Shown one piece after another: positions 1-64,000 of a stretch of 64,000 bases of DNA (positions within the stretch are counted from its first letter, which is position 1; each line of letters begins with the position of its first letter). The stretch is from assembly GCA_043732705.1 (NCBI GenBank), contig JAYTHE010000002.1, positions 56,385 through 120,384 on the forward strand. Direction: 5' to 3'. The notes beneath the pieces were generated by a model. It worked only from the letters and a program-made list of their open reading frames with translations. It was not told the DNA's origin and did no database searches. This DNA is from Candidatus Omnitrophota bacterium. Lineage in GTDB: Bacteria > Omnitrophota > Omnitrophia > Omnitrophales > Aquincolibacteriaceae. The position numbers and the translations under genes were made by a program.

Positions 1-303
1 ATCGGTGTGGGCGGTGCGAAGGCGATTGCTTTGATCGGCCATAATGACTGCGGAATGCGCAACCTTGAATCGCGTAAAGAGATTTTTATTCAGGGGCTGA
101 TTGAACGTGCGGGCTGGACAAGAGCGCAGGCCGAAGAACATTTCGTGAAAAACCGCGAGCAGTATGAAATCGGCGAAGAAACTTCTTTTCTCATTAAAGA
201 ATCGCGCCGTCTCCGCGACCTTTATCCTAAATTGCCTGTAGTACCGATGCTTTACAATGTACATAGCAATGAACTCTTTCTGATTCTTGACGACCAAATA
301 TAG
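1..303 (+). CDS. C-terminal fragment of a beta-class carbonic anhydrase-like protein; the start lies upstream of the window
   Basis: GHNDCG resembles the HxxCG zinc-ligand motif of beta-carbonic anhydrases. The ORF runs in from the window edge. Confidence 0.35.
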   Translation: MGVGGAKAIALIGHNDCGMRNLESRKEIFIQGLIERAGWTRAQAEEHFVKNREQYEIGEETSFLIKESRRLRDLYPKLPVVPMLYNVHSNELFLILDDQI

Positions 304-378
304 AGAACAGCCAAACCTGTCCACCTCCCGGAGGTGGACAGGTGGAAACTCAGTGAATTGTGAAGGAAAAATGATTTT

Positions 379-1566
379 ATGAAAAAGAATATTTTATTAT
401 TTAGTTTAATTGCGCCTTTTTTTCTTGTGGCCTGTGGTCAGCAAAATTCAGGGACTTCTTCAAGTATTAAAATCGGATGCGCCGCGCCTTTGACGGGCGA
501 TCAAGCTCAAATCGGAATTGATATGTGTAACGGCGTCGAACTCGCGATTGAAATGGCCAATGATTTCGCGAAGCAATCCGCTGTTTCAGGGACAACGCCG
601 CTGCAATTTTCTATTTCACGCCAGGATGACCAGCATAATCCTTCGCAAGCCGTGAATATCGCCAAAAAACTTGTTTCTGATACCGATGTCGTGGCGGTTG
701 TTGGACACTTTAATTCAAGTTGCACCAAGCCATCCTCCGCAATTTATAGTGAAGCAGGCATGACTCAAATCACACCAGCTTCGACTAATCCGGATCTTTC
801 CAGTCAGGGATTTAAAACTTTTTTCCGCGTTTGTGCCACGGATGAAGTTCAGGGGCCGAGCGGCGCTGTATTTGCGGTGAATAAATTGGGCGCTAAAAAA
901 ATATATGTGATTGATGATAAAACAACTTACGGTAAAGGCCTTGCTGACGCTTTTGAAAAGAAAGCGCGTGCGCTTGGTGTCGAAATCCAGGGACATGAAG
1001 GTATTACGCAAGGTGATAAAGATTTCACGCCGCTTTTGACTAAAATCAAACCGCTTGCGCCGGATCTGATTTATTTCGGCGGTATTTATCCCGAAGGCTC
1101 CTTGCTTTTGCGTCAAATGCGTTCGCTGGACATTCAATCTTTGTTGATGGGCGGCGACGGCATTGCGACCGGGACATTTACCGAACTCGCGACCAAGGAA
1201 ATTGCGGAAGGCACTTATGCGACCATGGTCGGCGGTGATATGCACCAGGTTCCGGCTGCCGCGGCATTTATTGCGGCTTATGAAAAGAAATATGGAACAT
1301 TAGGGCAATGGTCTGCGTATGGATTTGATGCGGTTAATATTTTAATGAATGCGGTGCGGAAGGCCGGCGGCCAGAATCATTTTGTCTCTGCGCCTTCTGC
1401 GCAACCGAGCCGCGCAGCGGTATTAAAAGCCATGCGTGAAATTCCGGAATTTACGGGCGTTACCGGTAAAATTACTTTTGACGAAAAGGGTGATAATCAA
1501 AATCAGTTTATTGGTATCTTTCAGTTTAAAGATGGCAAGCTTGTCTATATCGGACCCGCCAATTAA
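379..1566 (+). CDS. livJ: Branched-chain amino acid ABC transporter substrate-binding lipoprotein (LivJ/LivK family)
   Basis: Signal peptide with an LVAC lipobox. The translation is typical of type I periplasmic binding proteins of the Leu/Ile/Val family. It leads a livHMGF operon. Confidence 0.8.
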   Translation: MKKNILLFSLIAPFFLVACGQQNSGTSSSIKIGCAAPLTGDQAQIGIDMCNGVELAIEMANDFAKQSAVSGTTPLQFSISRQDDQHNPSQAVNIAKKLVSDTDVVAVVGHFNSSCTKPSSAIYSEAGMTQITPASTNPDLSSQGFKTFFRVCATDEVQGPSGAVFAVNKLGAKKIYVIDDKTTYGKGLADAFEKKARALGVEIQGHEGITQGDKDFTPLLTKIKPLAPDLIYFGGIYPEGSLLLRQMRSLDIQSLLMGGDGIATGTFTELATKEIAEGTYATMVGGDMHQVPAAAAFIAAYEKKYGTLGQWSAYGFDAVNILMNAVRKAGGQNHFVSAPSAQPSRAAVLKAMREIPEFTGVTGKITFDEKGDNQNQFIGIFQFKDGKLVYIGPAN

Positions 1567-1581
1567 AATGCTGTCGAGAAA

Positions 1582-2490
1582 TTGATGAATTCTCTCGACG
1601 TTTTCTTTCAACAGCTGGTTAACGGTCTTACGATCGGCATGATTTATGCCCTGATCGCCCTGGGTTATACAATGGTTTACGGCATTGCCCAGCTGATTAA
1701 TTTTGCTCACGGCGAAATATTCATGGTCGGCGCTTATATCGGCCTTCTCATGTACTCCCTTCTGCATCCTGCCCTAGGCTCTTCTTGGGTTTTGATTCCT
1801 GTGTTTGCCGCGACCATGCTTATAACCGCTTTACTTGGCTATGTAATTGAGCGTTTTGCTTACCGCCCTTTACGCGAAGCGCCGCGTCTTGCGCCGTTGA
1901 TCACCGCGATCGGGATTTCTTTCGTGCTGCAAAACGCGGTAATGCTGATCGCCGGGGCGTCGGATAAAAGTTTTCCGCCGATGATAATCCTCCAAAAAAT
2001 TTCGATTTCCAAAGTTACTCTAACTAATTTACAAATTTTAATTGCGGCTGTTTCTGTTTCGCTGATGATTATCCTGCATCTTTTTGTGAAATACACGCGT
2101 GTCGGGAAAGCCATGCGTGCTTTGGCGGATGACAGACAAGCCGCGAGCTTAATGGGAGTTGATGTCAATCTCGTCATTGCGGTCGCCTTCTTAATCGGCT
2201 CAGCGCTGGCAAGCGCGGGCGGCGTTATGTTCGGCATGTATTACAACACGATTAACTTTCATGACGGTTATCTCGCGGGCTTGAAAGCTTTTACTGCCGC
2301 GGTGCTGGGTGGTATTGGAAATATTCCGGGCGCGATGCTGGGCGGAGTTTTGCTCGGTGTCTTTGAAGGCTTGGCAGCGGGATATATATCATCGCAATGG
2401 AAAAACGTTTTTGCCTTTTTACTTTTAATTCTCATTTTGCTTTTTCGTCCGACGGGATTGCTGGGCGCCAGGGTCGTCAAAAAGGTATGA
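1582..2490 (+). CDS. livH: Branched-chain amino acid ABC transporter permease
   Basis: Polytopic membrane protein with the LivH-type translation. It sits at operon position 2. Confidence 0.85.
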   Translation: MMNSLDVFFQQLVNGLTIGMIYALIALGYTMVYGIAQLINFAHGEIFMVGAYIGLLMYSLLHPALGSSWVLIPVFAATMLITALLGYVIERFAYRPLREAPRLAPLITAIGISFVLQNAVMLIAGASDKSFPPMIILQKISISKVTLTNLQILIAAVSVSLMIILHLFVKYTRVGKAMRALADDRQAASLMGVDVNLVIAVAFLIGSALASAGGVMFGMYYNTINFHDGYLAGLKAFTAAVLGGIGNIPGAMLGGVLLGVFEGLAAGYISSQWKNVFAFLLLILILLFRPTGLLGARVVKKV

Positions 2491-3437
2491 GTTTTAAAAA
2501 AATCCTGCCATGGCTCGGACTTGTTGCTATTTTTTCCATTCCTTTTTTAGATCATAATTCTTATCACATCGATGTGCTGGTAACCGCGGGTATTTTTATT
2601 TTGCTGGCGCTGGGTTTAAATGTCATCGTCGGTTATGCTGGTATTCTCAATTTGGGTTATGCCGCTTTCTTTGCTTTCGGCGCTTATACCTATGCGATTG
2701 TGAATATTCATTTTCATGTGCCATTTTGGGGCGGAGTTTTTGTGAGTGCGATCGCGACGGCAGTTTTTGGAATGCTGCTGGCTTTTCCCGCCCTAAGGCT
2801 TTCAGGCGATTATTTGGCGATTGTGACGCTTGGGGCGGGCGAAATTACGCGTATTGTGCTCAATAACCTGGATCAGGTAACCGGTGGCCCTAACGGACTT
2901 TTGGGCCTCGCGCATCCGCGTTTTGCCAAATTTGATTTTGGCGTCAAATCCCAACCCTATTATTTCCTGATTTTATTTTTTATTCTAATCGTCGTTTTCT
3001 TTTTGCGTCGTCTTGAAATTTCACGGCTGGGACGTGCTTGGCGCGCGCTGCGTGAAGATGAACTTGCCGCTTCCGCAATGGGCATTAACCTTGCCTGGGC
3101 GAAGTTGACTGCTTTTGGCATCGCGGGGTTTATCGCGGGCATCGCGGGAACAATCTTTGCCGCGAAGCAGGGCACCATTTCTCCCGATAGTTTTGACTTT
3201 ACGGTTTCAGTAATGGTGCTCGCGATGGTAGTCCTTGGCGGTATCGGCAGTATTCCGGGCGTCATTTTAGGCGCGGTAGTGCTGACGATTTTGCCCGAAT
3301 GTTTGCGTGATTTTACGGCCTACCGCATGTTGATTTTTGGCGCGGCGATGATTGTGATGATGCTTTTCTGTCCAAACGGGCTGTTTTCAATTTTTAGCTC
3401 TGTGCATTCCGCACAACCGCTGAAGGCAATCAAATGA
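2487..3437 (+). CDS. livM: Branched-chain amino acid ABC transporter permease
   Basis: LivM-type permease. The preferred start is the ATG at 2487 in an ATGA overlap with the livH stop. The track ORF begins earlier, at 2397, inside livH. Confidence 0.8.
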   Translation: MSFKKILPWLGLVAIFSIPFLDHNSYHIDVLVTAGIFILLALGLNVIVGYAGILNLGYAAFFAFGAYTYAIVNIHFHVPFWGGVFVSAIATAVFGMLLAFPALRLSGDYLAIVTLGAGEITRIVLNNLDQVTGGPNGLLGLAHPRFAKFDFGVKSQPYYFLILFFILIVVFFLRRLEISRLGRAWRALREDELAASAMGINLAWAKLTAFGIAGFIAGIAGTIFAAKQGTISPDSFDFTVSVMVLAMVVLGGIGSIPGVILGAVVLTILPECLRDFTAYRMLIFGAAMIVMMLFCPNGLFSIFSSVHSAQPLKAIK

Positions 3438-4234
3438 CAGTGAATAAAGAAATGCTTTCAGAGTTCAAAATTCTGAATATTGAAAATCTCACACGCCGTT
3501 TTGGCGGTGTGACGGCGATTGACGGTGTTAGCTTTGAAGTCCGTCAGGGACAAATTCTGAGTGTCATCGGCCCGAACGGCGCCGGTAAAACCACGCTTTT
3601 TAACTGTATTACCGGCCTTTACCGCCCCGATGAAGGTTCGATGTACTTCGGGGACTCACAAATGCTTTTAAACCGCATGCAGCCTTATGAAATCGCGGCC
3701 TGCGATATTTCACGCACGTTCCAAACCATCCGCCTTTTTAAAAATATGACGGCGCTTGAAAATGTGATGGTCGGCGCGCATTCCAAATTACGTTCGGGTA
3801 TGTTGAGCTGTTTGCTGCATCCGCGCTGGACACGCGTGGAGGAAAAACGCCTCGAACAGCGCGCGCACCGCCTGCTCGAATTTTTCTGCCTCAATGAAAA
3901 AGCGAATGAGCTGGCATGTAATCTTTCTTATGGGCATCAACGTAAACTTGAAATTGCGCGCGCGCTTGCGAGTGATCCCAAACTTTTACTTTTGGATGAG
4001 CCTGCGGCAGGCATGAACCCGAAAGAAAAAGAAGAATTGCTCGAACTGCTTTTCGCGATTCGCAGCCGCGGCGTGACGATTGTTTTGATCGAGCATGATA
4101 TGAAAGTCGTGATGCCGATTTCGGACCATATTGTGGTTTTGGATTACGGCAAAAAAATTGCCGAAGGGAAACCTAAAGAAATTCAAAATAACCCGTGTGT
4201 AATCGAAGCATATCTTGGAAAAACGACATGTTGA
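3434..4234 (+). CDS. livG: Branched-chain amino acid ABC transporter ATP-binding protein
   Basis: Walker A GPNGAGKTT, ABC signature LSYGHQRKLEIARAL and Walker B LLLLDEPAAG. The start overlaps the livM stop. Confidence 0.9.
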   Translation: MTVNKEMLSEFKILNIENLTRRFGGVTAIDGVSFEVRQGQILSVIGPNGAGKTTLFNCITGLYRPDEGSMYFGDSQMLLNRMQPYEIAACDISRTFQTIRLFKNMTALENVMVGAHSKLRSGMLSCLLHPRWTRVEEKRLEQRAHRLLEFFCLNEKANELACNLSYGHQRKLEIARALASDPKLLLLDEPAAGMNPKEKEELLELLFAIRSRGVTIVLIEHDMKVVMPISDHIVVLDYGKKIAEGKPKEIQNNPCVIEAYLGKTTC

Positions 4235-4239
4235 AAGCC

Positions 4240-4360
4240 GCACAAACCAAGGTAATTAAAATGTTCAGACAGCCGATGCTTCGCTCGGAACTCACATTTT
4301 AATTACCTTGGTTTGCGCTTGATTTTGAATTAAGGGCGTGGGAGCGATAAAAAGGAAAAA
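4240..4360. repeat. Short copy (c1) of the composite intergenic repeat family: a nested hairpin module plus a GGGCGTGGGAGCGATAAAAAGGA box
   Basis: Outer 24 bp inverted repeat GCACAAACCAAGGTAATTAAAATG / CATTTTAATTACCTTGGTTTGCGC. It encloses a conserved inner module TCAGACAGCCGA-tgcttcgc-TCGGAACTCA. The following box is similar to the GTGGGGTGGAGGCAATAAAAGGAG box of copies c2 and c4. Confidence 0.5.
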
Positions 4361-4457
4361 ATTTTTGCCTGCCGGCGGTCAAAAATTTTTCTATGATGCA
4401 TTTCATTCTCGCTTCTGCAGGAAGCAAGAATGAAAAGGGTTTAAAAAAAAGGCGAAA

Positions 4458-5165
4458 ATGTTGGAAGTAAAAAATTTACATTCAGGGTACGGGCCGATTG
4501 AAATTTTGAAAGGCGTGAATATTAAAATTTCGCAGGGAAAAATCGTGTCTTTGATTGGTTCTAACGGCGCGGGTAAAACCACCTTCCTTATGACGCTTTC
4601 CGGACTTTTACGCGCGCGTGAGGGTTCGGTTCAATTCGAAGGCCGCTGCCTTCAAAAAGCCTCTCCAAGCGATATTGTGCGGCAGGGAATTGTACAGGTG
4701 CCCGAAGGCCGGCGTATTTTTCCGAGAATGACTGTTTCTGAGAATCTGGATCTCGGCGCCTATACCCGCAAAGATAGCAAGCAGGCTGTGCAGCAGGATA
4801 AAGAAGAAATGCTCACCATGTTTCCAATTTTAAAGCAGCGCTATAACGGACAAGCGGGAAATTTGAGCGGCGGCGAACAGCAAATGCTCGCGATGGCGCG
4901 CGCGCTTATGGCCAAGCCCAAGCTTTTATTATTGGATGAACCGAGCCTTGGACTCGCGCCTAAAATGATCGAATTTATTTTTTCTTTGATCATGAAAATC
5001 AAAGAAAAAGGCCTGACGATTTTTTTGGTTGAGCAGAATGCCTGGAAAGCGCTAGAACTCGCCGATTATGCGTATGTCATCGAAAGCGGTACGATTCAGA
5101 TGGAAGGTGCCGGCAAAGAGCTATTGTCCAATCCACAGATTAAGCATGCTTATCTCGGCGCATAA
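4458..5165 (+). CDS. livF: Branched-chain amino acid ABC transporter ATP-binding protein
   Basis: Walker A GSNGAGKTT, signature LSGGEQQMLAMARAL and Walker B LLLLDEPS. Confidence 0.9.
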   Translation: MLEVKNLHSGYGPIEILKGVNIKISQGKIVSLIGSNGAGKTTFLMTLSGLLRAREGSVQFEGRCLQKASPSDIVRQGIVQVPEGRRIFPRMTVSENLDLGAYTRKDSKQAVQQDKEEMLTMFPILKQRYNGQAGNLSGGEQQMLAMARALMAKPKLLLLDEPSLGLAPKMIEFIFSLIMKIKEKGLTIFLVEQNAWKALELADYAYVIESGTIQMEGAGKELLSNPQIKHAYLGA

Positions 5166-5595
5166 TTTCACGCGCTATCAATTCCCCGTTCTCATTTGGA
5201 TGGTTTTCATTTTCATGCTTTCGTCGGCGCCCGCTGCGAATATACCCAATCCATTTCCGTACTTTCATCCTGCGGTGCATTTTGTGGAATATTCAGTCTT
5301 GGCCTTTCTTAGTGTGCGTGCGCTGCGCTACAAGCATCCCTGCCGGACTTTTGCGCTTATTGCCATCGTCACGTGGGGAATTGTGCTTTTATTTGCGGCA
5401 TCGGATGAATGGCATCAAACATTCGTTGCCGGACGAACGGGTCAGGGTAAAGATGTGCTTTTTGACGGCTTATACGCTTGGCTTGGAATCGGATTATTTT
5501 CGTTGGTGATTGGTAAAATTAAACCAAACAGTCATTTGGGGATTATTCAGAGCCGTCTTGTCCGATTTGTTTTTGAGACGAGAAGGAAACGCTAG
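5146..5595 (+). CDS. VanZ-like family membrane protein
   Basis: ASDEWHQTFVAGRTG matches the VanZ signature. Small polytopic membrane protein. The start is ambiguous; candidates are 5068, 5146 and 5200. Confidence 0.55.
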   Translation: MLISAHNFTRYQFPVLIWMVFIFMLSSAPAANIPNPFPYFHPAVHFVEYSVLAFLSVRALRYKHPCRTFALIAIVTWGIVLLFAASDEWHQTFVAGRTGQGKDVLFDGLYAWLGIGLFSLVIGKIKPNSHLGIIQSRLVRFVFETRRKR

Positions 5596-5604
5596 AAATA
5601 AAAA

Positions 5605-5640
5605 GAGCCGGCAGCAAAAAATCGCTGCCGGCTCAAATTT
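5605..5640 (+). terminator. Rho-independent terminator candidate after the VanZ-like gene
   Basis: GAGCCGGCAGC-aaaaaatc-GCTGCCGGCTC hairpin followed by AAATTT. Confidence 0.45.
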
Positions 5641-5977
5641 ATAAGTACGTTTATACAAGCAGCGGAGGAAACCGCGCACAGTGAAACTTACCTGGAGTTC
5701 TCAATTCAATAAACTTTTTTGACATAAGACACATATTTAACTCCGTTTTGCTTTTTATTAAAAATCAATCGGTTGTTTTCCTTTATGTGTTGCCTGTTAT
5801 TTAAATCCAAGCATTTCATCTAATCAGGTTAAGCACCGCAGTGCACCAAGGTTTAGATGTTTTAATGCTTATCTGAAATGTAATCACCTCTTATTGCTTT
5901 TACAAGAGCGAGTTATATCTTGCTATAAGCAAAAATTGCGGTTTTTCGCCCATCTTTTTCCGCATGCCGCCATGCTA

Positions 5978-6005
5978 TTGACACTGAAAAAAAAAGGCGT
6001 ATAGT
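5978..6005 (+). promoter_or_regulatory. Sigma70-type promoter candidate for the KimA-like transporter
   Basis: TTGACA at 5978-5983, a 16 nt spacer, then TATAGT at 6000-6005. Confidence 0.4.
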
Positions 6006-6009
6006 CCGC

Positions 6010-6130
6010 TCCTTATATGCCTAATCCGCTTTAACCAGCGGTACGGGGGACCCAAGTTCTTGGGGCGAATCATCGCAAGATGAAAGGTTATCTCGACCTT
6101 AGCCCGTCAGCTAACTTCGTCGGCATCAAG
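6010..6130 (+). promoter_or_regulatory. Candidate c-di-AMP (ydaO/kimA-type) riboswitch in the 5' leader of the APC transporter gene
   Basis: The leader contains ACGGGGGACCCA and UGGGGCGAAUCA elements between the promoter and the start codon. The downstream gene has the APC-plus-C-terminal-domain architecture of KimA (YdaO), the classic gene under this riboswitch. Called from memory of the motif and not verified by a covariance model. Confidence 0.4.
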
Positions 6131-6138
6131 GAGAAAAA

Positions 6139-8151
6139 ATGGAAACCAAACAGCCGGCATCCGGCTTGCCCGAGTCATTTCTTAAACAGATCAAAAAAAC
6201 TCTTTTCGGACCGCCCCGGAATCTTCACGATCCTTCGATCAAGCATCAGCTTTCTCTGATCGCATTTTTTGCTTGGGTTGGATTGGGTGCCGACGGACTT
6301 TCTTCTTCAGCCTACGGACCGGAAGAAGCTTTTCGCGCGCTCGGTCAAAATACCTATCTCGCCATCTTGCTTGCGGCAGCGACGGCATTAACTGTGTTTA
6401 TTATTTCCTCCGCCTACAGTCGCATTATTGAAACTTTTCCTTTGGGCGGCGGAGGTTACGTTGTCGCGACCAAGCTCTTAGGAAAGCCCGCTGGCGTAGT
6501 TTCGGGCAGCGCCTTGCTAGTGGATTACATTCTCACCATTACCGTTTCCATTGCTGGTGGAGGTGACGCGCTTTTCAGCCTTTTGCCGCAAGCCTGGATG
6601 GTTTTCAAACTACCGACAGAGATTGCCGCGATCGGTCTTTTGATCCTGATGAATTTGAGAGGCGTGAAAGAATCCGTTGCCGCGCTTGTGCCGATTTTTT
6701 TGATATTTGTGATCACGCACATCGTTCTCATTTTAGGTGGACTTTTGATTCATATTCCCGAAGCACCGCGCATTGCCAAAGAAGTGACGGATGGCTTTCA
6801 TTCTGGAGCATCCACGTTGGGATGGGGCGGCATGGCGCTGCTTTTTCTACGGGCCTATTCTTTAGGCGGCGGAACCTATACCGGAATTGAAGCTGTTTCC
6901 AACGGTGTCGGTATTTTGCGCGAACCCAAAGTGATTACCGGAAAAAGAACCATGCTTTATATGTCAGTCTCACTTGCGCTCACGGCGGGCGGGTTGCTTG
7001 TCTGCTATATGCTTGCGCATGTGAAGCCGGTGGATGGGCAAACTTTGAATACGGTTCTTGCAACACAATTGATGGGCCCTCTTCATGTCGCGGGTATTCC
7101 GATCGGCCATGCGATTGTTCTAATCACAATTTTATCCGAAGCCGTTTTGCTTTTGGTCGCGGCACAAACCGGATTTATTGACGGCCCGCGCGTAATGTCC
7201 AATATGGCGCAAGATTCATGGCTGCCGAAACGTTTCGCGATGCTTTCCGACCGTTTGACGATGCAAAACGGAATTCTTCTGATTGGCGCCGCTTCGATTG
7301 CGATTCTTGTCTACACTCGCGGCCACATAGGAACCTTAGTGGTTATGTATAGTATCAATGTGTTTTTGACTTTCTCTTTATCGGAATTAGGAATGATGCG
7401 GCATTGGTTTCAAAGCCGCAAAATTTCTAAAAAATGGAAGCGTGACTTTTTGATTCAAGCCGCGGCATTTACGCTCTGCTTCTCGATTCTTTGTGTCATG
7501 GTGTATGAAAAATTTACAGAGGGCGCGTGGGTGACTTTGTTGATTACTTCTTCCTGCATCGCGCTTTGCTTCATCATTAAAAACCATTATTACAGTGTCG
7601 CGAAGCGTATCCATGAAATCGATAAATTATTTGAAGCTGTTCCGCCGGATAACCGCGCGGCAGCGATGCTAGAATTTAATGAGAAAAATCCAACAGCGGT
7701 AATTTTAGTCGGCGGACATAGCGGATTAGGCACGCATATTCTTTTGAATATTTTCAGGTTATTTCCAAGCTCATTTAAGAATGTGGTGTTTTTAACCATT
7801 GGTATTGTGGACAGTACTTTTTTTAGGGAGAACAACCAAGTTGAAGTGGTCACGAAACAAAGCGAAGACATGCTCGGGCGTTATGTCGAAAGCGCGCGTC
7901 ATATGGGTGTTCCCGCGCGGTTTGAGTTTCATGTGGGCACGGAAGTGGTACAGTCGGCCGCGGAGCTTTGCATTGAGGTTTCAAAAAAATATCCCCGCGC
8001 GGTCTTTTTTGCGGGCGAGCTCGTGTTTGAACAGCCGCAGTGGTATCACCGCATTCTGCACAATGAGACAGCGTATGCGATTTTAAGACAAATCCGGTTC
8101 GCGGGATTGCCGATGGTTATTCTTCCGATACGGATTCGAGAGAAACTCTGA
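6139..8151 (+). CDS. APC-superfamily permease with a C-terminal cytoplasmic domain, possibly a KimA-like K+ transporter
   Basis: About 12 TM segments (aa 40-470) followed by a roughly 200 aa soluble domain. A riboswitch-like leader precedes it. Confidence 0.55.
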   Translation: METKQPASGLPESFLKQIKKTLFGPPRNLHDPSIKHQLSLIAFFAWVGLGADGLSSSAYGPEEAFRALGQNTYLAILLAAATALTVFIISSAYSRIIETFPLGGGGYVVATKLLGKPAGVVSGSALLVDYILTITVSIAGGGDALFSLLPQAWMVFKLPTEIAAIGLLILMNLRGVKESVAALVPIFLIFVITHIVLILGGLLIHIPEAPRIAKEVTDGFHSGASTLGWGGMALLFLRAYSLGGGTYTGIEAVSNGVGILREPKVITGKRTMLYMSVSLALTAGGLLVCYMLAHVKPVDGQTLNTVLATQLMGPLHVAGIPIGHAIVLITILSEAVLLLVAAQTGFIDGPRVMSNMAQDSWLPKRFAMLSDRLTMQNGILLIGAASIAILVYTRGHIGTLVVMYSINVFLTFSLSELGMMRHWFQSRKISKKWKRDFLIQAAAFTLCFSILCVMVYEKFTEGAWVTLLITSSCIALCFIIKNHYYSVAKRIHEIDKLFEAVPPDNRAAAMLEFNEKNPTAVILVGGHSGLGTHILLNIFRLFPSSFKNVVFLTIGIVDSTFFRENNQVEVVTKQSEDMLGRYVESARHMGVPARFEFHVGTEVVQSAAELCIEVSKKYPRAVFFAGELVFEQPQWYHRILHNETAYAILRQIRFAGLPMVILPIRIREKL

Positions 8152-8173
8152 CTTTGTCGGATATAATAAAAGC

Positions 8174-8968
8174 ATGCTAGAGTTAATGAGGCCAAAGAAA
8201 CCATCGCGGGGACTGCTGCTTGCTGAACAAGTCGGGCTGTTGAAGAAAATCAGCATAAAAGATTTGGAACAGCTTTATCTTTTTTATAAACCGGGAATTA
8301 TAAAAAACTCTGAAAAAAGCTTGGGCCATGATGGCTATGTTTGCGGATTCAGTCGCAACCTTTCGAATTCAGAAGGTGTTTCCCTGCGGGATTATTTTGT
8401 TGAGCGGGGCTTGGACGGCGATTACTCACCGGAGGAAATGATTGCTTTCGGTCGGCTTGATAAAGATACCTCCGGCCTGCTTGTTCTCGCAAGACGTAAC
8501 CGCTATCCCAAATTTATGGACCAGCTACTTCTTAATCCGCTTTGGAAAAAAGAAAGCATTCTCACTTCCAAGCTTTACCGCGCAAAAGTCAAAGGACTTG
8601 TTTCTTCTGCGGCGCTATCAAAAATCAAAACGCTCAAAATTCCGAGTAAGAATGAAACCGTGATTGAAGTGACAGTGGAAAGTATTCGACTCGTTTCTAC
8701 AGATCAGCCCGACAGGGGAAATTCGTCCTCGGTGGTTGAAATTGAAATTCATGAAGGCAAACATCATCAAGTTAAAAAAATGCTGCAAGCGATCAAGCAT
8801 CCTGTGCTGAAGGGCGGTTTGCACCGTGTCCGTTTTGCGATGATGTCCATCGGTGAAATGAAGGTAGGCCAGATTAGAAATTTGCTGCCGAAAGAAAAGA
8901 AACAGCTTGTGAAACTTTACAATGAGTGGCTGGCGTCAGAAAGAATTCGTTTCAATATTCAAAACTGA
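8174..8968 (+). CDS. Pseudouridine synthase, RsuA/RluB-like family
   Basis: GRLDKDTSGLLVLA catalytic-Asp motif and a downstream GKHHQVKKM motif typical of RsuA-family pseudouridine synthases. Confidence 0.6.
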   Translation: MLELMRPKKPSRGLLLAEQVGLLKKISIKDLEQLYLFYKPGIIKNSEKSLGHDGYVCGFSRNLSNSEGVSLRDYFVERGLDGDYSPEEMIAFGRLDKDTSGLLVLARRNRYPKFMDQLLLNPLWKKESILTSKLYRAKVKGLVSSAALSKIKTLKIPSKNETVIEVTVESIRLVSTDQPDRGNSSSVVEIEIHEGKHHQVKKMLQAIKHPVLKGGLHRVRFAMMSIGEMKVGQIRNLLPKEKKQLVKLYNEWLASERIRFNIQN

Positions 8969-9009
8969 TAATCGTGAGCTGCTTGCTAAATTCTATGTGT
9001 ATGCGAGGA

Positions 9010-9495
9010 AATCACTTTTAACATTTATTATGCTCAAACAGCCGGTGCTGCGCCCGGAACTCGCCTAATAAATATTAAAAGTGATTTTTTTCACCTGAGT
9101 GGGGTGGAGGCAATAAAAGGAGAAGCAAGGCGGCCAAATGGAGCTTGCTCGAATTCGCTTTTATTTTATTTGCTAATTACAGGCCTCAAGCTTGGCTGGT
9201 GAAGCTTCCGACCCTATCTTCTTCTGACCAGGCAAGCCGTGCCAGAAGAAATATTTCCTCAGTTTCTGCTTGGCCGAAACTGAGGAAGATATAGCGGGAA
9301 ACTTGTTTGAATTCCTTGAGGGCTAGAGCAGCAATGATATTATCGCATTTCGAGACACTTAGATTCGCAGGCCTTGTTTCACTGCTTTTAGCCTAGACCC
9401 CCACTATCGCGCTGAAATTGTAAATTAAGATTATCAAAATGCGAGTTCTGTGTCGAAGGACACAGTTGTTTGAGCCGAGTGATAATCTTAATTTA
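9010..9495. repeat. Full-length copy (c2) of the composite intergenic repeat element, about 490 bp, bounded by inverted nested-hairpin end modules
   Basis: Left module 9010-9086: outer stem AATCACTTTTAACATTTATTA / TAATAAATATTAAAAGTGATT around GCTCAAACAGCCGG-tgctgcgc-CCGGAACTCGCC. Right module 9421-9495 is the same motif in inverse orientation (GCGAGTTC-tgtgtc-gaagg-acacag-TTGTTTGAGCCG) inside the palindrome TAAATTAAGATTATCA / TGATAATCTTAATTTA. The interior shares conserved boxes with copy c4 at 61403-61890. Confidence 0.55.
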
Positions 9496-9533
9496 CGATC
9501 AACTCCTTGCTCTCAAGTGAATCGAGCGGATTT

Positions 9534-10052
9534 TTAATGATAAAGCGTAGTTTCGAAGATTTCATCGTTGAGCGCGATTCCAATCACATTTTCCATGACG
9601 GAATAAAGCGTAATATGATTCGTTCTTTGAAGGGCATTACTGACTTGCGCAATGAAGCCGGCATCGAAAGATAAAAATTCCAGCCTTTCGCTGTAATCAA
9701 TTTTTCTATCCACCAATTTTTTAAAGACATCCAGCTCGCGTTTGGCTTCTTTTACAATAATGACGCGTGTATTCTTCAATTTTGTAGCGAGCGCTCCGAC
9801 TTTCTTCAGGGCGATTTTCCCGCAATCAATCCAAAGTTTCGGTACACCGTGATCGCCGGGGATCATGAGATCCGGTTTGTAATGCATGTCCGCGCTGACT
9901 TCGACCTTCAGTTCAGTATCGTAGTAAATGAGATAGGAAAGCAGTTTCATTACAACGTGGTTGCGCAGTTCGGAAAGGTCTTTGACGAGAATGATTTTGG
10001 TTTGCGGAGGGATTTTCGGGGCGCAGACTTCGAAAGTAAATTTTTCTATCAT
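9534..10052 (-). CDS. YaeQ-family protein (putative)
   Basis: Weak similarity to the YaeQ fold signature around LWIDCGK...RVIIV. The size is about 170 aa. Confidence 0.4.
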   Translation of the reverse strand: MIEKFTFEVCAPKIPPQTKIILVKDLSELRNHVVMKLLSYLIYYDTELKVEVSADMHYKPDLMIPGDHGVPKLWIDCGKIALKKVGALATKLKNTRVIIVKEAKRELDVFKKLVDRKIDYSERLEFLSFDAGFIAQVSNALQRTNHITLYSVMENVIGIALNDEIFETTLYH

Positions 10053-10106
10053 GCGCGCATTATAAACATGCGCGCAGGTTTCAGGGCGAAAGTTTTCGGA
10101 AAGAAG

Positions 10107-10135
10107 ACTGGATCCCCGCCTCCGCGAGGATGACG
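10107..10135. repeat. REP-like palindromic unit, copy C, in inverse orientation
   Basis: The reverse complement reads GTCATCCTCGCGGAGGCGGGGATCCAGTC, a member of the GTCATCCCCGCG-N-AGGCGGGGATCCAG family. Confidence 0.5.
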
Positions 10136-10157
10136 AGCTTATTAAATTAACGACTCG

Positions 10158-10304
10158 TCAGTTCAGATAAAAAGTCTTAAGCCAGGCGTCATCGTTTTTA
10201 GCCGGATCAATCGGGCGTTTGATCTGAGTCTGGCAGCCCGCGATCTTAAAGCTGTATCTCTTCTTGCCTAAGGCGAAGCCGCGGGATTGTTTTTTCATTT
10301 TCAT
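10158..10304 (-). CDS. Unannotated small ORF (48 aa: MKMKKQSRGFALGKKRYSFKIAGCQTQIKRPIDPAKNDDAWLKTFYLN), translationally coupled to the upstream gene
   Basis: Its ATG overlaps the TGA of the 10305..10706 gene (TGAATG). It is below the 60 aa ORF-track cutoff. Coordinates are approximate to about 2 nt. Confidence 0.25.
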   Translation of the reverse strand: MKMKKQSRGFALGKKRYSFKIAGCQTQIKRPIDPAKNDDAWLKTFYLN

Positions 10305-10706
10305 TCAGTTCTCCTCGGTTAATTGGTTAATTAGGCTGACAAGAACATCGTTAAACTTTCTTACGGCGCGGATTTTTTCGGTGGGATACTTAAAATGAGC
10401 AGGAACTTCGATTTCGAGATTTAAAATGATATCCAAGTCTTGGACGGGATGAAGATAATCGAATTTAATCCAGAAGCGGCTTTTCAAGCGCGGGGCGTAA
10501 CATTCACAAAATCCCTCAGCGGTGCTGAAACCTAAAAAGCGGAAATAATCCCCCTGACAAACCTGCTCACCGTCTTCATAGTGTCTTTTGAAAGCAAGGC
10601 TCTCTACTAGCTTAAGCCAATCTCCGCACTGAGGTATTTCTTCCCGGGTCATAATACCGCCTAGGATACGCAAGCGTGATTTGTTACCAATAAATAAATC
10701 GACCAT
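10305..10706 (-). CDS. Hypothetical protein (133 aa)
   Basis: Clean ORF with no recognisable motif. Confidence 0.4.
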   Translation of the reverse strand: MVDLFIGNKSRLRILGGIMTREEIPQCGDWLKLVESLAFKRHYEDGEQVCQGDYFRFLGFSTAEGFCECYAPRLKSRFWIKFDYLHPVQDLDIILNLEIEVPAHFKYPTEKIRAVRKFNDVLVSLINQLTEEN

Positions 10707-10775
10707 GTCTTATCAAAAATTGAGCCAATTTCATGAAAAATTTAAATTATTTTACAAACCATGTAAAATGCGCGT

Positions 10776-11357
10776 ATGGAAAAGCAAAAGCCACGCTGCG
10801 GTTGGGCCAAAGAAGGGTTGATGCGGCGCTATCACGATGAGGAATGGGGTGTGCCCGTTTATGAAGACCAAAAGCAGTTTGAATTCTTGATCCTTGAAAG
10901 TGCGCAGGCCGGTTTAAGCTGGTCTTGTGTGCTTAATAAGCGTGAAAATTACTGCAAAGCTTTCGCCGGCTTTAATCCTAAAAAAGTGGCGCAGTTTGGC
11001 GCCGCGGATGTCAAAAAACTTTTAAATAATGCCGGAATTATCCGTAACTGTCTCAAAATTGAAGCCGCGATCAATAATGCCAAGCGTTTTCTTGAAATTC
11101 AAAAAGAATTCGGTAGTTTTTCAAATTATATTTGGCCTTTTGCCGCGAAGCTCAAATCCAAACCGCTTAAAACTTTGAAAGATTTACCGGCGATGACAGC
11201 TGAGTCAGAAACTTTGACCAAAGATATGAAAAAACGCGGATTCAAATTTTTGGGCGGAACGGTGCTTTACTCGCATATGCAGGCCGTCGGTATGGTGAAT
11301 GACCATTTGGTTTCTTGTTTCCGGCATCGAGAGATCAAGCAATTATGGAAAAAATGA
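10776..11357 (+). CDS. tag: DNA-3-methyladenine glycosylase I
   Basis: RCGW...YHDEEWGVP...[15 protein letters not shown] is the Tag family signature. Confidence 0.85.
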
Positions 11358-11641
11358 CAAGCGGTCCGGGATGGTCTCTGTCTTCCGATGACGAACCTAA
11401 GCCGGTTAAAAAAGCCAATCCTGATTCTCCCAAGCCCCAGATTCGATTGGAAAAAAGAGCCGGGAAATATGTTACGGTGATTGCGGGTTTGCATACTTAT
11501 GGCTCAGACCGGTTGAATACAATTGCCAAAGAATTAAAATCGCTTTGCGGTTCCGGTGGAACTGTTAAGGACGGGGTGATTGAAATTCAAGGCGATAAAG
11601 TAAAAGTTATTCAGGCCTGGTTTCAAAAGAATATCAAGTAG
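11345..11641 (+). CDS. yciH: SUI1/YciH-family translation initiation factor
   Basis: [16 protein letters not shown]...[17 protein letters not shown] is the SUI1 domain signature. The preferred start MEKMTSG overlaps the end of tag. Confidence 0.75.
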
Positions 11642-12512
11642 AAGGCATTTTGAGCAAGTGTCCGAGCTGTTCTTTATCTTGCTCAGAATCATCAGTTTGA
11701 GAATCCGATGACTGCGCCGCTTTGGCAGCGAGCCCCTGCATGTCTGCGGGCGCTTTTGACAAAGAGCTTTTTTCTGTAGCCGCAGCGCCTTGCTCAACGT
11801 GTATTTTGCCCTTTTCATCGATCATAAAATGACTGGATTTATCCGCGCCTTGAATGGGATCGGCATACACTTGGGCTCCCTGGTCGGTTGCTTCGACTCG
11901 AAAGCGGTAACCATTTTTGCCGTCTTTATAACTCGGATCGACTCCGCCTTCTTTAATTAACCTGTCCAAGTTTAACTTTTTTGTTCCGCCTTCTTCCATG
12001 GCGATGGCGGTTGCCTGGGAATGAAGATTGCGAAGGTCAACCATGACCGAAAGTTCAGAAGCATAATTTTTTAATGCGCCAAGATCAAGGCCTCCGAACA
12101 TTTTTTTTAATTGCTCCAAGGGGTCCAAAGACGACGCGGAAGCGGGAGGTGCGGCTGGAAGAGACGCTGCTTGCTGCATTAGCGGCAGCGGTTGAACCGG
12201 GGCCGCCGGTGCGGGAACTGCGGCAGGATGATTGCCGCCTTTAATGCGCTGCTCGGAAATTTTCCCCGCGGCATCTTTTACAAAAATCCGGTCCTGTTTG
12301 ACTTCCATGACTTGATAGCCCTGGTATTGTTCGCCTTTTTTATAAATATTTCCGTCAATGACGGCAAAGGACTGAGAGGGATTTTTGGATTCATAGACGA
12401 TACCTTCGACCGGAAGAGCTTCGTCTACCGCGTAAGATTTTTCCGTAAGGGGAAAAATGACAAGGATGGCGGCCGCGCACAAGAATAAACATGGGTTGTT
12501 AGAACATTGCAT
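11634..12512 (-). CDS. Secreted hypothetical protein with a Pro/Ala-rich linker, possibly pilus or secretion related
   Basis: Signal peptide [28 protein letters not shown]. The track ORF extends to 12551 and the inner ATG is preferred. No firm family assignment. Confidence 0.4.
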
Positions 12513-12665
12513 ATATTTTATTTCGACTTCCCCTATAAAAACATGACTCACTAAAAGTGTGCCGTTATCTTATAAATATTAAAAGGGTAGAAGCATTGTT
12601 TTTGCTTTCGTTTTAGAATAGGAAAGTTAATAAATTTTTTGAAAAACTTATTTAAGGACAGAAAA

Positions 12666-13586
12666 ATGGTGAAGGGGCTTACGGTATCAATTCTTTTGGG
12701 AGCGCTATTTTTTCAAGGCTGCGCATCGCAGGCTGGATTTTCAGAATCTTTTCCCAGGCGTTTAACGGAAACTCAAAATGTTTGGTATTACCGGAGTCGT
12801 GGAAATCCGGGTATGTCGCCATTTTCAAATCCGGGTGCTGTTGGCTATCAAGATGGGTTGATGAGCTTGCAGCAAGTTTTAGATCGCTTGGTTTATGTTT
12901 CACCTTTGAGGGGTTATTCGATTAAACTCGCTGTGGTGAATGATTCGAAAGTGAACGCTCATACGGATGGCTCAACGATTTATTTGAATTCGGGCCTTTT
13001 GACAGCGTTTCGCTATCACGATGACTTAGTGGCTTCAGTGATGGCGCATGAGCTCGGGCATATTCTCGCGAATCATCAACTGGAAGGGCAAAAGCGCGGT
13101 TCATCGCTAAGCTACCTGGGTTATTTAACCCCCGCTTTAGGTATTTTGCCCTACGGAAATTTGTATGGAAGTCTTGCCGGAACGGCTGTTCAGCAAGGCG
13201 CCCAAATGCGGCAATATTCTTATGACCGGCTTCAGGAGAATGAAGCGGATGCCATAGGTGTTTTTTTAGCGACGGATGCGGGCTACAACGGCATGGGGCT
13301 GAGCCAATTTTTTGATTATGTCGGCAGTTCAAGTTTTTCAACCCCCAGAAACTTATCGATTCCCACGAGCCTCAGCTCCATTCCTCAAAGCGCGGCAATT
13401 ACCTTACTGAGCACAAGCCCGCTTTATCAAACCCATCCGCGTTCCGCAAAGCGGAAAGAAATCGTGGAGCTTGTATTAAAAAGAAAAAAAGGTTTGATTA
13501 CCCAAGAACAGCTTCGGAAGCAGTCCGCATGGGTGGCCGATCTTTATGAAACGCTTGAAAGAAAGGTTCCCAAAACAGGCCGCTAA
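12666..13586 (+). CDS. M48-family zinc metallopeptidase lipoprotein
   Basis: Lipobox FFQGC, an HELGH HExxH zinc motif and a downstream ENEAD third-ligand region typical of M48 peptidases. Confidence 0.7.
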   Translation: MVKGLTVSILLGALFFQGCASQAGFSESFPRRLTETQNVWYYRSRGNPGMSPFSNPGAVGYQDGLMSLQQVLDRLVYVSPLRGYSIKLAVVNDSKVNAHTDGSTIYLNSGLLTAFRYHDDLVASVMAHELGHILANHQLEGQKRGSSLSYLGYLTPALGILPYGNLYGSLAGTAVQQGAQMRQYSYDRLQENEADAIGVFLATDAGYNGMGLSQFFDYVGSSSFSTPRNLSIPTSLSSIPQSAAITLLSTSPLYQTHPRSAKRKEIVELVLKRKKGLITQEQLRKQSAWVADLYETLERKVPKTGR

Positions 13587-13672
13587 CTTGATGAGTTTTC
13601 AATGTTGAAGGAATGTGTGGTTTCGTTTATCTTCGGCAGAAGCGTTAGCCCGCGCAATCGTGTATAATTTAG

Positions 13673-15256
13673 TTGGAAATACGAAATAATGAGGTTCCTG
13701 TGAAGCATTTGCCGACAGCATCGGAGATTCCGGATTTTAGAACCCTCTTTGAATCCGCCCCGGGATTATATCTCGTCCTCAATCCCGATTTGACGATTAT
13801 CGCTGTCAGCGATAATTATTTGCGCGCGACCATGACCGAGCGTGTAAAAATCCTCAACCGGAATCTTTTTGAGGTTTTTCCCGATAATCCGGATGATCCC
13901 AACGCGACCGGCGTGCGGAATTTAAAAGCTTCTTTGGAGCGCGTCTTTAAAAACAGAATTCCCGATAAGATGGCTGTTCAAAAATACGATATTCGCCGTC
14001 CGGAATCGGAAGGCGGAAAATTTGAAGAAAGGTATTGGAGCCCGTTGAATACGCCTGTTTTTGAAAAGGGGCGCAAAGGTATCGCCTACATCATTCATTG
14101 CGTGGAAGACGCGACGGAACTTGTTCGCTTGAGGCGGCACGGTGATGAACAGAAAAAATGGGCCGCTCAAAAATTCCAAAGTCTTCTCGATGCCGCGCCG
14201 GATGCGATGGTTATTATGAATCGCGACGGAGGAATTGTGCTTATGAATGCGCAATGTGAAAGTATTTTTGGGTTCAGACACGATGAATTGTTTGGAAAGC
14301 GAATAGAGGTTTTAATTCCCAATTGGTATCACTCTCAGTATTTCGGCCGGGGCGAAGACAATTTTTCAAATTTTCAAGCTTCGTCCACGCGACTTGATAC
14401 GGATCTTTCCGCTCTGCGTAAGGATCAGACGGAGTTTCCGGTGGAAATTAGTTTAAGTCCGCTGACGACAGAAGAAGGAACGCTTGTGATAGCTGCAATT
14501 CGTGATATCACGGAAAGGAAAAAAGCGGAAAAGATGATTCTTCAAAAAACAGCGGACCTTGTGCGCTCCCAATCGGAGCTGGACCAATTGGAGCTATTTG
14601 CTTTCGCCGCCACGCATGATTTACGAGAACCTCTGCACAAGATTGTTACGTTGGGAGACCTCTTGGATATTCATAGCGGAATGCTTCTCGATGAAAATGG
14701 AAAAAACTACCTTATGCGGATGCGTGTTGCCGCCAAAAAAATGGCGGAAATGTTCGATCAGCTGCGAACTTTATCTCAAATTGTGGCGGGCGGGCATTCT
14801 TTCGAGCCCCTGGATTTACAAAACATCATTCGCGAAGTAGTTGCGGATTTAGATGTCCGCGTGATGGAGGTTAGAGCGAAAATTGAAGTGGGAAATTTTC
14901 CCAAAGTCAAAGCGGACCCGACTCAAATGCGGCAGCTCTTTCAAAATTTGATTGCGAATGCCTTAAAATTCAGAAAAGAGAACGAGCCTTTAAAGATTGC
15001 AATTGAAAACTTTGAAGCGGGTCAAGGATTTATTGGAATTGCCGTGAAAGATAACGGCATTGGGTTTGACGAAAAGTATTTAGGGCGAATTTTCAAGCCT
15101 TTTCAAAGATTGAATTCCACGGGAGCCTACGGCGGAAGCGGAATAGGTCTGGCGATTTGTCATAAAATAGTTTTACGCCATGGTGGACAAATTACGGCGC
15201 AAAGCGCTCCCGGGCAGGGAACAGTTTTTTTTGTGAGCTTGCCGAGCCATAGTTAG
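13673..15256 (+). CDS. PAS-domain sensor histidine kinase
   Basis: PAS segments, an H-box ATHDLREPLHKI and an ATP-binding G-box GGSGIGLAICHKIV. Confidence 0.8.
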   Translation: MEIRNNEVPVKHLPTASEIPDFRTLFESAPGLYLVLNPDLTIIAVSDNYLRATMTERVKILNRNLFEVFPDNPDDPNATGVRNLKASLERVFKNRIPDKMAVQKYDIRRPESEGGKFEERYWSPLNTPVFEKGRKGIAYIIHCVEDATELVRLRRHGDEQKKWAAQKFQSLLDAAPDAMVIMNRDGGIVLMNAQCESIFGFRHDELFGKRIEVLIPNWYHSQYFGRGEDNFSNFQASSTRLDTDLSALRKDQTEFPVEISLSPLTTEEGTLVIAAIRDITERKKAEKMILQKTADLVRSQSELDQLELFAFAATHDLREPLHKIVTLGDLLDIHSGMLLDENGKNYLMRMRVAAKKMAEMFDQLRTLSQIVAGGHSFEPLDLQNIIREVVADLDVRVMEVRAKIEVGNFPKVKADPTQMRQLFQNLIANALKFRKENEPLKIAIENFEAGQGFIGIAVKDNGIGFDEKYLGRIFKPFQRLNSTGAYGGSGIGLAICHKIVLRHGGQITAQSAPGQGTVFFVSLPSHS

Positions 15257-15275
15257 CAAAGAAAGGTAGGATTGA

Positions 15276-15722
15276 ATGGTCAATAAAAAAAAACCAATTA
15301 TTTTAATGGCGGAAGACGATGACGACTTTTACACCCTGTTTAAAGAGGCATTTAAACAGTTGGATTCGGCCGGCGAAATCCGGCGTGTTGAAGACGGAGA
15401 AGCCCTGATGGATTATCTTCTGCGGCGCGGAGAATATCAGAACCCGGATCTGTCACCCGCACCCGGAATAATTTTTTTAGATTTAAACATGCCGAAGAAA
15501 AACGGCCTTGAAGCTTTGAGAGAAATTCGCTCGAACCCAGCACTCAGAAGCATTCCGGTAGTTATGCTCACGGTTTCTAATAATAAAAGCGATGTCCTTC
15601 TCAGTTACAAACTTGGCGTGAATTCTTTCGTGACCAAGCCCTACGAATTCAACCGGCTCGTTGAGGTGCTAAAAGTTTTTCAACAGTATTGGTTTGAAAC
15701 AGTTGAACTTCCCGGGGCGTAG
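15276..15722 (+). CDS. Single-domain response regulator (CheY-like receiver)
   Basis: Receiver domain with the phospho-acceptor context IFLDLNMP. Confidence 0.8.
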   Translation: MVNKKKPIILMAEDDDDFYTLFKEAFKQLDSAGEIRRVEDGEALMDYLLRRGEYQNPDLSPAPGIIFLDLNMPKKNGLEALREIRSNPALRSIPVVMLTVSNNKSDVLLSYKLGVNSFVTKPYEFNRLVEVLKVFQQYWFETVELPGA

Positions 15723-15769
15723 CGTTTCAATTTTTTTATGGATGGCCTCTTATTGAAAGGATTGCAATT

Positions 15770-16645
15770 GTGAAAAGTGAAAAAGGCACCATTTTAGTCG
15801 CGGATGATGAAAGAGATGTTTTGACAGGCTTAGTTCATATTCTTGAAAATGTCGGATATGAGGTTTATACGGCATCAAACGGGAATGAAGCGCTTCAAAA
15901 AGCAGCCGAGTTTTCGCCGGATCTCATTTTGCTTGATGTTCTTATGCCCGGCATGGATGGCAAAGAAGTTAAAGCCAAGTTGAATGATGATCCCGGCCTT
16001 GCTGAAACCCCGGTTATTTTTCTCAGCGCAAAAAAAGCAACGAATGATAAGTTAGACGGATTTTTGCTCGAAGCCGAAGATTACATTACCAAGCCTTTTG
16101 AGGTCGTGGAGCTTTTGGCGCGTGTTCGGTCTGTTCTTCGCCGCCGCCGGCATTATGAAGAAATTTCTATGACCGATGGTTTGACCGGGCTTGCCAATGT
16201 TCACCTTTTGAAGCGCGAGTTGAACCTGTTCTTTAATATCGCAAAACGCTACAAACATTTTTTTTCAATCGTAGTTTTTGATATCGACAATTTTAAGGTT
16301 ATCAACGACAGTTTTGGCCATCGTGCCGGAGACGAGGTCATTAAGTGGGTGGCGGTTTCGCTTAAGGAATGTTTGCGGGAAGCCGATTTGGTTGCGCGCT
16401 GCGGCGGCGATGAGTTTGTCGCACTTTTTCCGCATACGGCGGGCAAGCAGGCTGAAGTACCGCTTCTCCGTTTCCGTGAAGTATTAAAAAAAGGATTGCA
16501 GCTTGCAGGGAAAAGCCAAGTGATCACCGTTTCAGTCAGTGCCGGGATCGCGGTTTACAATCCGGATATCCAAAAAGCCTGGGACCTTTTTGAATCAGCT
16601 GATAAAGAAATGTACGTCGAAAAAGCTGCGAAAAAAGTTCAATAA
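15770..16645 (+). CDS. Response regulator with a GGDEF diguanylate cyclase output domain
   Basis: N-terminal receiver (LLDVLMPGMDG) followed by RCGGDEF. Confidence 0.8.
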   Translation: MKSEKGTILVADDERDVLTGLVHILENVGYEVYTASNGNEALQKAAEFSPDLILLDVLMPGMDGKEVKAKLNDDPGLAETPVIFLSAKKATNDKLDGFLLEAEDYITKPFEVVELLARVRSVLRRRRHYEEISMTDGLTGLANVHLLKRELNLFFNIAKRYKHFFSIVVFDIDNFKVINDSFGHRAGDEVIKWVAVSLKECLREADLVARCGGDEFVALFPHTAGKQAEVPLLRFREVLKKGLQLAGKSQVITVSVSAGIAVYNPDIQKAWDLFESADKEMYVEKAAKKVQ

Positions 16646-16695
16646 AGACCGACGTGGTTTTTTTGCGCTTGTCCGGCAGCAGTTTAATGCTCTGC

Positions 16696-16701
16696 TATAA
16701 T
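16696..16701 (+). promoter_or_regulatory. -10 box (TATAAT) positioned 7 nt upstream of a leaderless mini-ORF
   Basis: TATAAT-gcccgcc-ATG. The same arrangement occurs at 33132 as TAGAAT-gcgcgc-ATG. Confidence 0.4.
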
Positions 16702-16708
16702 GCCCGCC

Positions 16709-16813
16709 ATGAATCCCGTTAGAAAATTAAACAATAAGGCGTGGGCAGGTTTGCTCAAATTTGTGGCAAATAGATTGTCTTTAGAGAACAATAATTTTTT
16801 GAGGAGTTTCTAA
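16709..16813 (+). CDS. Leaderless mini-ORF (34 aa: MNPVRKLNNKAWAGLLKFVANRLSLENNNFLRSF), a paralogue of the ORF at 33144..33236, ending 4 nt before the next gene
   Basis: The N-terminus ATGAAYCCCGTTAGAAA is conserved at nucleotide and peptide level, and both copies end in NF-stop inside TTTCTAA. The ends are complementary (CCCGTTAGAAA / TTTCTAACGGG). Confidence 0.4.
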   Translation: MNPVRKLNNKAWAGLLKFVANRLSLENNNFLRSF

Positions 16814-16817
16814 CGGG

Positions 16818-17834
16818 ATGAATTCTTTACCTTGGAAGCGCATGAAAGAAGACAAGCTGATGAATGAAACCATCAGTCGCCTTGGCCTTCAAATCGCAGG
16901 TTCGGCGCTTGAGCCTTTGATCGCGCGATTGTACGCGGATCTTGCCGCAAAAAACCTCAGTTTTAACCCGCCTTGTTTTTTAGCCGATGAATGGTTTTGT
17001 CCGGTGGGGGTGCCTGCGATTGGAATTCCATTTTATTTGGCAAGCCCGCGTTTGCGCAAATTGGAGAAAAAAATGATTCTCGAAGTTGAGGGTGGTAGTA
17101 CGACAGAGTTTATGAAGCTCATGCGTCATGAAGCCGGGCATGCTTATTCTTATGCTTATGGACTTTACCGTAAACCTGCTTGGCGGGCTTTGTTTGGATC
17201 GGCCGCAACAGAATATCCTGATACTTATCATCCGCGCCCGTACAGCAAAAGCTACGTGATTCACCTTGAGAATTGGTATGCGCAAAGTCATCCGGACGAA
17301 GATTTTGCCGAAACCTTCGCGATTTGGTTAACGCCGGGCTTGAATTGGCGCAAGCGCTACAAAGGTTGGAAAGCGCTCAAGAAACTTGAGTTCGTGGATA
17401 AACTTATGAAAAGTTTGCATGGTAAGGTGCCTGTCTGCCTGCCGAAATCTGACTTACGTGAATTCGCGGGGCTGAATATGAAGCTTAAAACTTATTTCAA
17501 ACAAAAGATGAAGTTATACGAAGATACCTATCCGCATTTTTATGACCGTGATTTGAAATCGCTTTTTACGGATAAAGAAGAAGAGCGTTCTGCGGTGAAA
17601 GCTGCGGATTATTTGGGCAAAGCCAACGATAAGCTGGTGCGTGCGGTTGCATATTGGACTAAAGAAAAACGCTATACGATCGATCAGTTAATGAAGCGGC
17701 TTGTACGCCGCGCGGGAGAATTGGGGCTTTATGTCAGGGAAGGGCAGCAAAATACCGACATGCAGGCCTCGGCCTTCGTCTCAACACTTGTTTCAACCTA
17801 TCTTTTTACTGGAAAGTTTAAACGATCCAAATGA
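16818..17834 (+). CDS. Putative zinc-binding metallopeptidase-like protein (HEAGH motif)
   Basis: HEAGHAYSY HExxH motif. It is paired with an ATP-grasp gene downstream. Confidence 0.5.
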   Translation: MNSLPWKRMKEDKLMNETISRLGLQIAGSALEPLIARLYADLAAKNLSFNPPCFLADEWFCPVGVPAIGIPFYLASPRLRKLEKKMILEVEGGSTTEFMKLMRHEAGHAYSYAYGLYRKPAWRALFGSAATEYPDTYHPRPYSKSYVIHLENWYAQSHPDEDFAETFAIWLTPGLNWRKRYKGWKALKKLEFVDKLMKSLHGKVPVCLPKSDLREFAGLNMKLKTYFKQKMKLYEDTYPHFYDRDLKSLFTDKEEERSAVKAADYLGKANDKLVRAVAYWTKEKRYTIDQLMKRLVRRAGELGLYVREGQQNTDMQASAFVSTLVSTYLFTGKFKRSK

Positions 17835-17859
17835 GGGTGAGGGATTTATCTCGATCCAC

Positions 17860-17885
17860 TCATCCCCGCGAAGGCGGGGATCCAG
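17860..17885. repeat. REP-like palindromic unit, copy A
   Basis: TCATCCCCGCGAAGGCGGGGATCCAG: an 8 bp stem ATCCCCGC/GCGGGGAT with a GAAG loop. Confidence 0.5.
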
Positions 17886-17946
17886 GATGAACTATTACAT
17901 ATGCTTGAATTGAAAAAAATCTGGGATTGTTGATGAGGGGTCTTTT

Positions 17947-18966
17947 ATGAAGACGACACCGCGGGTTTTGGTTGCTTTCAATACGCTTTCCGCGTTTCCT
18001 CCCGATCAAGACTATACCGACGAATTGAAATTGCCGGATTGGCAGACGGAAGCGCATGTTGTGGCTGCTTTGCGCGAACTCGACTTTCCTTTTGAATTAC
18101 TTGGAGTCTATGACGACACATCGGTCTTTCAGAAAAAAATAGAATCTTTTAAGCCGGATGTCATTTTTAATCTGGTTGAACGTTTTAAAAACAGCGCGGC
18201 GCATGAAGCTGATATTGCCGCTTTTTTAAGGCTTACCGGCGTGCCTTTTACGGGTTGCGGCGCGACGGCGATTACATTGTGCAAAAATAAAGGCCTCGCG
18301 AAGCAAATTCTTTCGCATCACCGCATCCGCGTTCCGCAATTCGTCATCCTGCCGTTTAAAAAGAAAGTGCATCGGCCCAAGCGTTTAACTTTCCCGATTT
18401 TCGTGAAACCTTTAAAGGAAGAAGCTTCGGTTGGAATTTCACAGGCTTCCGTTGTGGATAATGACGATCAATTTTGCGAACGCGTGCAATTTTTGCACGA
18501 CACACTGAATCAAGATGTGATCGCGGAACAATTTATTTCGGGCCGTGAAATCTATGTTGGAATTATCGGCGATGACCGTCTCGAGGTTTTTCCGTTCCGT
18601 GAAATGGTTTTCTCGAGGGTTGATGATGAAGATCCTAAGATCGCGACTTACAAGGCTAAATGGGATGAAACTTACCGCAAAAAATGGGGTATTAAAAATA
18701 AGTTCGCGGATGATATTTCTCCGGCGCTTGAGGACAAAATTAAAAAATTGTCGAAACGCATTTACCGCGCGCTTGGAATTCGCGGCGCAGCGCGCCTTGA
18801 CTTGCGGTTAACATCCGAGGGCGAAGTTTTTTTTATCGAAGCGAATCCGAATCCGATGCTCGCGAAAGATGAAGATTTTGCTTTATCCGCGCAGAAGGCG
18901 GGGTTAAGTTATCCTGAATTAATACGGCGCCTAATTAACCTGGCGCCGGCCGAGGAAGAAGCATGA
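17947..18966 (+). CDS. ATP-grasp family protein (D-alanine--D-alanine ligase-like)
   Basis: ATP-grasp fold motifs, ending ARLDLRLTSEGEVFFIEANPNP. Confidence 0.7.
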   Translation: MKTTPRVLVAFNTLSAFPPDQDYTDELKLPDWQTEAHVVAALRELDFPFELLGVYDDTSVFQKKIESFKPDVIFNLVERFKNSAAHEADIAAFLRLTGVPFTGCGATAITLCKNKGLAKQILSHHRIRVPQFVILPFKKKVHRPKRLTFPIFVKPLKEEASVGISQASVVDNDDQFCERVQFLHDTLNQDVIAEQFISGREIYVGIIGDDRLEVFPFREMVFSRVDDEDPKIATYKAKWDETYRKKWGIKNKFADDISPALEDKIKKLSKRIYRALGIRGAARLDLRLTSEGEVFFIEANPNPMLAKDEDFALSAQKAGLSYPELIRRLINLAPAEEEA

Positions 18967-20195
18967 AATCGTTTCTCAAAAACTATTCCGAGTCACTGAT
19001 TTTACTTTCCGCGATTATTACCGGAGCATTGATCGGTGTTTTCTTTCCGGCTTTCGCGCTTACTCTCAAGCCTGTTGGGATCATTTGGCTGAATTTACTT
19101 TCGACCGCGGTGATTCCGCTCGTTTTCTTCTCCATTGCCGCCACTATCGCAAGTATGGGCAGTGGCAAACAGTTGAGCCGGATTTTAATCTGGATGATTA
19201 TTATTTTTACTGCCGCCAGCGTGATCGCGGCGGTTTTAATGTTAGCGGGTGTTTATTTTTTTCCGCCGGCGGCGACGATCAAACTCTCGCTTCAAACGGG
19301 CATTGAAATGAAACCATGGAATGCGGGCAAGTCGCTTGTTGAAGCTTTTTCAGTAGGTGATTTTGGTGAACTGCTGTCGCGCAAAAATATGCTGCCAATG
19401 ATTCTTTTTGCCGCGTTAATCGGCTGGGCTTCGCACGCGGCAGGGAAACAGGGCGAAACTTTTCGTCAGTATTTTATTTCGGGCAATGCCGTGATGATGA
19501 AAGTTATGCGGGGCATTATGCTCATCGCGCCGCTTGGGCTTGGTGTTTATTTTGCGGCGCTTGTGGCAGAAATGGGACCGCAAATTATGGGAACTTACGG
19601 CCAAATTGCCGGGCTGTATTATCCGTTTTCTTTTTCTTATTTTTTCATTTTTTTTACGTTTTACGCCTTTCTCGCGGGCGGCGTGAAATGGATTCCTGTT
19701 TTTTGGAAAAATATTATCCCGCCGTCATTGACCGCGCTCGGGACGGGCAGCAGCCTCGCGACCATTCCTTCCAATTTACAGGCTGCGGACCGCATGGGGA
19801 TTCCGCGCGAAACAAGTGAAATCGTGATTCCTGTCGGCGGCGTGATTCATAAATCAGGTTCGTGTCTTGCGGCCATCGTAAAAATTGCGCTGCTGCACCA
19901 GGTTTTTGGCGTGCCTTTTACCGGTATTGAAGCTTATGCGATTGCAGTGGGCGTGGCGGTTTTAAGCGGAGTAGTTATGGGCGGTATTCCCGGCGGCGGA
20001 TTTTTGGGGGAAATGCTGATCGTCAATCTTTATGGTTTTCCTCTGGAAGGCTTACCGATTATTTCCATGGTTGGAACGATTGTGGACCCGCCTGCGACTT
20101 TAGTGAACGCGACTGGCGATAATATCGCGAGCGCGCTTGTTTCCCGGTTGGTCTACGGAAAAAAGTGGCAAGTTAAACCGATTCAGCCCGGTTAA
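18963..20195 (+). CDS. Dicarboxylate/amino acid:cation symporter (DAACS family)
   Basis: Polytopic translation typical of GltP/DctA-type symporters. Confidence 0.75.
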   Translation: MKSFLKNYSESLILLSAIITGALIGVFFPAFALTLKPVGIIWLNLLSTAVIPLVFFSIAATIASMGSGKQLSRILIWMIIIFTAASVIAAVLMLAGVYFFPPAATIKLSLQTGIEMKPWNAGKSLVEAFSVGDFGELLSRKNMLPMILFAALIGWASHAAGKQGETFRQYFISGNAVMMKVMRGIMLIAPLGLGVYFAALVAEMGPQIMGTYGQIAGLYYPFSFSYFFIFFTFYAFLAGGVKWIPVFWKNIIPPSLTALGTGSSLATIPSNLQAADRMGIPRETSEIVIPVGGVIHKSGSCLAAIVKIALLHQVFGVPFTGIEAYAIAVGVAVLSGVVMGGIPGGGFLGEMLIVNLYGFPLEGLPIISMVGTIVDPPATLVNATGDNIASALVSRLVYGKKWQVKPIQPG

Positions 20196-21645
20196 TTAAT
20201 TTTCTGAGCATGCCCGGAAAAATAAATTGATGCGACGGAGTGACTAAATACCAATAAAGAATTCCCCATAAACCTTTCGGCCTGAATCTTGCGGTTTGTT
20301 TAATGCGAAGGCGACCGGAATTTGATTTTTCGATTAAAAATTCCAACGATGCTTCTCCAGGAAGTTTCATTTCTGCGGCTAGCAGTAATCTTTTTTTATC
20401 AACCAAATCCGCGACACGCCAGAAGTCTAAGGCGTCACCAATGCGTAGTTCATGCTCGTGGCTGCGGCCGCGGCGCAATCCCACGCCTCCAAAAATACGA
20501 TCGATAAAACCGCGCAAACTCCAAAGCCAGTCGGCATGATACCAGCCCGTTTTTCCGCCAATTGAAACAATCGCATTCCATGCTGATTCGATCGAGGCCG
20601 AAGTTTCTGCCATGCGAATATCACACAGTAAAGTTCCACCAGCCCATTTAGCATCACCTTTTTGAGCTGATTCAACCGGGGGAATCGTTCCCGCATCTGT
20701 CCAATGCGAGGGTATTTGATCGCTGCGCTGAACCTTAAGAGCTAGTCGGAAAGCTTCACGGCAGGAAAGTAATTTCTGAGGAATGATTTCTCGAATTTTA
20801 TTTTCAAGACAAATGACCGGATAGCGCAGACCTTCTGCGAGCGGTCGTGCGAGCGAAGCTGAAACAGGCGTGACTAAATGAATCCAGTATGAGCTAAGTC
20901 GCGGAGTTAAAACAGGGACGGGAATCATGAGTCGCGGAGGGAGACCAGCTTCTTCGGCATATATTTTCATGAGTTCACGATAAGTTAAAACATCGGTTCC
21001 GCCGATATCGAAAGTTTTTCCTGTGGTGAGTGGCGACTCAAGACAGCCCGCTAAATATTCAATCACGTTGCGCACTGCAATCGGCTGGTTGGGAGTTTCT
21101 AGCCAGCGCGGTGTAATCATGACTGGGAGGCGATCAACTAAATAGCGCAAGATTTCAAACGATGCACTACCGGACCCAATGATCATGGCGGCGCGTAATA
21201 CCGTTACGGGAACAGAGCTGGAACTTAAGATATGCGCTACTTCCATGCGTGATTGTAAGTGTTTGCTGAGTTGAGTAGTCTGATCTCCAAGGCCGCTCAA
21301 ATAAATAATTTTTTCAAATTTAGCCTCTTCGGCTGCGACCTTCATGTGCATGGCTGCGATTCGGTCAGCGGTTTCAAAGTCCTTTTGTCCCGGAAGCATC
21401 GAGTGAACAAGATAAAAAGCCGATGCGCAGCCGTGTGCAGCTTGCGTGAGGCTCGCCTGATTCATGACATCGACTTCAACGAGTTCCACGAGGGGGTTGT
21501 GTGACCAAGGGCGGCAGCTTAACTTTTCCATAGATCGTCCGGCTGCACGAACATGCCAACCTTTCTCAAGAAGATGGGGAATGAGTCTCCCGCCGATATA
21601 GCCGGTTGCGCCCGTAACGAGAATAATTTTTTGAGAATCAGGCAT
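20173..21645 (-). CDS. NAD(P)H-binding SDR-family protein with a C-terminal DUF2867-like domain
   Basis: N-terminal Rossmann TGATGYIGG motif. Confidence 0.6.
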   Translation of the reverse strand: MPDSQKIILVTGATGYIGGRLIPHLLEKGWHVRAAGRSMEKLSCRPWSHNPLVELVEVDVMNQASLTQAAHGCASAFYLVHSMLPGQKDFETADRIAAMHMKVAAEEAKFEKIIYLSGLGDQTTQLSKHLQSRMEVAHILSSSSVPVTVLRAAMIIGSGSASFEILRYLVDRLPVMITPRWLETPNQPIAVRNVIEYLAGCLESPLTTGKTFDIGGTDVLTYRELMKIYAEEAGLPPRLMIPVPVLTPRLSSYWIHLVTPVSASLARPLAEGLRYPVICLENKIREIIPQKLLSCREAFRLALKVQRSDQIPSHWTDAGTIPPVESAQKGDAKWAGGTLLCDIRMAETSASIESAWNAIVSIGGKTGWYHADWLWSLRGFIDRIFGGVGLRRGRSHEHELRIGDALDFWRVADLVDKKRLLLAAEMKLPGEASLEFLIEKSNSGRLRIKQTARFRPKGLWGILYWYLVTPSHQFIFPGMLRKLINRAESV

Positions 21646-22114
21646 TGAGTTTCCAGAGCCAAAAATTAAGTAAGGACACGAAGGGAACCCAAATTAAATA
21701 AGGTATGTTGATGAGAGCGCCGGTTTTTGAAAGTGGGTAAGTTCTTAAAATTAAAAATAGAATGGAGGCCCAAAGCAAAACAATTTCAACCAATCCTGCG
21801 AGGGGTGAATGAAGTTTGAAAAATAAAAAGGACCACATCACATTGAGTGTAAGTTGAATTGTGAACCAGATAAAAGCTATTTTGCGCCCAGGGTTGCTTG
21901 CGTCTGATTTTAATATAAGCCAAAGGCTCACGCCCATCAAAGTGAAAAGCGTTGTCCAGACGGGGCCAAAAATCCAATTGGGCGGATTGAAGGAAGGCTT
22001 TTGAATCGTTGCATACCAGCCATTAATTTCTGGTGTTGTGAGAAGGGCTCCGAGTCCGCCCGCGACTTGGCAGAAAACGATGCAGAGGATTAAATGGATC
22101 AGCGATTTTATTTT
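21638..22114 (-). CDS. tspO: TspO/MBR family tryptophan-rich sensory protein
   Basis: WY..L.KPSFNPP...FGPVWT is the TspO signature, with five TM helices. The inner ATG (MKIKS) is preferred because the track ORF overlaps pirin. Confidence 0.75.
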   Translation of the reverse strand, partial: KIKSLIHLILCIVFCQVAGGLGALLTTPEINGWYATIQKPSFNPPNWIFGPVWTTLFTLMGVSLWLILKSDASNPGRKIAFIWFTIQLTLNVMWSFLFFKLHSPLAGLVEIVLLWASILFLILRTYPLSKTGALINIPYLIWVPFVSLLNFWLWKLNA

Positions 22115-22125
22115 CATGGAATTAT

Positions 22126-22818
22126 TCAGCTCAGGTCGAAAAGCAAGAATTCGCAATCAGAAATAGAATTCAAATGAATGTGATCTTCTTCTGAAATCGC
22201 AACGCCATCTCCCGGCTCAACCTTAGTATTGTTTATAAGCATTTTTCCGCTTGCAACTTGAATCCAAGTGTGACGATTTTTTTCAAGGTGCAGGCTTAGG
22301 GCTTGCTCGCTTTTGAGATGTCCCACGAAAACTTTCGCATCTTGATTGATCGTGAGCGGTGCCTTCAAGGTTGCGGGAGCAGCAATGAGCTTAAGAGGAT
22401 CGCCTGTGAAAGGAATCAATTTTTGTTCATAGCCCGGTTCGAAGTCTTTTTTTTCAGGAGTGATCCAAATTTGAAGTAAATGACACGGCTCTTTGTCTGA
22501 GGCATTGTATTCGCTATGCCGAATTCCGGTGCCGGCAGTCATGCTTTGCAATTCACCGCGTTTAATGGTGCCGCGGTTTCCAAGGCTATCGCGATGCTCA
22601 AGCTCTCCTTTAAGAATATAAGTTACAATTTCCATATCGCGATGACCATGCAAAGGAAAGCCTTGCCCGGGTTCGATCACATCTTCATTGATGACGCGAA
22701 GAGAGCGGAAGCCCATATGCTGAGCATCATGGTAATCGCCGAAAGAAAACGAGTGGTAAGTATCGAGCCAACCGTGGTTGAAATGTCCGCGTTCGGAGGA
22801 CTTACGAATTTGAATCAT
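22126..22818 (-). CDS. Pirin family protein
   Basis: HGWLDTYHSFSF...GFPLHGHRDMEIVTYIL cupin motifs. Confidence 0.85.
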   Translation of the reverse strand: MIQIRKSSERGHFNHGWLDTYHSFSFGDYHDAQHMGFRSLRVINEDVIEPGQGFPLHGHRDMEIVTYILKGELEHRDSLGNRGTIKRGELQSMTAGTGIRHSEYNASDKEPCHLLQIWITPEKKDFEPGYEQKLIPFTGDPLKLIAAPATLKAPLTINQDAKVFVGHLKSEQALSLHLEKNRHTWIQVASGKMLINNTKVEPGDGVAISEEDHIHLNSISDCEFLLFDLS

Positions 22819-22825
22819 GCTTAAT

Positions 22826-22890
22826 TATGTCATTGCGAGCATAGCGAAGCAATCTAGATTGCCGCGTCGTCCTATGGACTCCTCGCAATG
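22826..22890. repeat. Compound palindromic repeat GTCATTGCGAG...CTCGCAATGAC with an inner GCAATC/GATTGC stem
   Basis: An 11 bp perfect outer stem and nested inner hairpin in the ferritin-pirin intergenic gap. Confidence 0.5.
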
Positions 22891-22891
22891 A

Positions 22892-23398
22892 CTAATTAGT
22901 GGCAACTTTATTGGCTAGGCCGCCGATTTCCTTATCAATGAAATAAAGGCCGCGTCCGTCGGTGCCGGTGCGTTTCATCAGGTCAAGCAAGTCACGGAAC
23001 AGCTTCTCTTCTTCATGTTGTTCAGCAACATACCACTGCAGAAAATTGAATGTTGAATGGTCTTTTTCAACCAGGCAAAGGTCGACCAAGCTGTTGATTT
23101 GATCTGTGACTTTCTTTTCATTTTCAGCGACGAGCTTAAAAACCTGGTCGATGGATTTAAAAATATCAGATGGATTTTTGAAAGGTTCGACGAGTGCGTG
23201 GCCGCCGGTTGCATTAATGTAATGAAAAAGTTTCAGCATATGCGTGCGCTCCTGTTCGGCATGCACATAAAGAAACTTTGCTGAGCCGGGAAGGGCGTTG
23301 ACTTCGCACCATGAAGCCATCGCAAGATAATAATGTGCGGAATAATTTTCAGACGTAACCTGTGCATTCAAGGCTTTTTCAATTTTTTTGGATAACAT
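22892..23398 (-). CDS. Ferritin (non-heme, Ftn-like)
   Basis: Ferritin-like diiron four-helix translation, about 165 aa. Confidence 0.75.
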   Translation of the reverse strand: MLSKKIEKALNAQVTSENYSAHYYLAMASWCEVNALPGSAKFLYVHAEQERTHMLKLFHYINATGGHALVEPFKNPSDIFKSIDQVFKLVAENEKKVTDQINSLVDLCLVEKDHSTFNFLQWYVAEQHEEEKLFRDLLDLMKRTGTDGRGLYFIDKEIGGLANKVATN

Positions 23399-23572
23399 AA
23401 TTTCCTCCGGGTTAGGTAAGTAGTTCTACAAAAATTATACACGGTTTTTAAATTTGAAATCATGCGGAATCGAATATTTTTTAAAAAACGTAAGACAGAA
23501 TCCGATTACTTATTAATCCGATTCAAAAATAATCTTACCGAAATTCTAAAAAGGGAAGAGTTGGGTGTCTGC

Positions 23573-23650
23573 GGTTGACGTAGTCAGAGCAGAAATAAAA
23601 CCGTGCTCTGACTGCGTCAACCGCACTTTGCGAAGTGCGGGACAAAAGAG
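23573..23650 (-). terminator. Tandem hairpins downstream of the nitroreductase gene
   Basis: A 20 bp inverted repeat GCGGTTGACGTAGTCAGAGC / GCTCTGACTGCGTCAACCGC is followed by CCGCACTT-tgcg-AAGTGCGG. Confidence 0.4.
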
Positions 23651-23684
23651 GAAAAAGCGGTTGCGCGCAGCGCAGAGCCGAGCG

Positions 23685-24335
23685 TCATCGACGTTCAATA
23701 AGACGCTGGGAAGAGAAGCGAACTTTGATCATCTTCGCGTTTTTATCGTCCTGGCTGCGGTAGCCGCAAGGGCAAAGTACGGTAGTCGTCCATTCCGAAT
23801 GTTGAATACCGAGAGTCTCGTCATATTTCGCGGGCACAAAACCTTCCATTGGGCAGGTGTCAATCGACAGCGTCGCGGCGCTGGTCATTAAATTTCCAAG
23901 CGCGATATAAGCTTGGCGCGCGGCCCAATCCGCGGAATATTGCGCGCGCGGGCCTTCCACAATGTCACCGAGCATAATGCTGCGGTAACCCGCAAGCTGA
24001 TCGGCTGATGTTCCGCGGACTTCAGCCAGGCGGTTGACCCAGGCATCAATATCCGCGGCATCGACTTTTGTTTTGGTCAAGAAAACGACAAGGTGCGAGC
24101 AGTCGGCAACTTGGCGTTGATTCCAGGAATGAGGAACTAATTTTTCGCGCAGTTCCTGGTTAGTAATCACAAGAAATTTCCAAGGCTGCAATCCGTATGA
24201 AGAAGCCGTCAAAATTAATGCTTCTTCCAAAGCCTTCCAGGTTTCGGGCGGAATTTTCTTTGAAGCGTCAAATTGTTTAACGGCATAGCGCCATTTAAGG
24301 CTTTGTACTAATTCGGCTTCTTTTTTAAAACCCAC
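23685..24335 (-). CDS. Nitroreductase-family NAD(P)H oxidoreductase
   Basis: Nitroreductase fold motifs (RYAVKQFD...). A GTG start at 24335 with an AGGGAG SD is preferred over the track start at 24413. Confidence 0.65.
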   Translation of the reverse strand: MGFKKEAELVQSLKWRYAVKQFDASKKIPPETWKALEEALILTASSYGLQPWKFLVITNQELREKLVPHSWNQRQVADCSHLVVFLTKTKVDAADIDAWVNRLAEVRGTSADQLAGYRSIMLGDIVEGPRAQYSADWAARQAYIALGNLMTSAATLSIDTCPMEGFVPAKYDETLGIQHSEWTTTVLCPCGYRSQDDKNAKMIKVRFSSQRLIERR

Positions 24336-24441
24336 GCAGCACTCCCTAAATGGTTGAAGGGTATAGAGATAATAACGAGAAGCATTGTCGCATAAAGCCG
24401 CCCCCCTAGGCAATTACCTTGCGGGGGTGTACAATTGATGT

Positions 24442-24804
24442 ATGAATAAACGTTGGTTCTCAGTCTCAGCATTAATCATGGCCTGGATGTTTGCTTTCTC
24501 CACGCTTAGCACTTGTTATTGTCAGCCACTTTCAGCTTCTGCGCCCACGGCGCAACCAGCGGCACATTGCGGCCAGCATTCATCCAAAGCGAAGGGCTGC
24601 TGCAGCCCCCGCATTCAAAACGACACATTTGAAAACGCAGCTTCACAAGTTCACGTTGAGCAAAAATCTGTTAGGCAGTTTTTAGCGGTTCATGATACTC
24701 AAACGGATCTTTCAGTTTTATCTGAGAGAAACAGTTTTAGGCCCGCGCTCGATACTTCGCCGCCACCGCAGCTTTATCTTCTTCATCACGCCTTCCTGAT
24801 TTAA
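24442..24804 (+). CDS. Small Cys-rich secreted protein preceding the cusBA-like genes; a metal-binding role is speculative
   Basis: A signal peptide and a HCGQHSSKAKGCCSP cluster. Confidence 0.35.
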   Translation: MNKRWFSVSALIMAWMFAFSTLSTCYCQPLSASAPTAQPAAHCGQHSSKAKGCCSPRIQNDTFENAASQVHVEQKSVRQFLAVHDTQTDLSVLSERNSFRPALDTSPPPQLYLLHHAFLI

Positions 24805-24873
24805 TTCACGGCCGCTTCAAAAGCAGAGAATTTTTCTCTGTCTTGTTTTATTTTTCCAAACTGAGGAAAACCC

Positions 24874-26058
24874 GTGAAGAAAATTTTAGTTGTTCTGATT
24901 CTTTTAGCTTTCGCATCGGCGGGATGGTTTTATTTCAACCGTGTGCATGGGGACTTGTCGGCAAGTCATGCGCAAGAACAGTATCAATGTCCTATGCATC
25001 CGCAAGTGGTTCAAGATCATCCCGGAAATTGCCCGATTTGCGGCATGCGGCTGAATCATTTAGCCTCCGAGCCTTCGGCTCAACCGGCGGAAGGGCAAAA
25101 AAAAATAGCCTTTTACCGTAATCCGATGAATCCTAAGGTTACCTCGCCCGTTCCCGCGAAAGATGAAATGGGTATGGATTATATTCCGGTCTATCAACAG
25201 ACGGGAGATGCTCTGCCCGCATCCGATGTGCCTGATCATGGTGCGGTGATGCTCAGCGCGGATAAAATTCAAACCATCGGAATTCGTACGGCTGAAGCGC
25301 GCATCAGCAATTTAATTCTCTCTTTGCGTGTCACCGGCACAGTTTTCCACAATCATGAAATTTACGAAATGCTTACGGCTTATCGTGATGCGATTCAGGT
25401 CGAACAGCGTGTCAAAAAACCGACGCCGGAACTTGTAGCGCAGTCGCGCGTCAAAGCTAATGATTTGCGGATTAAGTTGCGGAGGTATGGCATCGGCGAT
25501 GAGGTGTTTAAGAAAGCGGCAGAGAACTTGGCGGATCCCACCAGTTTTATCCCTGCACATTTAATTATCGCAGCCAACGGAGCGTATGTGGACGCGCGTT
25601 TGCCGGCTGCGGAAGCTGTTCGTGTGGCTTTGGGACAAAAAGCTCGGCTGATGTCATCACTTTTTCCGGATAAAACTCTTGATGGAATTGTGAAGTCAGT
25701 CGATTCAATTGTGGATTCAGAAACTCAAACTGTCGCTGTGCGGATTGAAGTTCAGAATGGACATGAGCTTTTGAGGCCCGGACTTTTTGTGAATGTGGAA
25801 ATGGATATTGAGACAGGCAATAAGCTTGCGGTTCCGGAAGACGCGATTTTAAATTCGGGGCGTGGCGCTTATGTGTTCATTGAAAAATCCGCGGGTGTTT
25901 TTCTGCCAAAGCATGTTGAAACCGGATTGACCGCCGGAACAAACGTGGAAATTATCTCGGGGCTTGCTGAAGGAGAGAAGGTGGTCATTTCAGCAAATTT
26001 TCTTTTAGATTCTGAGTCGCGCTTCGAAGCCGCGCGGCAAGGTGGTTCCTATGATTGA
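24874..26058 (+). CDS. cusB: RND efflux periplasmic adaptor (CusB/SilB-like) with an N-terminal CPMHP metal-binding module
   Basis: YQCPMHPQVVQDHPGNCPICGM module plus membrane-fusion-protein beta-barrel/lipoyl regions. Confidence 0.8.
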   Translation: MKKILVVLILLAFASAGWFYFNRVHGDLSASHAQEQYQCPMHPQVVQDHPGNCPICGMRLNHLASEPSAQPAEGQKKIAFYRNPMNPKVTSPVPAKDEMGMDYIPVYQQTGDALPASDVPDHGAVMLSADKIQTIGIRTAEARISNLILSLRVTGTVFHNHEIYEMLTAYRDAIQVEQRVKKPTPELVAQSRVKANDLRIKLRRYGIGDEVFKKAAENLADPTSFIPAHLIIAANGAYVDARLPAAEAVRVALGQKARLMSSLFPDKTLDGIVKSVDSIVDSETQTVAVRIEVQNGHELLRPGLFVNVEMDIETGNKLAVPEDAILNSGRGAYVFIEKSAGVFLPKHVETGLTAGTNVEIISGLAEGEKVVISANFLLDSESRFEAARQGGSYD

Positions 26059-29000
26059 AAAAATCATTGATTTTTCGGCGCGTAACAAATTTTTGGTGAT
26101 TATCTTTACCATTGCGACGCTTACTGTCGCTTGGTTTTCGATGCGCCATATGCCGCTTGATGCGATTCCCGACCTTTCGGATACGCAGGTCATTGTCTAT
26201 TCGCAGTGGGATCGCAGTCCGGATTTGATGGAAGATCAGGTTACGTATCCGATTGTAACCGCGATGCTCGGCACGCCGAAGGTGAAAGCTGTGCGCGGGT
26301 TTTCTGATTTTGGATATTCATATGTTTATATTATTTTTGAAGACGGCACCGACCTTTATTGGGCACGTAGCCGTGTGCTTGAATATTTAAGCAAGATTCA
26401 ATCGCGTTTGCCCGAAGGTGTTAAGACTGAACTTGGTCCTGATGCAACCAGCGTTGGCTGGGTTTATCAATATGCTTTGGCGGATGATACGGGCCGCCGC
26501 ACTTTGCCTGAATTGCGCTCCGTGCAGGATTGGTATTTGCGTTATGCCTTGCAGGCTGTTCCGGGTGTTTCGGAAGTTGCCGCAGTGGGCGGATTCGCAA
26601 AGCAAGCTCAGGTTAATGTTGATCCAGAAAAACTTCGCGCATTTAATTTATCGATTGGTGATGTGGTTAATGCCGTCAAAGCTTCGAATCAATCGACAGG
26701 CGGCCGTTTGCTTGAAGTGAATGGTTTTGAATTCATGGTTCGCGCTCAAGGTTATGCAAAAACACCCGCAGATATCGGATCAGCGGCGATTCGCACGAAT
26801 TCGCGTACCGGCGCGGCTATTTTAGTGCGCGATGTTGCAAAAGTGGAATGGGGCCCTGAAATGACGCGCGGTGCGGCGGAGCTCGATGGCAAAGGCGACG
26901 CGGTTGGCGGCATTATTGTGATGCGTCACGGTGAAAACGCTTTGCATGTGATTGAGCGCGTGAAAGCTAAACTTAAAGAGCTGCAAAAGACTTTGCCCGA
27001 AGGCGTACGTATTGTTGAAACTTATGACCGTTCGGATTTAATTCATCGTGCGATTGAAACGCTGAAGCATACGCTGATCGATGAAATGCTGATTGTGAGT
27101 TTCGTAATTTTGATTTTTCTTTGGCATTTGCCTTCCGCGATTATTCCGATCATCACAATTCCGGTTTCGGTATTGCTCGCGTTTATTCCGATGACCATGA
27201 TGGGTTTAACTTCCAATATTATGTCGCTCGCAGGCATTGCGATTTCAATTGGCGTGCTTGTCGACGGCGCGATTGTCGAAGTTGAAAACGCTTATAAAAA
27301 ACTTCAGCTTTGGCAGGATGGCGGTCGCAAAGGCGATTACCACGAAGTGCGTCTTGCCGCACTGAAAGAAGTTGGTCCCGCGGTTTTCTTTTCACTGCTT
27401 GTGATTGCCGCTGCTTTTGTTCCGGTTTTTACACTTGTGGACCAAGAAGGCCGTTTGTTTAAGCCGCTAGCTTACAGTAAAAATCTGGCGATGGTGATTG
27501 CGGCGATTTTGGCGGTGACTTTGGATCCCGCGATGCGCATGCTTTTTACGCGCATGGATCCCTTTCAATTTAAGCCGCGTTGGCTTGCAAGCGTCGCGAC
27601 CACGCTTGCGGTTGGAAAATATTATCCCGAAGAAAAACATCCCGTCAGCCGCGTACTTTTTAAACTGTATGAGCCGGCCGTGCGTTTTGTTTTGCGTTTT
27701 AGAAAAACAACGCTACTGGCAGCTGTGCTGTTGATGGTGGTGACTGTGCCTGTTTTTCAAAAGTTGGGCAGTGAATTTATGCCGCCGCTCAATGAGGGTA
27801 CTTTGCTCTATATGCCGACGGCATTGCCCGGTATGTCGGTCACGGAAGCACGCCGTGTTTTGAATATTCAAAACCGCATATTGATGAAATTTCCGGAGGT
27901 TGAACATGTTTTTGGAAAAGCCGGCCGCGCGGAAACTTCAACCGATCCCGCGCCGCTTTCCATGATGGAAACCACGATTACGCTTCGTCCTAAATCAGAG
28001 TGGCGGCACAAACCCGTGGTTTATCCGGCATGGCTGCCCGCGCTTTTGCACGATTTCTTTCAAAAAATTCACCCTGACCGTGCGATGACAATGGATGAAT
28101 TGACCGATGAAATGGATAAGCAATTGCAATTGCCCGGTATTCCCAATATTTGGACTATGCCGATTAAAAATCGAATTGATATGCTTTCAACCGGCATTCG
28201 CACGCCTGTTGGGGTGAAAGTTTTAGGCTCGGATCTCAAAGTCATTCAAAAGGTGGGTGAAAATCTTGAGCAAATTCTGAAAACCGTGCCCGGTACGCGC
28301 AATGCTTTTTCCGAACGTGTTTCCGGCGGATATTTTATCGACTTTGATTTGAAGCGCGACGCGCTCGCGCGTTACGGAATTTCAGTTGACGCAGCCGAAG
28401 CCACAATTTCATCAGCAATCGGCGGGGAAGTTGTGACTCATTTGGTGGATGGCCGCGAACGTTATTCCGTGAATGTGCGGCTCGCGCGTGATTTTCGTTC
28501 CGATCTTCCGTCTTTGGGACGCGTGCGTGTTAAAGCCCCTTCGGGCACCGATATTCCGATTTCAGAATTGGCGGAACTGACAAAACGTGAAGGCCCTGCG
28601 ATGATTCGCGATGAAAACGGCATGCTCGCAGGCTATGTTTATGTCGATGTGGCCGGACGTGATATCGGCAGCTTTGTCGTGGAAGCCAAGCGTAAAGTGA
28701 ATGAAGCTGTGAAAGTTCCGGCTGGCTATCAGCTGGTGTGGAGCGGGCAGTATGAAAATATGCAACGCGTTACGGAGCGTTTAAAATTTGTGATTCCCAT
28801 TACACTTTTTATTATCGCCTTACTGCTTTATATGAATACCAAGTCAGCAGTGAAAACCGCGATGGTTTTACTCGCGGTTCCGTTCTCCTTAATCGGCGCG
28901 GTTTGGTTGCTGCATTTGCTCGGTTATAACATGTCGATTGCCGTGTGGGTGGGGATGATTGCCTTGATGGGGCTCGATGCCGAGACCGGCGTTTTTATGC

Positions 29001-29299
29001 TGCTCTATCTGGATATCGCCTATGCTGATGCTGTGCGCGAAGGCCGTATGCGTAACCGCGCAGATCTTCACGCCGCGGTTTTGCATGGTGCGGTGAAACG
29101 CGTGCGCCCCAAAATGATGACGGTAATCGCGGCCATGGCCGGGCTTTTACCGATTCTCTGGGCGCATGGTGCCGGGGCGGATGTGATGCGCCGCATTGCC
29201 GCGCCGATGATCGGTGGGCTCGCGTCATCATTTGCGCTCGAACTTCTCATTTATCCGGTGCTGTATTCTTTTTGGAAAGAAAGAGAATTGAAAAAATAG
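26042..29299 (+). CDS. cusA: Heavy-metal efflux RND permease, CusA/CzcA family
   Basis: 1085 aa 12-TM RND protein in the HME family, translationally coupled to cusB. Confidence 0.9.
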   Translation: MVPMIEKIIDFSARNKFLVIIFTIATLTVAWFSMRHMPLDAIPDLSDTQVIVYSQWDRSPDLMEDQVTYPIVTAMLGTPKVKAVRGFSDFGYSYVYIIFEDGTDLYWARSRVLEYLSKIQSRLPEGVKTELGPDATSVGWVYQYALADDTGRRTLPELRSVQDWYLRYALQAVPGVSEVAAVGGFAKQAQVNVDPEKLRAFNLSIGDVVNAVKASNQSTGGRLLEVNGFEFMVRAQGYAKTPADIGSAAIRTNSRTGAAILVRDVAKVEWGPEMTRGAAELDGKGDAVGGIIVMRHGENALHVIERVKAKLKELQKTLPEGVRIVETYDRSDLIHRAIETLKHTLIDEMLIVSFVILIFLWHLPSAIIPIITIPVSVLLAFIPMTMMGLTSNIMSLAGIAISIGVLVDGAIVEVENAYKKLQLWQDGGRKGDYHEVRLAALKEVGPAVFFSLLVIAAAFVPVFTLVDQEGRLFKPLAYSKNLAMVIAAILAVTLDPAMRMLFTRMDPFQFKPRWLASVATTLAVGKYYPEEKHPVSRVLFKLYEPAVRFVLRFRKTTLLAAVLLMVVTVPVFQKLGSEFMPPLNEGTLLYMPTALPGMSVTEARRVLNIQNRILMKFPEVEHVFGKAGRAETSTDPAPLSMMETTITLRPKSEWRHKPVVYPAWLPALLHDFFQKIHPDRAMTMDELTDEMDKQLQLPGIPNIWTMPIKNRIDMLSTGIRTPVGVKVLGSDLKVIQKVGENLEQILKTVPGTRNAFSERVSGGYFIDFDLKRDALARYGISVDAAEATISSAIGGEVVTHLVDGRERYSVNVRLARDFRSDLPSLGRVRVKAPSGTDIPISELAELTKREGPAMIRDENGMLAGYVYVDVAGRDIGSFVVEAKRKVNEAVKVPAGYQLVWSGQYENMQRVTERLKFVIPITLFIIALLLYMNTKSAVKTAMVLLAVPFSLIGAVWLLHLLGYNMSIAVWVGMIALMGLDAETGVFMLLYLDIAYADAVREGRMRNRADLHAAVLHGAVKRVRPKMMTVIAAMAGLLPILWAHGAGADVMRRIAAPMIGGLASSFALELLIYPVLYSFWKERELKK

Positions 29300-29376
29300 C
29301 TTAAGCATAGGGTTTTACCTGATGGTTGCTGTTTTAATTTAGAAGAGAATAAGGATTCAAAATAAAAGGAGAAGTT

Positions 29377-29853
29377 ATGAAACAGTTAAATTTAGCTCTA
29401 CGGCCTCGTCGCAATCGCGTAACGTGTTTGGTTTTTATGCTGCTCGCGGTTGTGACATTGTCTTTGCCGCTTTATGCTGATTGTGACTCATCTGAAAGAA
29501 ATGGAACGATGAGCGAAGAAAGGGAGAGTGAGAGAGGTATGATGGGCGGCGGGAAAATGGAAATGCACGGCATGATGATGAAAATGATGATGCAAAAATC
29601 AGTCGTGGCAACGTCAGACGGCGGCATTGTAATTGTTGCCGGGAATAAAATTACTAAATACGACAAACATCTCAAGCTTGTGAATGAAGTCGAAACCAAA
29701 ATGGATATAGAAGACATGGAAAAGAAAATGAAGGGAATGATGAAGATGTGTCCCCTGATGAAGGGTGGAATGAAAACCAGAGAGGAACGGCCTGAAGAAG
29801 CTGTGTCAGGCGCTTCATCTGACGCAGACAGTGACCACTCGGCGCATCATTGA
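29377..29853 (+). CDS. Met-rich secreted protein, likely Cu(I)/Ag(I)-binding
   Basis: A signal peptide and runs such as [19 protein letters not shown] and [16 protein letters not shown]. Confidence 0.5.
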
Positions 29854-29863
29854 AGAGAGGTTT

Positions 29864-32038
29864 ATGAAAGAGCACGCTTGCTGTCGTTCTCCAGTTAAAG
29901 CAGAGCAACCGCCGCCAAAAAATGCCGGTGGTTACACTTGTCCGATGCATCCGGAGATTGAGCAAGACCATCCCGGAACTTGCCCAAAATGTGGAATGGC
30001 GTTAGAACCCAAAAATGCTTCTGCTGCGCCTGAAAATCAAGAATATCACGATATGTTGCGACGATTCTGGGTGAGCTTAGGTCTTTCTGTGCCCGTTGCC
30101 TTTTTTGCCATGACCGAAATGCTTCCAAATAGGCCGTTTCAAAGTTTTTTATCTATGCAGCATGTGAATTGGATCGAATTTGTTCTTGCAAGTGTTGTTG
30201 TGTTTTGGGGAGGGCTACCTTTTTTTGAGCGCGGTGTGGCGTCGATTATTCATCGCAGCTTGAATATGTTCACGCTTATCGCATTGGGTGTGGGTGTGGC
30301 GTATGTTTACAGCGCCTCTGCAACGCTTGCGCCTGGAATTTTTCCGGCAAACTTTCGCGGGCACGGCGGTGAAGTGGCGGTTTATTTTGAAGCCGCGTCT
30401 GTTATTACCGTTTTAGTTTTGCTGGGGCAGGTTTTAGAATTAAAAGCTCGTACGCAAACCGGTGAAGCGATTCAAGCACTTTTAAATCTTGCGCCAAAAA
30501 TGGCGCGTGTTATCGCGGCGGATGAAATAGAAAAAGACATTCCTATCGAAAATGTGCAGCGTGGCGATAAGTTACGTGTGCGGCCCGGCGAAAAAATTCC
30601 GTCGGATGGTTTGGTTGTGGATGGCGAGAGCGCAGTGGATGAATCGATGGTTACTGGCGAATCTATGCCCGTTGAAAAATCTAAAGGCTCAAAAGTTGTC
30701 GGCGGCACGGTCAATGGCACAGGCAGTTTAATTGTGCAGGCTGAAAAAATCGGCAGTGAGACTTTGCTTGCTCAAATTGTGCATATGGTCGGTGAAGCAC
30801 AACGCAGCAGAGCGCCGATCCAGCGTTTGGCCGACATCGTTGCGGCTTATTTTGTTCCGATGGTTTTGGTTGTAGCAGCGATTACTTTTTTTATTTGGGG
30901 GTTTTTCGGACCGGAACCGAAAATGGTTTATGCGATTGTAAATGCTGTGGCGGTATTGATTATTGCTTGTCCTTGCGCGCTAGGGCTTGCGACACCGATG
31001 TCTATTATGGTCGGCGTAGGCCGCGGCGCAACAGCCGGAATTTTAATCAAGAATGCCGAAGCGCTGGAGGTTTTTAGAAAAGTTGATACTCTGATTTTTG
31101 ATAAAACGGGCACGCTCACCGAAGGTAAACCCAAACTTGTTTCCGTTGCTTCCGCGCCCGGAATGAACGAAGCTGATTTTTTACGATTTGCCGCCAGTTT
31201 AGAACGCGCAAGCGAACACCCATTGGCGCAGGCGATTGTTAAAGGGGCCGAAGCAAAAGGTGTTCGCTTTTCCGAAATCCAAAATTTTAAATCGGTTACC
31301 GGCAAAGGCGTTCAGGGCACTTTGGACCGCAAGCAGGTTCTTCTCGGGAATCAAAAATGGATTGAAGAGCTGGGCGTTATTACCACGGATTTTTCCGCGC
31401 AAGCAGACAAGCTGCGTGAAGACGGCCAGACGGTTATGTTTGTGGCGGTTGAAAAGAAAATTGCGGGAATACTTGGCGTGGCCGATGCGGTTAAAGATTC
31501 GACGCCGGAAGCCATTCAATTGCTGCACCAAGACGGCCTCAGGCTCATTATGGTTACCGGCGACAATCCGGTCACGGCAAATGCGGTAGCAAAAAAACTG
31601 GGCATTGACGAAGTGCGCGCGGGTGTTTTGCCCGAGCAAAAAGGCGCAATTGTGAAAGAATTACAGGCGCAAGGCAAGCGTGTCGCGATGGCAGGTGATG
31701 GCGTGAATGACGCGCCCGCGTTGGCGCAGGCGGACGTGGGTATCGCCATGGGAACAGGTACGGATGTTGCGATGCAAAGCGCGGGAGTCACGCTTGTCAA
31801 AGGTGATTTGCGCGGCATTGCCAAGGCGCGCGCATTAAGCCGCGCGACGATGGCCAATATCCGTCAAAATCTTTTTTTCGCATTTATTTACAATCTTCTC
31901 GGTGTGCCGGTTGCCGCGGGAATTTTGTATCCTTTTTTTGGAATTTTGTTGAGTCCGATTATCGCCAGCGCAGCCATGGCTTTTAGTTCAGTTTCGGTTA
32001 TCATGAATGCATTGCGCCTACGCCGTATTTCTCTCTAG
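29864..32038 (+). CDS. copA: Copper-translocating P1B-type ATPase
   Basis: N-terminal [22 protein letters not shown] module, a TM CPC motif ([13 protein letters not shown]), DKTGTLT phosphorylation and [10 protein letters not shown] hinge motifs. The start is chosen at 29864 after an AAGAGAGG SD. Confidence 0.9.
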
Positions 32039-32117
32039 TTTTTGTCAAAATCTCAACCCTGATTTGTTTCCATTTGGTATGCGCAAATTTATTAAATCAA
32101 GAGTAAAATAAACGCTT

Positions 32118-33113
32118 ATGGCTAACCACAAACATTCTCACGCTAAAGGGCATTCTCATTCCCATGCTGTGATTGACCCGTCGATTGTGACGCATGAACG
32201 CGGGCTATGGGCCGTGAAATGGTCCTTCATTGTTTTAATGATTACAGCTGCTTTGCAGCTCATCGTCGTGATTCTTTCAAGTAGCGTTGCGCTGCTTGCA
32301 GATACCATTCATAACTTTGCGGACGCGGCGACAGCCATCCCGCTTGGTATTGCTTTTTTATTTGTCCGCTTGAAACCAAGCAAGCGTTTTAATTATGGTT
32401 ACGGACGCGTTGAAGATTTAGCCGGCGTTATTGTCATTTTACTAATTCTTTTCAGCGGAATTGTCGCCGCTTATCAATCTGTGAATCGATTTTTTCATCC
32501 GCAGGATATTCATCATTTGGGTATCGTTGCCTTAGCGTCGATTTTGAGTTTTATCGGAAATGAAGGTGTGGCAATTTTTAGAATCAAAGTCGGCAAAGAA
32601 ATTGGCAGTGCGGCTTTAATCGCGGATGGTTATCACGCGCGCATTGACGGGTGGTCAAGCCTGGCTGTGCTTGTCGGGGCGATCGGAATTTGGCTCGGCT
32701 TTCCGCTTGCAGACCCGCTCATGGGTTTATGTATTACCGCTTCAATTCTTTATATCACATGGATATCCAGCAAAGAAATTTTTACTCGATTGTTGGATGG
32801 TGTTGATCCGGATGTGATTCATGAAGTCGAACATTCTACCGGGCATGTGCAAGGCGTCCAGAAAATTGGAGAAATTAAAGCGCGCTGGTCGGGGCATAAA
32901 CTTTACGTTGAAATGGCGATTGCCGTAAAAAGCGATGCCTCCGTGAAAGAAGGGCATGACATAGCCAAGGAAGTGCGTCACCAAATCCTGCATCATCTTC
33001 CGCATGTCGAGCAAATTATGATTCATGTCGATCCGGAAAATGAATTCGGAAGCGCGCATTATAAAATCGGCCCGCATGCGCATGGCGATGGCCCGGTGCA
33101 TTCGCATGACTGA
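32118..33113 (+). CDS. Cation diffusion facilitator (CzcD-like) transporter
   Basis: His-rich N-terminus, six TM helices with HxxxD-type motifs and a C-terminal His-rich tail. Confidence 0.8.
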   Translation: MANHKHSHAKGHSHSHAVIDPSIVTHERGLWAVKWSFIVLMITAALQLIVVILSSSVALLADTIHNFADAATAIPLGIAFLFVRLKPSKRFNYGYGRVEDLAGVIVILLILFSGIVAAYQSVNRFFHPQDIHHLGIVALASILSFIGNEGVAIFRIKVGKEIGSAALIADGYHARIDGWSSLAVLVGAIGIWLGFPLADPLMGLCITASILYITWISSKEIFTRLLDGVDPDVIHEVEHSTGHVQGVQKIGEIKARWSGHKLYVEMAIAVKSDASVKEGHDIAKEVRHQILHHLPHVEQIMIHVDPENEFGSAHYKIGPHAHGDGPVHSHD

Positions 33114-33143
33114 AGCTTTTTGATCTTCTGTTAGAATGCGCGC

Positions 33144-33236
33144 ATGAACCCCGTTAGAAATTTACCAAAAATCGCGCAGCCATTCATTTTCAGCCTGGTG
33201 AATTTGGACAACACGGTATTGAAAAAGAATTTCTAA
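33144..33236 (+). CDS. Leaderless mini-ORF (30 aa: MNPVRNLPKIAQPFIFSLVNLDNTVLKKNF), a paralogue of 16709..16813
   Basis: TAGAAT -10 box 6 nt upstream. It shares the conserved MNPVR start and NF-stop end, which sits 5 nt before the next ATG. Confidence 0.4.
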   Translation: MNPVRNLPKIAQPFIFSLVNLDNTVLKKNF

Positions 33237-33241
33237 CAAAA

Positions 33242-33406
33242 ATGAAACTGCCCATTGCACGGCTGCTTCCGCTATTGGCAGTGCCTGTCATTATTTTAAC
33301 CGCGGTTATGACGGTTATTTTTTGGCAGCAAAACAAAACGAAAATCAGTTTCTCTGATTATGGCGAGCCGCCACCACCTCAGTTAATAAAACATATGCAG
33401 AGATAA
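33242..33406 (+). CDS. Unannotated small membrane protein (54 aa: MKLPIARLLPLLAVPVIILTAVMTVIFWQQNKTKISFSDYGEPPPPQLIKHMQR)
   Basis: It lies immediately downstream of mini-ORF 2 and has a single predicted TM helix. Below the ORF-track cutoff. Confidence 0.3.
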   Translation: MKLPIARLLPLLAVPVIILTAVMTVIFWQQNKTKISFSDYGEPPPPQLIKHMQR

Positions 33407-33442
33407 AGAGGCGAGATTTAGACTGAATTGGTTTCTTGGTTT

Positions 33443-33496
33443 GAAACAAAAAATAAAAAACCGAAGCGGTTTGTGCCGCTTCGGTTTTTGAAAGAA
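33443..33496. terminator. Bidirectional rho-independent terminator
   Basis: AAAAACCGAAGCGG-tttgtg-CCGCTTCGGTTTTT with A/T runs on both sides, between convergent genes. Confidence 0.55.
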
Positions 33497-33498
33497 AA

Positions 33499-33807
33499 TT
33501 AAGAAACAGTAGCCGTTGTTGCAGTTTTAGCCTTTTCTGCAGCTTCTTTTTCAGCTTTCTTCGCGTCTTGTTGGACTTTGCGTTCAGCTTGCTTCTTTTC
33601 GCGCTCTAATTTTCTTTGAGCTTGCTTAGCTTCACGATCAGCCTTCTTTTTGGCTTTCGCAGCCTTTTTTGCATCACGGTCAGCCATGTTCTCGGCTTTC
33701 TTTTGCATGCCTTTTGCAGCGGCAGCGACATCGCTGTCAGCGTGAACTACCGGAGCGGCCAAGCACAAAGTTGCAATCAAGAGAACAAACAAATTAAATC
33801 TTTTCAT
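33499..33807 (-). CDS. Secreted Lys/Ala/Glu-rich repeat protein (KAKE-like)
   Basis: A signal peptide MKRFNLFVLLIATLCLAAPVVHA followed by a low-complexity K/A/E-rich region. The inner ATG with an AAGGA SD is preferred. Confidence 0.4.
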   Translation of the reverse strand: MKRFNLFVLLIATLCLAAPVVHADSDVAAAAKGMQKKAENMADRDAKKAAKAKKKADREAKQAQRKLEREKKQAERKVQQDAKKAEKEAAEKAKTATTATVS

Positions 33808-34048
33808 ACTTTTTCCTTTTTGAATTAACGAATCATACCCATTATACGTATGTTTGACGCAGGGTGAAGCCCGCTTCTTCAATTTTTTATTAGGGGTATT
33901 TAGTCCTTCGCCGACCCTCATAACACCGTCTATTCCACTACGCGGATTGTTAGCTTAATTCCTCACGAATCAAGCAGTTCCCTGGTATCAACCCCCTTAG
34001 GCCGCCTTCAGAATGGAGGCAGTAATCGATTAACCTGAGGGGTGATCT

Positions 34049-34336
34049 ATGAAAAAGAATACAACTGTTACAAGCGGTATTATTATTTTTGCATTTATTT
34101 TGAGCGGGTCTACCGTCACGCATGCCGCTTTAGCAGAGTCCGCGCATGCAATTGTTTGGGAGCAAAAAAACTTTTTAATCGAGGGGACAGCACGCTTATT
34201 TTCGCATTGGCTTAATCACAAAAAACCAAATGCGCCTATTTTAAAAATGACTGCCTTGCCGGAAAAATCAAAAACGCCAATATCCGGGTGGGAGCAACAG
34301 CTGAGTGCTTCCCGTCTAGTTGCTGCTTCCGCGTAG
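34049..34336 (+). CDS. Small secreted hypothetical protein
   Basis: Signal peptide only, no recognisable motif. Confidence 0.3.
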   Translation: MKKNTTVTSGIIIFAFILSGSTVTHAALAESAHAIVWEQKNFLIEGTARLFSHWLNHKKPNAPILKMTALPEKSKTPISGWEQQLSASRLVAASA

Positions 34337-34381
34337 ATTCTGCAAAAGCAGAAAGCTAATCCGTTAGTCCGCTGCGAAGCT

Positions 34382-34410
34382 GTCATCCCCGCGCAGGCGG
34401 GGATCCAGTC
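34382..34410. repeat. REP-like palindromic unit, copy B
   Basis: GTCATCCCCGCGCAGGCGGGGATCCAGTC. Confidence 0.5.
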
Positions 34411-34449
34411 TTTTGCTCGTATTTGCTGGTCTTGAGTTATAATCCAACC

Positions 34450-34725
34450 ATGCCTCAATCTCTTTTAGCATTAGTTGAAATCAGTTTTGCCAACGAGGAT
34501 GATTTTAAAAAGGGCACTGATTTAGTTCAAAGCAATTTGCGTGAATGTAAGACCGCTTCAGCCTTTGCCGTTTATGAAGACAAAATTGGTTTTCACATGT
34601 GGTTCGACGGACAAGCTGATTATTCGCTTCTGAATCAAATCAAAAAAGAGTTGGCTGCGAATGGGCTTCAGAATTTCAGCCTTAACATTCGCGAGTTTAC
34701 TGAAACTAAAACTTTTAAGATTTAG
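34450..34725 (+). CDS. Hypothetical small protein of about 90 aa
   Basis: ORF only. The inner Met start is preferred. Confidence 0.3.
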   Translation: MPQSLLALVEISFANEDDFKKGTDLVQSNLRECKTASAFAVYEDKIGFHMWFDGQADYSLLNQIKKELAANGLQNFSLNIREFTETKTFKI

Positions 34726-34887
34726 TCCGCGTACTTTCCCACGCGATAAAAGCTTTCTTGCGAATAGGATTCAAGCGGTATTCACCGGTTACGCTGGTTT
34801 CAGAAAGATCAGAACATTTCTAAAAGTATCGAGTTTGATTAGTTTATAATACTTAAACGTCATCCTTTGATTTGACAGGGGGTATTT

Positions 34888-35211
34888 ATGAAGAAAATCA
34901 TTTGTGTTTTAGTTGTGCTTGGCATTGCGGGATTAATTATATTTCAGGCCAGCTCACGCAGGATTGACGGCGCCATTATGACGCTTGACCCTATGAAACA
35001 GTCATTTACGGTCATTCAAAAAAGGTTATTATCCGGGCGTTCAGATACGTCCGAAATTTATGTGATTCCCACGACCCGCTTTCAGGGGATCAAGGCGATG
35101 ATGGAATTGAAAATGGGCGACCGGGTAAAGGTTTATGTTGTCAAAAAAAGTGACGGCCGGCTTGAAGCCGCGCTGATTCAGCTGAAGCAGAAGCCGATCA
35201 CGAATATTTAA
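34888..35211 (+). CDS. Small secreted hypothetical protein
   Basis: Signal peptide only. Confidence 0.35.
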   Translation: MKKIICVLVVLGIAGLIIFQASSRRIDGAIMTLDPMKQSFTVIQKRLLSGRSDTSEIYVIPTTRFQGIKAMMELKMGDRVKVYVVKKSDGRLEAALIQLKQKPITNI

Positions 35212-35259
35212 GCGCACTCAAGCCTGTTTGATTTTAATTTAGAGTTATCCGGAGGATTT

Positions 35260-35733
35260 ATGGCGAAAGCAAAGAAAGTGAAAGCACCGAAGACATCTAA
35301 GAAAGGTAAAAAAGAAATCGACGCGCCGATGATGCCGACGATCATCGAGGGCTTGTCTAAGCTGGTCGAGCGGCTTGAGATTGTCGAGCGCAAAGTGGAT
35401 CAGGTGAATAGCCGTATCTCCAATATTTTATTTGAAATCCGAGGAGAGATTCAGCAAAGCGCGCGTCAGCAGAATGCTTCACACCAGCAAAACCCTTATT
35501 CGTATTCACAACCCCAGCGCCCGTTGCCCGTTATGCCTCCGCGCCAAATGTATCAGGTGGTTTGCGCGGACTGCAAAAAGAGTGCGGAAGTGCCTTTTAA
35601 GCCCGGTGACCGGCCCGTTTATTGCAAAGAATGTTTCGCCGCCCGCAAATCCGGAAATGTTGTCGTCGCTGCAGCCCCTGCCGCTCCGGCAAAAACTGAA
35701 AAGCCTTCGAAAGCTAAGAAGAAAAAGAAGTGA
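35260..35733 (+). CDS. Zinc-ribbon protein with a Lys-rich N-terminal region and a CxxC-x17-CxxC C-terminal module
   Basis: VCADCKKSAEVPFKPGDRPVYCKEC resembles the zf-trcl type probable zinc ribbon. Confidence 0.45.
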   Translation: MAKAKKVKAPKTSKKGKKEIDAPMMPTIIEGLSKLVERLEIVERKVDQVNSRISNILFEIRGEIQQSARQQNASHQQNPYSYSQPQRPLPVMPPRQMYQVVCADCKKSAEVPFKPGDRPVYCKECFAARKSGNVVVAAAPAAPAKTEKPSKAKKKKK

Positions 35734-36134
35734 AGAAGATTCTTATTGGCTCATTCTTTGCGTTGATCAGCTCAAGTGTGGTGTTTGCGCAGTTGGGGCC
35801 GATTGAAGAATCGCTTGCTTATAAGCGGTATCAATCCCGTCCTCAAACTGAATTGTCCAAACTGATTTATGTCATGGATCGTTTTAATGTGCCGGGCGTT
35901 GAAGTTAAGGTTGATGACAGTACTTTTTCCGCAGACAAAGTTTTTCCTTTTTGGAAAGTGAATTTGAGGGTGAGCTACGATGAGGAAGCAGCTGAAGAAT
36001 GGATTCAGAGATATTGTTATCGTTCGGATGATACCAACGAGGTGATTTATATGCGAACAGGGAATGAAGATTTTAAACCAGCCCGAGATAGCTTTCTTGA
36101 AGAGCTCAACCGCCTTCGCGAACTTTTAAAATAA
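35730..36134 (+). CDS. Secreted hypothetical protein
   Basis: Signal peptide only. An ATGA overlap couples it to the upstream gene. Confidence 0.4.
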   Translation: MKKILIGSFFALISSSVVFAQLGPIEESLAYKRYQSRPQTELSKLIYVMDRFNVPGVEVKVDDSTFSADKVFPFWKVNLRVSYDEEAAEEWIQRYCYRSDDTNEVIYMRTGNEDFKPARDSFLEELNRLRELLK

Positions 36135-36138
36135 AACG

Positions 36139-36669
36139 GTGATTTCAACTATCGATCATGCAATTTTTTTCTTTTTCCAGGGGCTGCAGAGGCCTTGGCT
36201 GGATTATTTCCTCGCATGGCCGACGTATTTAGGCGACACAAAAGTTCTGCTTAGTTTTTTGCTTCCCGCCGTTTTGATTTTCGACAAAAAAAATGCTTTT
36301 CGAACCATTGCGGCGATTTCTATCGCATTATTGATTGTGGGATATGCTTCGCCCACACTCAAAGAACTTTTTCACCGTCCGCGGCCGCATATTTTTTGGG
36401 AAAATGTACATGTGATTTTCGCAAAGCCGCACAATGACGCTTTTCCTTCGGGGCATGCGATGGTTATCTTCGCCGCCATGTTTATGCTGAGCCATTATTA
36501 TCCTAAATTAAGTCCGTGGTTTTACGCGGCCGCAGTTTGGGTGGGGATGACGCGCGTCTATGTCGGTGCGCATTATCCGACCGATATTGTTGGTGGTATG
36601 ATTTTTGGTGTGTTGTGCGGATGGCTTGCGAGTGTAATTGTGAAATTTTATTCGCAGCGCGCAGCATAA
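36139..36669 (+). CDS. PAP2-family phosphatase (PgpB/undecaprenyl-diphosphatase-like)
   Basis: PAP2 motifs KxxxxxxRP, PSGH (PSGHAMV) and SRxxxxxHxxxD (VGAHYPTDIVGG). Confidence 0.8.
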   Translation: MISTIDHAIFFFFQGLQRPWLDYFLAWPTYLGDTKVLLSFLLPAVLIFDKKNAFRTIAAISIALLIVGYASPTLKELFHRPRPHIFWENVHVIFAKPHNDAFPSGHAMVIFAAMFMLSHYYPKLSPWFYAAAVWVGMTRVYVGAHYPTDIVGGMIFGVLCGWLASVIVKFYSQRAA

Positions 36670-36766
36670 GGTTATAGCAAAAACGATCTTTTTCAAGTCG
36701 TTAAGAATTCGTGCTAATAAAGGGCAGGCTTCGATTTGACAAGATCGAACCATTTGGATAGCTTAG

Positions 36767-36786
36767 TGATGTAAGCGCTTACATCA
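36767..36786. promoter_or_regulatory. LacI-family operator palindrome upstream of the regulator gene
   Basis: TGATGTAAGCGCTTACATCA is a perfect 20 bp palindrome matching the TGTAANCGNTTACA-type consensus. Confidence 0.5.
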
Positions 36787-36800
36787 TTAAAGGAAAAACA

Positions 36801-37841
36801 ATGCGGAAAATGACCATTTACGAAATAGCTAAAAAATCAGGCGTATCCATCGCGACGATTTCCCGCGCGGTCAATCCGGAAACACAGCACAAGGTCGCTG
36901 CGCAAACCTTGGGAAAAATTGAAAGATTGATCGCTCAGCACAATTACACGCCCAATCGCGCGGCAAGCCAATTGACGCGAGCGCGTTACATGACCGTAGG
37001 TGTGCTGATTCCGCATCATGCCGGCATTCTTCTTGAGCCGTATTACTCCAAAATTCTCTGCGGTGTGGCGGATGCATTACTCGATACAGACTATAAAATG
37101 AAAATCGTCATGCTCAAATGCCAGAAGCCAAAATGGGACAAATATAATTTTCAAATCGGCGAAGGGATTGACGCGTTGATTGTGACGCATTGGCATGCTT
37201 TCTTTTCGGGGGGAAGCTCCCTGGAGAATATGAAGATTCCTTGTGTTGTGTTAAATGACGTGGAAAACGGCGTGAAAGCGCATTTTATAGCGGGCGATCA
37301 TTATCAGGGCGGGCGCATGGTCGCGGATTATTTGTTTAACGAAGGCCACCGCCGTTTTGCGGTAATGACGGGCCCGAAAGGTTCAAGCGACAGCCATATG
37401 CGGCTGAAAGGATTTCGCGACGGGTTGTCTAAAAAGAGAATTAAGCTGGAGCCTCATCAAATAATGTGCGGCGAATTTCAGGAACAAAAAGCCGCGGACA
37501 TTACGGAAGACTTGCTTCAGGCAAATCCGAAGGCCACGGCACTTTTCTGTTTGAATGACGGTATGGCTTTGGGGGTATTGCGCCGCTTAAAGGAATTAAA
37601 AGTGGATTGCCCGAAGAAGATTTCGGTGGTGGGTTATGACAACGATTCACGGGGCGAACTTTCCCTGCCGGCGCTCTCGAGCGTGCAAGTGCCGCTTTAC
37701 GGAATGGCACATGCCGCGGCGAAACAATTGGCGGAGTATCTTGTGAACGCTGAAAGCAAGAAAAGTAAAAATAGTTTGGCCGGCCGGATACTTTTACCGG
37801 TTGAGCTTGTGAAAAGAAAGTCCGTCAGGCAGGTTCGGTAA
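36801..37841 (+). CDS. LacI-family transcriptional regulator
   Basis: An N-terminal HTH (IYEIAKKSGVSIATISRAVN) and a periplasmic-binding-protein-like effector domain. Confidence 0.85.
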   Translation: MRKMTIYEIAKKSGVSIATISRAVNPETQHKVAAQTLGKIERLIAQHNYTPNRAASQLTRARYMTVGVLIPHHAGILLEPYYSKILCGVADALLDTDYKMKIVMLKCQKPKWDKYNFQIGEGIDALIVTHWHAFFSGGSSLENMKIPCVVLNDVENGVKAHFIAGDHYQGGRMVADYLFNEGHRRFAVMTGPKGSSDSHMRLKGFRDGLSKKRIKLEPHQIMCGEFQEQKAADITEDLLQANPKATALFCLNDGMALGVLRRLKELKVDCPKKISVVGYDNDSRGELSLPALSSVQVPLYGMAHAAAKQLAEYLVNAESKKSKNSLAGRILLPVELVKRKSVRQVR

Positions 37842-37858
37842 AAAAATTTGTACTTGAA

Positions 37859-37872
37859 TGTAAGCGCTTACA
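37859..37872. promoter_or_regulatory. Second LacI-type operator, upstream of the large secreted repeat protein
   Basis: TGTAAGCGCTTACA has the same core as the operator at 36767. Confidence 0.5.
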
Positions 37873-37898
37873 CATAAAACAAAAAGGGGAATAAGACA

Positions 37899-40409
37899 AT
37901 GAGAAAGCAAACGTTAAAAATAAATCAAATCCTCGCGGCATTTCAAATTGCAGGAATTGTTTTTTCACAGAATGTTTTTGCAGCCGATCTTATGCTGGTG
38001 AGCAATCAACCCGTAGCGGTTGTTTCGGCAACAACCGCCGCAACATCAACAGCTGCGGCGCCGATACCGGCTGACCCGCTCGCAGACCATCCGCTTTCCG
38101 CCGCAACTATGCCGCCGCTTCCTGCAGGTTATACACGCGCGGCATCGAATATCAATTTTGCGTTTCAGGTCAAGTCGACCGGAACGTATGGAAAAAGTCT
38201 TGTTCTGCGAGATTTAAGAACGAACGTTGAGCAGACATTGGCTGGTTATTCGATCGAGACTTACGGAGAAAATATTTTTAAAGTTTACGACGTTTCTCCT
38301 GACGGTCAATTTGTCGTGTTCGCCGACAAAAGCGGGGATGAAGCGCGGCTTCAGCGCATTGATAATCCTGCCAGTAAAATCAGTGTGAATATGGCGGGTA
38401 CAGGAGGATTAGGTGCGATTGAGTGGGCTGGAACAGGAAGCGCTTCCACTGTAATTTTGACCAATCTCGTCGGCAGTCAAAGTCAAAATGTCCTCGTCGG
38501 TAGTCAAAAGGTTACGGTTCTTCTTTCAACATTCACCGTCATACCTAACTTACCTGCGGGATATGTGCGCGCGGAATCGAATGTCAATTTTGCCTTTCAG
38601 GTCGACACTCTCAATACTTATTTGTACCGGTTGAAGTTAATGGACTTACGGACGGGACAAATTCAAATATTGGCGACATCGTCGCTGGAATCTTACGGCG
38701 ATAAAGTCTTTAAAGTCCGGGATGTTTCACCAAGCGGGGAATTTGTCGTGTTTGCGGACAAAGGCGGCAGCGAGGCGCGGCTTCAACGCATTGATAATCC
38801 TGCCAGTAAAATTAGTGTGAGTATGGCGGGTACAGGAGGATTAGGTGCGATTGAGTGGGCTGGAACAGGAAGCGCTTCCACTGTAATTTTGACCAATCTC
38901 ATCGGCAGTCAAAGTCAAAATGTCCTCGTCGGTAGTCAAAAGGTTACGGTTCTTCTTTCAACTTTCACGGTCATGCCTAATAATTTGATTCAGCCTTCTC
39001 AGACATTGTCGTCTTACAACATCCGGCCGTTGCCGACAGACGGCCGCGCTCAGGGAGATCAGCCTTTTCCGACCATAACAACCGTGGCGCCTGCAGGTGC
39101 AGTCGCAATATTGGGCCAAAATGCGCGCGGTATCCAGTCTTCTTATGAAACACGCAGCGCAGGGTGGGCGGGCGTGGGATTTACTTTTGATAATTTTTCA
39201 ACGACTGGAATCGAAACAGGAAATTTGTCAATTCTTTCTCAACTCACGTTCGGAGTAAGGGGGGATACTTCAACGATAAAATTAGAAGTTGTGGATTCGC
39301 TAGATCGAAAAGCAGTGATTCATCTTACGGGAATTCGCTCCGATATCGAAGGTGTATGGTCAATTCCTGTTTCGTCCTTGACGGGGATTGATCTTGGCAA
39401 GGTACGGATGATTTATTTCATCGTCGAAGGGGATAACAAGACCGGTGCTCTTTATATCAATCAGTACCCGCTTGGCTCGAGCTTTCCAAAGGTGTATCAA
39501 TCCTCAACGGAAATTACTGCGCTACCCGGGAATCCTGCCAATAACACAGTCATTCCCAATGGCGCGACTGCATCAATGACAGCCACAGGCCGCGGCGGTG
39601 TTCTGACTTATAATTCCGGTGCCCCGGGATGGGTGGGCGGAGGATTCAATTATGACAATTTTTCCACAACAGCGATTGAAACAGCGGATTTTAGTGTTTA
39701 TAAGCAATTAATCTTCGGACTTAAAGGCAGTCCTTTGCGGGTCAAGCTTGAATTCATTGACGACCAAAACAAAAAGGCAGACTTTTATTTGGAGCAAATA
39801 CGGACTGACCTTGAGAATGAATGGGCTGTTAGCACGGCCGATATCATTGCCGCCGGCGTGAATCTTCAAAAAATCAGGATGATTTATTTTATTATTGAAG
39901 GCGTGAATCAATCCGGAACGCTTGAGATTAATCGCATGCCCACAGTAATACAACCAAATATGGCGGCAAACATTCAAGCGTTGCCGGAAAGCCCCACACC
40001 GCGTGTTGTCAAAGTTGCGCCCGCGACGGGCACAATTGCGACCGTATCGACGCTTTCACGCGGCGCTCGGCTGGATTATCAGACCGGCACGCCGGGATGG
40101 GCAGGAGTTGGATTTACTTATGATGATCCGGCTACACCTGCAGTCGAAAGTGTGAATTTAAGCACTTTGCCTTATCTTGGATTTGGGATAAAAGGCAACG
40201 CCACCCAGGTCAAGCTGGAACTTGTAGATGCGGACGGCCGCAAGGCTTCCGTGAAGTTGACCGGCATTCGAAGTGATTTGGAACAGCGGTGGGCAATTTC
40301 GCTTTTACCTTTTGCGGCTTACGGGATCGATTTGACGCGAATCAGAACGCTGTACTTTATCGTGGAAGGCCAAAATCAAAACGGTATCCTCGATATTTAC
40401 CGGCTTTAA
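37899..40409 (+). CDS. Large secreted repeat protein: two N-terminal repeats of about 145 aa plus three CBM/CIA30-like modules of about 110 aa; likely a carbohydrate-binding surface protein under LacI control
   Basis: A signal peptide is present. The N-terminal 435 bp unit is duplicated, and a roughly 240 bp stretch (38301-38540 against 38730-38970) is nearly identical. The motif GWAGVGFT.D.......E is repeated three times. Confidence 0.55.
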   Translation: MRKQTLKINQILAAFQIAGIVFSQNVFAADLMLVSNQPVAVVSATTAATSTAAAPIPADPLADHPLSAATMPPLPAGYTRAASNINFAFQVKSTGTYGKSLVLRDLRTNVEQTLAGYSIETYGENIFKVYDVSPDGQFVVFADKSGDEARLQRIDNPASKISVNMAGTGGLGAIEWAGTGSASTVILTNLVGSQSQNVLVGSQKVTVLLSTFTVIPNLPAGYVRAESNVNFAFQVDTLNTYLYRLKLMDLRTGQIQILATSSLESYGDKVFKVRDVSPSGEFVVFADKGGSEARLQRIDNPASKISVSMAGTGGLGAIEWAGTGSASTVILTNLIGSQSQNVLVGSQKVTVLLSTFTVMPNNLIQPSQTLSSYNIRPLPTDGRAQGDQPFPTITTVAPAGAVAILGQNARGIQSSYETRSAGWAGVGFTFDNFSTTGIETGNLSILSQLTFGVRGDTSTIKLEVVDSLDRKAVIHLTGIRSDIEGVWSIPVSSLTGIDLGKVRMIYFIVEGDNKTGALYINQYPLGSSFPKVYQSSTEITALPGNPANNTVIPNGATASMTATGRGGVLTYNSGAPGWVGGGFNYDNFSTTAIETADFSVYKQLIFGLKGSPLRVKLEFIDDQNKKADFYLEQIRTDLENEWAVSTADIIAAGVNLQKIRMIYFIIEGVNQSGTLEINRMPTVIQPNMAANIQALPESPTPRVVKVAPATGTIATVSTLSRGARLDYQTGTPGWAGVGFTYDDPATPAVESVNLSTLPYLGFGIKGNATQVKLELVDADGRKASVKLTGIRSDLEQRWAISLLPFAAYGIDLTRIRTLYFIVEGQNQNGILDIYRL

Positions 40410-40436
40410 AATAAGAAGATCCAAAAAGGAGAGACT

Positions 40437-41105
40437 TTGAAAAGAGCTTCTCGAATTTTATTCGGCGTATTTTTATTGAGCATCTTTGCTTTTGTGCCAT
40501 TAGGCGGGTGCGAAGAATTTAAAAAAGAACCGTCCGACTTTTACACATTAGATGTTTCCCACAAATATCAACCGCATTTTCAAAGTCCTCAAAAATATAC
40601 AGCGGAGGACATGCGATTTTTAGCACACGAAGTTTTAATCAAGATGAAGCAAATATTAGGGGTCGAATTTGACCGCGGAAATCCGGCTCATGTCCGTGAG
40701 CTTGCCGAATTTTTTAAATTACTTCCCAATGAGGAGCTGGATATTTATTCCACGCCTATGTCGGATTCTGACATTTTGTATTTTGTGGATTCCGAACAAT
40801 TTGGGACCAAAGAATTGTATCCTCAAAACGCGCAGCAGCTTGTCGTGCGGTTTTATTGGGAGGGGCTGGCCCGCATAGCTGCCGAACATTACAAATTAAG
40901 AGTGGTGGATAACAAATCCGCTGTGAAGCCGCGCATGTCGCGCGGTAAGGTAAGCGATATGGCAACTACAGCGATGTTCGAGAAGCGGCCCGGCATAAGT
41001 ATTGCGCAGGCTGCCAAAGAAAATAAGGAACGATATGATTTTGGCAGGCTCATTAAACATCTTCACGAGAAAGGATTGCCTCGCGCCAACAAACGAAGCA
41101 GTTAG
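40437..41105 (+). CDS. Hypothetical lipoprotein
   Basis: Lipobox PLGGC after a signal peptide. Confidence 0.45.
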   Translation: MKRASRILFGVFLLSIFAFVPLGGCEEFKKEPSDFYTLDVSHKYQPHFQSPQKYTAEDMRFLAHEVLIKMKQILGVEFDRGNPAHVRELAEFFKLLPNEELDIYSTPMSDSDILYFVDSEQFGTKELYPQNAQQLVVRFYWEGLARIAAEHYKLRVVDNKSAVKPRMSRGKVSDMATTAMFEKRPGISIAQAAKENKERYDFGRLIKHLHEKGLPRANKRSS

Positions 41106-41260
41106 GATGGTAATTTTAAGACAGCCGCTTGATGATGACCCGCAAGATCAAGCATTTCACAACCCGAAAGAGTCTTCCATTGACCGGGAACACCATTGCT
41201 ATGTATTGTTATAAACTGCACGAGAGAGACATTTTTTAAATAATTTATTTTTCCGAAAAT

Positions 41261-44200
41261 TTGATTTTTGAAAAAGATCAGTTACGTTTCCTTAAAGTTG
41301 TTTCATCTAAGAAAAAGGAATCGATCGTGCTATCCCAAAATCATTTTTTTTATTCTGCGCGTTTGCGCCGTGTTATAGCTTTTTTTCTTGTGATAGTGTT
41401 TCTTTTTTCTGACTACGCTTTTCTTCCTGCGAGCTTTGCACAAACCCTGCGTGCAACGGGTGCTGGCAATTTGTCCGCTTCGAATTTCGTTCCAATGAAA
41501 CTGGCTTTTTCTGAATCGTGGGGAAAGGTTGACGAAACGTTTAAGGGAGCTTCACAGAAAACATTAATTTTGATTCAGGACGCGCATGATTCGCTTGAAG
41601 CTCAGGAAAATATTGCGCATCTTGTTGATTATTTTGTCCGCGAGAAAAAAGTTCATACCGTTTACGAAGAAGGGCTAGAAGGCAAAGTTCCCACCGACGA
41701 TTATTTCGGTTTTATCCGCAACTCGGATGTGAAGCGCGAAGTCGCTTATTATTTAATGGATCATTTGCGTGTCGGTGGTGCTGAGTATGCGCATATTAAT
41801 CGTCACCGGCCGTTTAATTTGGTCGGAATCGATAATCATAAACTGCATGAACAAAACTTGTTCTGGTTTCGACGTGTTTTTCAAAATAGCGATGTTATTC
41901 AAAACGACTTGCGATTGCTTAAAAAACGCCTTCAAAAAATCGCCGATAAAAAATTAAACAAAAAAATAAAGAGCTGGCTCAAAGGTTATGAGCGTTATCA
42001 TCGCGGCGAAATGGCTTTTTATGATTTTCTGCGCCCCAGTGTCGATGCGCTCGGCAAGCAGCCTTTTCCGTCCAAACAGTTTCCTCAAATTCAAATCCTG
42101 CGGGAACCTTCCGATTTAGCGCAAATCAAAACACCGGAACTTTTTAAAGAAGTCGAAAGCTTTGATTCCTGGATGCTCGAAGCTTTGGGCCATAATGCTG
42201 ATGAAAAAGAACTTTTACGGCTTTTTCGACAAGTTATGCTTTTCGAAAAACTCAGCACTTTTAAGCTGACGCCCCATGAATTTAAATGGGCGCAGGAAGT
42301 TCTCAGGTCATTCAACACGCAAGCCGCCGCCAAATTTATCCACCGTGCATCTAATCAATCCGTTGTGCTTTCGACGGTTTGGGAATCTTATTTGCGCGAC
42401 GCATTACAGTTTTATGAAACGGCCTATGCGCGTGATGAGGCCGTCGAGCAAAATCTTGCGAACGGTTTTTTGAATGACAAAGAAAATGAAGCCGTGCTCG
42501 TCTTCGGCGGATTTCATAAAGATGCCATCAAAAATATTTTGCAGAGGCACGGGATTTCTTATGCTGTAATCAGTCCTAAGATCTCGGGAGTTTCGAAAAG
42601 GCATCAGGCCTATTATCAGGAAATTATGGCACATGGATATTTGAAATCAGAACTTCCGCAAGCCTTGGCGCGTGCGACGGTTCAAAACCATGTTTTTCAA
42701 ATTACTTCCCGCGAAGGTTTTCCCGCATATTTACGAAGAGTTCTGCCCCCACGTCTGTCTTCTTTGCTGCCTTTGACAATCGCACGTTCTGAACAACGCG
42801 ATAACGGTATCGAACGTGTGGACTACCCTGACTCCCATTTGCGCATTGCCATGGCGCAAATCAATACAACCGTCGGAGATTTTGAAGGCAATTATCGTAA
42901 AGCTTTAGCATCGTATGAAAAGGCGCGCACTCAAGATGTGGATGTGCTTGTTCTGCCCGAGCTAACTATTTCCGGTTATTTGCCGGAAGACTTGGTCAAT
43001 AAAGAACATTTTGTGCGCCAAAACAAAGAAACATTGCATTTGTTTGCGAAACAGATTCAAGACATGACGGTGGTGATCGGATTTATTGATTCCGATGATC
43101 AGGGTAATTTGTATAACGCCGCCGCGGTGATCTCAGACGGTGAAGTCAAACATGTTTATCATAAATGGGATTTGCCGAATTACGGCGTGTTTGACGAAAA
43201 ACGAAATTTTACCGGCAAAGAAACAACGATTTTCACTCCCGGACACACGCCATTTGTTTTTACGGTTAAAGGTTTGCCGGTGGGCCTTAATATTTGTGAA
43301 GACATATGGAATGACCGCGGTCGCGGACTCAATGTGTATGAAGAAGAAGCCAAGTTGGGCGCAAAATTACAAATCAATATTTCAGCGTCTCCTTTTCATG
43401 AACAAAAACTGGATCAAGTCCGCTTAGATTTGTTGCGAAAAAGAGCCGCGCAAACAGGTTCCATTATTCTTTATGCGAATTTGGTGGGGGGACAAGATGA
43501 GGTTGTTTTCGACGGTGGCAGCATGATTATGACTCCGCAAGGAGAGTTGACTGCGCGTGGAGCCCAGTTTCAAGAAGACCTCGTTATTACGGACGTTGAT
43601 TTAAGCCGTTCGAATAATCAGCCTCATGCGGATGCGCTTTTCCCCGCAATGAGCCCGTCGCAAAACAGCAGCCGTAAGGTTCCGCTCGAAAAACGTGAAT
43701 TAACACCGCCGCTTTCGGCAATTGCGGAAGATTACGAAGCGATGGTTCTCGCGACGCGTGATTATTTAAGAAAAAGTGGTTTCAAAACAGTGGTTTTGGG
43801 TTTGAGTGGCGGAATTGATTCGGCGGTTGTCGCTGCCATTGCACGTGATGCGATTGGTGCTGAAAATGTGAAAGGCATTTCGATGCCGACACAATTTAAT
43901 AGTGAAGGCACGAAAAGCGATGCGCGCATAACCGCCGAAAAGCTTGGGATTAAATTTGAAGAGAATCCGATTCAGAACTTGTTTAGCCTGTTTCTAAGCA
44001 CGGTCGAAGGTAACGCCAAGACAGGCTTTGTGGCGACATTTTATGCCTTTTTACGCTGGTTTTCTATGATGCCCAAATTTGGACATTGGTTTCAACGTTT
44101 TTCCCTCGTCGGTTTTTCAGCGTTCGGAATTTCAGAAGAAAATATGCAAGCTCGCATTCGGGGCATGATGTTAATGCGTGAATCCAACAAAAATGGCTCG

Positions 44201-47200
44201 TTGCTTTTGACCACCGGCAATAAAAGTGAAACGGCAGTGGGTTATGCAACTTTATATGGAGATATGGCAGGCGGATTTGCACCGATTAAAGATGCCTATA
44301 AAACTAGAGTATTTGATTTTGCACGGTATGTGAATCAGCGCGATGCTAGAGAAGTGATCCCTGTGAGCACAATTGACAGACCGCCTTCCGCGGAATTAAA
44401 CAAAGACCAAAAAGATGAAGATGCGCTGCCGCCTTATGTGACGGAGCTTGATCCGATGCTCAAGCTTTATCTTGAAAAAAATGCCCCGGCTGAAGATTTG
44501 GCAGTTGTTGCCGGAATGAAACAGGCTTTAACAGAGAAGGGCATTTATTCGGAGGAGAAACATCGGCTTTTTGCGGACGAAGTTTTCACAACGGGCAATT
44601 TGATCCAGGCGCTTGCGAAACTTCGGGCGCAGCTTGGCAACCCCAATGACGAGCCCTTTTCCAGTCTTAAGGAAAGAGCCGCAGAATTAGGCTCCAAAAA
44701 AGCGCATGATGTGATTCGCCGCGTTGATTTAAATGAATATAAACGTCGGCAGGGACCTCCGGGAGTTAAATTAACACCGACCGCCTTTGGTAAAGACCGG
44801 CGCATGCCCATCGTGAATACTTATCGTCAAAGAGGGGTTGAAGATTTTTTACGCCGTGATGGCGCACCCCGAGCTGTAACAGTTAAAAAAGAAGACGCCG
44901 CGCTGATTGTCGGAAAATTCGCGCCTTTTCATAACGGCCATGAATCTTTGATTAGGCAGGCATTAAATGAAAATGAAAAAGTAGTTGTTTTGGTTTATGA
45001 CCATCCCGAATTAATTAATATTTCCGCCACTGAAATGGCTGAAATGATTACAAAAATTATTAACAACGAGCGTTTGACGGTCATTCCTGTTTATGGCGCC
45101 CCTCCGGCCGGAGATTCCCGGGAAGCACGTCAAGCGCATCTTGATTTCATGAAACGGCAATTGCCGCCCAATATTCATGTTACCAAGGTTTATAACAATG
45201 AATGGTATGGCAAAGATATTGCGAATGGATTAAATGCGGAAATTATTCAACCCGATCCTAAAAGAACGCAGATTGGTATTTCTGCAAAAAAAATCCGTCA
45301 AGATCCCACTTCGCTTGCGGAAGCCCATGTGCATCCGGATATGTGGGAGCGATTGCAAAAATCAGGAACTAAAATGTGGGCGGTTCCGGATCAGGAAAGG
45401 CTTTACCGTGAAGGCATGGATGCAAGTTTTGTTGATCGGTCCATGGACGAAGCTGAGAAGGTAAGAATCCGCGCAAGTATTGAGGCTAAAAATCCAGGCT
45501 ATGCAGATAAGGCTAAGCTTTTCGCACCCGTCAAATGGGATCCGGCAACGTACGAAAGTGAAAACCTTCCTTCAGTTGTTGGCAATCTGAGAGATCACGC
45601 CACATTCAGCCAGCAACGCGGTGTGCGTATTTTGGATTTATTAATCCGCGATCCTAAAAAAGGCTGGGCCATTCCGAAAGTTCTTGAGCCTTTCCGCGAA
45701 GCGATTCAAATGGCGGTGGAACATGAACGCGCGATCAACCCTGATTTTGATGAATTGCATGTTTACGTGACGATTGACCAAAAGAAAGTCGAGCCGGATA
45801 AATTTCAACGCCGTCCCGGCGGGCATGCCGATGCTTTTCCGACGAAAGAAACCAACAACATTTCATCGGAGCTTGTTTTGGATGACACCTACATCATGTC
45901 GGACCGGCCTGAAATTTCGACATGGCTCATGCCCGGACCTTTTCCGGTCAAGGATGTTGATTTGAATGATGATGAAGCCGTTTTGAAGCGTTTTGATGAG
46001 GTCGGACAAAAGCAAATCGCAGCCGGCAAAGCAAAGCAAATGCCCGCGTTTCAAATGATTCGCATGACGCCCTATGACATTCATGCGGTTGCGCAAAATA
46101 AGACAGGCCATCCGATTGAACGTACCTTTATCAAGGTGCAATTCAGCCGCGACCGTTTGAACATGATGGGCAATACCTTGAACCGCGTTGAAGATAAAAA
46201 GGGCACGCCTGTTTTTGATTATTCGGATTGGACATGGATTCCCCGCAAACAGGGGGTGCGTAATAACCGTAACAGTATTCTTGGTTGGAATCGCGCGGAT
46301 GCGGATCAATTTCTTGAAGTGGATCCTTCCAAAATTGATTTTAATCAGGGTAAAGTGGCTTTTGATTGGGCTGAGCCTGAAGTTTTATTTATTAAAAAAA
46401 TTGAGGGCGTGCATGCCGAGCCCGCGATTGAGGGCGAAGTTTTAGAGACAAAGGTCAATGGGGATATCGTCACTTTCAATATCGCGCAAAAAGGCGACCG
46501 AAAAATTACCACGAGCCAGGGCGATCAATATTTTTTAAGCGATGAAAAATTTAGAGACCGTTACTTTGCGGATGAAGGCAAAGACGGTTTTTATCAGCCG
46601 CAAGCGCAGGTTGCGCGAGCTATTCGTATTATAAAACCGATTCGTATTCGCTCTTCTTGGGGTGCCTGGCAATATTTGTCTGTGGGCAGTGTTCTCGTTA
46701 GTACACACGCCGATCATGCTTACGGCATTCATAAAGATAATTATGAAGCGTCTTATCGCCGCACCGATGCTGAAGGCAATTTTCTGAGTGAACAATTATT
46801 GAATCCTGATCAGGTTGTTTCAGCAGATGTTTCGCCGGCTCTTAAAGGACAAATCGAGAGTCTTAATCCTGCTCATTCAACAGATAATCTTTTTGGTGTG
46901 GCCAAATGGGATGTCGCCGGATTCAATGAACCGCATTTACCGGTAGTCATCAGCGACACACTTTCAAATCGTGACAATGTCAGCTATTTTGAAGGTGACA
47001 CAGGTATACGCTACTTGGACCTTTTAATTTATGCCCCCGGCCAGGGGTGGGCCATTCCAAAAAATTTGGAACCGTTTATAGAACCGATTCGTTTAGCTTA
47101 TGAAGCAGAACGTTTAGCGAACCCTGCTTTTAAAGAACGGTTCATTCATATTACCGTTGATCAAAAAACAGTGCCAATAGACAAGCCCGGGCGCAGACCA

Positions 47201-50200
47201 GGATTGCATGCGGATGCCGGTTTGAAAGATGCGAATGGCCGTTCAATCGATGTGCTGGCTGAAAATCGCAGAGAGATTGAAGCGATGCGCGGCAAGTCGT
47301 CGGATCATGCGTATGTTTTTTATGATAAATTACCGACGGAATTTTATCCCGGGCCTTTTCATTTGGAACAAGCCGCTGACGGCGCCACTTTTGAATCTTT
47401 GGTTCCTCCCGGACAAACGCCCGTTACTTATCCGAAATTTACTTTGCTGCGGCTGAATGCTTTTGATGTACACACATCCACAATCAATCAAACCGGTGAG
47501 TCACAAAAACGGACATTTTTTAAACTTCAATTTACCGAACGCCTTTTGGACCGCCCAAATAATTCAATCAATTCCTTTTTGAATTATGACCGTGCCCGCG
47601 CGGTTTCAGTACAGCGCTCCGAACAGCGTTCAAACATGAGCCGTGAGGATGCGCTCGCGAATATTGCGAGATTGAATGCTGCGCGTCCAAAGGGTTACCC
47701 GGAAAGAAGCTTGAATCTTACCAAGCCTTATACTGCGCCGATTGTTTATAAAAATGCGCGTTCGAAGAAAAATCCTTATGGTTGGGCGCATCCTGATTTA
47801 AGCGACTCAAAAATTTCCGCGGCTGATAGACACCGTGCAATTGAAACATTGCGTGCCCATATTATGCGTTTTGATGAGCAGTTTGATCTAAGAACCGATT
47901 TTGATCCGGAAACGGGTTTGCCGGTTAACGATGCTGAAACCGGCTTGAACGGCAGAGGATCACTTGGGCGACATGGACCCAATCCGGCTGAAGATGCGAT
48001 TTTTTTGCGTTATAACAAAGCGGGTGAGTTGGAGGTTTTGGTGATTGAAAGAAATGACGGCGGCGGCCGGGCTTTGCCGGGCGGCATGATCAAGGAAGGG
48101 GAAGAAAATTTAGTCGGTGTGACATCAACTCGAGAATTAGAAGAAGAAACTAAGCTTCAAATTGATATGACGAAAGGTGTGGTTGTTTTTCGCGGGAAAG
48201 CGAATGAATGGCGCGATACCAATGATGCATGGATGGTGACACGAGGTGTGGCAGTTTTGCTTTCATGGGAAGAGTCCCAGCATTTAAAACCGCACGCAGG
48301 AAGTGACGCCAAGAAAAAGACTGCGCGCTTTGTTAAAGTTACCGACAATATGGGGCTTTACGCGCATCATCAAATTAATGTGAATAATGCCGTTGCGATG
48401 GTGAGAAATGGACAGCTTCAAACTTCAGATGAGGCTATCAACAAAAATATACCGGCTGTAGATATCACCATTACAGACATTGAAGAGGCCTATGAATTAT
48501 TCAAGGCGGGCAAAGGAAAAGTGTCAGAAAGTTACGATTTAATTGTGCCCGAAACTCCGCATGGCGGGGGCTATGCCGTTTTCGCGGGGCTTGAAGAAAC
48601 ACTTTCTTCAATTCGCCGCCGTCGATTTACACCTGATCACATCGCGGCTTTGCGCAAAATGGAAACTTTTTCAGAAGACTTTTTAAAATTTTTACAGCAA
48701 TTTACATTTGAAGGCGATTTGGATGCTTTGCCGGAAGGATCGGTTGTTTCACCGAAAATTCCTTTAATGCGTATTCAAGCCACGCCCGTGGAAATGGCGC
48801 TTTTAAAAGGTTTGATTCAAAACCGAATTGGTTTTAGTACGAATATTGCGACAAAGACTGCCCGAATTACTCAAGCGGCTAATGGTGATTTCGTGACTCC
48901 CGAGGCAATGGAACGTTTGCGCAAGAAAGACGGACTCGCTCCCGAGCAAGTCAAAAAAATACGCCCCGTTTCGGATTTTGGTCAGCGTCGAGGGCAGGGT
49001 AAAGGTTCGCTTGTCGCATCCCTCGCGGCAATTATTGGCGGAGCTATTTCGACTTCGTTTGTAAAAGCGGCAAAGCAGTTTTTCTTGAATGCAAGCGGAA
49101 CGATGGCGCATCTTTTTATCTCGTCTTTTCCGGCAAAATTAGAAATTATGGCTTTTCGTATTTGGGGAAAAATTTATCCGAAGACCTCTATTTTCCTGCT
49201 CGACACCTATGATTCAATTGAAGCGACAAAAAAAGCAATTATTGTCGCAAAAGAAATGGTCTTAAACGGAGGGCAGCTTTTTGGCGTTCGCTTAGATAGC
49301 GGCGATTTAGTGGTGCTATCGCGCACGATTCGAAAAATGCTGGATGATGCCGACCTTCACTATGTCAAAATTTTCGCGACGGATGATTTGGATGAATTTA
49401 AAATTACCGACATTTTATCAAAAGGCGCGCGCATTGACGGATTTGGCGTTGGCACGAATTTAATCACGGGCGGTAAACAAGCTACCTTAAAGTTGGAGTT
49501 TGTTCCATCTCATGGCGAGCGTTATTGGCGCGCGCGGCATCAAGGGCAATTTACGCGTTATGTGCGCACTGACAGAGACCGCGTGGCGCATGCGAGCTAT
49601 GGTGAAGAAATGACGGAGTTGCTCCGCCCCTTTTGGCGCAAGGGCCAACGTGTTCAAGATGCTAAAAAGCCCTGGAAAGCGCATGAGCGTGCAATTGATG
49701 AGCTTAGGCAATTTAAGCCCGAAAATAAAAAATTAGAAAACGCAGCCACGATTCCCGTTGAAGACCAAAAAAATCCTTTGACGATTAACCCCGAAACAGA
49801 TGCCATTATTTCGATTGACGCCACAAAAGCATTTATGAAAAAGGGTGGTTTGCCGGTGAAAGATGGCGACGATGTTGTTGCGCCCATCAAATTGCTCTTA
49901 CGGCGCTTTCCGAAAAATCGGCGTTTTGCGGCTGTAGACAAACATCCGCGTGGACATATATCTTGGGCAAGCTCTTTTGTCGGAACTCCACCCATGACTT
50001 ATTTAACTTATGAAGAGGTTGAAAAGTGGACGGATGCAAATCATAAAATTGGGCCGAATGCTAAATTTGACTTAGCGCAGCTTAAAGAAAAACTTAAAAG
50101 AATTGGCGGGCAAATGCTATGGCCCGATCACGCTGGAGAAAACACTCCGGAGTCGGAGCTGCATCCTGATTTTCTGGAAAGCGATTTTGAATATATTGAA

Positions 50201-53200
50201 GTTAAGGGTATGGATCCCGCGACAGATTCTTACAGTGCCTTTTTTGATAATGACGGCAACCCCACGAAATTGGCGCAAGAGCTTAGAAAGCGGGGAATTA
50301 AGCGAGTTTTTGTTATGGGCTTGGCCTATGATTATTGCGTGGGCTGGTCAGCCGAAGGCGCGCATAAATTAGGATTTGAAGTTGTTGTTGTAAAAGATGG
50401 TACGCGCCCGGTTGGTTTTCCTGCGGATAGTATTTCAAAAATGGATGCATCTTTTGCGGCAAAAGAAATTCCGGTTGTTTCGACTCAGGATGTTCTTGAT
50501 GCCAACGATTATCGTGGTGTCAACATGGCCAAGATGCTTGAAACCCCGATTGCGCACCCTGATTTTCCGGAAGAAGAAGATAGCTCCGCGCTTGAAGAAG
50601 ATATGTACCACATTACGATGGGCCAAACGCTGTTTCTTGAAAACTTACATAATCAGCCGGCGACTTTTGATTATTTTTATCGTGCTGCGCCTTATGGTCA
50701 GGATCACATCACGGTTTCAGGTTTGCGTTTCCTTCTTGAAGAATTAAAAAAATTCCGTTTTACTGAAGAGCAAATTCAATATCTAGCGAACATTCACAAG
50801 TTGAGCAGTGCTTCGGAGCTTGATCCAAAATATGTTGCTTACTTGCGAAATTATCGCTTCCAAGGTGATATTTCAGGCTTGCCTGAAGGCAGTGTGGCTT
50901 ATCCGAATGAACCGATTTTGACGGTCAAAGGCACGCTTTTTGACACCATGATCATTGAGACATTGATTCTGAAGACAATGAATTTTGGTGGGTTGATTTC
51001 AACTTGGGCAAGTTTGGAAAGACAACAAAAAGGAAATAATGCTCGTTTGATTGCGACCGGTCTTGAGGGCGCGCATGGAATTGCTCATAGCAGAGCAGCC
51101 TATGCGGCCTTTATTGCGGGCATCGACGCGACAGACGATTTTGATGCCGCAATGCGTTATGGAATTCCGTTAGCTGGCCCTCGCCAAAAGGGAACAAGAT
51201 TGGGCGCGGATCTTTTGACCGGTGGACCGAAATCTTCTATGGGCGGGGTTTATAAATTAGTTCATATAAATAAACGTGGTGTTGTTAAGTTGAGTGAGAA
51301 CGCGGCTAAAACATCGTTGCCCGGGAATAAAGTTATTGTTGAAGTTGTGGACAAAACCACGGGAAAAGTATTGCGTCGGTTGAAAAAGTTACAAAGTGAA
51401 AAGCTTGAGTTGGCCGCGAATGAAAAAATTAGAGTTCGATCCATTCCGCTTGTACACAAGGGCGAAGCCATTTATTCCGTACCAGATCCTTTTGAGGTTC
51501 GTGCTTATCGCGACGCGGATGCGGCGCGCCTCAAAGACATTAAAGCGTCGGAAGTTTCTCCGCGCATGGCGGCTTTCCAGAAAAAGCTCATTGATCGCAT
51601 TCATGGCCGATCTGAGCAGCGCAAGCCGCATCCGAATGTTCAGGAATCCGAATTATCAGAGGGCGAGGTAGATCAACTTTATGCTTTCTCAAAATCAATG
51701 ATGGAGCAAGCGCGAAGTATTTTGGATGAGTTTATTGTGCGGGGGTTTGGTCAATCAAAAAAAGATGATGGTAGTGTCTTGACCGATATTGACCCTGCAA
51801 TTCAACAGCGTGTTTTAGAAATGGTGCGTGAAAGATTCCCGGCGCATTATGTGCTCGCGGAAGAAAAATTGACTTCGGCTGAAGCGAGAGAGAATGACGC
51901 TTTAAAAAACTCCGATTATAAGTGGGTAGTTGATCCAATTGACGGGTCTCGAATTCTCGGAGAGGGTAATAATTATTACGCTATCTCGATCGCCCTGTAT
52001 TTCAAGGGAAAACCGGTGCTAGGATTAGTTTATTCGCCTTTCTTGGGCGGTTTTTTAGAAACTTCGCAGAATGAACCGCATGTCACCTTAAATCATATGC
52101 CGATTGTGCTTGATCCGAAGGCGGCTTTGCCTAAAACCCTCAAAACGATTATTCCGGGCACGACTCCCTACTCTGAGAATTTTAGAGAGGCCCTATTGGA
52201 TGATACTAGGCTGCGCCAAGCAGGCGTTCAAAAGATTGAAACACAAGTGGTGATCCGTTCCGCAGTGGTTAACCTGGCCAATATTTTACGTAGCCGTTAC
52301 GACTTATTTGCCAATATCGGCGAAAAGGAAATGAATATTTGGGATATTGCCGCGGCAGGCTATCTTCTGCAAAAAGCTGGGCGCAGCATGCTTGTTTCGC
52401 GTGGCGGTAAGTGGGAAAATGCTCTCGAAGTTTTTAGACATGATTTGACTTCGACGCAAACTATGAGTGGTTATCATTTTATAGCTGGATCCGACGCTGT
52501 TTTGGCCCATGTGCAAGCCATTTTGAGTCCGAGCGGTACACCCGTGAACAGTAGCCAATTACCCAGAGATGTCGAAACTGTTTCAAACCGAGTGATCTCG
52601 CACGATAAGCCCTTCGCGGCGGTATTCGATTTTCATGGAACCTTGGTAGAAACTACATGGAAAAATGAATTTGCGCTTGCGTATGACCAGGTGAAAAAAG
52701 TTGGTATGGCTGCCGCGCTTGCATGGGTTGAAAAAAACGCGCATCAAGATTTACGAGTTTTTATGCCCGCGCAGCTTGGAATGAAACAGTCTGAATTTTT
52801 AAAAATTTTGGCGGTAGCACAGGAAGAGTCTCGTGAAAACTATTTTCCGCGACTGCTTGACGGCGCGCGTGAAATGGTTCAGGCGCTTTTGGAAAGAAAT
52901 GTGCCTGTTTTTATTCTTACGGGGTCGCCGAGTGAGGTTGTTTTAAAACAGCTTGAGCAAGCGGGCCTGCTTGATTTAATTCCTAAAGAAAACATTATTA
53001 CTCGAGATCGCATTGAGCAATCCACCGGTAAGGTTCAAGGATCGCTCAAAGATGCGGCGATTTCAAGTCTTCAAACGCAGCTTCCTAATCACCGCTTTTT
53101 ACATTTTAGCGATTCACCGGGTGGATTCGAATCAATTCACCAAATCGAGGGTTTTAATTTTGGGCGCGTGGATGGCGAAGGCCAGGAAAGGGTCGCTAAG

Positions 53201-54952
53201 CGGGAAAGGATGGTTGGAAGTCAGGCTGATTTCTTGTTGAACGCTGGGTTTAAGCATTGGCGAGAGCTAATTGATTTTCTGAAAATTAAAACAGCGTTGC
53301 AATACCAAGCTCCCGTGCTTGCGACGACCAGTGATGAGGCCGTTGAAGTCCCGTTTATTTTGCCGGCAAAGCGGAATGGTGGATTGGCCCTCCACATTTT
53401 TGTCAGTGACGATCTGAAGGAGGTTACTTATTCGGAAGTGCTTGACGATTCTCAAGTTTATGGCAAAGAGGGTGCTGTAGATTATACGAAACTTAAACTT
53501 AAAAAAATCGCTACGTTTCCAAGCTCTTACCTTATTTCTCCATCCAAACAAATTGCGGTACTTTCGCCGCCGGAAGTTTTAGACGCGATCGGGCGTGTTT
53601 GGCCCCAACATAAACGCTATACGACTTATCGTGGCGTCACGACATCGTGGGATCAAGAGGAAGACATTAATGTTTGGTCATTCAACATTGATAGCGGTTA
53701 CCTGCTTAAGGTTTTGCATGAAGCCGGGTTGCTCAACGAGACTGTCAAAAAAGCCGCTGAAGTGGGCGTGGGCGGCGGACAGGTTTCCGCCGATATTGTC
53801 GCAGCGCTGCCTCATTTGGAGGAAATGACGTTCTCCGATATTAGTTTGTATGCTTTGCGCGCCGCAAAGGCAAACATTTTGCCGTGGATTAAGAAGAAAC
53901 TCATACGGCTTAGGACTTTTCTTGGAAAAGGTATTAAAGCCTTTCCGAAAGATTTAGATTTGTTGATTGTCAATCCGCCTTATATTCCCACATCGCCATT
54001 TGAAAAAAGACCCACGAACGATCCTTATCGAGGTACCGGGTTGATTCATGAAGTGATTCAAGACGGTTTTAGGCATTTAAATCCTGCGAATCCTAAGGCA
54101 GCGGTTGTGATGAATGTAAGCTCTTTGGCCGCACAGGATTTTGAGCGTTATCAGCAAGAGTTTTCAGCGCAAGTTGAAATTTCGCCGATTGGGGAGCCTT
54201 TACTTGTGCCGCTTAAAATTCGTACGATTTCAGAAGAGTGGAAGCGGTGGTTGGTTGAAAATGGAATGCTTGAAAGACGCCCCACGACCAAGCTAGGCGA
54301 AGAGGAATATTGGCACCGGATTCAAGCCTATGTCATTCGCCCCAAGGCGAATGTGCGTTCGGAACAACGTTTAGCAGATAGTCAGCCTGTAACTATTTTT
54401 CAATCCAAGCCTGTTCGTGCTTCTGCAGTTGAAGGGGTTTTTGTAGCTCCTATTACAGTGCTTGTTGATGCGCGTGACTTTGCCGCTTTTAATTCGGAAC
54501 AGAAGCAAGAGTTTTTTAAGTTGTTCGAAAAATATCAAGGGCAACAGCATTTGAAATTTATCTTTGAAAATATAGCAGCTTTAAACGAACAAGATCCTGT
54601 CGCTGCTGAATTACGGGATTTTGCAGGGCAATATCCACGTTTGATTGAAACGCGCAATCAATCCCTAGATAGGTTGGCACTTCCGAAAACAGCGGTGATT
54701 ATGGTTTCAAAAGAGGGGCTGGATAACGCGGCTCGGGAAAGTATGATCCGAAGCAGTGTGCCCCAGCACTTGATCGTTTCATATAAAAGACAAAATATCT
54801 CCGCAGGGTTAATTACAGCGGCACTTTTATTGTTTCAATCGGAACGGTATCAAGCTTATCAAAACCGGTCACTTTCAGAAGTTCCGAGTGATTTACAAGC
54901 TCAAGTATTTGAGATTTTGGAAAGCTTTGTTTATATTGGGCGTTCGGCTTAA
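41261..54952 (+). CDS. Giant 4563 aa multidomain protein fusing the NAD biosynthesis, salvage and turnover enzymes, with an N-terminal TM anchor
   Basis: A single uninterrupted 13,692 nt ORF. Recognisable domains are listed as separate 'other' features below. Confidence 0.85.
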   Translation: MIFEKDQLRFLKVVSSKKKESIVLSQNHFFYSARLRRVIAFFLVIVFLFSDYAFLPASFAQTLRATGAGNLSASNFVPMKLAFSESWGKVDETFKGASQKTLILIQDAHDSLEAQENIAHLVDYFVREKKVHTVYEEGLEGKVPTDDYFGFIRNSDVKREVAYYLMDHLRVGGAEYAHINRHRPFNLVGIDNHKLHEQNLFWFRRVFQNSDVIQNDLRLLKKRLQKIADKKLNKKIKSWLKGYERYHRGEMAFYDFLRPSVDALGKQPFPSKQFPQIQILREPSDLAQIKTPELFKEVESFDSWMLEALGHNADEKELLRLFRQVMLFEKLSTFKLTPHEFKWAQEVLRSFNTQAAAKFIHRASNQSVVLSTVWESYLRDALQFYETAYARDEAVEQNLANGFLNDKENEAVLVFGGFHKDAIKNILQRHGISYAVISPKISGVSKRHQAYYQEIMAHGYLKSELPQALARATVQNHVFQITSREGFPAYLRRVLPPRLSSLLPLTIARSEQRDNGIERVDYPDSHLRIAMAQINTTVGDFEGNYRKALASYEKARTQDVDVLVLPELTISGYLPEDLVNKEHFVRQNKETLHLFAKQIQDMTVVIGFIDSDDQGNLYNAAAVISDGEVKHVYHKWDLPNYGVFDEKRNFTGKETTIFTPGHTPFVFTVKGLPVGLNICEDIWNDRGRGLNVYEEEAKLGAKLQINISASPFHEQKLDQVRLDLLRKRAAQTGSIILYANLVGGQDEVVFDGGSMIMTPQGELTARGAQFQEDLVITDVDLSRSNNQPHADALFPAMSPSQNSSRKVPLEKRELTPPLSAIAEDYEAMVLATRDYLRKSGFKTVVLGLSGGIDSAVVAAIARDAIGAENVKGISMPTQFNSEGTKSDARITAEKLGIKFEENPIQNLFSLFLSTVEGNAKTGFVATFYAFLRWFSMMPKFGHWFQRFSLVGFSAFGISEENMQARIRGMMLMRESNKNGSLLLTTGNKSETAVGYATLYGDMAGGFAPIKDAYKTRVFDFARYVNQRDAREVIPVSTIDRPPSAELNKDQKDEDALPPYVTELDPMLKLYLEKNAPAEDLAVVAGMKQALTEKGIYSEEKHRLFADEVFTTGNLIQALAKLRAQLGNPNDEPFSSLKERAAELGSKKAHDVIRRVDLNEYKRRQGPPGVKLTPTAFGKDRRMPIVNTYRQRGVEDFLRRDGAPRAVTVKKEDAALIVGKFAPFHNGHESLIRQALNENEKVVVLVYDHPELINISATEMAEMITKIINNERLTVIPVYGAPPAGDSREARQAHLDFMKRQLPPNIHVTKVYNNEWYGKDIANGLNAEIIQPDPKRTQIGISAKKIRQDPTSLAEAHVHPDMWERLQKSGTKMWAVPDQERLYREGMDASFVDRSMDEAEKVRIRASIEAKNPGYADKAKLFAPVKWDPATYESENLPSVVGNLRDHATFSQQRGVRILDLLIRDPKKGWAIPKVLEPFREAIQMAVEHERAINPDFDELHVYVTIDQKKVEPDKFQRRPGGHADAFPTKETNNISSELVLDDTYIMSDRPEISTWLMPGPFPVKDVDLNDDEAVLKRFDEVGQKQIAAGKAKQMPAFQMIRMTPYDIHAVAQNKTGHPIERTFIKVQFSRDRLNMMGNTLNRVEDKKGTPVFDYSDWTWIPRKQGVRNNRNSILGWNRADADQFLEVDPSKIDFNQGKVAFDWAEPEVLFIKKIEGVHAEPAIEGEVLETKVNGDIVTFNIAQKGDRKITTSQGDQYFLSDEKFRDRYFADEGKDGFYQPQAQVARAIRIIKPIRIRSSWGAWQYLSVGSVLVSTHADHAYGIHKDNYEASYRRTDAEGNFLSEQLLNPDQVVSADVSPALKGQIESLNPAHSTDNLFGVAKWDVAGFNEPHLPVVISDTLSNRDNVSYFEGDTGIRYLDLLIYAPGQGWAIPKNLEPFIEPIRLAYEAERLANPAFKERFIHITVDQKTVPIDKPGRRPGLHADAGLKDANGRSIDVLAENRREIEAMRGKSSDHAYVFYDKLPTEFYPGPFHLEQAADGATFESLVPPGQTPVTYPKFTLLRLNAFDVHTSTINQTGESQKRTFFKLQFTERLLDRPNNSINSFLNYDRARAVSVQRSEQRSNMSREDALANIARLNAARPKGYPERSLNLTKPYTAPIVYKNARSKKNPYGWAHPDLSDSKISAADRHRAIETLRAHIMRFDEQFDLRTDFDPETGLPVNDAETGLNGRGSLGRHGPNPAEDAIFLRYNKAGELEVLVIERNDGGGRALPGGMIKEGEENLVGVTSTRELEEETKLQIDMTKGVVVFRGKANEWRDTNDAWMVTRGVAVLLSWEESQHLKPHAGSDAKKKTARFVKVTDNMGLYAHHQINVNNAVAMVRNGQLQTSDEAINKNIPAVDITITDIEEAYELFKAGKGKVSESYDLIVPETPHGGGYAVFAGLEETLSSIRRRRFTPDHIAALRKMETFSEDFLKFLQQFTFEGDLDALPEGSVVSPKIPLMRIQATPVEMALLKGLIQNRIGFSTNIATKTARITQAANGDFVTPEAMERLRKKDGLAPEQVKKIRPVSDFGQRRGQGKGSLVASLAAIIGGAISTSFVKAAKQFFLNASGTMAHLFISSFPAKLEIMAFRIWGKIYPKTSIFLLDTYDSIEATKKAIIVAKEMVLNGGQLFGVRLDSGDLVVLSRTIRKMLDDADLHYVKIFATDDLDEFKITDILSKGARIDGFGVGTNLITGGKQATLKLEFVPSHGERYWRARHQGQFTRYVRTDRDRVAHASYGEEMTELLRPFWRKGQRVQDAKKPWKAHERAIDELRQFKPENKKLENAATIPVEDQKNPLTINPETDAIISIDATKAFMKKGGLPVKDGDDVVAPIKLLLRRFPKNRRFAAVDKHPRGHISWASSFVGTPPMTYLTYEEVEKWTDANHKIGPNAKFDLAQLKEKLKRIGGQMLWPDHAGENTPESELHPDFLESDFEYIEVKGMDPATDSYSAFFDNDGNPTKLAQELRKRGIKRVFVMGLAYDYCVGWSAEGAHKLGFEVVVVKDGTRPVGFPADSISKMDASFAAKEIPVVSTQDVLDANDYRGVNMAKMLETPIAHPDFPEEEDSSALEEDMYHITMGQTLFLENLHNQPATFDYFYRAAPYGQDHITVSGLRFLLEELKKFRFTEEQIQYLANIHKLSSASELDPKYVAYLRNYRFQGDISGLPEGSVAYPNEPILTVKGTLFDTMIIETLILKTMNFGGLISTWASLERQQKGNNARLIATGLEGAHGIAHSRAAYAAFIAGIDATDDFDAAMRYGIPLAGPRQKGTRLGADLLTGGPKSSMGGVYKLVHINKRGVVKLSENAAKTSLPGNKVIVEVVDKTTGKVLRRLKKLQSEKLELAANEKIRVRSIPLVHKGEAIYSVPDPFEVRAYRDADAARLKDIKASEVSPRMAAFQKKLIDRIHGRSEQRKPHPNVQESELSEGEVDQLYAFSKSMMEQARSILDEFIVRGFGQSKKDDGSVLTDIDPAIQQRVLEMVRERFPAHYVLAEEKLTSAEARENDALKNSDYKWVVDPIDGSRILGEGNNYYAISIALYFKGKPVLGLVYSPFLGGFLETSQNEPHVTLNHMPIVLDPKAALPKTLKTIIPGTTPYSENFREALLDDTRLRQAGVQKIETQVVIRSAVVNLANILRSRYDLFANIGEKEMNIWDIAAAGYLLQKAGRSMLVSRGGKWENALEVFRHDLTSTQTMSGYHFIAGSDAVLAHVQAILSPSGTPVNSSQLPRDVETVSNRVISHDKPFAAVFDFHGTLVETTWKNEFALAYDQVKKVGMAAALAWVEKNAHQDLRVFMPAQLGMKQSEFLKILAVAQEESRENYFPRLLDGAREMVQALLERNVPVFILTGSPSEVVLKQLEQAGLLDLIPKENIITRDRIEQSTGKVQGSLKDAAISSLQTQLPNHRFLHFSDSPGGFESIHQIEGFNFGRVDGEGQERVAKRERMVGSQADFLLNAGFKHWRELIDFLKIKTALQYQAPVLATTSDEAVEVPFILPAKRNGGLALHIFVSDDLKEVTYSEVLDDSQVYGKEGAVDYTKLKLKKIATFPSSYLISPSKQIAVLSPPEVLDAIGRVWPQHKRYTTYRGVTTSWDQEEDINVWSFNIDSGYLLKVLHEAGLLNETVKKAAEVGVGGGQVSADIVAALPHLEEMTFSDISLYALRAAKANILPWIKKKLIRLRTFLGKGIKAFPKDLDLLIVNPPYIPTSPFEKRPTNDPYRGTGLIHEVIQDGFRHLNPANPKAAVVMNVSSLAAQDFERYQQEFSAQVEISPIGEPLLVPLKIRTISEEWKRWLVENGMLERRPTTKLGEEEYWHRIQAYVIRPKANVRSEQRLADSQPVTIFQSKPVRASAVEGVFVAPITVLVDARDFAAFNSEQKQEFFKLFEKYQGQQHLKFIFENIAALNEQDPVAAELRDFAGQYPRLIETRNQSLDRLALPKTAVIMVSKEGLDNAARESMIRSSVPQHLIVSYKRQNISAGLITAALLLFQSERYQAYQNRSLSEVPSDLQAQVFEILESFVYIGRSA
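41366..42800 (+). other. Giant-ORF N-terminus: a TM/signal-anchor helix (VIAFFLVIVFLFSDYAFLPASFA) followed by a roughly 450 aa unassigned domain
   Basis: Hydrophobic helix at aa 36-60. No confident family match. Confidence 0.4.
42830..44520 (+). other. Giant-ORF domain: glutamine-dependent NAD+ synthetase (NadE) as a CN-hydrolase/nitrilase domain plus an NAD-synthase PP-loop domain
   Basis: CN-hydrolase motifs LVLPELTISGY and the catalytic Cys context LNICEDIW. An NAD synthase SGGIDS PP-loop and TTGNKSETAVGYATLYGD follow. Confidence 0.8.
44880..45400 (+). other. Giant-ORF domain: NMN/NaMN adenylyltransferase (NadM/NadR-type nucleotidyltransferase)
   Basis: The (H/T)xGH motif appears as GKFAPFHNGHESL, together with the ISAKKIR-type second motif. 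Confidence 0.7.
45615..47560 (+). other. Giant-ORF: a duplicated unassigned domain of about 180 aa (copies at 45615-46165 and 47000-47560) separated by a beta-rich spacer
   Basis: Paralogous segments: G(V/I)R(I/Y)LDLLI..P..GWAIPK.LEPF and ..TVDQK.V..DK..RRPG.HADA. I recognise no family. Confidence 0.4.
47940..48340 (+). other. Giant-ORF domain: Nudix hydrolase, ADP-ribose pyrophosphatase-like
   Basis: GRHGPNPAEDAIF and the Nudix box ALPGGMIKEGEENLVGVTSTRELEEETKL. Confidence 0.7.
48500..49510 (+). other. Giant-ORF domain: type II phosphoribosyltransferase of the NAPRT/NAMPT superfamily, copy 1
   Basis: LLDTYDSIEA, GVRLDSGDL and GFGVGTNL motifs. Confidence 0.65.
49795..50500 (+). other. Giant-ORF domain: nicotinamidase / isochorismatase-like cysteine hydrolase (PncA)
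   Basis: IISIDATKAF carries the Asp, a Lys lies in the mid region, and VFVMGLAYDYCV carries the catalytic Cys. Confidence 0.7.
50590..51560 (+). other. Giant-ORF domain: nicotinate phosphoribosyltransferase-like (PncB-type), copy 2
   Basis: An N-terminal MYHITMGQ box of LTM type, a central PRTase barrel and a C-terminal VKLSENAAKTSLPGNKV tail typical of NAPRTases. Confidence 0.6.
51700..52520 (+). other. Giant-ORF domain: inositol-monophosphatase/CysQ-family phosphatase, a candidate NADP or PAP phosphatase
   Basis: DGSVLTDIDP, WVVDPIDGS and WDIAAAGYLL IMPase motifs. Confidence 0.65.
52600..53260 (+). other. Giant-ORF domain: HAD-superfamily phosphatase
   Basis: Motif I FDFHGTLVET (DxDGT type) and motif III ILTGSP. 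Confidence 0.6.
53560..54350 (+). other. Giant-ORF domain: SAM-dependent methyltransferase with an NPPY motif (HemK/N6-amino MTase class)
   Basis: A glycine-rich VGVGGGQVS SAM loop and LLIVNPPYIPT. Confidence 0.6.
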
Positions 54953-54972
54953 TCCGCTTAAAATTCGCGGGG

Positions 54973-56079
54973 TTAGGGCAGGCGTTTTGACCCGGCTGTG
55001 TCAAGTATTTGGCAAATGGAAGCCTTTGTAAATTCCTTCCCGAAAACGCGGTGCCACACCTCGGGCGATTCCATAATTAAGTAAGTGGTTACACCGGGAA
55101 GATGCTTTTCGAGCATCTCGACCAAGCCTTTATAGAGTTCGAGGCGGCGGTGTTTGAAATAACGCAATTTTCCGTCCATGCCGTTGACCCATTGTCCGTA
55201 AGGTAATTTTGATTTCGGAAAACGGTCCTGCATTTTCTTTTTGAGATCCGGCATCATGCGCAAGGAGCCGATTGAAATCCAGGCAATTTTATCGGCCGGC
55301 ACTGCCGCTGCGATTTTCTGAACGGTGATTTCGTATTCTATTTCCCAATTTTCAAAATCAATCATCGGGTCAAAATGAAATCCGACGCGGTAGCCCGGAA
55401 TTTTAGCGATTTTGGATGCGGCTTCCAATCTCTCCGCGATTGTGGCGCATTTATGCTCTTCTTCTTTCTGAATCGGTCCGGCATTAATCGACCAAGATAC
55501 GATGGTTTTACCTTCAGGTTTTAAATCCAAAAGATTTTTGATGTTATCGCTTTTCGTTTTAAATTCGAGCACGGCATTTTTTTGCTTCGCAAAAAAAGGT
55601 ACAAGAATTTTCGACGTATGCGTGATGTGATCAAGCGAAAGCGAATCGGATAAATGGCCGGTGCCGATGCGGAAAAATTTACCGGGGTGGCGATTAAGGA
55701 ATTTTTGAAGATTATCGAGAATCTCATCCATGTTTACGTAAATCATCAGCAGGGGATTGGTTAAATAAGCCTGCAGAATGCAATAGCTGCATTCCATGTC
55801 GCAGCCTTCCTGTAAATGAAGCGAGTGATAATCGCAGGAGAAATAATCTTCGGCTTCGGGAAAAGGTTTGAAGGAACGGCCCTGATCGCGCGCCAGGAAA
55901 ATTGTTTTCTTGCCTTGCACCCAGGGGTCACGATTGGTTTTTACGTTTTCATAAACATCGCTCGCGTGTTTCGCGCTTTCACGCGGGACATTCGGAAAGC
56001 GTTTCAAAATATCTTTTGTAAGCGGAAGTTTTTCTGCACCTTTTTCGATATAGATTTTGGAGGGAGTGAACAATTTCAT
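54973..56079 (-). CDS. Radical-SAM protein of the spore-photoproduct-lyase/DNA-photolyase-like family
   Basis: A CDMECSYC CxxxCxxC cluster, overall SplB-like size. The ATG at 56079 (MKLF) is preferred, in an ATGA overlap with the GT2 stop. Confidence 0.55.
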   Translation of the reverse strand: MKLFTPSKIYIEKGAEKLPLTKDILKRFPNVPRESAKHASDVYENVKTNRDPWVQGKKTIFLARDQGRSFKPFPEAEDYFSCDYHSLHLQEGCDMECSYCILQAYLTNPLLMIYVNMDEILDNLQKFLNRHPGKFFRIGTGHLSDSLSLDHITHTSKILVPFFAKQKNAVLEFKTKSDNIKNLLDLKPEGKTIVSWSINAGPIQKEEEHKCATIAERLEAASKIAKIPGYRVGFHFDPMIDFENWEIEYEITVQKIAAAVPADKIAWISIGSLRMMPDLKKKMQDRFPKSKLPYGQWVNGMDGKLRYFKHRRLELYKGLVEMLEKHLPGVTTYLIMESPEVWHRVFGKEFTKASICQILDTAGSKRLP

Positions 56080-57014
56080 TGTTCCGCTCCACGTTCCACG
56101 CCCCACGCCCCACGGTTTTCATTCGTGGCCCGTGGCTCGTGGCCCGTGGCTCCAAATAAATTTGAAAGTTCGTTAAGTAATTCCGTGTTATTTCTTTTTT
56201 TTGCCCCAAGTTCTAAGATTCTAAGTTTTTCATTGTACATGGCTTGTGCGGCTTGGGTTTGCGCAGGATTGAGAATACCGGATGCGATGGTTTCCGCCAA
56301 AGCTTTGACGCGAAAACGGTCCATGGCTTCGTATTTGTGCGAAAGCTGGTCTTCATGTCCGCCATATTTTTTTAAATATTCTTCCTCGATCAAACCGACA
56401 GGGTAGCGCGATGCGATGCGCAGCCACATTTCATAGTCTTCACAAGCGGGGTAACTTTCATTAAAGCGCCCGACTTCATCCAAAAGCGAACGATGAATCA
56501 TGACCGCGGACGGACTGATCGCGCAAAGCGGCAGGCAATGTTCAAAAATCCAGCCGCCTTCTTTTTCGTGTTTTTTCATTTTATTGACGCGTACGCCTTT
56601 ACGGATCCAAATTTCATCAGTCTGGCAGATTTTATATTCCGGATTTTTCAGAAAAAAATTCATTTGAGCCGCAAGCATATTAGGCAGCCATTCATCGTCG
56701 GAATCAAGAAATGCGATCCACTCGCCTTTGGCTTGTGCGATGCCGGTGTTGCGTGCGGCGGAAACTCCGCGATTGGCTTGGCTGATAAATTTAATGGGGA
56801 ATGCTTTAGGAGTGATGGGAGCTTCGCCAAAACCCAAATGATGTTCTTTTCCGTTCGGCAAATAAAGTTTATGGATTAGCTCTTCGGTATTATCGGTGGA
56901 GCCGTCATCGACTACGATCAGTTCAAACTCCGCGCCCTGCTGGGTCAGCACCGAATGAATAGCGCGACGCACAATGTCGGCCCGGTTATATGTGGGGATA
57001 ATCACTGAAATCAT
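56076..57014 (-). CDS. Family 2 glycosyltransferase
   Basis: VIIPTYNR...VVDDGSTD...DSDDEW GT-A motifs. Confidence 0.8.
   Translation of the reverse strand: MISVIIPTYNRADIVRRAIHSVLTQQGAEFELIVVDDGSTDNTEELIHKLYLPNGKEHHLGFGEAPITPKAFPIKFISQANRGVSAARNTGIAQAKGEWIAFLDSDDEWLPNMLAAQMNFFLKNPEYKICQTDEIWIRKGVRVNKMKKHEKEGGWIFEHCLPLCAISPSAVMIHRSLLDEVGRFNESYPACEDYEMWLRIASRYPVGLIEEEYLKKYGGHEDQLSHKYEAMDRFRVKALAETIASGILNPAQTQAAQAMYNEKLRILELGAKKRNNTELLNELSNLFGATGHEPRATNENRGAWGVERGAEQ
56087..56152. repeat. Long imperfect hairpin built from (CCACGNN)4 / (CGTGGNN)4 arms at the GT2 / radical-SAM gene junction
   Basis: In mRNA sense it reads GCCACGGGCCACGAGCCACGGGCCACG-aaugaaaac-CGUGGGGCGUGGGGCGUGGAACGUGGAGC. The 3' arm covers the SD GGAG of the downstream gene. 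Confidence 0.5.
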
Positions 57015-57046
57015 GCGGGCATTTTAGCAGAATTGGCTTAAATTAG

Positions 57047-57334
57047 GTCGTGTTGACATTGTTTCTACGCTCGCGACAGAGACGCGTTGCAAGCAGCACA
57101 AGGAACGAAGAGAAAGGCGCACCCGCTGCGGTGCGTCGACGATGAGTGACGCCGTGATGCGACGCAACTCGCTCTGTCCCCCCAAAAAGGTTATCCATGG
57201 GTTGTGGCGGCATGGTTGTCGTCTCAGCGTTGTTCCTCCTCGACGTAGTGCAGAGACTACGCCATCGTCGTCACGCCTTGATTCGACAGCCATGGCGCTC
57301 ACAACGCGAGTGCATAAACAATGTCAACACGACC
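57047..57334. mobile_element. MITE-like 288 bp palindromic element with 29 bp terminal inverted repeats in a divergent promoter region
   Basis: The TIRs are GGTCGTGTTGACATTGTTTCTACGCTCGC and its near-perfect inverse GCGAGTGCATAAACAATGTCAACACGACC. The interior is itself palindromic. No ORF with coding features is present. Confidence 0.45.
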
Positions 57335-57388
57335 TACCCTTTCCGGGTTTTTACTTGCGGCATTGCACCAAATGCATAAAAATGGGGC

Positions 57389-57844
57389 ATGAAAATTTTT
57401 GGAGCTAAGAAATGGCTTGAAATTATTATTTGTGTGCTTATTCTGATGAGCGCGCGCGCAGCTTTTGCCGCGGGCAGGATTGATGCGATTGCTGATTTGC
57501 AAGAACAGCGTGTGAATGTTTGCAAAGAGCTTGTGAGCGGGGATGATAAAAGTGTCATCAAGGCTTTGAAGGAGACCGGGGATTTGATTGAGAAGCAGAT
57601 TAAACAATCGGCTGATCCCGAGTTTTCGCGCAGAGCTTTTACCCCCGCAACCCGGAAGCTGGATTTAATTTACCAAGCTGATAAAGTCAGAAAGCCTCAA
57701 ATCAATTATATGGGCGATGTTTATCGTGCGGCGCTAGCCGGATTGAGAGTTCAATACCGGGATGAAATTCGTCGGCAAATCCTTGAGGAAAACAATCTTA
57801 AATCAGATTTTTTTGAAAATGATTGCAGGAGACTACTTAAATAA
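57389..57844 (+). CDS. Secreted hypothetical protein
   Basis: Signal peptide ending AAFAAG. Confidence 0.4.
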   Translation: MKIFGAKKWLEIIICVLILMSARAAFAAGRIDAIADLQEQRVNVCKELVSGDDKSVIKALKETGDLIEKQIKQSADPEFSRRAFTPATRKLDLIYQADKVRKPQINYMGDVYRAALAGLRVQYRDEIRRQILEENNLKSDFFENDCRRLLK

Positions 57845-58294
57845 ATGTTAACCCCTTACGCAACGAAATGGATTTGGCGCGTTTTTTGGATAGTGATCCT
57901 GATCAATATTTTTGTTGTTTGCTCGCACTATACGAATAATTTACGCGCCCGCTTTCCAAATATGGATTGGTCGCGCGCCCATTTTGGAATTGCTTCATGG
58001 TATAGCGAAAAAGATAAGTTTATTAACAAACGCACGGCGAATAATGAGAAGTTTGACGATGACGCGATGACATGCGCTTCCTGGCATTATCCATTTCAGG
58101 AAAAACTGCTCGTAATCAATGCTTTTAACGGTCATTGGACGGTTTGCCGCGTGAATGACCGCGGGCCGGCGAAACGGCTGCACCGCGAAATTGATTTAAC
58201 CCACGCTGTTTTCCGTGAAATTTCGAAATCAAAAACAGGCCTCATTCCGGTTACGGTAATCCCTATAGAAAAGGCCAAAACCCGTTTCCGTTAA
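57845..58294 (+). CDS. rlpA: RlpA-like double-psi beta-barrel protein (septal ring lytic transglycosylase family)
   Basis: GIASWYS...MTCASWHYPF...VCRVNDRGP...IDLTHAVF is the DPBB signature. Confidence 0.7.
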   Translation: MLTPYATKWIWRVFWIVILINIFVVCSHYTNNLRARFPNMDWSRAHFGIASWYSEKDKFINKRTANNEKFDDDAMTCASWHYPFQEKLLVINAFNGHWTVCRVNDRGPAKRLHREIDLTHAVFREISKSKTGLIPVTVIPIEKAKTRFR

Positions 58295-58439
58295 ATTCAG
58301 CCGGATAAATCCGGCCAAATGAAGATAGGGGCTTGACTTAAATAGCATCCTGTTTATGATTTAGGCCTGAAATTCTAATTTCATCCTGCCATGAAGGGCT
58401 GCTCGGGGCGGCTCTTAAACTGATAATTAAGGACTGATA

Positions 58440-59552
58440 ATGATCATTGGTGTTCCTAAAGAAACGGCGTCCGGCGAAAACCGCGTGGCGCTTGTTCCTG
58501 AAACAATTGCGAAGCTGATTAAAGCTGGTTTTCAGGTCAATATTCAGCAAGGCGCCGGGGCCAAAGCCTATTTTCAAGACGCCGATTATCAAAAAGCAGG
58601 CGCGAATGTCATTTCTGATGTTTATGTATCGGATGTCATCGTCAAAGTAAGCGCGCCCACAGCTGCTGAAATTGCCCGCCTCAAATCAGGCGCGATTTAC
58701 ATCAGTTTTTTGAATCCATTAGCGGAACCTTCCACAAGCGCTGAGCTTGCGAAAAAAGGCGTGACGGCTTTCAGTATGGAGCTCATTCCGCGTACCAGCC
58801 GTGCGCAAAGTATGGACGCGCTTTCTTCCCAGGCGAATATCGGCGGCTATAAAGCTGTTTTAACAGCGGCAACGGTCATCGGAAAATATTTCCCGATGCT
58901 AACGACGGCCGCCGGAACTGTTCCGCCCGCAAAAGTTTTGGTGATTGGTGTCGGTGTTGCCGGACTTCAGGCAATCGCAACTGCGCGCCGTTTGGGTGCG
59001 GTTGTCAGCGCTTTTGACATTCGCCCTGAAGTGAAAGAACAAGTTCATAGTTTGGGAGCGAAGTTTGTGGAAGCTAAAGTTGAAGTTGCGAGCGCGGAAG
59101 GCGGCTACGCGAAAGAAGTCAACGAAGACACCAAGAAAAAATTGCAGGAAGCTTTGGCTGAAACCGTTGCGGCTTCGGATATTGTGATTACAACCGCGCA
59201 GGTTCCGGGTAAAAAAGCGCCGGTGCTTGTAACACGCGACATGGTTGCGAAAATGCGTGCGGGTTCGGTCATCATCGATATGGCTGCTGAACAAGGCGGC
59301 AACGTTGAGGGTTCAAAAGCAAACGAAACGGTTGAAACCGGCGGGGTTCGTATCCTCGGCCCGGTGAATTTGCCGTCATCCATGCCGGTACATGCCAGCC
59401 AGCTTTATTCGAAAAATATTTTTTCTTTACTGAATTTGATGGTGAAAGAAGGCAAGCTCAATCTTGATCTGAATGACGATATTTTGAAAGGCGCTTGCGT
59501 CGCGCATGGCGGGCAAGTGGTGAATGAAAGAGTGAAGGGGTTACTTAAATGA
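58440..59552 (+). CDS. pntAA: NAD(P) transhydrogenase subunit alpha, part 1 (NAD(H)-binding dI)
   Basis: The AlaDH/PNT N- and C-domains, including a GVGVAGLQA Rossmann motif. Confidence 0.9.
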   Translation: MIIGVPKETASGENRVALVPETIAKLIKAGFQVNIQQGAGAKAYFQDADYQKAGANVISDVYVSDVIVKVSAPTAAEIARLKSGAIYISFLNPLAEPSTSAELAKKGVTAFSMELIPRTSRAQSMDALSSQANIGGYKAVLTAATVIGKYFPMLTTAAGTVPPAKVLVIGVGVAGLQAIATARRLGAVVSAFDIRPEVKEQVHSLGAKFVEAKVEVASAEGGYAKEVNEDTKKKLQEALAETVAASDIVITTAQVPGKKAPVLVTRDMVAKMRAGSVIIDMAAEQGGNVEGSKANETVETGGVRILGPVNLPSSMPVHASQLYSKNIFSLLNLMVKEGKLNLDLNDDILKGACVAHGGQVVNERVKGLLK

Positions 59553-59664
59553 GACCACAAGTTATGGAACAAAGTGAGCATAACTTGTATGGTTTAAATT
59601 TATCCCGAGTCAAAATTATGTTCGATGGAGATATCAGCCCGGAGCAAGGCGAAGGACATTTACT

Positions 59665-59967
59665 ATGAACGAAGTTTTCTTAAATGGAATCACGGTGCTT
59701 TTGCTCGCGACTTTTGTCGGGCTTGAAGTTATCAAAAAAGTTTCACCGCTTTTGCATACGCCTTTGATGTCTCTGACGAATGCGATTAGCGCGATCAGCA
59801 TTGTCGGCGCGATTTTAGTCGCCGGTTCCGCGGAGCATCACAGCCGACTCGGAACGATTCTTGGCGCCGTCGCGGTTTTTTGTTCGATGACCAATATTGT
59901 TTCCGGATTTTTAATCACGGACCGCATGTTGAAGATGTTTAAAAAACGTGAACCGGTAAAAAAATGA
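59665..59967 (+). CDS. pntAB: NAD(P) transhydrogenase subunit alpha, part 2 (membrane dII-alpha)
   Basis: A small four-TM protein sitting between pntAA and pntB. Confidence 0.85.
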   Translation: MNEVFLNGITVLLLATFVGLEVIKKVSPLLHTPLMSLTNAISAISIVGAILVAGSAEHHSRLGTILGAVAVFCSMTNIVSGFLITDRMLKMFKKREPVKK

Positions 59968-61346
59968 GTATGAGCATGATTACTTCCATCGCTTATCTTC
60001 TGGCGGCTGGGCTTTTTATTCTCTCGCTGCGTTGGATGAATTCACCGGTAACCGCGCGTCGCGGTGTGCCCGCGGGTATTGCGGCAATGGTGCTTGCGAT
60101 TGGCGGAACCTTGATCAGTCCGAGCGTTAGTCATTTTACCGCGATTATTATTGCGGTGATTCTTGGTGGTGCGGTGGGTGTTCCGCTCGCGCAGGTTCCG
60201 ATTACTGCAGTTCCGCAGCGGACCGCACTTTCACATGCTTTTGGCGCTTTGGCCGCGGCGCTTGTCGGAACGGCAAAATATTTTACGCTTTCGCAGTCTG
60301 AGTTGACACCCTTTGTAACGGGTGCGATTGTGCTCGAAGTTCTGCTCGGATTCGTTACTTTTACCGGCAGTATTATGGCAGCGCTTAAATTACAAGAATT
60401 AATTCCGACCCGCCCGATGACTTTTCCCGGACAGAACTTTTTTAATTTATCGGTTCTTGGCGCGGCAATTGTGCTTGGCATTTTGCTGATTTTAAATCCG
60501 GCCACGAGCTGGATGTTTGTCGCGGTTGCGGGCTTGGCGCTGCTTTTCGGAATTTTATTGATTCTCCCGATCGGCGGCGCGGATATGCCGACTGTCATTT
60601 CTTTGTTGAATGCTTATGCCGGTCTCTCGGCGGTGGCGATGGGCTTCGTGCTGAATAACAGTCTTTTGATTATCGCAGGGGCGCTTGACGGCGCGAGCGG
60701 TTTAATTCTTTCGATCATTATGTGTAAAGCCATGAATCGTTCTTTTGCGAATATTCTTTTTGGCGCTTTCGGCCAGGTTCAGCAAAGTGCGGCAGTCGGA
60801 ACACAAGGCGATAAAGTTTGTCACACAGTCACTGCGGAAGAAGCGGCGGAATATTTAAAGGAAGCGCAGCGCGTTGTGATCGTGCCCGGTTATGGCATGG
60901 CCGTCGCGCAGGCGCAGCATAAAGTCGAAGAACTTTTTGATCATTTAACATCCCGCGGCATTGACGTGAAATTCGCGATTCATCCCGTTGCGGGACGTAT
61001 GCCCGGCCACATGAACGTGCTTTTAGCTGAAGCGGATATTCCTTACGACAATTTAATTGAAATGGAAGAAATCAATCCTGAGATGGGGCAGGTTGACGTT
61101 GTCATTGTCATCGGCGCGAATGACGTTGTGAATCCGGCGGCAAGAACCAATCCCGGAAGTCCGATTTATGGTATGCCTGTGATTGAAGTTGATAAGGCGA
61201 AGCAGATTATTTTTATGAAACGCGGCCTTGCGACAGGGTTTGCCGGCGTTGAAAACGAACTTTTCTATAATCCCAAGACCATGATGCTTTTTGGTTCCGC
61301 CAAAGAAACCGTCGGCCATTTAACTGCAGCGCTTAAAGCCGAATAG
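59964..61346 (+). CDS. pntB: NAD(P) transhydrogenase subunit beta
   Basis: A TM dII-beta region followed by the NADP(H)-binding dIII GYGMAVAQAQH region. Confidence 0.9.
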   Translation: MSMSMITSIAYLLAAGLFILSLRWMNSPVTARRGVPAGIAAMVLAIGGTLISPSVSHFTAIIIAVILGGAVGVPLAQVPITAVPQRTALSHAFGALAAALVGTAKYFTLSQSELTPFVTGAIVLEVLLGFVTFTGSIMAALKLQELIPTRPMTFPGQNFFNLSVLGAAIVLGILLILNPATSWMFVAVAGLALLFGILLILPIGGADMPTVISLLNAYAGLSAVAMGFVLNNSLLIIAGALDGASGLILSIIMCKAMNRSFANILFGAFGQVQQSAAVGTQGDKVCHTVTAEEAAEYLKEAQRVVIVPGYGMAVAQAQHKVEELFDHLTSRGIDVKFAIHPVAGRMPGHMNVLLAEADIPYDNLIEMEEINPEMGQVDVVIVIGANDVVNPAARTNPGSPIYGMPVIEVDKAKQIIFMKRGLATGFAGVENELFYNPKTMMLFGSAKETVGHLTAALKAE

Positions 61347-61402
61347 TCAGTTTTTCTTTCTGCTCTTCGATCGATCCAATATACAAAGCGCTTAAGCGCC
61401 TA

Positions 61403-61890
61403 CAAAGAATCAGGCTCGCCTCAAACAGCTGCGTCCTTACGGCGCAGAACTCGGCGAATTTGATTCTTTATAGGCGCTCTTTTTTGGCAGTGTGGGGTGG
61501 GGCAATCATCAGAGAAGCAAGGCTAAGACCACCAACTTACTCGAAGGCGCATTTATTTTATCTGATTCCTTCCTGCCTCAAGCTTTGCATTGTAGCTTCC
61601 CGTTATATCTTTTTTTGTCTCAGCGAAGCCGGGACAAAAAAATAAGCCAATCTTTTTTCCTAGTACTGCTGTGCAGAACTAGGAAAAGGTATGACGGGAA
61701 ACTAGATTATTGAGGTTGGGGGCTGTGGTCGGAATCTTAATAGAGAGCCTTCGAGGAATTGAGATTGTAATGCCTTGTTTCTCCGCTAATTGCTTCCACG
61801 CCCATATATTGCGGATGTTCGCTGGAAAAAGATTTAAAAGGCGAATTTGCCGACTTGGACGGCATTGTTTGAGCCGGTTAAATCTTTTTT
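61403..61890. repeat. Full-length copy (c4) of the composite intergenic repeat element
   Basis: Left nested hairpin CAAAGAATCAGGCTCGCC-TCAAACAGCTGCG-tccttacgg-CGCAGAACTCGGCG-AATTTGATTCTTT. It also carries the GTGGGGTGGGGCAATCATCAGAGAAGCAAGG, CTCGAAGGCGCATTTATTTTATCTG and GCCTCAAGCTTTGC..GTAGCTTCCCG boxes collinear with c2. A degenerate inverted right module lies near 61840-61890. Confidence 0.5.
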
Positions 61891-61984
61891 CAGTGAACCC
61901 AGCTCATGGTTTTTACGCCACGCTGTAGTCTGTAATCTAAAGCCGGATTGTGCTAAAATACTTTTTTCTTGAAGGAGCATTTTT

Positions 61985-62617
61985 ATGAAGAATTATTCTG
62001 AGCTTTCTCTGCAGCAATATTTAGACGAACTTTCAAGCGATGCGCCGATTCCGGGTGGGGGAAGCGTATCCGCCTATTCCGCAGCTTTAGCTTTAGGGCT
62101 CATGCAAATGGTTGCAAGAATCACTCTCAAGCGCAAAATTAAACCTGAATTGTCTCCCGAAGAAAAAGATCAGGAAGATAAGAATAAAATATCGTTGCAG
62201 GAAATCATCAATGAAGTGGAAGTCGTGAAGCAGCAGGCGATGCAGGTTGTTTCGACTGATCCGCAGGTTTATCACGAAGTCATGAGTTGTTATGCTCAGA
62301 AAGCTTCCGAGTTGGAAATTGATGCGGCGTTGCTTAAAGCTTTTCGGCTTCAGGCGGATCTTTCCAAGAAAATCGCGCAAGCGCTTGATTTAAACGGAAA
62401 ACTTGCGGGTCTTGTGACGGGAGCGATTAAAAATGATTTGATTGTCGCGCAGCACTTACTCAAGGCGGCGTTTCAAGGCGCTTACCATACCGCGCACATT
62501 AATATTGTCTATTTAAAAAATACTACAAAAAAACTTTCGGCTGAGGATGAGCTGGCAGCGATCCGGCTTAATTTTGGGATAACAGGTAATGTTGCCCCGG
62601 CTCCGGCACACCATTAA
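61985..62617 (+). CDS. Cyclodeaminase/cyclohydrolase family protein (FTCD_C-like, methenyl-THF cyclohydrolase-type)
   Basis: PIPGGGSVSAYSAALALGLMQMV is the FTCD_C signature. It lies upstream of folD. Confidence 0.7.
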   Translation: MKNYSELSLQQYLDELSSDAPIPGGGSVSAYSAALALGLMQMVARITLKRKIKPELSPEEKDQEDKNKISLQEIINEVEVVKQQAMQVVSTDPQVYHEVMSCYAQKASELEIDAALLKAFRLQADLSKKIAQALDLNGKLAGLVTGAIKNDLIVAQHLLKAAFQGAYHTAHINIVYLKNTTKKLSAEDELAAIRLNFGITGNVAPAPAHH

Positions 62618-62692
62618 GTTTTGGTTCTGAGCGCGGTAAATTTTTCTCTGAGACTTACGTCTCAACCGCGACCAAGAGCAGCTATATAAAAA

Positions 62693-63568
62693 ATGAAAGG
62701 TTTGAAAATGACCGCTAAATTATTAGAAGGTAAAAATCTCGCGGTACAAATGCAGAATGAGATCCGTGAATTTGTGGTGCAGGCACCGGGTCGGATTTGT
62801 CTTGCTGTAGTTGAAACCAAAAAAGATCCTTCCGCCGAATGGTATATGGGCGCTCAGGAAAAGCTCGCCGCAAAACTTGGCATTGAATATCTCAAGACTA
62901 ATTGCGAGCAAGTTCCCGATGAGGGTTCGCTAGTTATGAAAATTCGAGACCTTTCCGATGATCCGTTTGTGCACGGTATTTTCCTTTCGATGCCTTTGCC
63001 CCCGCAGTATAACGCGACACGCATTATCGATGCGCTGGATCCCAAAAAGGACGTGGAAGGTATTCATCCTTCGACTTTGGGTTTAATTGTGATGCGCCGT
63101 CGTGTTTCCGTTCCGCCCACCGCTTATTCCGCTTATTTATTGGCTAAATCCGCCGGCATGCCATTGCTTGGAAAGCGTGCGCTTGTGATTGGACAAAGCG
63201 CGATTGTCGGCCGTCCGCTTTCGATTTTGCTCGGTGAAGAACGCATGACCACGACGATCGCGAATGCCGGAACGACGCCCGAAGACTTGAAGAAATTTGT
63301 TTCGGAAAGTGACTTTGTTTTTGCCTGCGTCGGGAAACCCGGGCTGGTTCAAGGAGACTGGGTGAAACCTGGCGCGGTGCTTGTGGATGTGGGCACAACA
63401 GAAGTGAATGGGAAGTTGGTGGGCGATATTGAGTTTGATGCCGCTGCGCAAAAAGCGGGTTTCATTACGCCTGTTCCGGGCGGTGTGGGGCCGCTCACAA
63501 CCACTTTACTTTTCAAAAATTTGACCAATCTCATTCAAAGCCATAGCTCCCATAAAAAGTCGTCTTAA
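62693..63568 (+). CDS. folD: Bifunctional methylenetetrahydrofolate dehydrogenase/cyclohydrolase
   Basis: FolD translation with GIFLSMPLP and GKPGLVQGDWVKPGAVLVDVG. Confidence 0.9.
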   Translation: MKGLKMTAKLLEGKNLAVQMQNEIREFVVQAPGRICLAVVETKKDPSAEWYMGAQEKLAAKLGIEYLKTNCEQVPDEGSLVMKIRDLSDDPFVHGIFLSMPLPPQYNATRIIDALDPKKDVEGIHPSTLGLIVMRRRVSVPPTAYSAYLLAKSAGMPLLGKRALVIGQSAIVGRPLSILLGEERMTTTIANAGTTPEDLKKFVSESDFVFACVGKPGLVQGDWVKPGAVLVDVGTTEVNGKLVGDIEFDAAAQKAGFITPVPGGVGPLTTTLLFKNLTNLIQSHSSHKKSS

Positions 63569-63575
63569 AAACTTG

Positions 63576-64000
63576 ATGAAAAAAATTCAGGCTATTCTCA
63601 AAAAAAAGCAGCGCCGTGAAAAAGTTACGGTATTGACTGCCTATGATTTTCCCACCGCGCGAATTTTAGACGAAGCCGGCATTGATATTTTGTTGGTCGG
63701 CGACTCGCTTGGAATGGTTTTGCGCGGCGACGCGAATACGCGCGGCGTGACAATCGATCACATGGTTTATCACACTCAGGCTGTTACGCGTGCTGCGAAA
63801 AACGCGCTTATTGTCGCGGATATGCCTTATCGGTCATATACGAACCCGGCCGCTGCCGTGAAAAATGCGAAGCGTCTTATCAAAGAAGGCGGCGCGGACG
63901 CGGTTAAGCTTGAAGGCGGAAAAGCAATTGAGAAGCAAGTCGCGGCGATTCTCAAAGCTAAAATTCAAGTCATGGGCCATATCGGCATGACGCCGCAAAG
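63576..64000 (+). CDS. panB: 3-methyl-2-oxobutanoate hydroxymethyltransferase, N-terminal part; the gene runs off the window
   Basis: LTAYDFPTARILDEAGIDILLVGDSLGMV matches PanB. No stop codon occurs before the window ends. Confidence 0.8.
   Translation, partial: MKKIQAILKKKQRREKVTVLTAYDFPTARILDEAGIDILLVGDSLGMVLRGDANTRGVTIDHMVYHTQAVTRAAKNALIVADMPYRSYTNPAAAVKNAKRLIKEGGADAVKLEGGKAIEKQVAAILKAKIQVMGHIGMTPQ

Follow-up and report, generated by a model that had tools for sequence, protein, structure and literature searches.

The stretch of DNA that was analysed (64 kb, G+C content of 46%; henceforth called the window) carries on its forward strand a short structured leader and, directly behind it, an open reading frame for a membrane transporter. 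A Liv-type ABC transporter is encoded upstream of the leader, and further genes of the window code for VanZ, a pseudouridine synthase, YaeQ, PntAB, and FolD, the last of these with a relative of 56% identity in an Omnitrophica MAG. A perfect 13-bp GC-rich palindromic hairpin at 5605-5634 is terminator-like on the reverse strand only, where the U-run is located, and no convincing reverse-strand gene was found to its right; it could be a bidirectional vanZ terminator or mark an unannotated small RNA of the reverse strand. Rfam matches below threshold at 5550-5722 all traced back to one palindromic hairpin and were discarded. Between the hairpin at 5605-5634 and the riboswitch promoter lies an AT-rich spacer of 340 nt (5635-5977), in which all open reading frames are at most 37 aa long. 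The leader and the gene behind it comprise the following features:

5978..5983 (+), -35 hexamer TTGACA; matches the consensus and recurs in related loci
6000..6005 (+), -10 hexamer TATAGT; 16-nt spacer, promoter identical to the consensus at 11 of 12 positions
6008..6140 (+), c-di-AMP riboswitch aptamer (RF00379); full-length Rfam match, match to covariance model R1, and covariation in 20 loci
6009..6014 (+), CUCCUU tract; perfect complement of the Shine-Dalgarno sequence AAGGAG, located upstream of or at the predicted start of transcription
6018..6021 (+), 5' strand of P1, UGCC; from the Rfam alignment, with a possible fifth pair A6017-U6126
6043..6054 (+), conserved ACGGGGGACCCA element; its ACGGGG pairs with CUUCGU at 6115-6120 (helix)
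6061..6072 (+), conserved UGGGGCGAAUCA element; GGG at 6063-6065 pairs with CCC at 6103-6105
6085..6099 (+), hairpin AGGU-UAUCUCG-ACCU; UCUC at 6091-6094 in its loop corresponds to the pseudoknot 5' strand of the class
6103..6120 (+), conserved CCCGUCAGCUAAC core and 3' strand of the long-range helix; invariant in alignment A2 and identical to the crystallised construct
6122..6125 (+), 3' strand of P1, GGCA; from the Rfam alignment and covariation
6128..6134 (+), Shine-Dalgarno sequence AAGGAG(A); GAGA at 6131-6134 corresponds to the pseudoknot 3' strand, and 5 nt separate the Shine-Dalgarno sequence from the AUG
6139..8151 (+), kimA-like gene, 670 aa; putative KimA-subfamily K+/H+ symporter that carries a cytosolic domain at its C terminus

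The leader was identified via its match to RF00379 (c-di-AMP riboswitch, ydaO/yuaA leader), which extends over 6008-6140 (+) and spans model positions 1-134 of 134 with 85.5 bits (E-value 1.7e-18), i.e., more than twice the gathering threshold of 38. A local rerun on the riboswitch gave an E-value of 2.4e-20, and a chance match can thus be dismissed. RF00379 was the sole family of Rfam 15 to reach its gathering threshold in the whole 64-kb window, and a permissive local Rfam scan of the window yielded nothing further of note. An initial annotation made from the sequence had proposed a riboswitch of the ydaO/kimA class at this site, which the RF00379 search bears out, and both ydaO-like elements that it had pointed to in the leader, ACGGGGGACCCA and UGGGGCGAAUCA, are present. 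The extent that it had given (5978-6135) begins correctly with the promoter, but its end falls short, as the aptamer reaches 6140 with a tail that holds the Shine-Dalgarno sequence and touches the AUG.

The CGGGGGACCCA, GGGGCGAAUC, and CCCGUCAGCUAAC cores match the crystallised c-di-AMP-bound ydaO RNA (4QLM construct; its sequence was taken from PMC5393176) exactly and are invariant in the relatives, CGGGGGACCCA being the stretch of the ACGGGGGACCCA element that is identical in the crystallised construct. The CCCGUCAGCUAAC core region at 6103-6120 was invariant in all eight sequences of alignment A2. We take these three sequences to be the pseudo-symmetric cores that line two ligand pockets, the contact nucleotides being likewise assumed. 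Judged by its sequence, the window aptamer would bind c-di-AMP.

For comparison, loci of relatives were used that consisted of one genome contig (L002) and 80 metagenome contigs encoding homologues of the downstream protein. L002 belongs to a Candidatus Omnitrophota MAG and was the sole relative obtained from the scan of the genome collection (65% identity of the transporter); the transporters of the 80 metagenome loci have identities of 49-70%. In L002, RF00379 immediately precedes the orthologous gene (83.3 bits), and it was found at or above the gathering threshold in six of the 20 metagenome loci tested (61.7-92.9 bits). A covariance model (R1) was built from the RF00379-positive loci, against which the window aptamer scored 121.8 bits. 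Across 82 sources (the window, L002, and the 80 metagenome loci), R1 detected the aptamer in 20, of which 19 were full-length and one was truncated. The detected aptamers were always located on the strand of the gene and immediately upstream of the kimA-like gene; all five of the closest relatives (61-70% identity) carry one, but in the family at large the share drops to about a quarter.

In the alignment of the 20 leaders, 94.1% of the cells form standard pairs and 16 of the 23 pairs change on both sides, although the alignment was fitted to a model from the same sequences and leans slightly towards structure. The pairs of P1 (helix 1 of this alignment) covary between GC and AU and between CG and UA. 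As controls, the columns were shuffled 500 times, none of which reached the observed values, and the 3' partners were slid by 1-3 columns, with which pairing dropped to 35-47%.

The promoter TTGACA-16-TATAGT, which the initial annotation had already recognised, was located at 5978-6005 and is the sole forward-strand promoter-like site in 5500-8400. A site of the form TTGAC(A/T)-16/17-TAnnnT was found upstream of the aptamer in eight loci (the window, L002, L004, L005, L006, L016, L020, and L048), with the -10 element ending 10-18 nt before the first base of P1, and L044 has a weaker site (ATGACA-18-TATCCT) upstream of its aptamer. The conservation of promoters just upstream of the aptamer argues for a riboswitch with its own promoter, the transcripts of which would start a few nucleotides 5' of P1. 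From the geometry of the promoter, transcription in the window is predicted to start at about 6012-6015. The initial annotation had reported a leader of 130 nt; a leader is present, and with a transcription start near 6012 it would measure about 127 nt, almost all of it aptamer.

The open reading frame at 6139-8151 starts with ATG at 6139, preceded by the Shine-Dalgarno sequence AAGGAG at 6128-6133. Its Pfam assignment is AA_permease_2/AA_permease, and no NCBIfam model matches the 670-aa transporter. Bacillus subtilis KimA (6S3K, 8B70, 8B71) was its sole sequence match in the PDB (phmmer, E-value 1.9e-59, residues 18-499), and a profile of 28 homologues matched KimA (6S3K) at an E-value of 1.3e-75. 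The two proteins are about 25% identical and differ in length (670 aa in the window versus 607 aa in B. subtilis), and a plain sequence search aligns the C-terminal domain merely around ILHNETAY. An AlphaFold2 model with a mean pLDDT of 75.5 (moderate) has a C-terminal alpha/beta domain with five strands (519-523, 548-556, 593-600, 621-630, and 659-666, with helices between them) and four main helices. The cytosolic domain of KimA has been described in the same terms (PMC10284832). In a Foldseek search against the PDB, the top three matches were KimA 8B70, 8B71, and 6S3K (E-values of 2.8e-25 to 9.2e-20). These alignments spanned 630-644 columns and hence included the C-terminal domain (636 columns for the best E-value of 2.8e-25), with NKCC/KCC and amino-acid APC transporters trailing by about 15 orders of magnitude.

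In KimA, K+ coordination and gating have been attributed to D36, Y43, T121, T230, and Y377, and H+ coupling to E233 (PMC6994465, PMC10284832). These residues align with D52, Y59, T133, T248, Y404, and E251 of the window protein, all six of which are invariant in the 28 homologues. By sequence, predicted fold, and conserved residues, the 670-aa protein is a KimA homologue, in line with the architecture of an APC permease plus C-terminal domain that the initial annotation had read as KimA-like. It shares with B. subtilis KimA, a K+/H+ symporter of the KUP family, the LeuT-fold transmembrane domain followed by the C-terminal alpha/beta cytosolic domain, the K+ site, the H+-coupling residues, and the H-N of the c-di-AMP pocket. 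The pocket of KimA is formed by R337, H579, N580, Q581, and S582 (PMC10284832). H579 and N580 align with H641 and N642, both invariant in the 28 homologues, in a pocket segment that aligns weakly (domain score -1.2); there, S582 corresponds to the nearly invariant T644 and Q581 to E643, and R337 is replaced by K364 followed by R365. As the transporter appears to retain part of the KimA pocket, c-di-AMP could plausibly inhibit the protein directly, as it does in B. subtilis.

Among its relatives that bear a name, those closest to the transporter come from Candidatus Omnitrophota MAGs (P0035/P0244 with 70% and L002 with 65% identity), and its relatives span uncultured Omnitrophota, Acidobacteriota, Verrucomicrobiota, and others. 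Where names are given in the databases, they read "APC family permease," "amino acid transporter," or "hypothetical protein."

Neither a diadenylate cyclase nor a c-di-AMP phosphodiesterase was found within the window. The GTRHR motif was absent from the six-frame translations of both the 64-kb window and related loci totalling 526 kb, and Pfam detected no DisA_N domain among the window's open reading frames of at least 130 aa. At 13673-16645 (+), a PAS histidine kinase, a stand-alone receiver, and a receiver-GGDEF diguanylate cyclase are encoded in a row; given this cyclase, the organism appears to signal with c-di-GMP as well. A heavy-metal efflux cluster at 24874-33113 (+) comprises a CusB/HlyD-like adaptor with HMBD, an AcrB/CusA-like RND pump (1085 aa), a P-type ATPase with HMBD, and a CDF transporter. 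A single open reading frame of 4563 aa at 41261-54952 (+) is a giant fusion of NAD-metabolism-type enzyme domains (CN_hydrolase plus NAD_synthase, NUDIX, isochorismatase/nicotinamidase-like, NAPRTase_N in two stretches, Inositol_P, and HAD), without a Pfam match over residues 1-527, about 1100-2240, and about 3960-4563. For the open reading frames at 37899-40409 (+, 836 aa) and 11634-12551 (-, 305 aa), no Pfam family was found at an E-value of at most 1e-5.

Between the aptamer and the kimA-like gene, no forward-strand terminator-like site was found. The 3' strand of P1 ends at 6125 and the AUG is located at 6139, leaving 13 nt between them, and the 3' tail of the aptamer, still within the Rfam model, is at the same time the Shine-Dalgarno sequence of the kimA-like gene. 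Ten further loci lack a terminator as well, giving 11 in total (the window, L002-L006, L033, L038, L040, L043, and L065). In these, P1 and the start codon are 12-18 nt apart, the interval holds a purine-rich Shine-Dalgarno sequence, and the 3' strand of the pseudoknot ends 2-6 nt before the start codon, so that this strand is the Shine-Dalgarno sequence itself. In L016, L020, L044, L048, and L079, the aptamer is succeeded by a terminator consisting of a hairpin and a U-run, and the start of the gene is at a greater distance. One aptamer-gene pair is thus fitted with two differing expression platforms across the carrier loci.

In the relatives, the purine tract behind P1 can pair with the last hairpin's loop in duplexes of 5-9 bp. 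Loop and tail covary between loci, e.g., UCCCUUAG/CUAAGGGA in L016, CUUUCC/GGAAAG in L043, CUUUCAAG/UUUGGAAG in L044, and GUUUCUCUC/GAGAGGAGC in L003; the pairs UCCGG/CCGGA in L020 and GCCUC/GAGGC in L037 were read from the alignment by eye, and automated duplex scoring chose other duplexes there. The pseudoknot was scored by the best duplex per sequence with shuffle and tail-permutation controls, and, summed over loci, pairing of the loops with their own tails exceeded that with tails exchanged between loci in all of 2000 permutations. Counts in fixed alignment columns (alignment A3) were dropped, as the register of loop and tail shifts by 1-6 nt between sequences. In the crystallised ydaO RNA, as read here, the loop CUCCUUCG is complementary to the tail CGAAGGAG (sequence from PMC5393176). 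We identify this complementarity of loop and tail with the ydaO-class pseudoknot, which has support for the family as a whole. The loop of the window (UAUCUCG at 6089-6095, 7 nt) is 3 nt shorter than that of the crystallised RNA, and its pseudoknot consists of UCUC at 6091-6094 with GAGA at 6131-6134, i.e., 4 bp, which do not stand above shuffled tails (fraction 0.79).

In a plain minimum free energy fold, the CUCCUU tract at 6009-6014 pairs with AAGGAG at 6128-6133 and thereby extends P1. This helix requires that transcription start no later than about 6010; three pairs are left if the transcript begins at 6012, and none if it begins at 6015, in which case the Shine-Dalgarno sequence is predicted to be open. 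For starts at 6012-6015, the Shine-Dalgarno sequence is mostly unpaired in the plain secondary-structure ensemble. The tract is not conserved in L002, in L003, or in the L040 group. The CUCCUU/AAGGAG helix was therefore downgraded as the main helix sequestering the Shine-Dalgarno sequence, since it is lost with the predicted start and is not conserved in relatives. Whether the Shine-Dalgarno sequence is hidden by the pseudoknot or by this helix, the regulatory logic is the same. Rho-dependent termination or mRNA decay, as a consequence of repressed translation, might contribute in addition. A GC-rich hairpin (AGCCGG-CAU-CCGGCU) at 6152-6166 (+) begins 13 nt downstream of the kimA-like start codon; it has no forward-strand U-run and is hence not a terminator, and it might affect initiation or act as a pause- or Rho-related element.

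The mechanism that we propose would begin at the sigma70-type promoter at 5978-6005, from which a leader of about 127 nt, nearly all of it aptamer, would be transcribed. At high c-di-AMP, the RNA would bind its ligand and adopt the compact pseudo-symmetric aptamer fold, which would close P1 (6018-6021 with 6122-6125) and pull AAGGAGA at 6128-6134 into the pseudoknot with UCUC of the loop at 6091-6094; the hiding of the Shine-Dalgarno sequence may be aided by the 5' leader where it briefly extends P1. Hidden from the 30S subunit, the Shine-Dalgarno sequence would support less synthesis of KimA, so that the riboswitch would act as an OFF switch. At low c-di-AMP, the tail would be free and the importer would be translated. 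Translational control is implied by the combination of a missing terminator, a Shine-Dalgarno sequence in the aptamer tail, and an AUG 13 nt behind P1, and we infer both the OFF direction and the translational mode as the most economical mechanism. The parts of this explanation are held with different confidence. The identity of the riboswitch and its KimA-type target are close to certain; the explanation as a whole (riboswitch, KimA target, and translational OFF switch), weighted towards identity, is regarded as highly probable; and the translational mechanism taken for itself is regarded as probable.

KimA (ydaO) is the founding target of the RF00379 class, and c-di-AMP control of KimA-type uptake is best known in Bacillota. 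With the B. subtilis ydaO (kimA) riboswitch, the window shares the full model, the covarying helices, the pocket sequences, and the kimA gene family; in the relatives, the pseudoknot between loop and 3' tail that is typical of the class covaries as well. Compared with the prototype in B. subtilis, an intrinsic terminator is missing, the tail being the Shine-Dalgarno sequence with the AUG 13 nt after P1; the pseudoknot loop of 7 nt is unusually short and pairs over 4 bp; and the host belongs to an uncultured, non-Bacillota lineage. None of these three differences is categorically new. The c-di-AMP riboswitch of Corynebacterium glutamicum nlpC has no canonical terminator either, reporter data point to translational repression, and a CUCC element has been proposed to pair with GGAG of the ribosome binding site as a pseudoknot (PMC9960051). 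Given this precedent, the translational variant is not new in kind. The nlpC case differs in its gene (a cell-wall peptidase) and its phylum, whereas in the window the Shine-Dalgarno sequence lies in the canonical 3' tail of the class and the evidence is comparative, from orthologous kimA-like leaders.

Three other explanations were weighed. The aptamer could be genuine but control transcription, by Rho-dependent termination in the early open reading frame or by mRNA decay, with occlusion of the Shine-Dalgarno sequence as a trigger or as an irrelevant feature. The B. subtilis prototype works by premature termination (PMC9960051), terminators follow the aptamer in the orthologous L016, L020, L048, L044, and L079, the pseudoknot of the window is weak, and the GC-rich hairpin at 6152-6166 is located just inside the open reading frame. 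However, this hairpin has no U-run, the forward strand has no intrinsic terminator-like site between aptamer and gene, and the gap from P1 to the AUG is merely 13 nt, with the Shine-Dalgarno sequence inside the aptamer tail in 11 loci; we therefore consider transcriptional control unlikely and retain translational control as the preferred reading.

It is still less likely that the downstream protein is an APC permease for amino acids or polyamines, which would link the riboswitch to the uptake of osmolytes or amino acids instead. Such a role would agree with Pfam giving AA_permease_2/AA_permease alone and NCBIfam having no model, with relatives being listed as "APC family permease" or "amino acid transporter," and with an identity to KimA of just about 25%; yet KimA is the sole sequence match in the PDB and the best fold match by 15 orders of magnitude over APC/CCC transporters, with the C-terminal domain covered, and all residues for K+ binding and H+ coupling that were defined by mutagenesis are invariant. 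The least probable of the three, to which we give hardly any weight, is a decayed or altered aptamer that keeps the ydaO fold but does not respond to the ligand or responds to another one, the leader being a constitutive structured 5' UTR. A full-model score that exceeds the gathering threshold more than twofold, the intact cores ACGGGGGACCCA, GGGGCGAAUC, and CCCGUCAGCUAAC, which are the same as in the crystallised c-di-AMP-bound RNA, the retention of the aptamer with compensatory changes among relatives with 49-70% protein identity, and a gene context that is the founding one of the riboswitch class all argue against such a decay, for which the cyclase not seen within the 64-kb window and the pseudoknot loop, which lacks 3 nt relative to the crystallised RNA, could be cited. 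A c-di-AMP riboswitch controlling a KimA-type transporter hence remains the preferred reading, and the organism would use c-di-AMP to control K+ uptake, a conclusion that the initial annotation had drawn conditionally and for which the riboswitch itself is the basis.

A more far-reaching version, which we regard as tentative and rather doubtful, is that the uncultured lineage, together with the wider set of kimA-like leaders, uses a single-domain, purely translational switch without a separate expression platform, in which the Shine-Dalgarno sequence is the 3' strand of the pseudoknot; in the window, with its pseudoknot loop shrunk to four pairing bases, the hiding of the Shine-Dalgarno sequence would have moved in part to the 5' CUCCUU tract that extends P1.

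The relatives of the 670-aa protein carry generic names, so the assignment is of value for annotation, and a possible use would be a compact translational c-di-AMP sensor in reporter design. The comparison indicates that many kimA-like leaders appear to be without a terminator and to carry the Shine-Dalgarno sequence in the aptamer pseudoknot. With one data point, the locus would extend c-di-AMP control of KimA-type K+ uptake to an uncultured lineage, probably of the Omnitrophota. If the single-domain reading were true, it would, together with the partly kept c-di-AMP pocket of the protein, carry the two-tier control of K+ uptake by c-di-AMP, at the levels of RNA and protein, well beyond the Bacillota.

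Follow-up and report, generated by a model that had tools for sequence, protein, structure and literature searches.

Three intergenic loci in the window, the whole 64-kb stretch of Candidatus Omnitrophota DNA analyzed here, hold copies of one repeat family: c1 (4240-4356) between livG and livF, c2 (9009-9496) between a pseudouridine-synthase-like gene and a convergent YaeQ-like gene, and c4 (61396-61893) between pntB and a tandem FTCD_C/fchA-like gene. The c2 and c4 copies are diverged long forms of an element of ~490 bp, with arms that are ~65% identical, and c1 is a truncated copy of the same type. The family unit measures ~245 bp and consists of a long hairpin module, an arm of ~115 nt and a short perfect hairpin. 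The original prediction described a repeat family at these three loci, with conserved ends and collinear boxes and placed between convergent or tandem genes. This description holds, as c2 has convergent and c4 tandem neighbors, five hairpin modules are present, c2 and c4 align along their full ~490 bp, and relatives exist outside this genome.

The left hairpin module of c2 (9009..9087, plus strand) has an outer stem formed by 9009-9032 and 9064-9087. This stem encloses the loop side TCAAACAG (9034-9041), an inner hairpin (9042-9057) and AACTC (9058-9062), and leads into a T7 run at 9085-9091. The left arm (9099..9216, plus strand) carries the boxes GTGGGGTGGAGGC, GAGAAGCAAGGC, CTCGAA (9148-9153), TTTATTTTAT, CCTCAA (9184-9189) and AGCTTCC. 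Two tip hairpins follow, both perfect palindromes: tip hairpin a (9219..9250; 8 bp, TTCTTCTG / CAGAAGAA) and its inverted counterpart, tip hairpin b (9257..9285; 10 bp, CCTCAGTTTC / GAAACTGAGG). Alignment of half-units identifies the right arm (9287..9404, minus strand) as an inverted copy of the left arm, and its boxes read CGGGAAACT, TTGAGG, TTCGAG, GCCTTGTTTC and GCCTAGACCCCCAC on the plus strand. The right hairpin module (9420..9496, minus strand) is closed by a perfect 17-bp stem (9420-9436 with 9480-9496). Read on the plus strand, it presents an inner hairpin (9448-9465) followed by TTGTTTGA and was flagged as terminator-like.

The c4 copy has the same plan. Its left module (61396..61477, plus strand) pairs 61396-61420 with 61453-61477 around the loop side TCAAACAG, which begins at 61421; after the stem comes TCTTTTTT, with a T6 run. 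The left arm (61490..61608, plus strand) shares the c2 boxes and has a 1-nt deletion in GGTGG-GGC. Perfect 10-bp palindromes form tip hairpin a (61610..61642; TTTTTTTGTC / GACAAAAAAA) and tip hairpin b (61655..61687; TTTTCCTAGT / ACTAGGAAAA), after which come the inverted right arm (61689..61804, minus strand) and the right module (61822..61893, minus strand; outer stem 61822-61841 / 61874-61893). The plus strand of this module again shows an inner hairpin (61848-61864), then TTGTTTGA, and was flagged as terminator-like. At c1, a single module (4240..4318, plus strand) is evident from its sequence and from covariance model matches of 82.4 and 76.7 bits. Its outer stem (4240-4263 / 4295-4318) has one A.C mismatch and encloses the 5' loop side TCAGACAG (4265-4272), the inner hairpin (4273-4288) and the 3' loop side AACTC (4289-4293). 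The original prediction rightly gave c1 the shared module, but c1 is not limited to it: the first ~23 nt of an arm, GGGCGTGGGAGCGATAAAAAGGA, are also kept (4334..4356, plus strand). In the half-unit alignment, 13 of the first 15 nt of this remnant match the start of the c4 right arm, GGGCGTGGAAGCAAT, and the unit is broken off ~35 nt past the hairpin.

The boxes common to c2 and c4 are GTGGGGTGG(A)GGCAAT, GAGAAGCAAGGC, CTCGAANNCGCNTTTATTTTATYTG, GCCTCAAGCTT, AGCTTCC, CGGGAAACT, TTCGAG and GCCTTGTTTC, and all those predicted between the ends are present in both copies. The similarity is not confined to the hairpin. When left halves are aligned with reverse-complemented right halves, one collinear unit of ~245 bp emerges that runs from module to tip hairpin. 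An nhmmer profile made from c2 and c4 likewise matches its own loci on the reverse strand (c4, 6.5e-27; c2, 5e-23). Both copies are thus tail-to-tail inverted dimers. The order within the unit is the module hairpin, an arm with GGGGTGGAGGC and GAGAARCAAGGC, a 16-nt spacer, CTCGAA, an AT-rich box, GCCYTCAAG, AGYTTCC and then the short perfect hairpin; the arm boxes are invariant and non-palindromic. A relative in another genome (L067, also designated L002) is a single unit without a partner arm. The left halves of c2 and c4 cluster together, as do the right halves, which indicates that the dimer is older than the c2/c4 split. The inverted-dimer arrangement accounts for the appearance of terminal inverted repeats in c2 and c4 and for their folding into a rod. 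The original prediction that the motif recurs inverted at the far end is borne out by the minus-strand modules c2R and c4R. The likeness to terminal inverted repeats is only partly upheld, because these ends are the two ends of an inverted dimer, and inspection of the borders of c1, c2, c4 and L067 revealed no target-site duplications.

We used sequence patterns and covariance models to take a census of the hairpin module. The pattern TCAAACA-N10-30-GAACTC has four matches in the window, where shuffled sequence would give 0.04. The modules c2L, c2R (minus strand) and c4L account for three of them, and the fourth, at 55135, is an unrelated coding match. Two covariance models of the nested hairpin, run over the whole window with filters off, returned exactly five modules: c1 (4237-4327, plus strand), c2L (9006-9096, plus), c2R (9409-9501, minus), c4L (61393-61486, plus) and c4R (61809-61900, minus). 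The predicted inner motif TCAAACA/GAACTCG is conserved but not exact in every copy, with AATTCG in c4R and TCAGACA...AACTCA in c1. The outer hairpin is built from an A-rich tract, a GC stem and a T-rich tract. Its stem spans 17-28 bp over ten instances and 17-25 bp in the window, where it is copy-specific, as predicted. It is near-perfect rather than the perfect palindrome of 15-24 bp that had been proposed, with one C.A mismatch plus a bulge in c2L, four mismatches in c4L and three in c4R; only the c2R stem is perfect. The hairpin tip holds an asymmetric internal loop of conserved sequence, with TCARACAR on its 5' side and RAAYTC on its 3' side, and then an inner hairpin with a GC-rich stem of 4-8 bp and a variable loop. 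Upon inspection, the internal loop had neither the tandem G.A nor the AGUA/GAA of a K-turn or loop-E motif, and group II intron ends (GUGYG, domain V) are not conserved. The integron attC core (GTTRRRY) had no match either, and all three identifications were rejected.

The inner stems covary between copies, as originally stated, and so do the module stems as a whole. We assembled ten distinct modules, the five in the window and five from relatives (L067, L069, L070, L073 and L075), and found that 93% of stem cells are paired and that all 28 of 28 pairs have changed on both sides. None of 500 shuffles reached this covariation, and slid controls were 37-48% paired. Covariation so far beyond the controls indicates that the module stems are maintained. 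The mismatches comprise 12 G.U and 10 A.C. Because G.U is about as frequent as A.C, the stems bear no strand signature, and the covariation does not point to an RNA made from one strand.

No coding potential had been predicted for these elements, and we found no conserved reading frame across copies; the 1-nt indel in GGTGG(A)GGC separates them. A lone ORF that is open in c2L, c4L and L067 lies in different frames in different copies, and neither right half keeps it open. A type I toxin was rejected on the same grounds, and the peptides are not membrane-like. A search of the whole window against Rfam 15 at the gathering threshold identified a c-di-AMP riboswitch only, leaving the family unmatched, and the c2, c4 and L067 units at E up to 5-10 gave only sub-threshold, miRNA-like hairpin noise.

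We next considered the position of the modules relative to genes. The hairpin end of each element adjoins the 3' end of a flanking gene, with the sole exception of c4R, which is the outer end of the dimer. The sequence anatomy there is that of an intrinsic terminator, with a GC-rich hairpin and then a U-tract at the 3' end of a gene. In the direction that comes from the arm, the inner hairpin and the YUGUUUGA after it make up a canonical small terminator as well. The outer stems in L070, L073 and L075 have the form ATAAAAATAAAAAG...CTTTTTATTTTTAT surrounding a GC stem, and plain bidirectional terminators of like design occur at 2908-2940 in L067, at 10480-10526 in L070 and at 33449-33490 in the window. 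Based on this anatomy, the position at gene ends and the flagged inner hairpin, we take the module to be a nested terminator. The best reading of the sequence is that the family works as a bidirectional intrinsic terminator, whose module hairpin would terminate transcription of the neighboring gene or genes. TCARACAR and RAAYTC are more tightly conserved than a U-tract alone would demand, and this constraint, for which the reading does not account, may reflect some sequence-specific recognition.

The arms suggest a further activity. In all five intact units, promoter-like hexamers lie in register and read toward the hairpin. They take the form TTGRGG, a 15-16 nt spacer and TAAAAT, TATTAT or TAATAG, with TCGAGG and a 14-nt spacer in L067. 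The left pair of c2 (9163..9189, minus strand; TTGAGG at 9189-9184, TAAAAT at 9168-9163) would point at the left hairpin and falls below the scan threshold because its spacer is 15 nt. The site in the right arm of c2 (9316..9343, plus strand; TTGAGG, 16-nt spacer, TG-extended TATTAT) points at the right hairpin and, with its extended -10, is the only one of the five putative promoters to pass a sigma-70 scan. The right arm of c4 has a weak pair on the plus strand, TTGGGG (61716-61721) and TAATAG (61738-61743) with a 16-nt spacer. Three of the five have a 15-nt spacer (14 nt in L067), and one lacks the -7 T; a canonical sigma-70 promoter in this organism, ahead of the riboswitch, reads TTGACA, 16 nt, TATAGT. 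In the toward-hairpin orientation, the consensus fold leaves ~70 nt unpaired before the hairpin, and this stretch holds the invariant boxes UUCGAG, GCCUUGYUUCUC and GCCUCCACCCC. Each intact unit could thus have a weak sigma-70-type promoter aimed at its own hairpin, which would yield a small RNA of ~125 nt with an unstructured, CU-rich 5' part and an end at the nested terminator. Judged from these sequence features, an intact unit may carry a small-RNA gene of this kind, and c2 and c4 would then be divergent pairs of such genes. An invertible promoter switch was rejected, because the segment is itself palindromic and its inversion would change little.

Relatives of the family have so far been found in a few Omnitrophota assemblies only, and the proteins encoded in the window likewise indicate Omnitrophota. 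A scan of the genome contig collection with CTCGAANNCGCNTTTATTTTAT identified one true relative, L067 (Candidatus Omnitrophota MAG, GCA_043718225.1), where a single unit follows the dps gene and precedes a BamHI-like restriction-modification pair; the second match was coding and due to chance. The pattern CAAGGC-N15-17-CTCGAANNCGCNTTTA gave 27 matches in metagenome contigs, all of them coding or chance (e.g., the LEDAFI motif of ABC transporters). Viral contigs yielded chance matches only, and blastn of c2 against plasmids found no match. Loci syntenic to L067 from its relatives (HemH 60-83% identical) hold further modules, and L069 has one together with a decayed arm of the c4L subtype. No module was present in ~90 kb from PntB relatives (82% identity) and APC-permease relatives (~70%), nor in two more Dps relatives. 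Copy number is low in the sequence covered (64 kb of this genome and about 20 kb per relative, ~420 kb examined overall), with five modules in the 64 kb and none in ~120 kb of other Omnitrophota relatives. One Logan contig, L068, ends close to the start of a module, and the repeat may therefore break short-read assemblies.

Comparison of orthologous sites revealed changes in the elements between related genomes. The closest PntB relative (L089; PntB 83% identical, same gene order pntB-fchA-folD) has a pntB-fchA spacer of 138 bp without the element, compared to 639 bp in the window. At a HisK-ArsP locus, L067 has a degenerate module and L075 a 20-bp gap, and the full unit downstream of dps in L067 corresponds to plain hairpins in L070 and L075. 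The intergenic region between convergent genes for QueH and a 95-aa protein exists in four states: a plain terminator, AAAAAACCCCGGGC-CGAA-GCCCGGGGTTTTT, in L067; a cassette in forward (plus) orientation in L070; the same cassette, flipped, in L075; and a different cassette, also flipped, in L073, within flanks near-identical to those of L070. Presence/absence polymorphism is thus seen at pntB-fchA, QueH-95aa, HisK-ArsP and downstream of dps, and elements are gained, lost, replaced at the apex and flipped while the flanks stay unchanged. Replacement and flipping of the apex within conserved flanks show that an exchange process operates at the DNA level. Cassettes could be moved or exchanged by ectopic conversion through similar A/T tracts, or by an enzyme that recognizes hairpins. 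A more ambitious reading, to which we give little weight, is that the apical cassette of ~40-55 nt (proximal GC stem, TCARACAR, inner hairpin and RAAYTC) is a new miniature mobile element that occupies, replaces and flip-flops at terminator tips. An enzyme recognizing hairpin or cruciform DNA would drive the cassette, and the 245-bp unit would be its full-length form carrying a small RNA. The four allelic states of one terminator (plain, forward, flipped and different flipped) are what such a mechanism would leave, and should a dedicated mechanism exist, the replaced and flipped tips would merit further study.

Several other explanations have to be weighed against a DNA-level repeat. The long copies could encode a large structured RNA, a rod of ~320-490 nt closed by GUGGGG...CCCCAC and flanked by processing hairpins, in which the fold is the function. 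Both strands do fold strongly (z -6.3 and -8.4), RNAalifold on c2 and c4 gives 71 pairs with 13 compensatory changes and a more stable plus strand (-68.6 compared to -53.8 kcal/mol), and transcription of either strand would meet the first module in its non-terminating and the second in its terminating orientation. But 9 of the 13 compensatory pairs fall in local tip hairpins, and the five tip hairpins of c2, c4 and L067 are all perfect Watson-Crick palindromes. Left and right arms are 56.5% and 56.5% identical within copies and 58.9% and 56.9% between copies, so the arms of one copy pair with each other over long range no better than with those of the other copy, as inverted duplication alone predicts, and the rod is explained by that ancestry. 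A conserved fold inside one arm was also rejected (RNAalifold -11.6 kcal/mol, no covariation beyond the tip hairpin). Moreover, L067 lacks the partner arm, the G.U/A.C asymmetry is absent, no conserved promoter lies ahead of the arms in the required direction, the T-runs after c2L and c4L would block read-through, and Rfam holds no match. This explanation is very unlikely, and c1, c2 and c4 are not one large structured RNA. The original argument from stem covariation to a functional RNA consequently fails, given the balance of G.U and A.C, the perfect palindromes at the tips and the origin of the rod by inverted duplication. A cis-acting element of the flanking mRNAs, i.e., an RNase III-type processing or 3'-end-stabilizing site to which the arms are incidental, would fit the lower stem of at least 17-28 bp, the conserved asymmetric 8x5 internal loop and the upper stem. 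It would also fit the location of c1 between two cistrons of the liv operon and the fact that, in tandem contexts (c1, c4L and L067), the mRNA of the upstream gene always reads the adjacent module as TCAAACA...AACTC. We nevertheless hold this to be highly improbable, because the module occurs in both orientations at the QueH locus, mismatches favor neither strand, and the conserved arms and inverted dimers are left unexplained.

Two further alternatives account for the arms and the inverted ends, respectively. The family could be a set of trans-acting small-RNA genes rather than a mobile repeat, with each ~125-nt gene made up of promoter, CU-rich seed and dedicated nested terminator, c2 and c4 as divergent gene pairs, and solo hairpins as decayed genes kept as terminators. 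The invariant boxes are unstructured, like seed regions, the hexamers are in register in five of five intact units, and the terminator-like inner hairpin and U-tract have the matching orientation. In addition, paralogs within a genome are as diverged as copies between genomes and still keep their boxes, and in the truncated c1 and L069, which lack the promoter region, the arm has decayed. This explanation is doubtful, though, because elements are found at seven different loci across only a few genomes, with orthologous sites lacking them, so a spreading mechanism would be needed anyway. The apex cassette is replaced and flipped within identical flanks, the promoters are either weak or depart from the canonical form, a search of the window revealed no complementary targets (complements of the boxes are not enriched there beyond the elements themselves), and the model assigns no role to the tip hairpins, which are perfect and covary. 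The other alternative is a classical MITE, an internally deleted transposon derivative with terminal inverted regions of ~245 bp and a transposase acting in trans, or else a REP/REPIN variant in which a RAYT-type HUH enzyme recognizes the inner hairpin and its conserved single-stranded flanks. HUH enzymes (IS200/IS605, RAYT) use hairpins with conserved single-stranded flanks, and the module has the look of such a substrate. Inverted ends, intergenic sites, presence/absence polymorphism and truncated copies that retain one end as an anchor fit this explanation, as does the break of contig L068 near a module start. We still find it unlikely. The modules at the ends are inverted copies, but their outermost 20-25 bp differ between copies and only the apical cassette is conserved; there are no visible target-site duplications and no near-identical copies, the motif has no REP GTAG head, and the two ends are in inverted orientation, whereas LE and RE of IS200/IS605 lie on the same strand. 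The ~420 kb examined contained no autonomous partner. Scanned window ORFs included neither a Y1_Tnp domain nor a transposase, RAYT or recombinase, and gene tables of the fetched relative loci listed no transposase.

Together, these results show that the family is an undescribed, hairpin-rich DNA repeat that is real and new, but modest. The original choice between a small-RNA family and a structured MITE stands as a pair of options, and the evidence favors a palindromic repeat acting at the DNA level, which may also express small RNAs. Whether it is a dispersed, palindromic, non-coding repeat specifically of the REP/BIME or MITE kind is, in our judgment, an even call. Arms are 57-68% identical between copies and yet the boxes are invariant; purifying selection on a function fits such old, diverged copies better than a recently active selfish element does. 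Next to nothing has been described of the non-coding biology of Omnitrophota, an uncultured phylum, which gains here a first defined intergenic repeat family with a covariance model of its hairpin module, a module that marks gene ends, and intact units that are concrete candidates for small-RNA genes. The family is also a clean example of perfect stem covariation that arises at the DNA level, and it illustrates that covariation by itself is no evidence for a functional RNA.

The family resembles several known systems without matching any of them fully. As with bacterial MITEs and foldback repeats (Correia, ERIC, RUP and the Coxiella QMITEs), its copies are non-coding, intergenic and a few hundred bp long, with inverted ends, a long-hairpin fold of the whole element and presence/absence differences between strains. 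According to PMC5896051 and PMC10969869, such repeats can supply promoters and terminators, and some give rise to small RNAs. In contrast to MITEs, the family has no conserved extreme termini, target-site duplication, near-identical copies or cognate IS, and its long element joins two inverted copies of a unit that can also occur alone. The REP/BIME elements, including REPINs, are similarly short, imperfect palindromes that carry an asymmetric conserved motif, lie outside genes at their 3' ends, occur singly or as inverted pairs spaced by conserved linker motifs, and serve as terminators or mRNA 3' stabilizers, like the putative role proposed here (described in part in PMC2817692). Extragenic palindromes at gene 3' ends, in alternating orientation and with conserved linkers, are indeed what we observe. 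The motif of the family differs, however, in being an internal loop at the tip of a far longer A/T-plus-GC stem rather than a GTAG head, its linker consists of two arms of ~150 nt with promoter-like boxes, and its copies are few and highly diverged. A further hallmark of REP/BIME elements is a copy number above 100 per genome; the five modules counted here come from 64 kb.

Bidirectional intrinsic terminators share with the family an A-tract, GC stem and T-tract between convergent genes, but where an ordinary terminator has a loop of 3-8 nt, the module has a conserved cassette of ~40 nt that is itself a small terminator in one direction. Phage T7 RNase III sites of the R1.1 type are hairpins between cistrons whose two stems, a lower and an upper one, are separated by a conserved asymmetric internal loop. 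The module likewise has an asymmetric internal loop between two stems and lies between cistrons, but it has no sequence similarity to these sites, and its lower stems are much longer and perfect. DNA uptake sequences of the DUS/USS type are short conserved motifs that recur inside terminator hairpins in either orientation, forming the stem as inverted copies and numbering in the thousands. The family also repeats a short conserved motif in terminator hairpins in either orientation, whereas its conserved bases are unpaired and its copies few. In light of these comparisons, we would class the elements as a new family of palindromic repeats that are dispersed among intergenic sites.

The segment 3' of dps differs in gene content in every one of the relatives compared (the L067, L069, L070, L073 and L075 regions), the comparison extending, in those that have it, to the gene for the PUA-domain methyltransferase. 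The dps-downstream segment looks like an integration hot spot. In L067, a locus from an Omnitrophota MAG, an island encoding a BamHI-like endonuclease and an N6/N4 methylase (10865-12559) lies directly after the single repeat unit. The Dps protein of L067 is also encoded on L068, a 1.1 kb Logan contig that stops roughly midway along the module model, its positions 1056-1101 corresponding to model positions 1-46 of 94. Because the contig stops at this point, the L068 end suggests that the hairpin or the repeat breaks short-read assemblies.

Orthologous cassettes, the apical part of the module, are found at the QueH locus in L070 (1765-1810) and L075 (2965-3006). The module core (inner stem plus conserved loop sides) is identical between the two, whereas all four loop bases differ, reading CTTT in L070 and ACAA in L075 in the module's own orientation. 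These cassettes are inverted relative to their flanks.

The 224 bp spacer of the liv operon is unusual in carrying two strong hairpins. The second (window 4367-4400) separates c1, the truncated unit, from livF, and its stem is composed entirely of A/T (AAAAATTTTTG...CAAAAATTTTT). Further along the window, a canonical promoter (TTGACA, 16 nt, TATAGT) stands ahead of a c-di-AMP riboswitch (6008-6140, 85.5 bits), and a gene for a 670-aa APC-family permease comes directly after the riboswitch, the whole spanning 5979-8151; relatives of this permease are mostly from Omnitrophota.

A 60-nt stretch is found at window 24988-25047 and again at 29939-29998, with 77% identity between the two. One copy overlaps the heavy-metal-binding domain of a CusB/HlyD-like gene (Pfam HMBD, residues 37-60). 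The other lies at the start of a 735-aa ORF, and the common stretch reads CPMHP. Both genes appear to belong to a metal-efflux cluster. An 836-aa ORF without a Pfam match (37899-40409) contains a tandem duplication (38121-38963) whose period is 432 bp and whose copies are 84-86% identical. Further along, a giant ORF of 4563 aa occupies 41261-54952 on the forward strand. The Logan gene table assigns its gene CN_hydrolase, NAD_synthase, NUDIX, NAPRTase_N, Isochorismatase, Inositol_P and Hydrolase domains, and the product resembles a very large fusion of enzymes of NAD metabolism.

Follow-up and report, generated by a model that had tools for sequence, protein, structure and literature searches.

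The window analyzed here, a stretch of 64,000 nucleotides, contains two loci at which a short open reading frame (mini-ORF) lies between a -10 box and the start codon of a downstream ORF. Both are very likely insertions of one family of small, nonautonomous, MITE-like mobile elements. At the first locus, comparison with orthologous loci shows that the element entered a natively leaderless gene straight after ATGAA. The conserved ends of the two encoded peptides and the long stem derive from the termini of the element and not from a dedicated regulatory leader. The features of locus 1 are as follows.

16693 to 16701, plus strand: extended -10 box of the host, TGcTATAAT, belonging to the leaderless Peptidase_Mx-like gene and lying outside the inserted element.
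16709 to 16713, plus strand: original start codon plus 2 nt, ATGAA; the empty sites in L128, L129, and L124 read ATGAA followed directly by C.
16710 to 16713, plus strand: left copy of the 4-nt direct repeat, TGAA.
16714 to 16818, plus strand: inverted-repeat element of 105 nt, TCCCGTTAGAAA ... TTTCTAACGGGA, whose termini match those of more than 240 copies elsewhere.
16714 to 16725, plus strand: 5' terminal inverted repeat, TCCCGTTAGAAA, coding for codons 2 to 6 of the mini-ORF.
16807 to 16818, plus strand: 3' terminal inverted repeat, TTTCTAACGGGA, holding the mini-ORF stop codon TAA (16811 to 16813).
16819 to 16822, plus strand: right copy of the direct repeat, TGAA, which together with A16818 gives ATGAA, the working start of the gene.
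16709 to 16813, plus strand: mini-ORF of 34 codons plus TAA (MNPVRKL...LRSF), which opens at the original ATG, crosses the element, and ends at the stop codon of the 3' repeat.
16801 to 16806, plus strand: Shine-Dalgarno-like GAGGAG, just inside the 3' repeat and 11 nt upstream of the ATG.
16818 to 17834, plus strand: putative zinc metallopeptidase gene (338 amino acids, Peptidase_Mx-like, PF15887), the first in its cluster.

The extended -10 box and the ATG at 16709 are separated by 7 nt. A simple sigma-70 scan found no -35 box upstream, and other genes of the window also carry the arrangement TGnTAnAAT-GCNCGC-ATG. We compared the locus with five orthologues of the 338-amino-acid gene, namely, L128 (95% identical), L129, L124/125, and L123 (85% each), and L126 (74%). 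In all five, the element is absent, and TGnTAKAAT is followed after 6 to 7 nt by an ATG right at the start of the gene. Since these orthologues without the element keep the promoter abutting ATG(AA), the -10 box and first ATG of locus 1 belong, on this comparison, to the gene itself, as its leaderless promoter and start codon. The host gene has a -10 box within 6 to 8 nt of its start codon and no Shine-Dalgarno sequence of its own, an arrangement conserved in its orthologues. Once positions 16714 to 16822 are removed, the window aligns without a gap across the junction with all five orthologues, and the element is missing from the closest of them, L128. Sites that are filled in one genome and empty in another, as expected for a MITE, were also found in CPR genomes at rplX (filled in L030; empty in L040, L083, and L099) and at rpmJ (filled in L051, L056, and L008; empty in L032).

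The final base of the element at locus 1, A16818, provides the A of the regenerated ATG. The TAA of the mini-ORF sits within TTTCTAA, and the ATG at 16818 begins 4 nt later; the genes of the cluster that follows are ordered peptidase, ATP-grasp, and SDF symporter. The two arms pair over 13 bp (16713 to 16725 with 16807 to 16819) in a fold of -34.6 kcal/mol (z = -3.8). Counted on the predicted transcript, this stem begins with the third nucleotide, and the first two bases of the downstream AUG are part of it. The sequence ATGAAYCCCGTTAGAAA is present exactly twice in the window, and its reverse complement occurs at 16807 to 16823 with 2 mismatches (0.37 chance matches expected). Locus 2 comprises the following features.

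33129 to 33137, plus strand: extended -10-like sequence TGtTAGAAT, 6 nt upstream of the ATG at 33144.
33144 to 33148, plus strand: presumed original start, ATGAA, containing the left direct repeat TGAA (33145 to 33148).
33149 to 33242, plus strand: second copy of the element, 94 nt.
33243 to 33246, plus strand: right direct repeat, TGAA.
33144 to 33236, plus strand: mini-ORF of 30 codons plus TAA (MNPVRNL...KKNF), with the TAA at 33234 to 33236.
33242 to 33406, plus strand: hydrophobic ORF of 54 amino acids, uncalled in the public assembly and of uncertain status as a gene.

The form TGtTAGAAT matches the promoter of L128 (tctgcTAGAATgccgcccATG) and those of other window genes. It was not called at locus 2 by a simple promoter scan and is probably the host promoter of the leaderless small ORF; that ATGAA at 33144 to 33148 was the original start is presumed from the likeness to locus 1. 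The 5' repeat of this copy, CCCCGTTAGAAAT (33149 to 33161), is intact, and the 3' repeat is decayed, with ATTTCTAAC (33229 to 33237) followed by AAAAA in place of GGGR. Five nucleotides lie between the TAA of the mini-ORF and the ATG at 33242. The stem measures 11 bp, and its fold (-18.9 kcal/mol; z = -0.9) is by itself not significant. The 54-amino-acid ORF belongs to no Pfam family and has no detectable homologue, and no empty site was obtained for locus 2; three CDF relatives (79, 77, and 76% identical) that were inspected in this search are nonsyntenic downstream.

The original prediction took the two mini-ORFs for paralogous leader peptides with an attenuation-like stem that controls the coupled translation of the downstream gene. 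As a description of the parts it was accurate. Both loci have a -10 box 6 to 7 nt before an ATG, an ORF of the stated length (34 and 30 codons) with an MNPVR start and an F-stop end, a stop within TTTCTAA 4 to 5 nt before the downstream ATG, and complementary ends, and the leaderless architecture, shared by the five orthologous loci, appears to be genuine. The interpretation fared differently, since the terminal repeats of the element encode MNPVR(K/N) and the F-stop end as well as the stem, and what had been read as compensation between the two stems is variation and decay of these repeats and not compensatory RNA evolution. A dedicated regulatory leader, in which a leaderless mini-ORF serves as the sensor of translation status and an attenuation-like stem as the gate to coupled translation of the downstream operon, would account for the leaderless architecture, for a stop only 4 to 5 nt before the next ATG, for a stem covering both start codons, and for the preferentially open ATG frame of start-site copies described below. 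We nevertheless consider it highly improbable. It is largely refuted by the empty sites, at which the closest orthologues keep promoter and gene without the element. Furthermore, the element fronts genes of 129 unrelated Pfam families, also occupies intergenic, stop codon, and intragenic positions, and encodes peptides that have nothing in common beyond their ends, whose nucleotide sequence is fixed. The signs of an attenuator were lacking as well: there is no conservation in orthologous operons or restriction to one pathway, no enrichment or conservation of particular regulatory codons, and no terminator/antiterminator alternative under their control to the single closing stem made by the terminal repeats. 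No terminator-like site was found on the plus strand between the mini-ORF and the gene.

Further copies of the element are numerous, far beyond what chance would give. A scan of 185,579 species genomes with the 18-mer CATGAAYCCCGTTAGAAA retrieved at least 119 loci, and a flank-free scan of metagenomes retrieved at least 120; a matching 3' arm was present 5 to 157 nt downstream of the 18-mer in 110 of 121 cases. A number of properties of the family can be derived from these copies. (i) They share the terminal inverted repeats YCCCGTTAGAAAT and ATTTCTAACGGGR, as MITEs do, around a variable interior of approximately 20 to 170 nt. The terminal pyrimidine-purine pair is complementary in 126 of 129 copies (T-A in 95, C-G in 31; 3 exceptions). 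The termini are near-invariant across distant phyla and the interiors very diverse; those of the window elements matched nothing. (ii) The copies are of MITE size, and at 105 and 94 nt the two in the window have no room to encode a transposase; long ORFs that open at the 5' ATG were fusions with host genes and not transposases. (iii) The flanking 4-nt direct repeat has the copy-to-copy variability of a target-site duplication. In the flank-unbiased sample it is identical on the two sides in 87 of 129 copies and matches at three of four positions in another 24, and its sequence is TAAA (39 copies), TGAA (31), TCAA/TTGA (7), TGGA, or others; in the genome loci, TGCG and CAAG flank some of the secondary copies. 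(iv) In 92% of the copies, a purine precedes the left repeat. The family target consensus is a purine followed by the repeated tetranucleotide (R-TRAA), and ATGAA, the start codon plus AA, is one form of it. A 5-nt duplication that includes the terminal purine was rejected, since the 3' purine follows the 5' pyrimidine (C 85%/G 85%) and not the base that precedes the left copy of the direct repeat (G 54%/A 38%).

Only two copies are present in 64 kb, and the similarity upstream of them is in part generic promoter consensus, as might be expected if promoter-proximal regions resembled each other by chance or if the loci were remnants of a duplicated gene 5' end. This reading is refuted by the more than 240 copies with the same termini and flanking repeats in other organisms and by the lack of paralogous coding sequence after the two loci, and we give it practically no credence. 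The caveat of the original prediction that the loci might be remnants unrelated to regulation came close: they are remnants, but of a mobile element and not of a duplicated gene.

Copies were found at start codons, at stop codons, in intergenic regions, in frame inside genes, nested (L097), and in tandem sharing ATGAA (L040 and L119), and several copies per contig were seen in L040, L153, and L253, a dispersal in keeping with MITEs. In-frame copies lengthen the N termini of PurT and MurG, another lies within a MurD-like ORF, and L093 and L117, like locus 2 of the window, contain decayed copies. The flank-free metagenome sample places 38 of 129 copies at gene starts, 26 at stops, and 73 (57%) at neither. 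In the start-biased CATGAA sample, 117 of 129 copies begin a long ORF exactly at the 3' R-TG; targeting of start codons as such was rejected, because this number largely reflects the selection bias of the CATGAAY... scan. The element precedes highly expressed genes, including hpf (a protein search gave four genomes, and L016 was added by eye), rpmJ (three genomes), rplB, and rplX, and is very common in ultra-small bacteria (CPR/Patescibacteria and Omnitrophota). Similarities between interiors are all on the same strand (156 to 165 significant, against 0 on the opposite strand). The orientation of the element is strictly coupled to the strand of TRAA, where a MITE would be expected in either orientation relative to its target, and relative to neighboring genes TAAA-flanked copies are randomly oriented.

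These data also bear on whether the copies might be a conserved, nonmobile 5' untranslated RNA, inherited vertically as a general CPR/Omnitrophota expression module with ends that are read by a host factor. Near-invariant ends and diverged interiors over many candidate phyla would agree with such a module, as would the recurrence before hpf and rpmJ, the uniform orientation relative to the gene of the approximately 35 copies of the GCGGACGCG subfamily (by eye, in the CATGAA sample), and an internal ACGGGRT that in some copies could pair alternatively with the 5' arm. We consider it unlikely all the same, as presence and absence alternate at orthologous sites, the flanking repeat differs from copy to copy yet is identical between the sides, copies are nested and in tandem, and more than half of the unbiased copies are at neither starts nor stops, with the TAAA-flanked ones in random orientation. 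A known RNA family or riboswitch was rejected: with gathering and permissive thresholds Rfam gave no match to the element, and Rfam 15 returned no family at threshold for the window, for either locus (E <= 10), or for 18 element-bearing CPR loci. Elsewhere, the only Rfam matches were a c-di-AMP riboswitch in another part of the window and tRNAs.

At start codons, the 3' repeat, which ends in a purine, recreates ATGAA or GTGAA with the duplicated TGAA. It provides TAA in one nongene frame and, with the direct repeat, a TGA overlapping the new ATG in the other; the third frame through the element is a plain N-terminal extension of the gene. The 5' repeat, entered from the original start codon, encodes NPVR(K/N). 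Among copies with the TAA in frame with the 5' ATG, this frame is open in 42 of 57, compared to 5 and 7 of 57 for the control frames. The start-site copies of the unbiased sample gave 17 of 38 for the ATG frame, versus 4 and 5 of 38, and at nonstart positions 27 to 36% are open in every frame. At start codon insertions the frame of the original ATG is selectively kept open. This suggests that ribosomes are handed over by termination-reinitiation, and it makes plausible that part of the original prediction in which the mini-ORF is translated and coupled to the start of the downstream gene. Simple read-through to the 3' repeat cannot explain downstream translation in every copy, since the ATG frame runs into an early stop in about half of those at start sites.

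We propose that ribosomes load at the original 5' AUG, make the element-encoded peptide, and melt the stem; they would then terminate in the 3' repeat and reinitiate 0 to 4 nt away at the regenerated start. By this hand-over to the rebuilt start, an insertion would be tolerated instead of lethal. In the transcript the two terminal repeats would pair with each other, giving the long-range stem noted originally. At locus 1, GAGGAG may add independent initiation; a strong Shine-Dalgarno-like motif at this position is present in only 5 of 129 copies, and three of the other four are labelled non-CPR (Planctomycetia, Planctomycetales, and Omnitrophota). The element is thus best seen as selfish DNA with "translation-transparent" ends, and regulatory effects, such as lower or structure-dependent expression or stabilization of the mRNA by the 5' stem, would be secondary.

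An element of mobile origin may also have been exapted for a present host function at start codon sites, for example, as a 5' stem that shields leaderless mRNAs from 5'-end-dependent decay or as a start codon switch sensitive to temperature or RNase III. Several observations are compatible with this idea, namely, the position of the stem, which reaches from transcript nt 3 into the downstream AUG, the frame-specific selection at start sites, and the apparent enrichment before hpf, rpmJ, rplB, and rplX. A precedent is provided by the Correia elements of Neisseria, MITEs whose stems RNase III binds or cleaves, with an effect on the expression of the adjacent gene (PMC2649163). On the other hand, the closest relative of the window organism manages without the element, and the 3' repeat of locus 2 has decayed, as expected in the absence of constraint. 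Overall, we regard a present host function as possible but rather unlikely.

The strict polarity, with a nonpalindromic repeat, argues against reading the element as an ordinary insertion, since a symmetric DDE transpososome is not expected to insert with strict polarity. In addition, invariant ends with diverse interiors are atypical of a MITE family, and the ends could have a host function. We put forward, tentatively and as a possibility that we would not favor, a polar non-DDE integrating element with the asymmetric 4-nt core TRAA, whose ends evolved to be translation transparent and which spread across CPR/Patescibacteria and Omnitrophota. The core would be shared between the joined ends and the target, integration would proceed by core-homology recombination or by a single-strand mechanism, and the 5' stem would be tolerated, and perhaps exploited, on many housekeeping mRNAs.

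Several other assignments were considered and rejected. No autonomous insertion sequence or transposase with the same ends was found in approximately 1.7 Mb of fetched loci, and each candidate for an autonomous parent, a long pair of ends flanked by the same repeat, proved to consist of separate short copies. A phage vector was discarded, as just two of 2.9 million viral contigs carry the element, in three copies altogether. An integron attC-like site was dropped, the GTT/AAC boxes being in the opposite order within a single element, and IS200/IS605-type ends with fixed right cleavage do not fit closely related interiors that carry different repeats with matching sides. On a reading of the sequence, the GGGGTG variant lacks the GGA of a CsrA site. 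Mimicry of the anti-Shine-Dalgarno sequence by the arms was set aside, their match to the 16S rRNA tail being just about 7 nt.

The element itself seems to be undescribed. Literature searches by sequence and by topic returned nothing on it, the papers that contain the terminal sequence did not deal with bacterial repeats, and neither Patescibacteria nor start codons come up in a review of prokaryotic MITEs from 2024. An attractive regulatory reading is explained away, in that conserved peptide ends and a stem that seemed to covary are the termini of selfish DNA, and this DNA is abundant in lineages, CPR/Patescibacteria and Omnitrophota, that are usually deemed streamlined. Its ends allow it to sit exactly on the start codons of genes as essential as those for ribosomal proteins, HPF, MurG, and PurT without lethality. 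This amounts to a natural experiment, in unculturable organisms, on how leaderless genes initiate, how ribosomes reinitiate, and what changes of the N terminus are tolerated. Gene callers will be systematically misled by it about start sites: as called, the orthologue P0005 is 14 residues too short and P0001 is 3 too long, and an MNPVRN... N terminus is borne by fused ORFs. The strict polarity of insertion, which is unusual, bears on the mechanism of transposition or recombination.

Comparison with known systems places the element as follows. (i) Leader peptide attenuators such as trpL, hisL, and pheL also have a short ORF ahead of the operon and RNA pairing across this ORF; the element differs in having no runs of regulatory codons, no terminator/antiterminator pair, no pathway specificity, and no conservation in orthologues. 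(ii) Termination-reinitiation coupling and leaderless initiation at a 5'-terminal AUG are general bacterial mechanisms. The element resembles the former in a stop that lies 4 nt before the next start or overlaps it (AUGA) and the latter in a 5' AUG 6 to 7 nt after the -10 box, whereas here the arrangement is made by a mobile insertion, and the upstream "gene" is a peptide without a conserved interior. (iii) Translational bypass is known from the byp elements of Magnusiomyces mitochondria and from T4 gene 60. By analogy only, the flanking duplication gives matched codons around a hairpin (AUGAA ... R-UGAA), but the open-frame statistics favor ordinary translation and termination over hopping. 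(iv) A possible lead comes from piggyBac/IS1380-type ends. The piggyBac repeat is CCCTAGAAAGATA with a TTAA duplication, and IS1380 repeats start with CC and are flanked by duplications of 4 to 5 bp. The element resembles them in a terminal repeat that opens with CCC and includes TAGAAA and in the A/T-rich direct repeat of 4 nt at its flanks. It differs in its nonpalindromic target and polar insertion, and its vicinity yielded no transposase of this type.

Two further parallels are mobile repeats. Rickettsia palindromic elements (RPEs) have been described as selfish DNA within protein-coding genes (Ogata et al. 2000, as cited in PMC10969869), and the in-frame copies that survive in the PurT, MurG, and MurD-like ORFs resemble them in behavior only, as palindromic mobile repeats that persist in genes by being translated in frame. 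In that secondary account, RPEs are approximately 150 bp long and Rickettsia specific and have a peptide conserved throughout, whereas only the ends are conserved in the element, most of its unbiased copies are intergenic, and its insertion at a start codon leads to stop and restart and not to fusion. Bacterial MITEs that are transcribed into mRNA include the Correia repeat-enclosed elements (CREE/NEMIS) of Neisseria, ERIC/IRU, and RUP (PMC2649163, PMC2229807, and PMC10969869). The element has in common with them a length of approximately 100 to 150 bp, terminal repeats that form a long stem on cotranscription, a short flanking duplication, many gene-adjacent copies, presence or absence among relatives, and a potential effect on expression. 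Compared to the Correia type, it has no sequence similarity and no known parent insertion sequence, its target is R-TRAA with a 4-nt repeat and not TA, its insertion is polar, its hosts are CPR bacteria and Omnitrophota, its interiors are extremely diverse, and its ends regenerate the start codon and supply stops in the two other frames.

Two sites in the window, locus 1 (about 16690 to 16822) and locus 2 (about 33129 to 33246), carry a mini-ORF directly ahead of a longer reading frame.

16693-16701, plus strand: extended -10 box TGcTATAAT of locus 1, followed after 7 nt by the ATG at 16709
16709-16813, plus strand: mini-ORF of locus 1, 34 codons (MNPVRKLNNKAWAGLLKFVANRLSLENNNFLRSF), with its TAA (16811-16813) within TTTCTAA
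16818, plus strand: start ATG of a 338-aa PF15887-like gene; an ATP-grasp gene and an SDF symporter gene lie next downstream
33129-33137, plus strand: TGtTAGAAT of locus 2, followed after 6 nt by the ATG at 33144
33144-33236, plus strand: mini-ORF of locus 2, 30 codons (MNPVRNL...KKNF), with its TAA at 33234-33236
33242, plus strand: start ATG of a 54-aa hydrophobic ORF, a candidate gene

On direct reading of the two sites, all sequence statements of the original prediction hold. The 17-mer ATGAAYCCCGTTAGAAA occurs exactly twice in the window, and a near reverse complement lies at 16807-16823. The RNA ends of locus 1 pair as a 13-bp stem (computed fold, -34.6 kcal/mol, z = -3.8); the stem of locus 2 comprises 11 bp, and its fold by itself is not significant. 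An Rfam search that included hits with E <= 10 returned no match at either locus. The sole Rfam family at gathering score in the window is a c-di-AMP riboswitch aptamer of the ydaO/yuaA type (RF00379; 6008-6140, plus strand, 85.5 bits, full length).

The best explanation is that both loci are insertions of one widespread mobile inverted-repeat element, and we hold this reading with considerable confidence. The element is a unit of about 100 nt with 5' and 3' terminal repeats, a variable interior, and a 4-nt flanking direct repeat. Fetched orthologues of the 338-aa gene at five loci (L128, L129, L124/125, L123, and L126) served for comparison, and all lack the element. L128, whose protein is 95% identical, reads tctgcTAGAATgccgcccATGAACCCTTTACCC, and L129, L124/125, and L123 (85%) and L126 (74%) have TGnTATAAT, 6 to 7 nt, and ATG at the gene start. 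When 16714-16818 (105 nt) and one TGAA (16819-16822) are removed from the window, the junction aligns without gaps with all five loci. It follows that (i) the gene family is natively leaderless, (ii) the -10 box and the first ATG are the gene's own, and (iii) the element entered past ATGAA, with TGAA flanking both sides. The leaderless start originally proposed thus stands, since the same promoter-ATG layout is found at five orthologous loci without the element. Filled and empty states also differ among CPR genomes at rplX and rpmJ. The cluster of a putative zinc metallopeptidase (PF15887) and a D-Ala-D-Ala-ligase-like ATP-grasp protein at 16818-20195 is kept in L121, L123, L124, and L129, and in some relatives an SDF symporter lies 3' of it.

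Locus 2 probably belongs to the same element family; this assignment by structure carries somewhat lower confidence. Its 5' repeat is intact (CCCCGTTAGAAAT), its 3' repeat has decayed to ATTTCTAAC followed by AAAAA, and ATGAA is present on each side. No empty site was found for locus 2, the three CDF relatives examined having no downstream synteny. The 54-aa ORF, for which no homologues were found and which is absent from the gene calls of the public assembly, includes a PPPP motif and is predicted to form one hydrophobic helix. Directly 5' of locus 2 lies a metal-efflux pair (29831-33113), a copper-type P-type ATPase and a histidine-rich CDF transporter.

The similarity of the two loci 5' of the ATG is explained by the sequence TGnTAnAAT-GCNCGC-ATG, which further genes of the window carry. 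Long ORFs begin 6 to 7 nt past a TGnTAnAAT box at 57014 and 10052 (minus strand) and at 10776, 34450, and 8174 (plus strand), frequently with the GC-rich GCNCGC discriminator, so leaderless genes seem to be common in this organism. Public calls misplace the starts of leaderless orthologues: the orthologous protein P0005 was called from an internal ATG and lacks 14 residues, and P0001 was called from an ATG within the -10 box and has 3 residues too many (genes at 2001-2975 of L124/L125 and 261-1286 of L128).

A search of GTDB with one genome per species (pattern CATGAAYCCCGTTAGAAA) retrieved at least 119 loci. Nearly all of those listed are from Patescibacteria/CPR metagenome-assembled genomes (Saccharibacteria, Paceibacteria, Kaiser-, Doudna-, Nomura-, and Vogelbacteria, and others), and a few are from Omnitrophota or, by label, Planctomycetia. 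Among the matches listed, the partner ATTTCTAACGGGRTGAA lies 5 to 157 nt downstream in 110 of 121, and a long ORF begins exactly at the 3' R-TG in 117 of 129 copies. The downstream genes of these matches are unrelated housekeeping genes, including HPF (4 copies), L36, L2, TsaD, SecDF, adenylate kinase, pyruvate kinase, GyrA, and ClpP; their 129 Pfam families exclude a ligand- or pathway-specific regulator. This pattern contained ATG, which biased sampling toward start sites, and the search was therefore repeated in metagenomes with the flank-free pattern CCCGTTAGAAAN{50,80}TTTCTAACGGG (at least 120 loci, 129 copies listed). Of these listed copies, 38 lie on gene starts, 26 on the stop codon of the upstream gene, and 73 on neither. 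Since only 38 are at starts, the element is a general small insertion element for which ATGAA/GTGAA start codons are one form of target. In-frame translated copies occur inside genes (PurT, MurG, and a MurD-like ORF), and MNPVRN... N termini are fused onto the CPR proteins PurT (L036) and MurG (L150). The copy in the MurD-like ORF of L150 is minimal, with an interior of about 9 nt. Local bursts of 4 to 5 copies per 5 to 14 kb are seen in L150 (7179-9770), L040 (3870-7100), L153 (1074-4460), and L253. Three copies with imperfect flanking repeats (L257, L258, and L259) are on two viral-classed contigs (IMG/VR 3300031952_000413 and 3300038429_000794).

Among the matches listed, the pyrimidine at one terminus complements the purine at the other (T-A in 95, C-G in 31), with 3 exceptions. 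In the listed unbiased copies, the 4-nt flank, mostly TAAA (39) or TGAA (31), is identical on both sides in 87 of 129 and differs at one of its 4 positions in a further 24; a purine precedes the left repeat in 92%, defining the target as R|TRAA. Flanks of secondary copies co-vary on both sides (TGGA/TGGA, TGCG/TGCG, TAAA/TAAA, and TTGA/TTGA), and tandem copies share a common ATGAA. One copy (L097, 4315-4440; CAAG/CAAG) is nested within the apical hairpin loop of a second, and this outer copy forms an in-frame fusion with a 439-aa ORF. The termini are near-invariant across phyla; the interiors, those of the window included, share nothing. First-sample interiors are highly diverse, with subfamilies. 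Near-identical interiors recur across unrelated metagenomes (L137, L156, L182, L196, L205, L230, L253, and others), which suggests recently active subfamilies; one recurring interior, TTCCAGCGGGGCATTAAACCCCGCCGGAATTATTCTAAAATCTAACCCCGCTGCAGAGCAGCGGGGCATTA, has two GC-rich hairpins, and a second subfamily opens with GGGCGGGGCTTTGACCCCGCCC. The GCGGACGCG subfamily (L003, L084, L091, L112, and others) keeps the inner motif TAATCGAATAGGGTTCGG whatever the reading frame, and its 4-nt bulge (TCCT) always falls in the 3' strand of the extended stem.

When copies were oriented by the strand of the TRAA repeat, 156 to 165 significant interior similarities were on the same strand and 0 on the opposite strand among the matches listed, and the listed TAAA-flanked copies faced neighboring genes in either direction (13:12). 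Insertion is thus polar relative to the non-palindromic 4-nt repeat. Such polarity would follow from core-homology recombination or a single-strand mechanism, but is not what a symmetric DDE transpososome should produce. In its CCC..TAGAAA sequence and 4-nt flank, the repeat may resemble piggyBac/IS1380-type ends. About 1.7 Mb of fetched DNA yielded no autonomous copy. This result, the near-invariant termini with unrelated interiors and, above all, the polarity are out of keeping with an ordinary MITE.

From the displaced start, the 5' repeat encodes M-NPVR(K/N). The 3' repeat TTTCTAACGGGR plus TGAA offers (i) a TAA 4 nt 5' of the new start, (ii) a TGA overlapping it (ATGA), or (iii) read-through to the gene, depending on the frame. 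The shared mini-ORF ends, originally taken as a leader-peptide feature, are therefore those of the terminal repeats, and the window peptides are otherwise unlike. The 122 listed first-sample start-site copies with interiors of at least 40 nt fall into frame classes of 57, 36, and 29 relative to the 5' ATG, with TAA in frame above expectation. Interiors of the in-frame class are stop-free in 42 of 57, versus 5 and 7 of 57 in the other frames of the same sequences, among the matches listed. In the listed unbiased sample, the ATG frame is open in 17 of 38 gene-start copies versus 4 and 5 of 38, and each frame is open in 27 to 36% of non-start copies. These biases amount to frame-specific selection on the ATG frame at start sites, and both window copies are of the in-frame, open type. 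Ribosomes would load at the original AUG, translate through the element, melting the repeat stem, and reinitiate at the regenerated start codon. Such selection fits this hand-over; coupled translation of the downstream gene, as originally proposed, is likely from the open-frame bias, and to the hand-over step itself we give roughly even chances. Early stops in about half of the listed start-site copies imply that ribosomes must also scan after termination or initiate independently. At locus 1, an SD-like GAGGAG sits 11 nt 5' of the ATG, a motif present at that position in only 5 of 129 listed copies, locus 1 included; three of the other four have non-CPR labels (Planctomycetia, Planctomycetales, and Omnitrophota).

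The element is a MITE-like family whose ends regenerate start codons and carry stops and whose insertion is polar. It is apparently undescribed: searches by sequence and topic found no pertinent paper that contains the terminal sequence, and neither Patescibacteria nor start codons come up in a 2024 review of prokaryotic MITEs. As a regulator it would be ordinary; as a mobile element it is neat, with an unusual polarity of integration. The dedicated regulatory leader peptide with an attenuation-like stem had to be abandoned, since, unlike leader-peptide attenuators, the element is not conserved in orthologues and has neither a pathway link nor alternative structures. Its closest parallels are Correia/CREE, ERIC, and RUP, likewise co-transcribed MITEs that fold into a stem (PMC2649163, PMC2229807), and the Rickettsia palindromic elements, which likewise survive within reading frames (PMC10969869).
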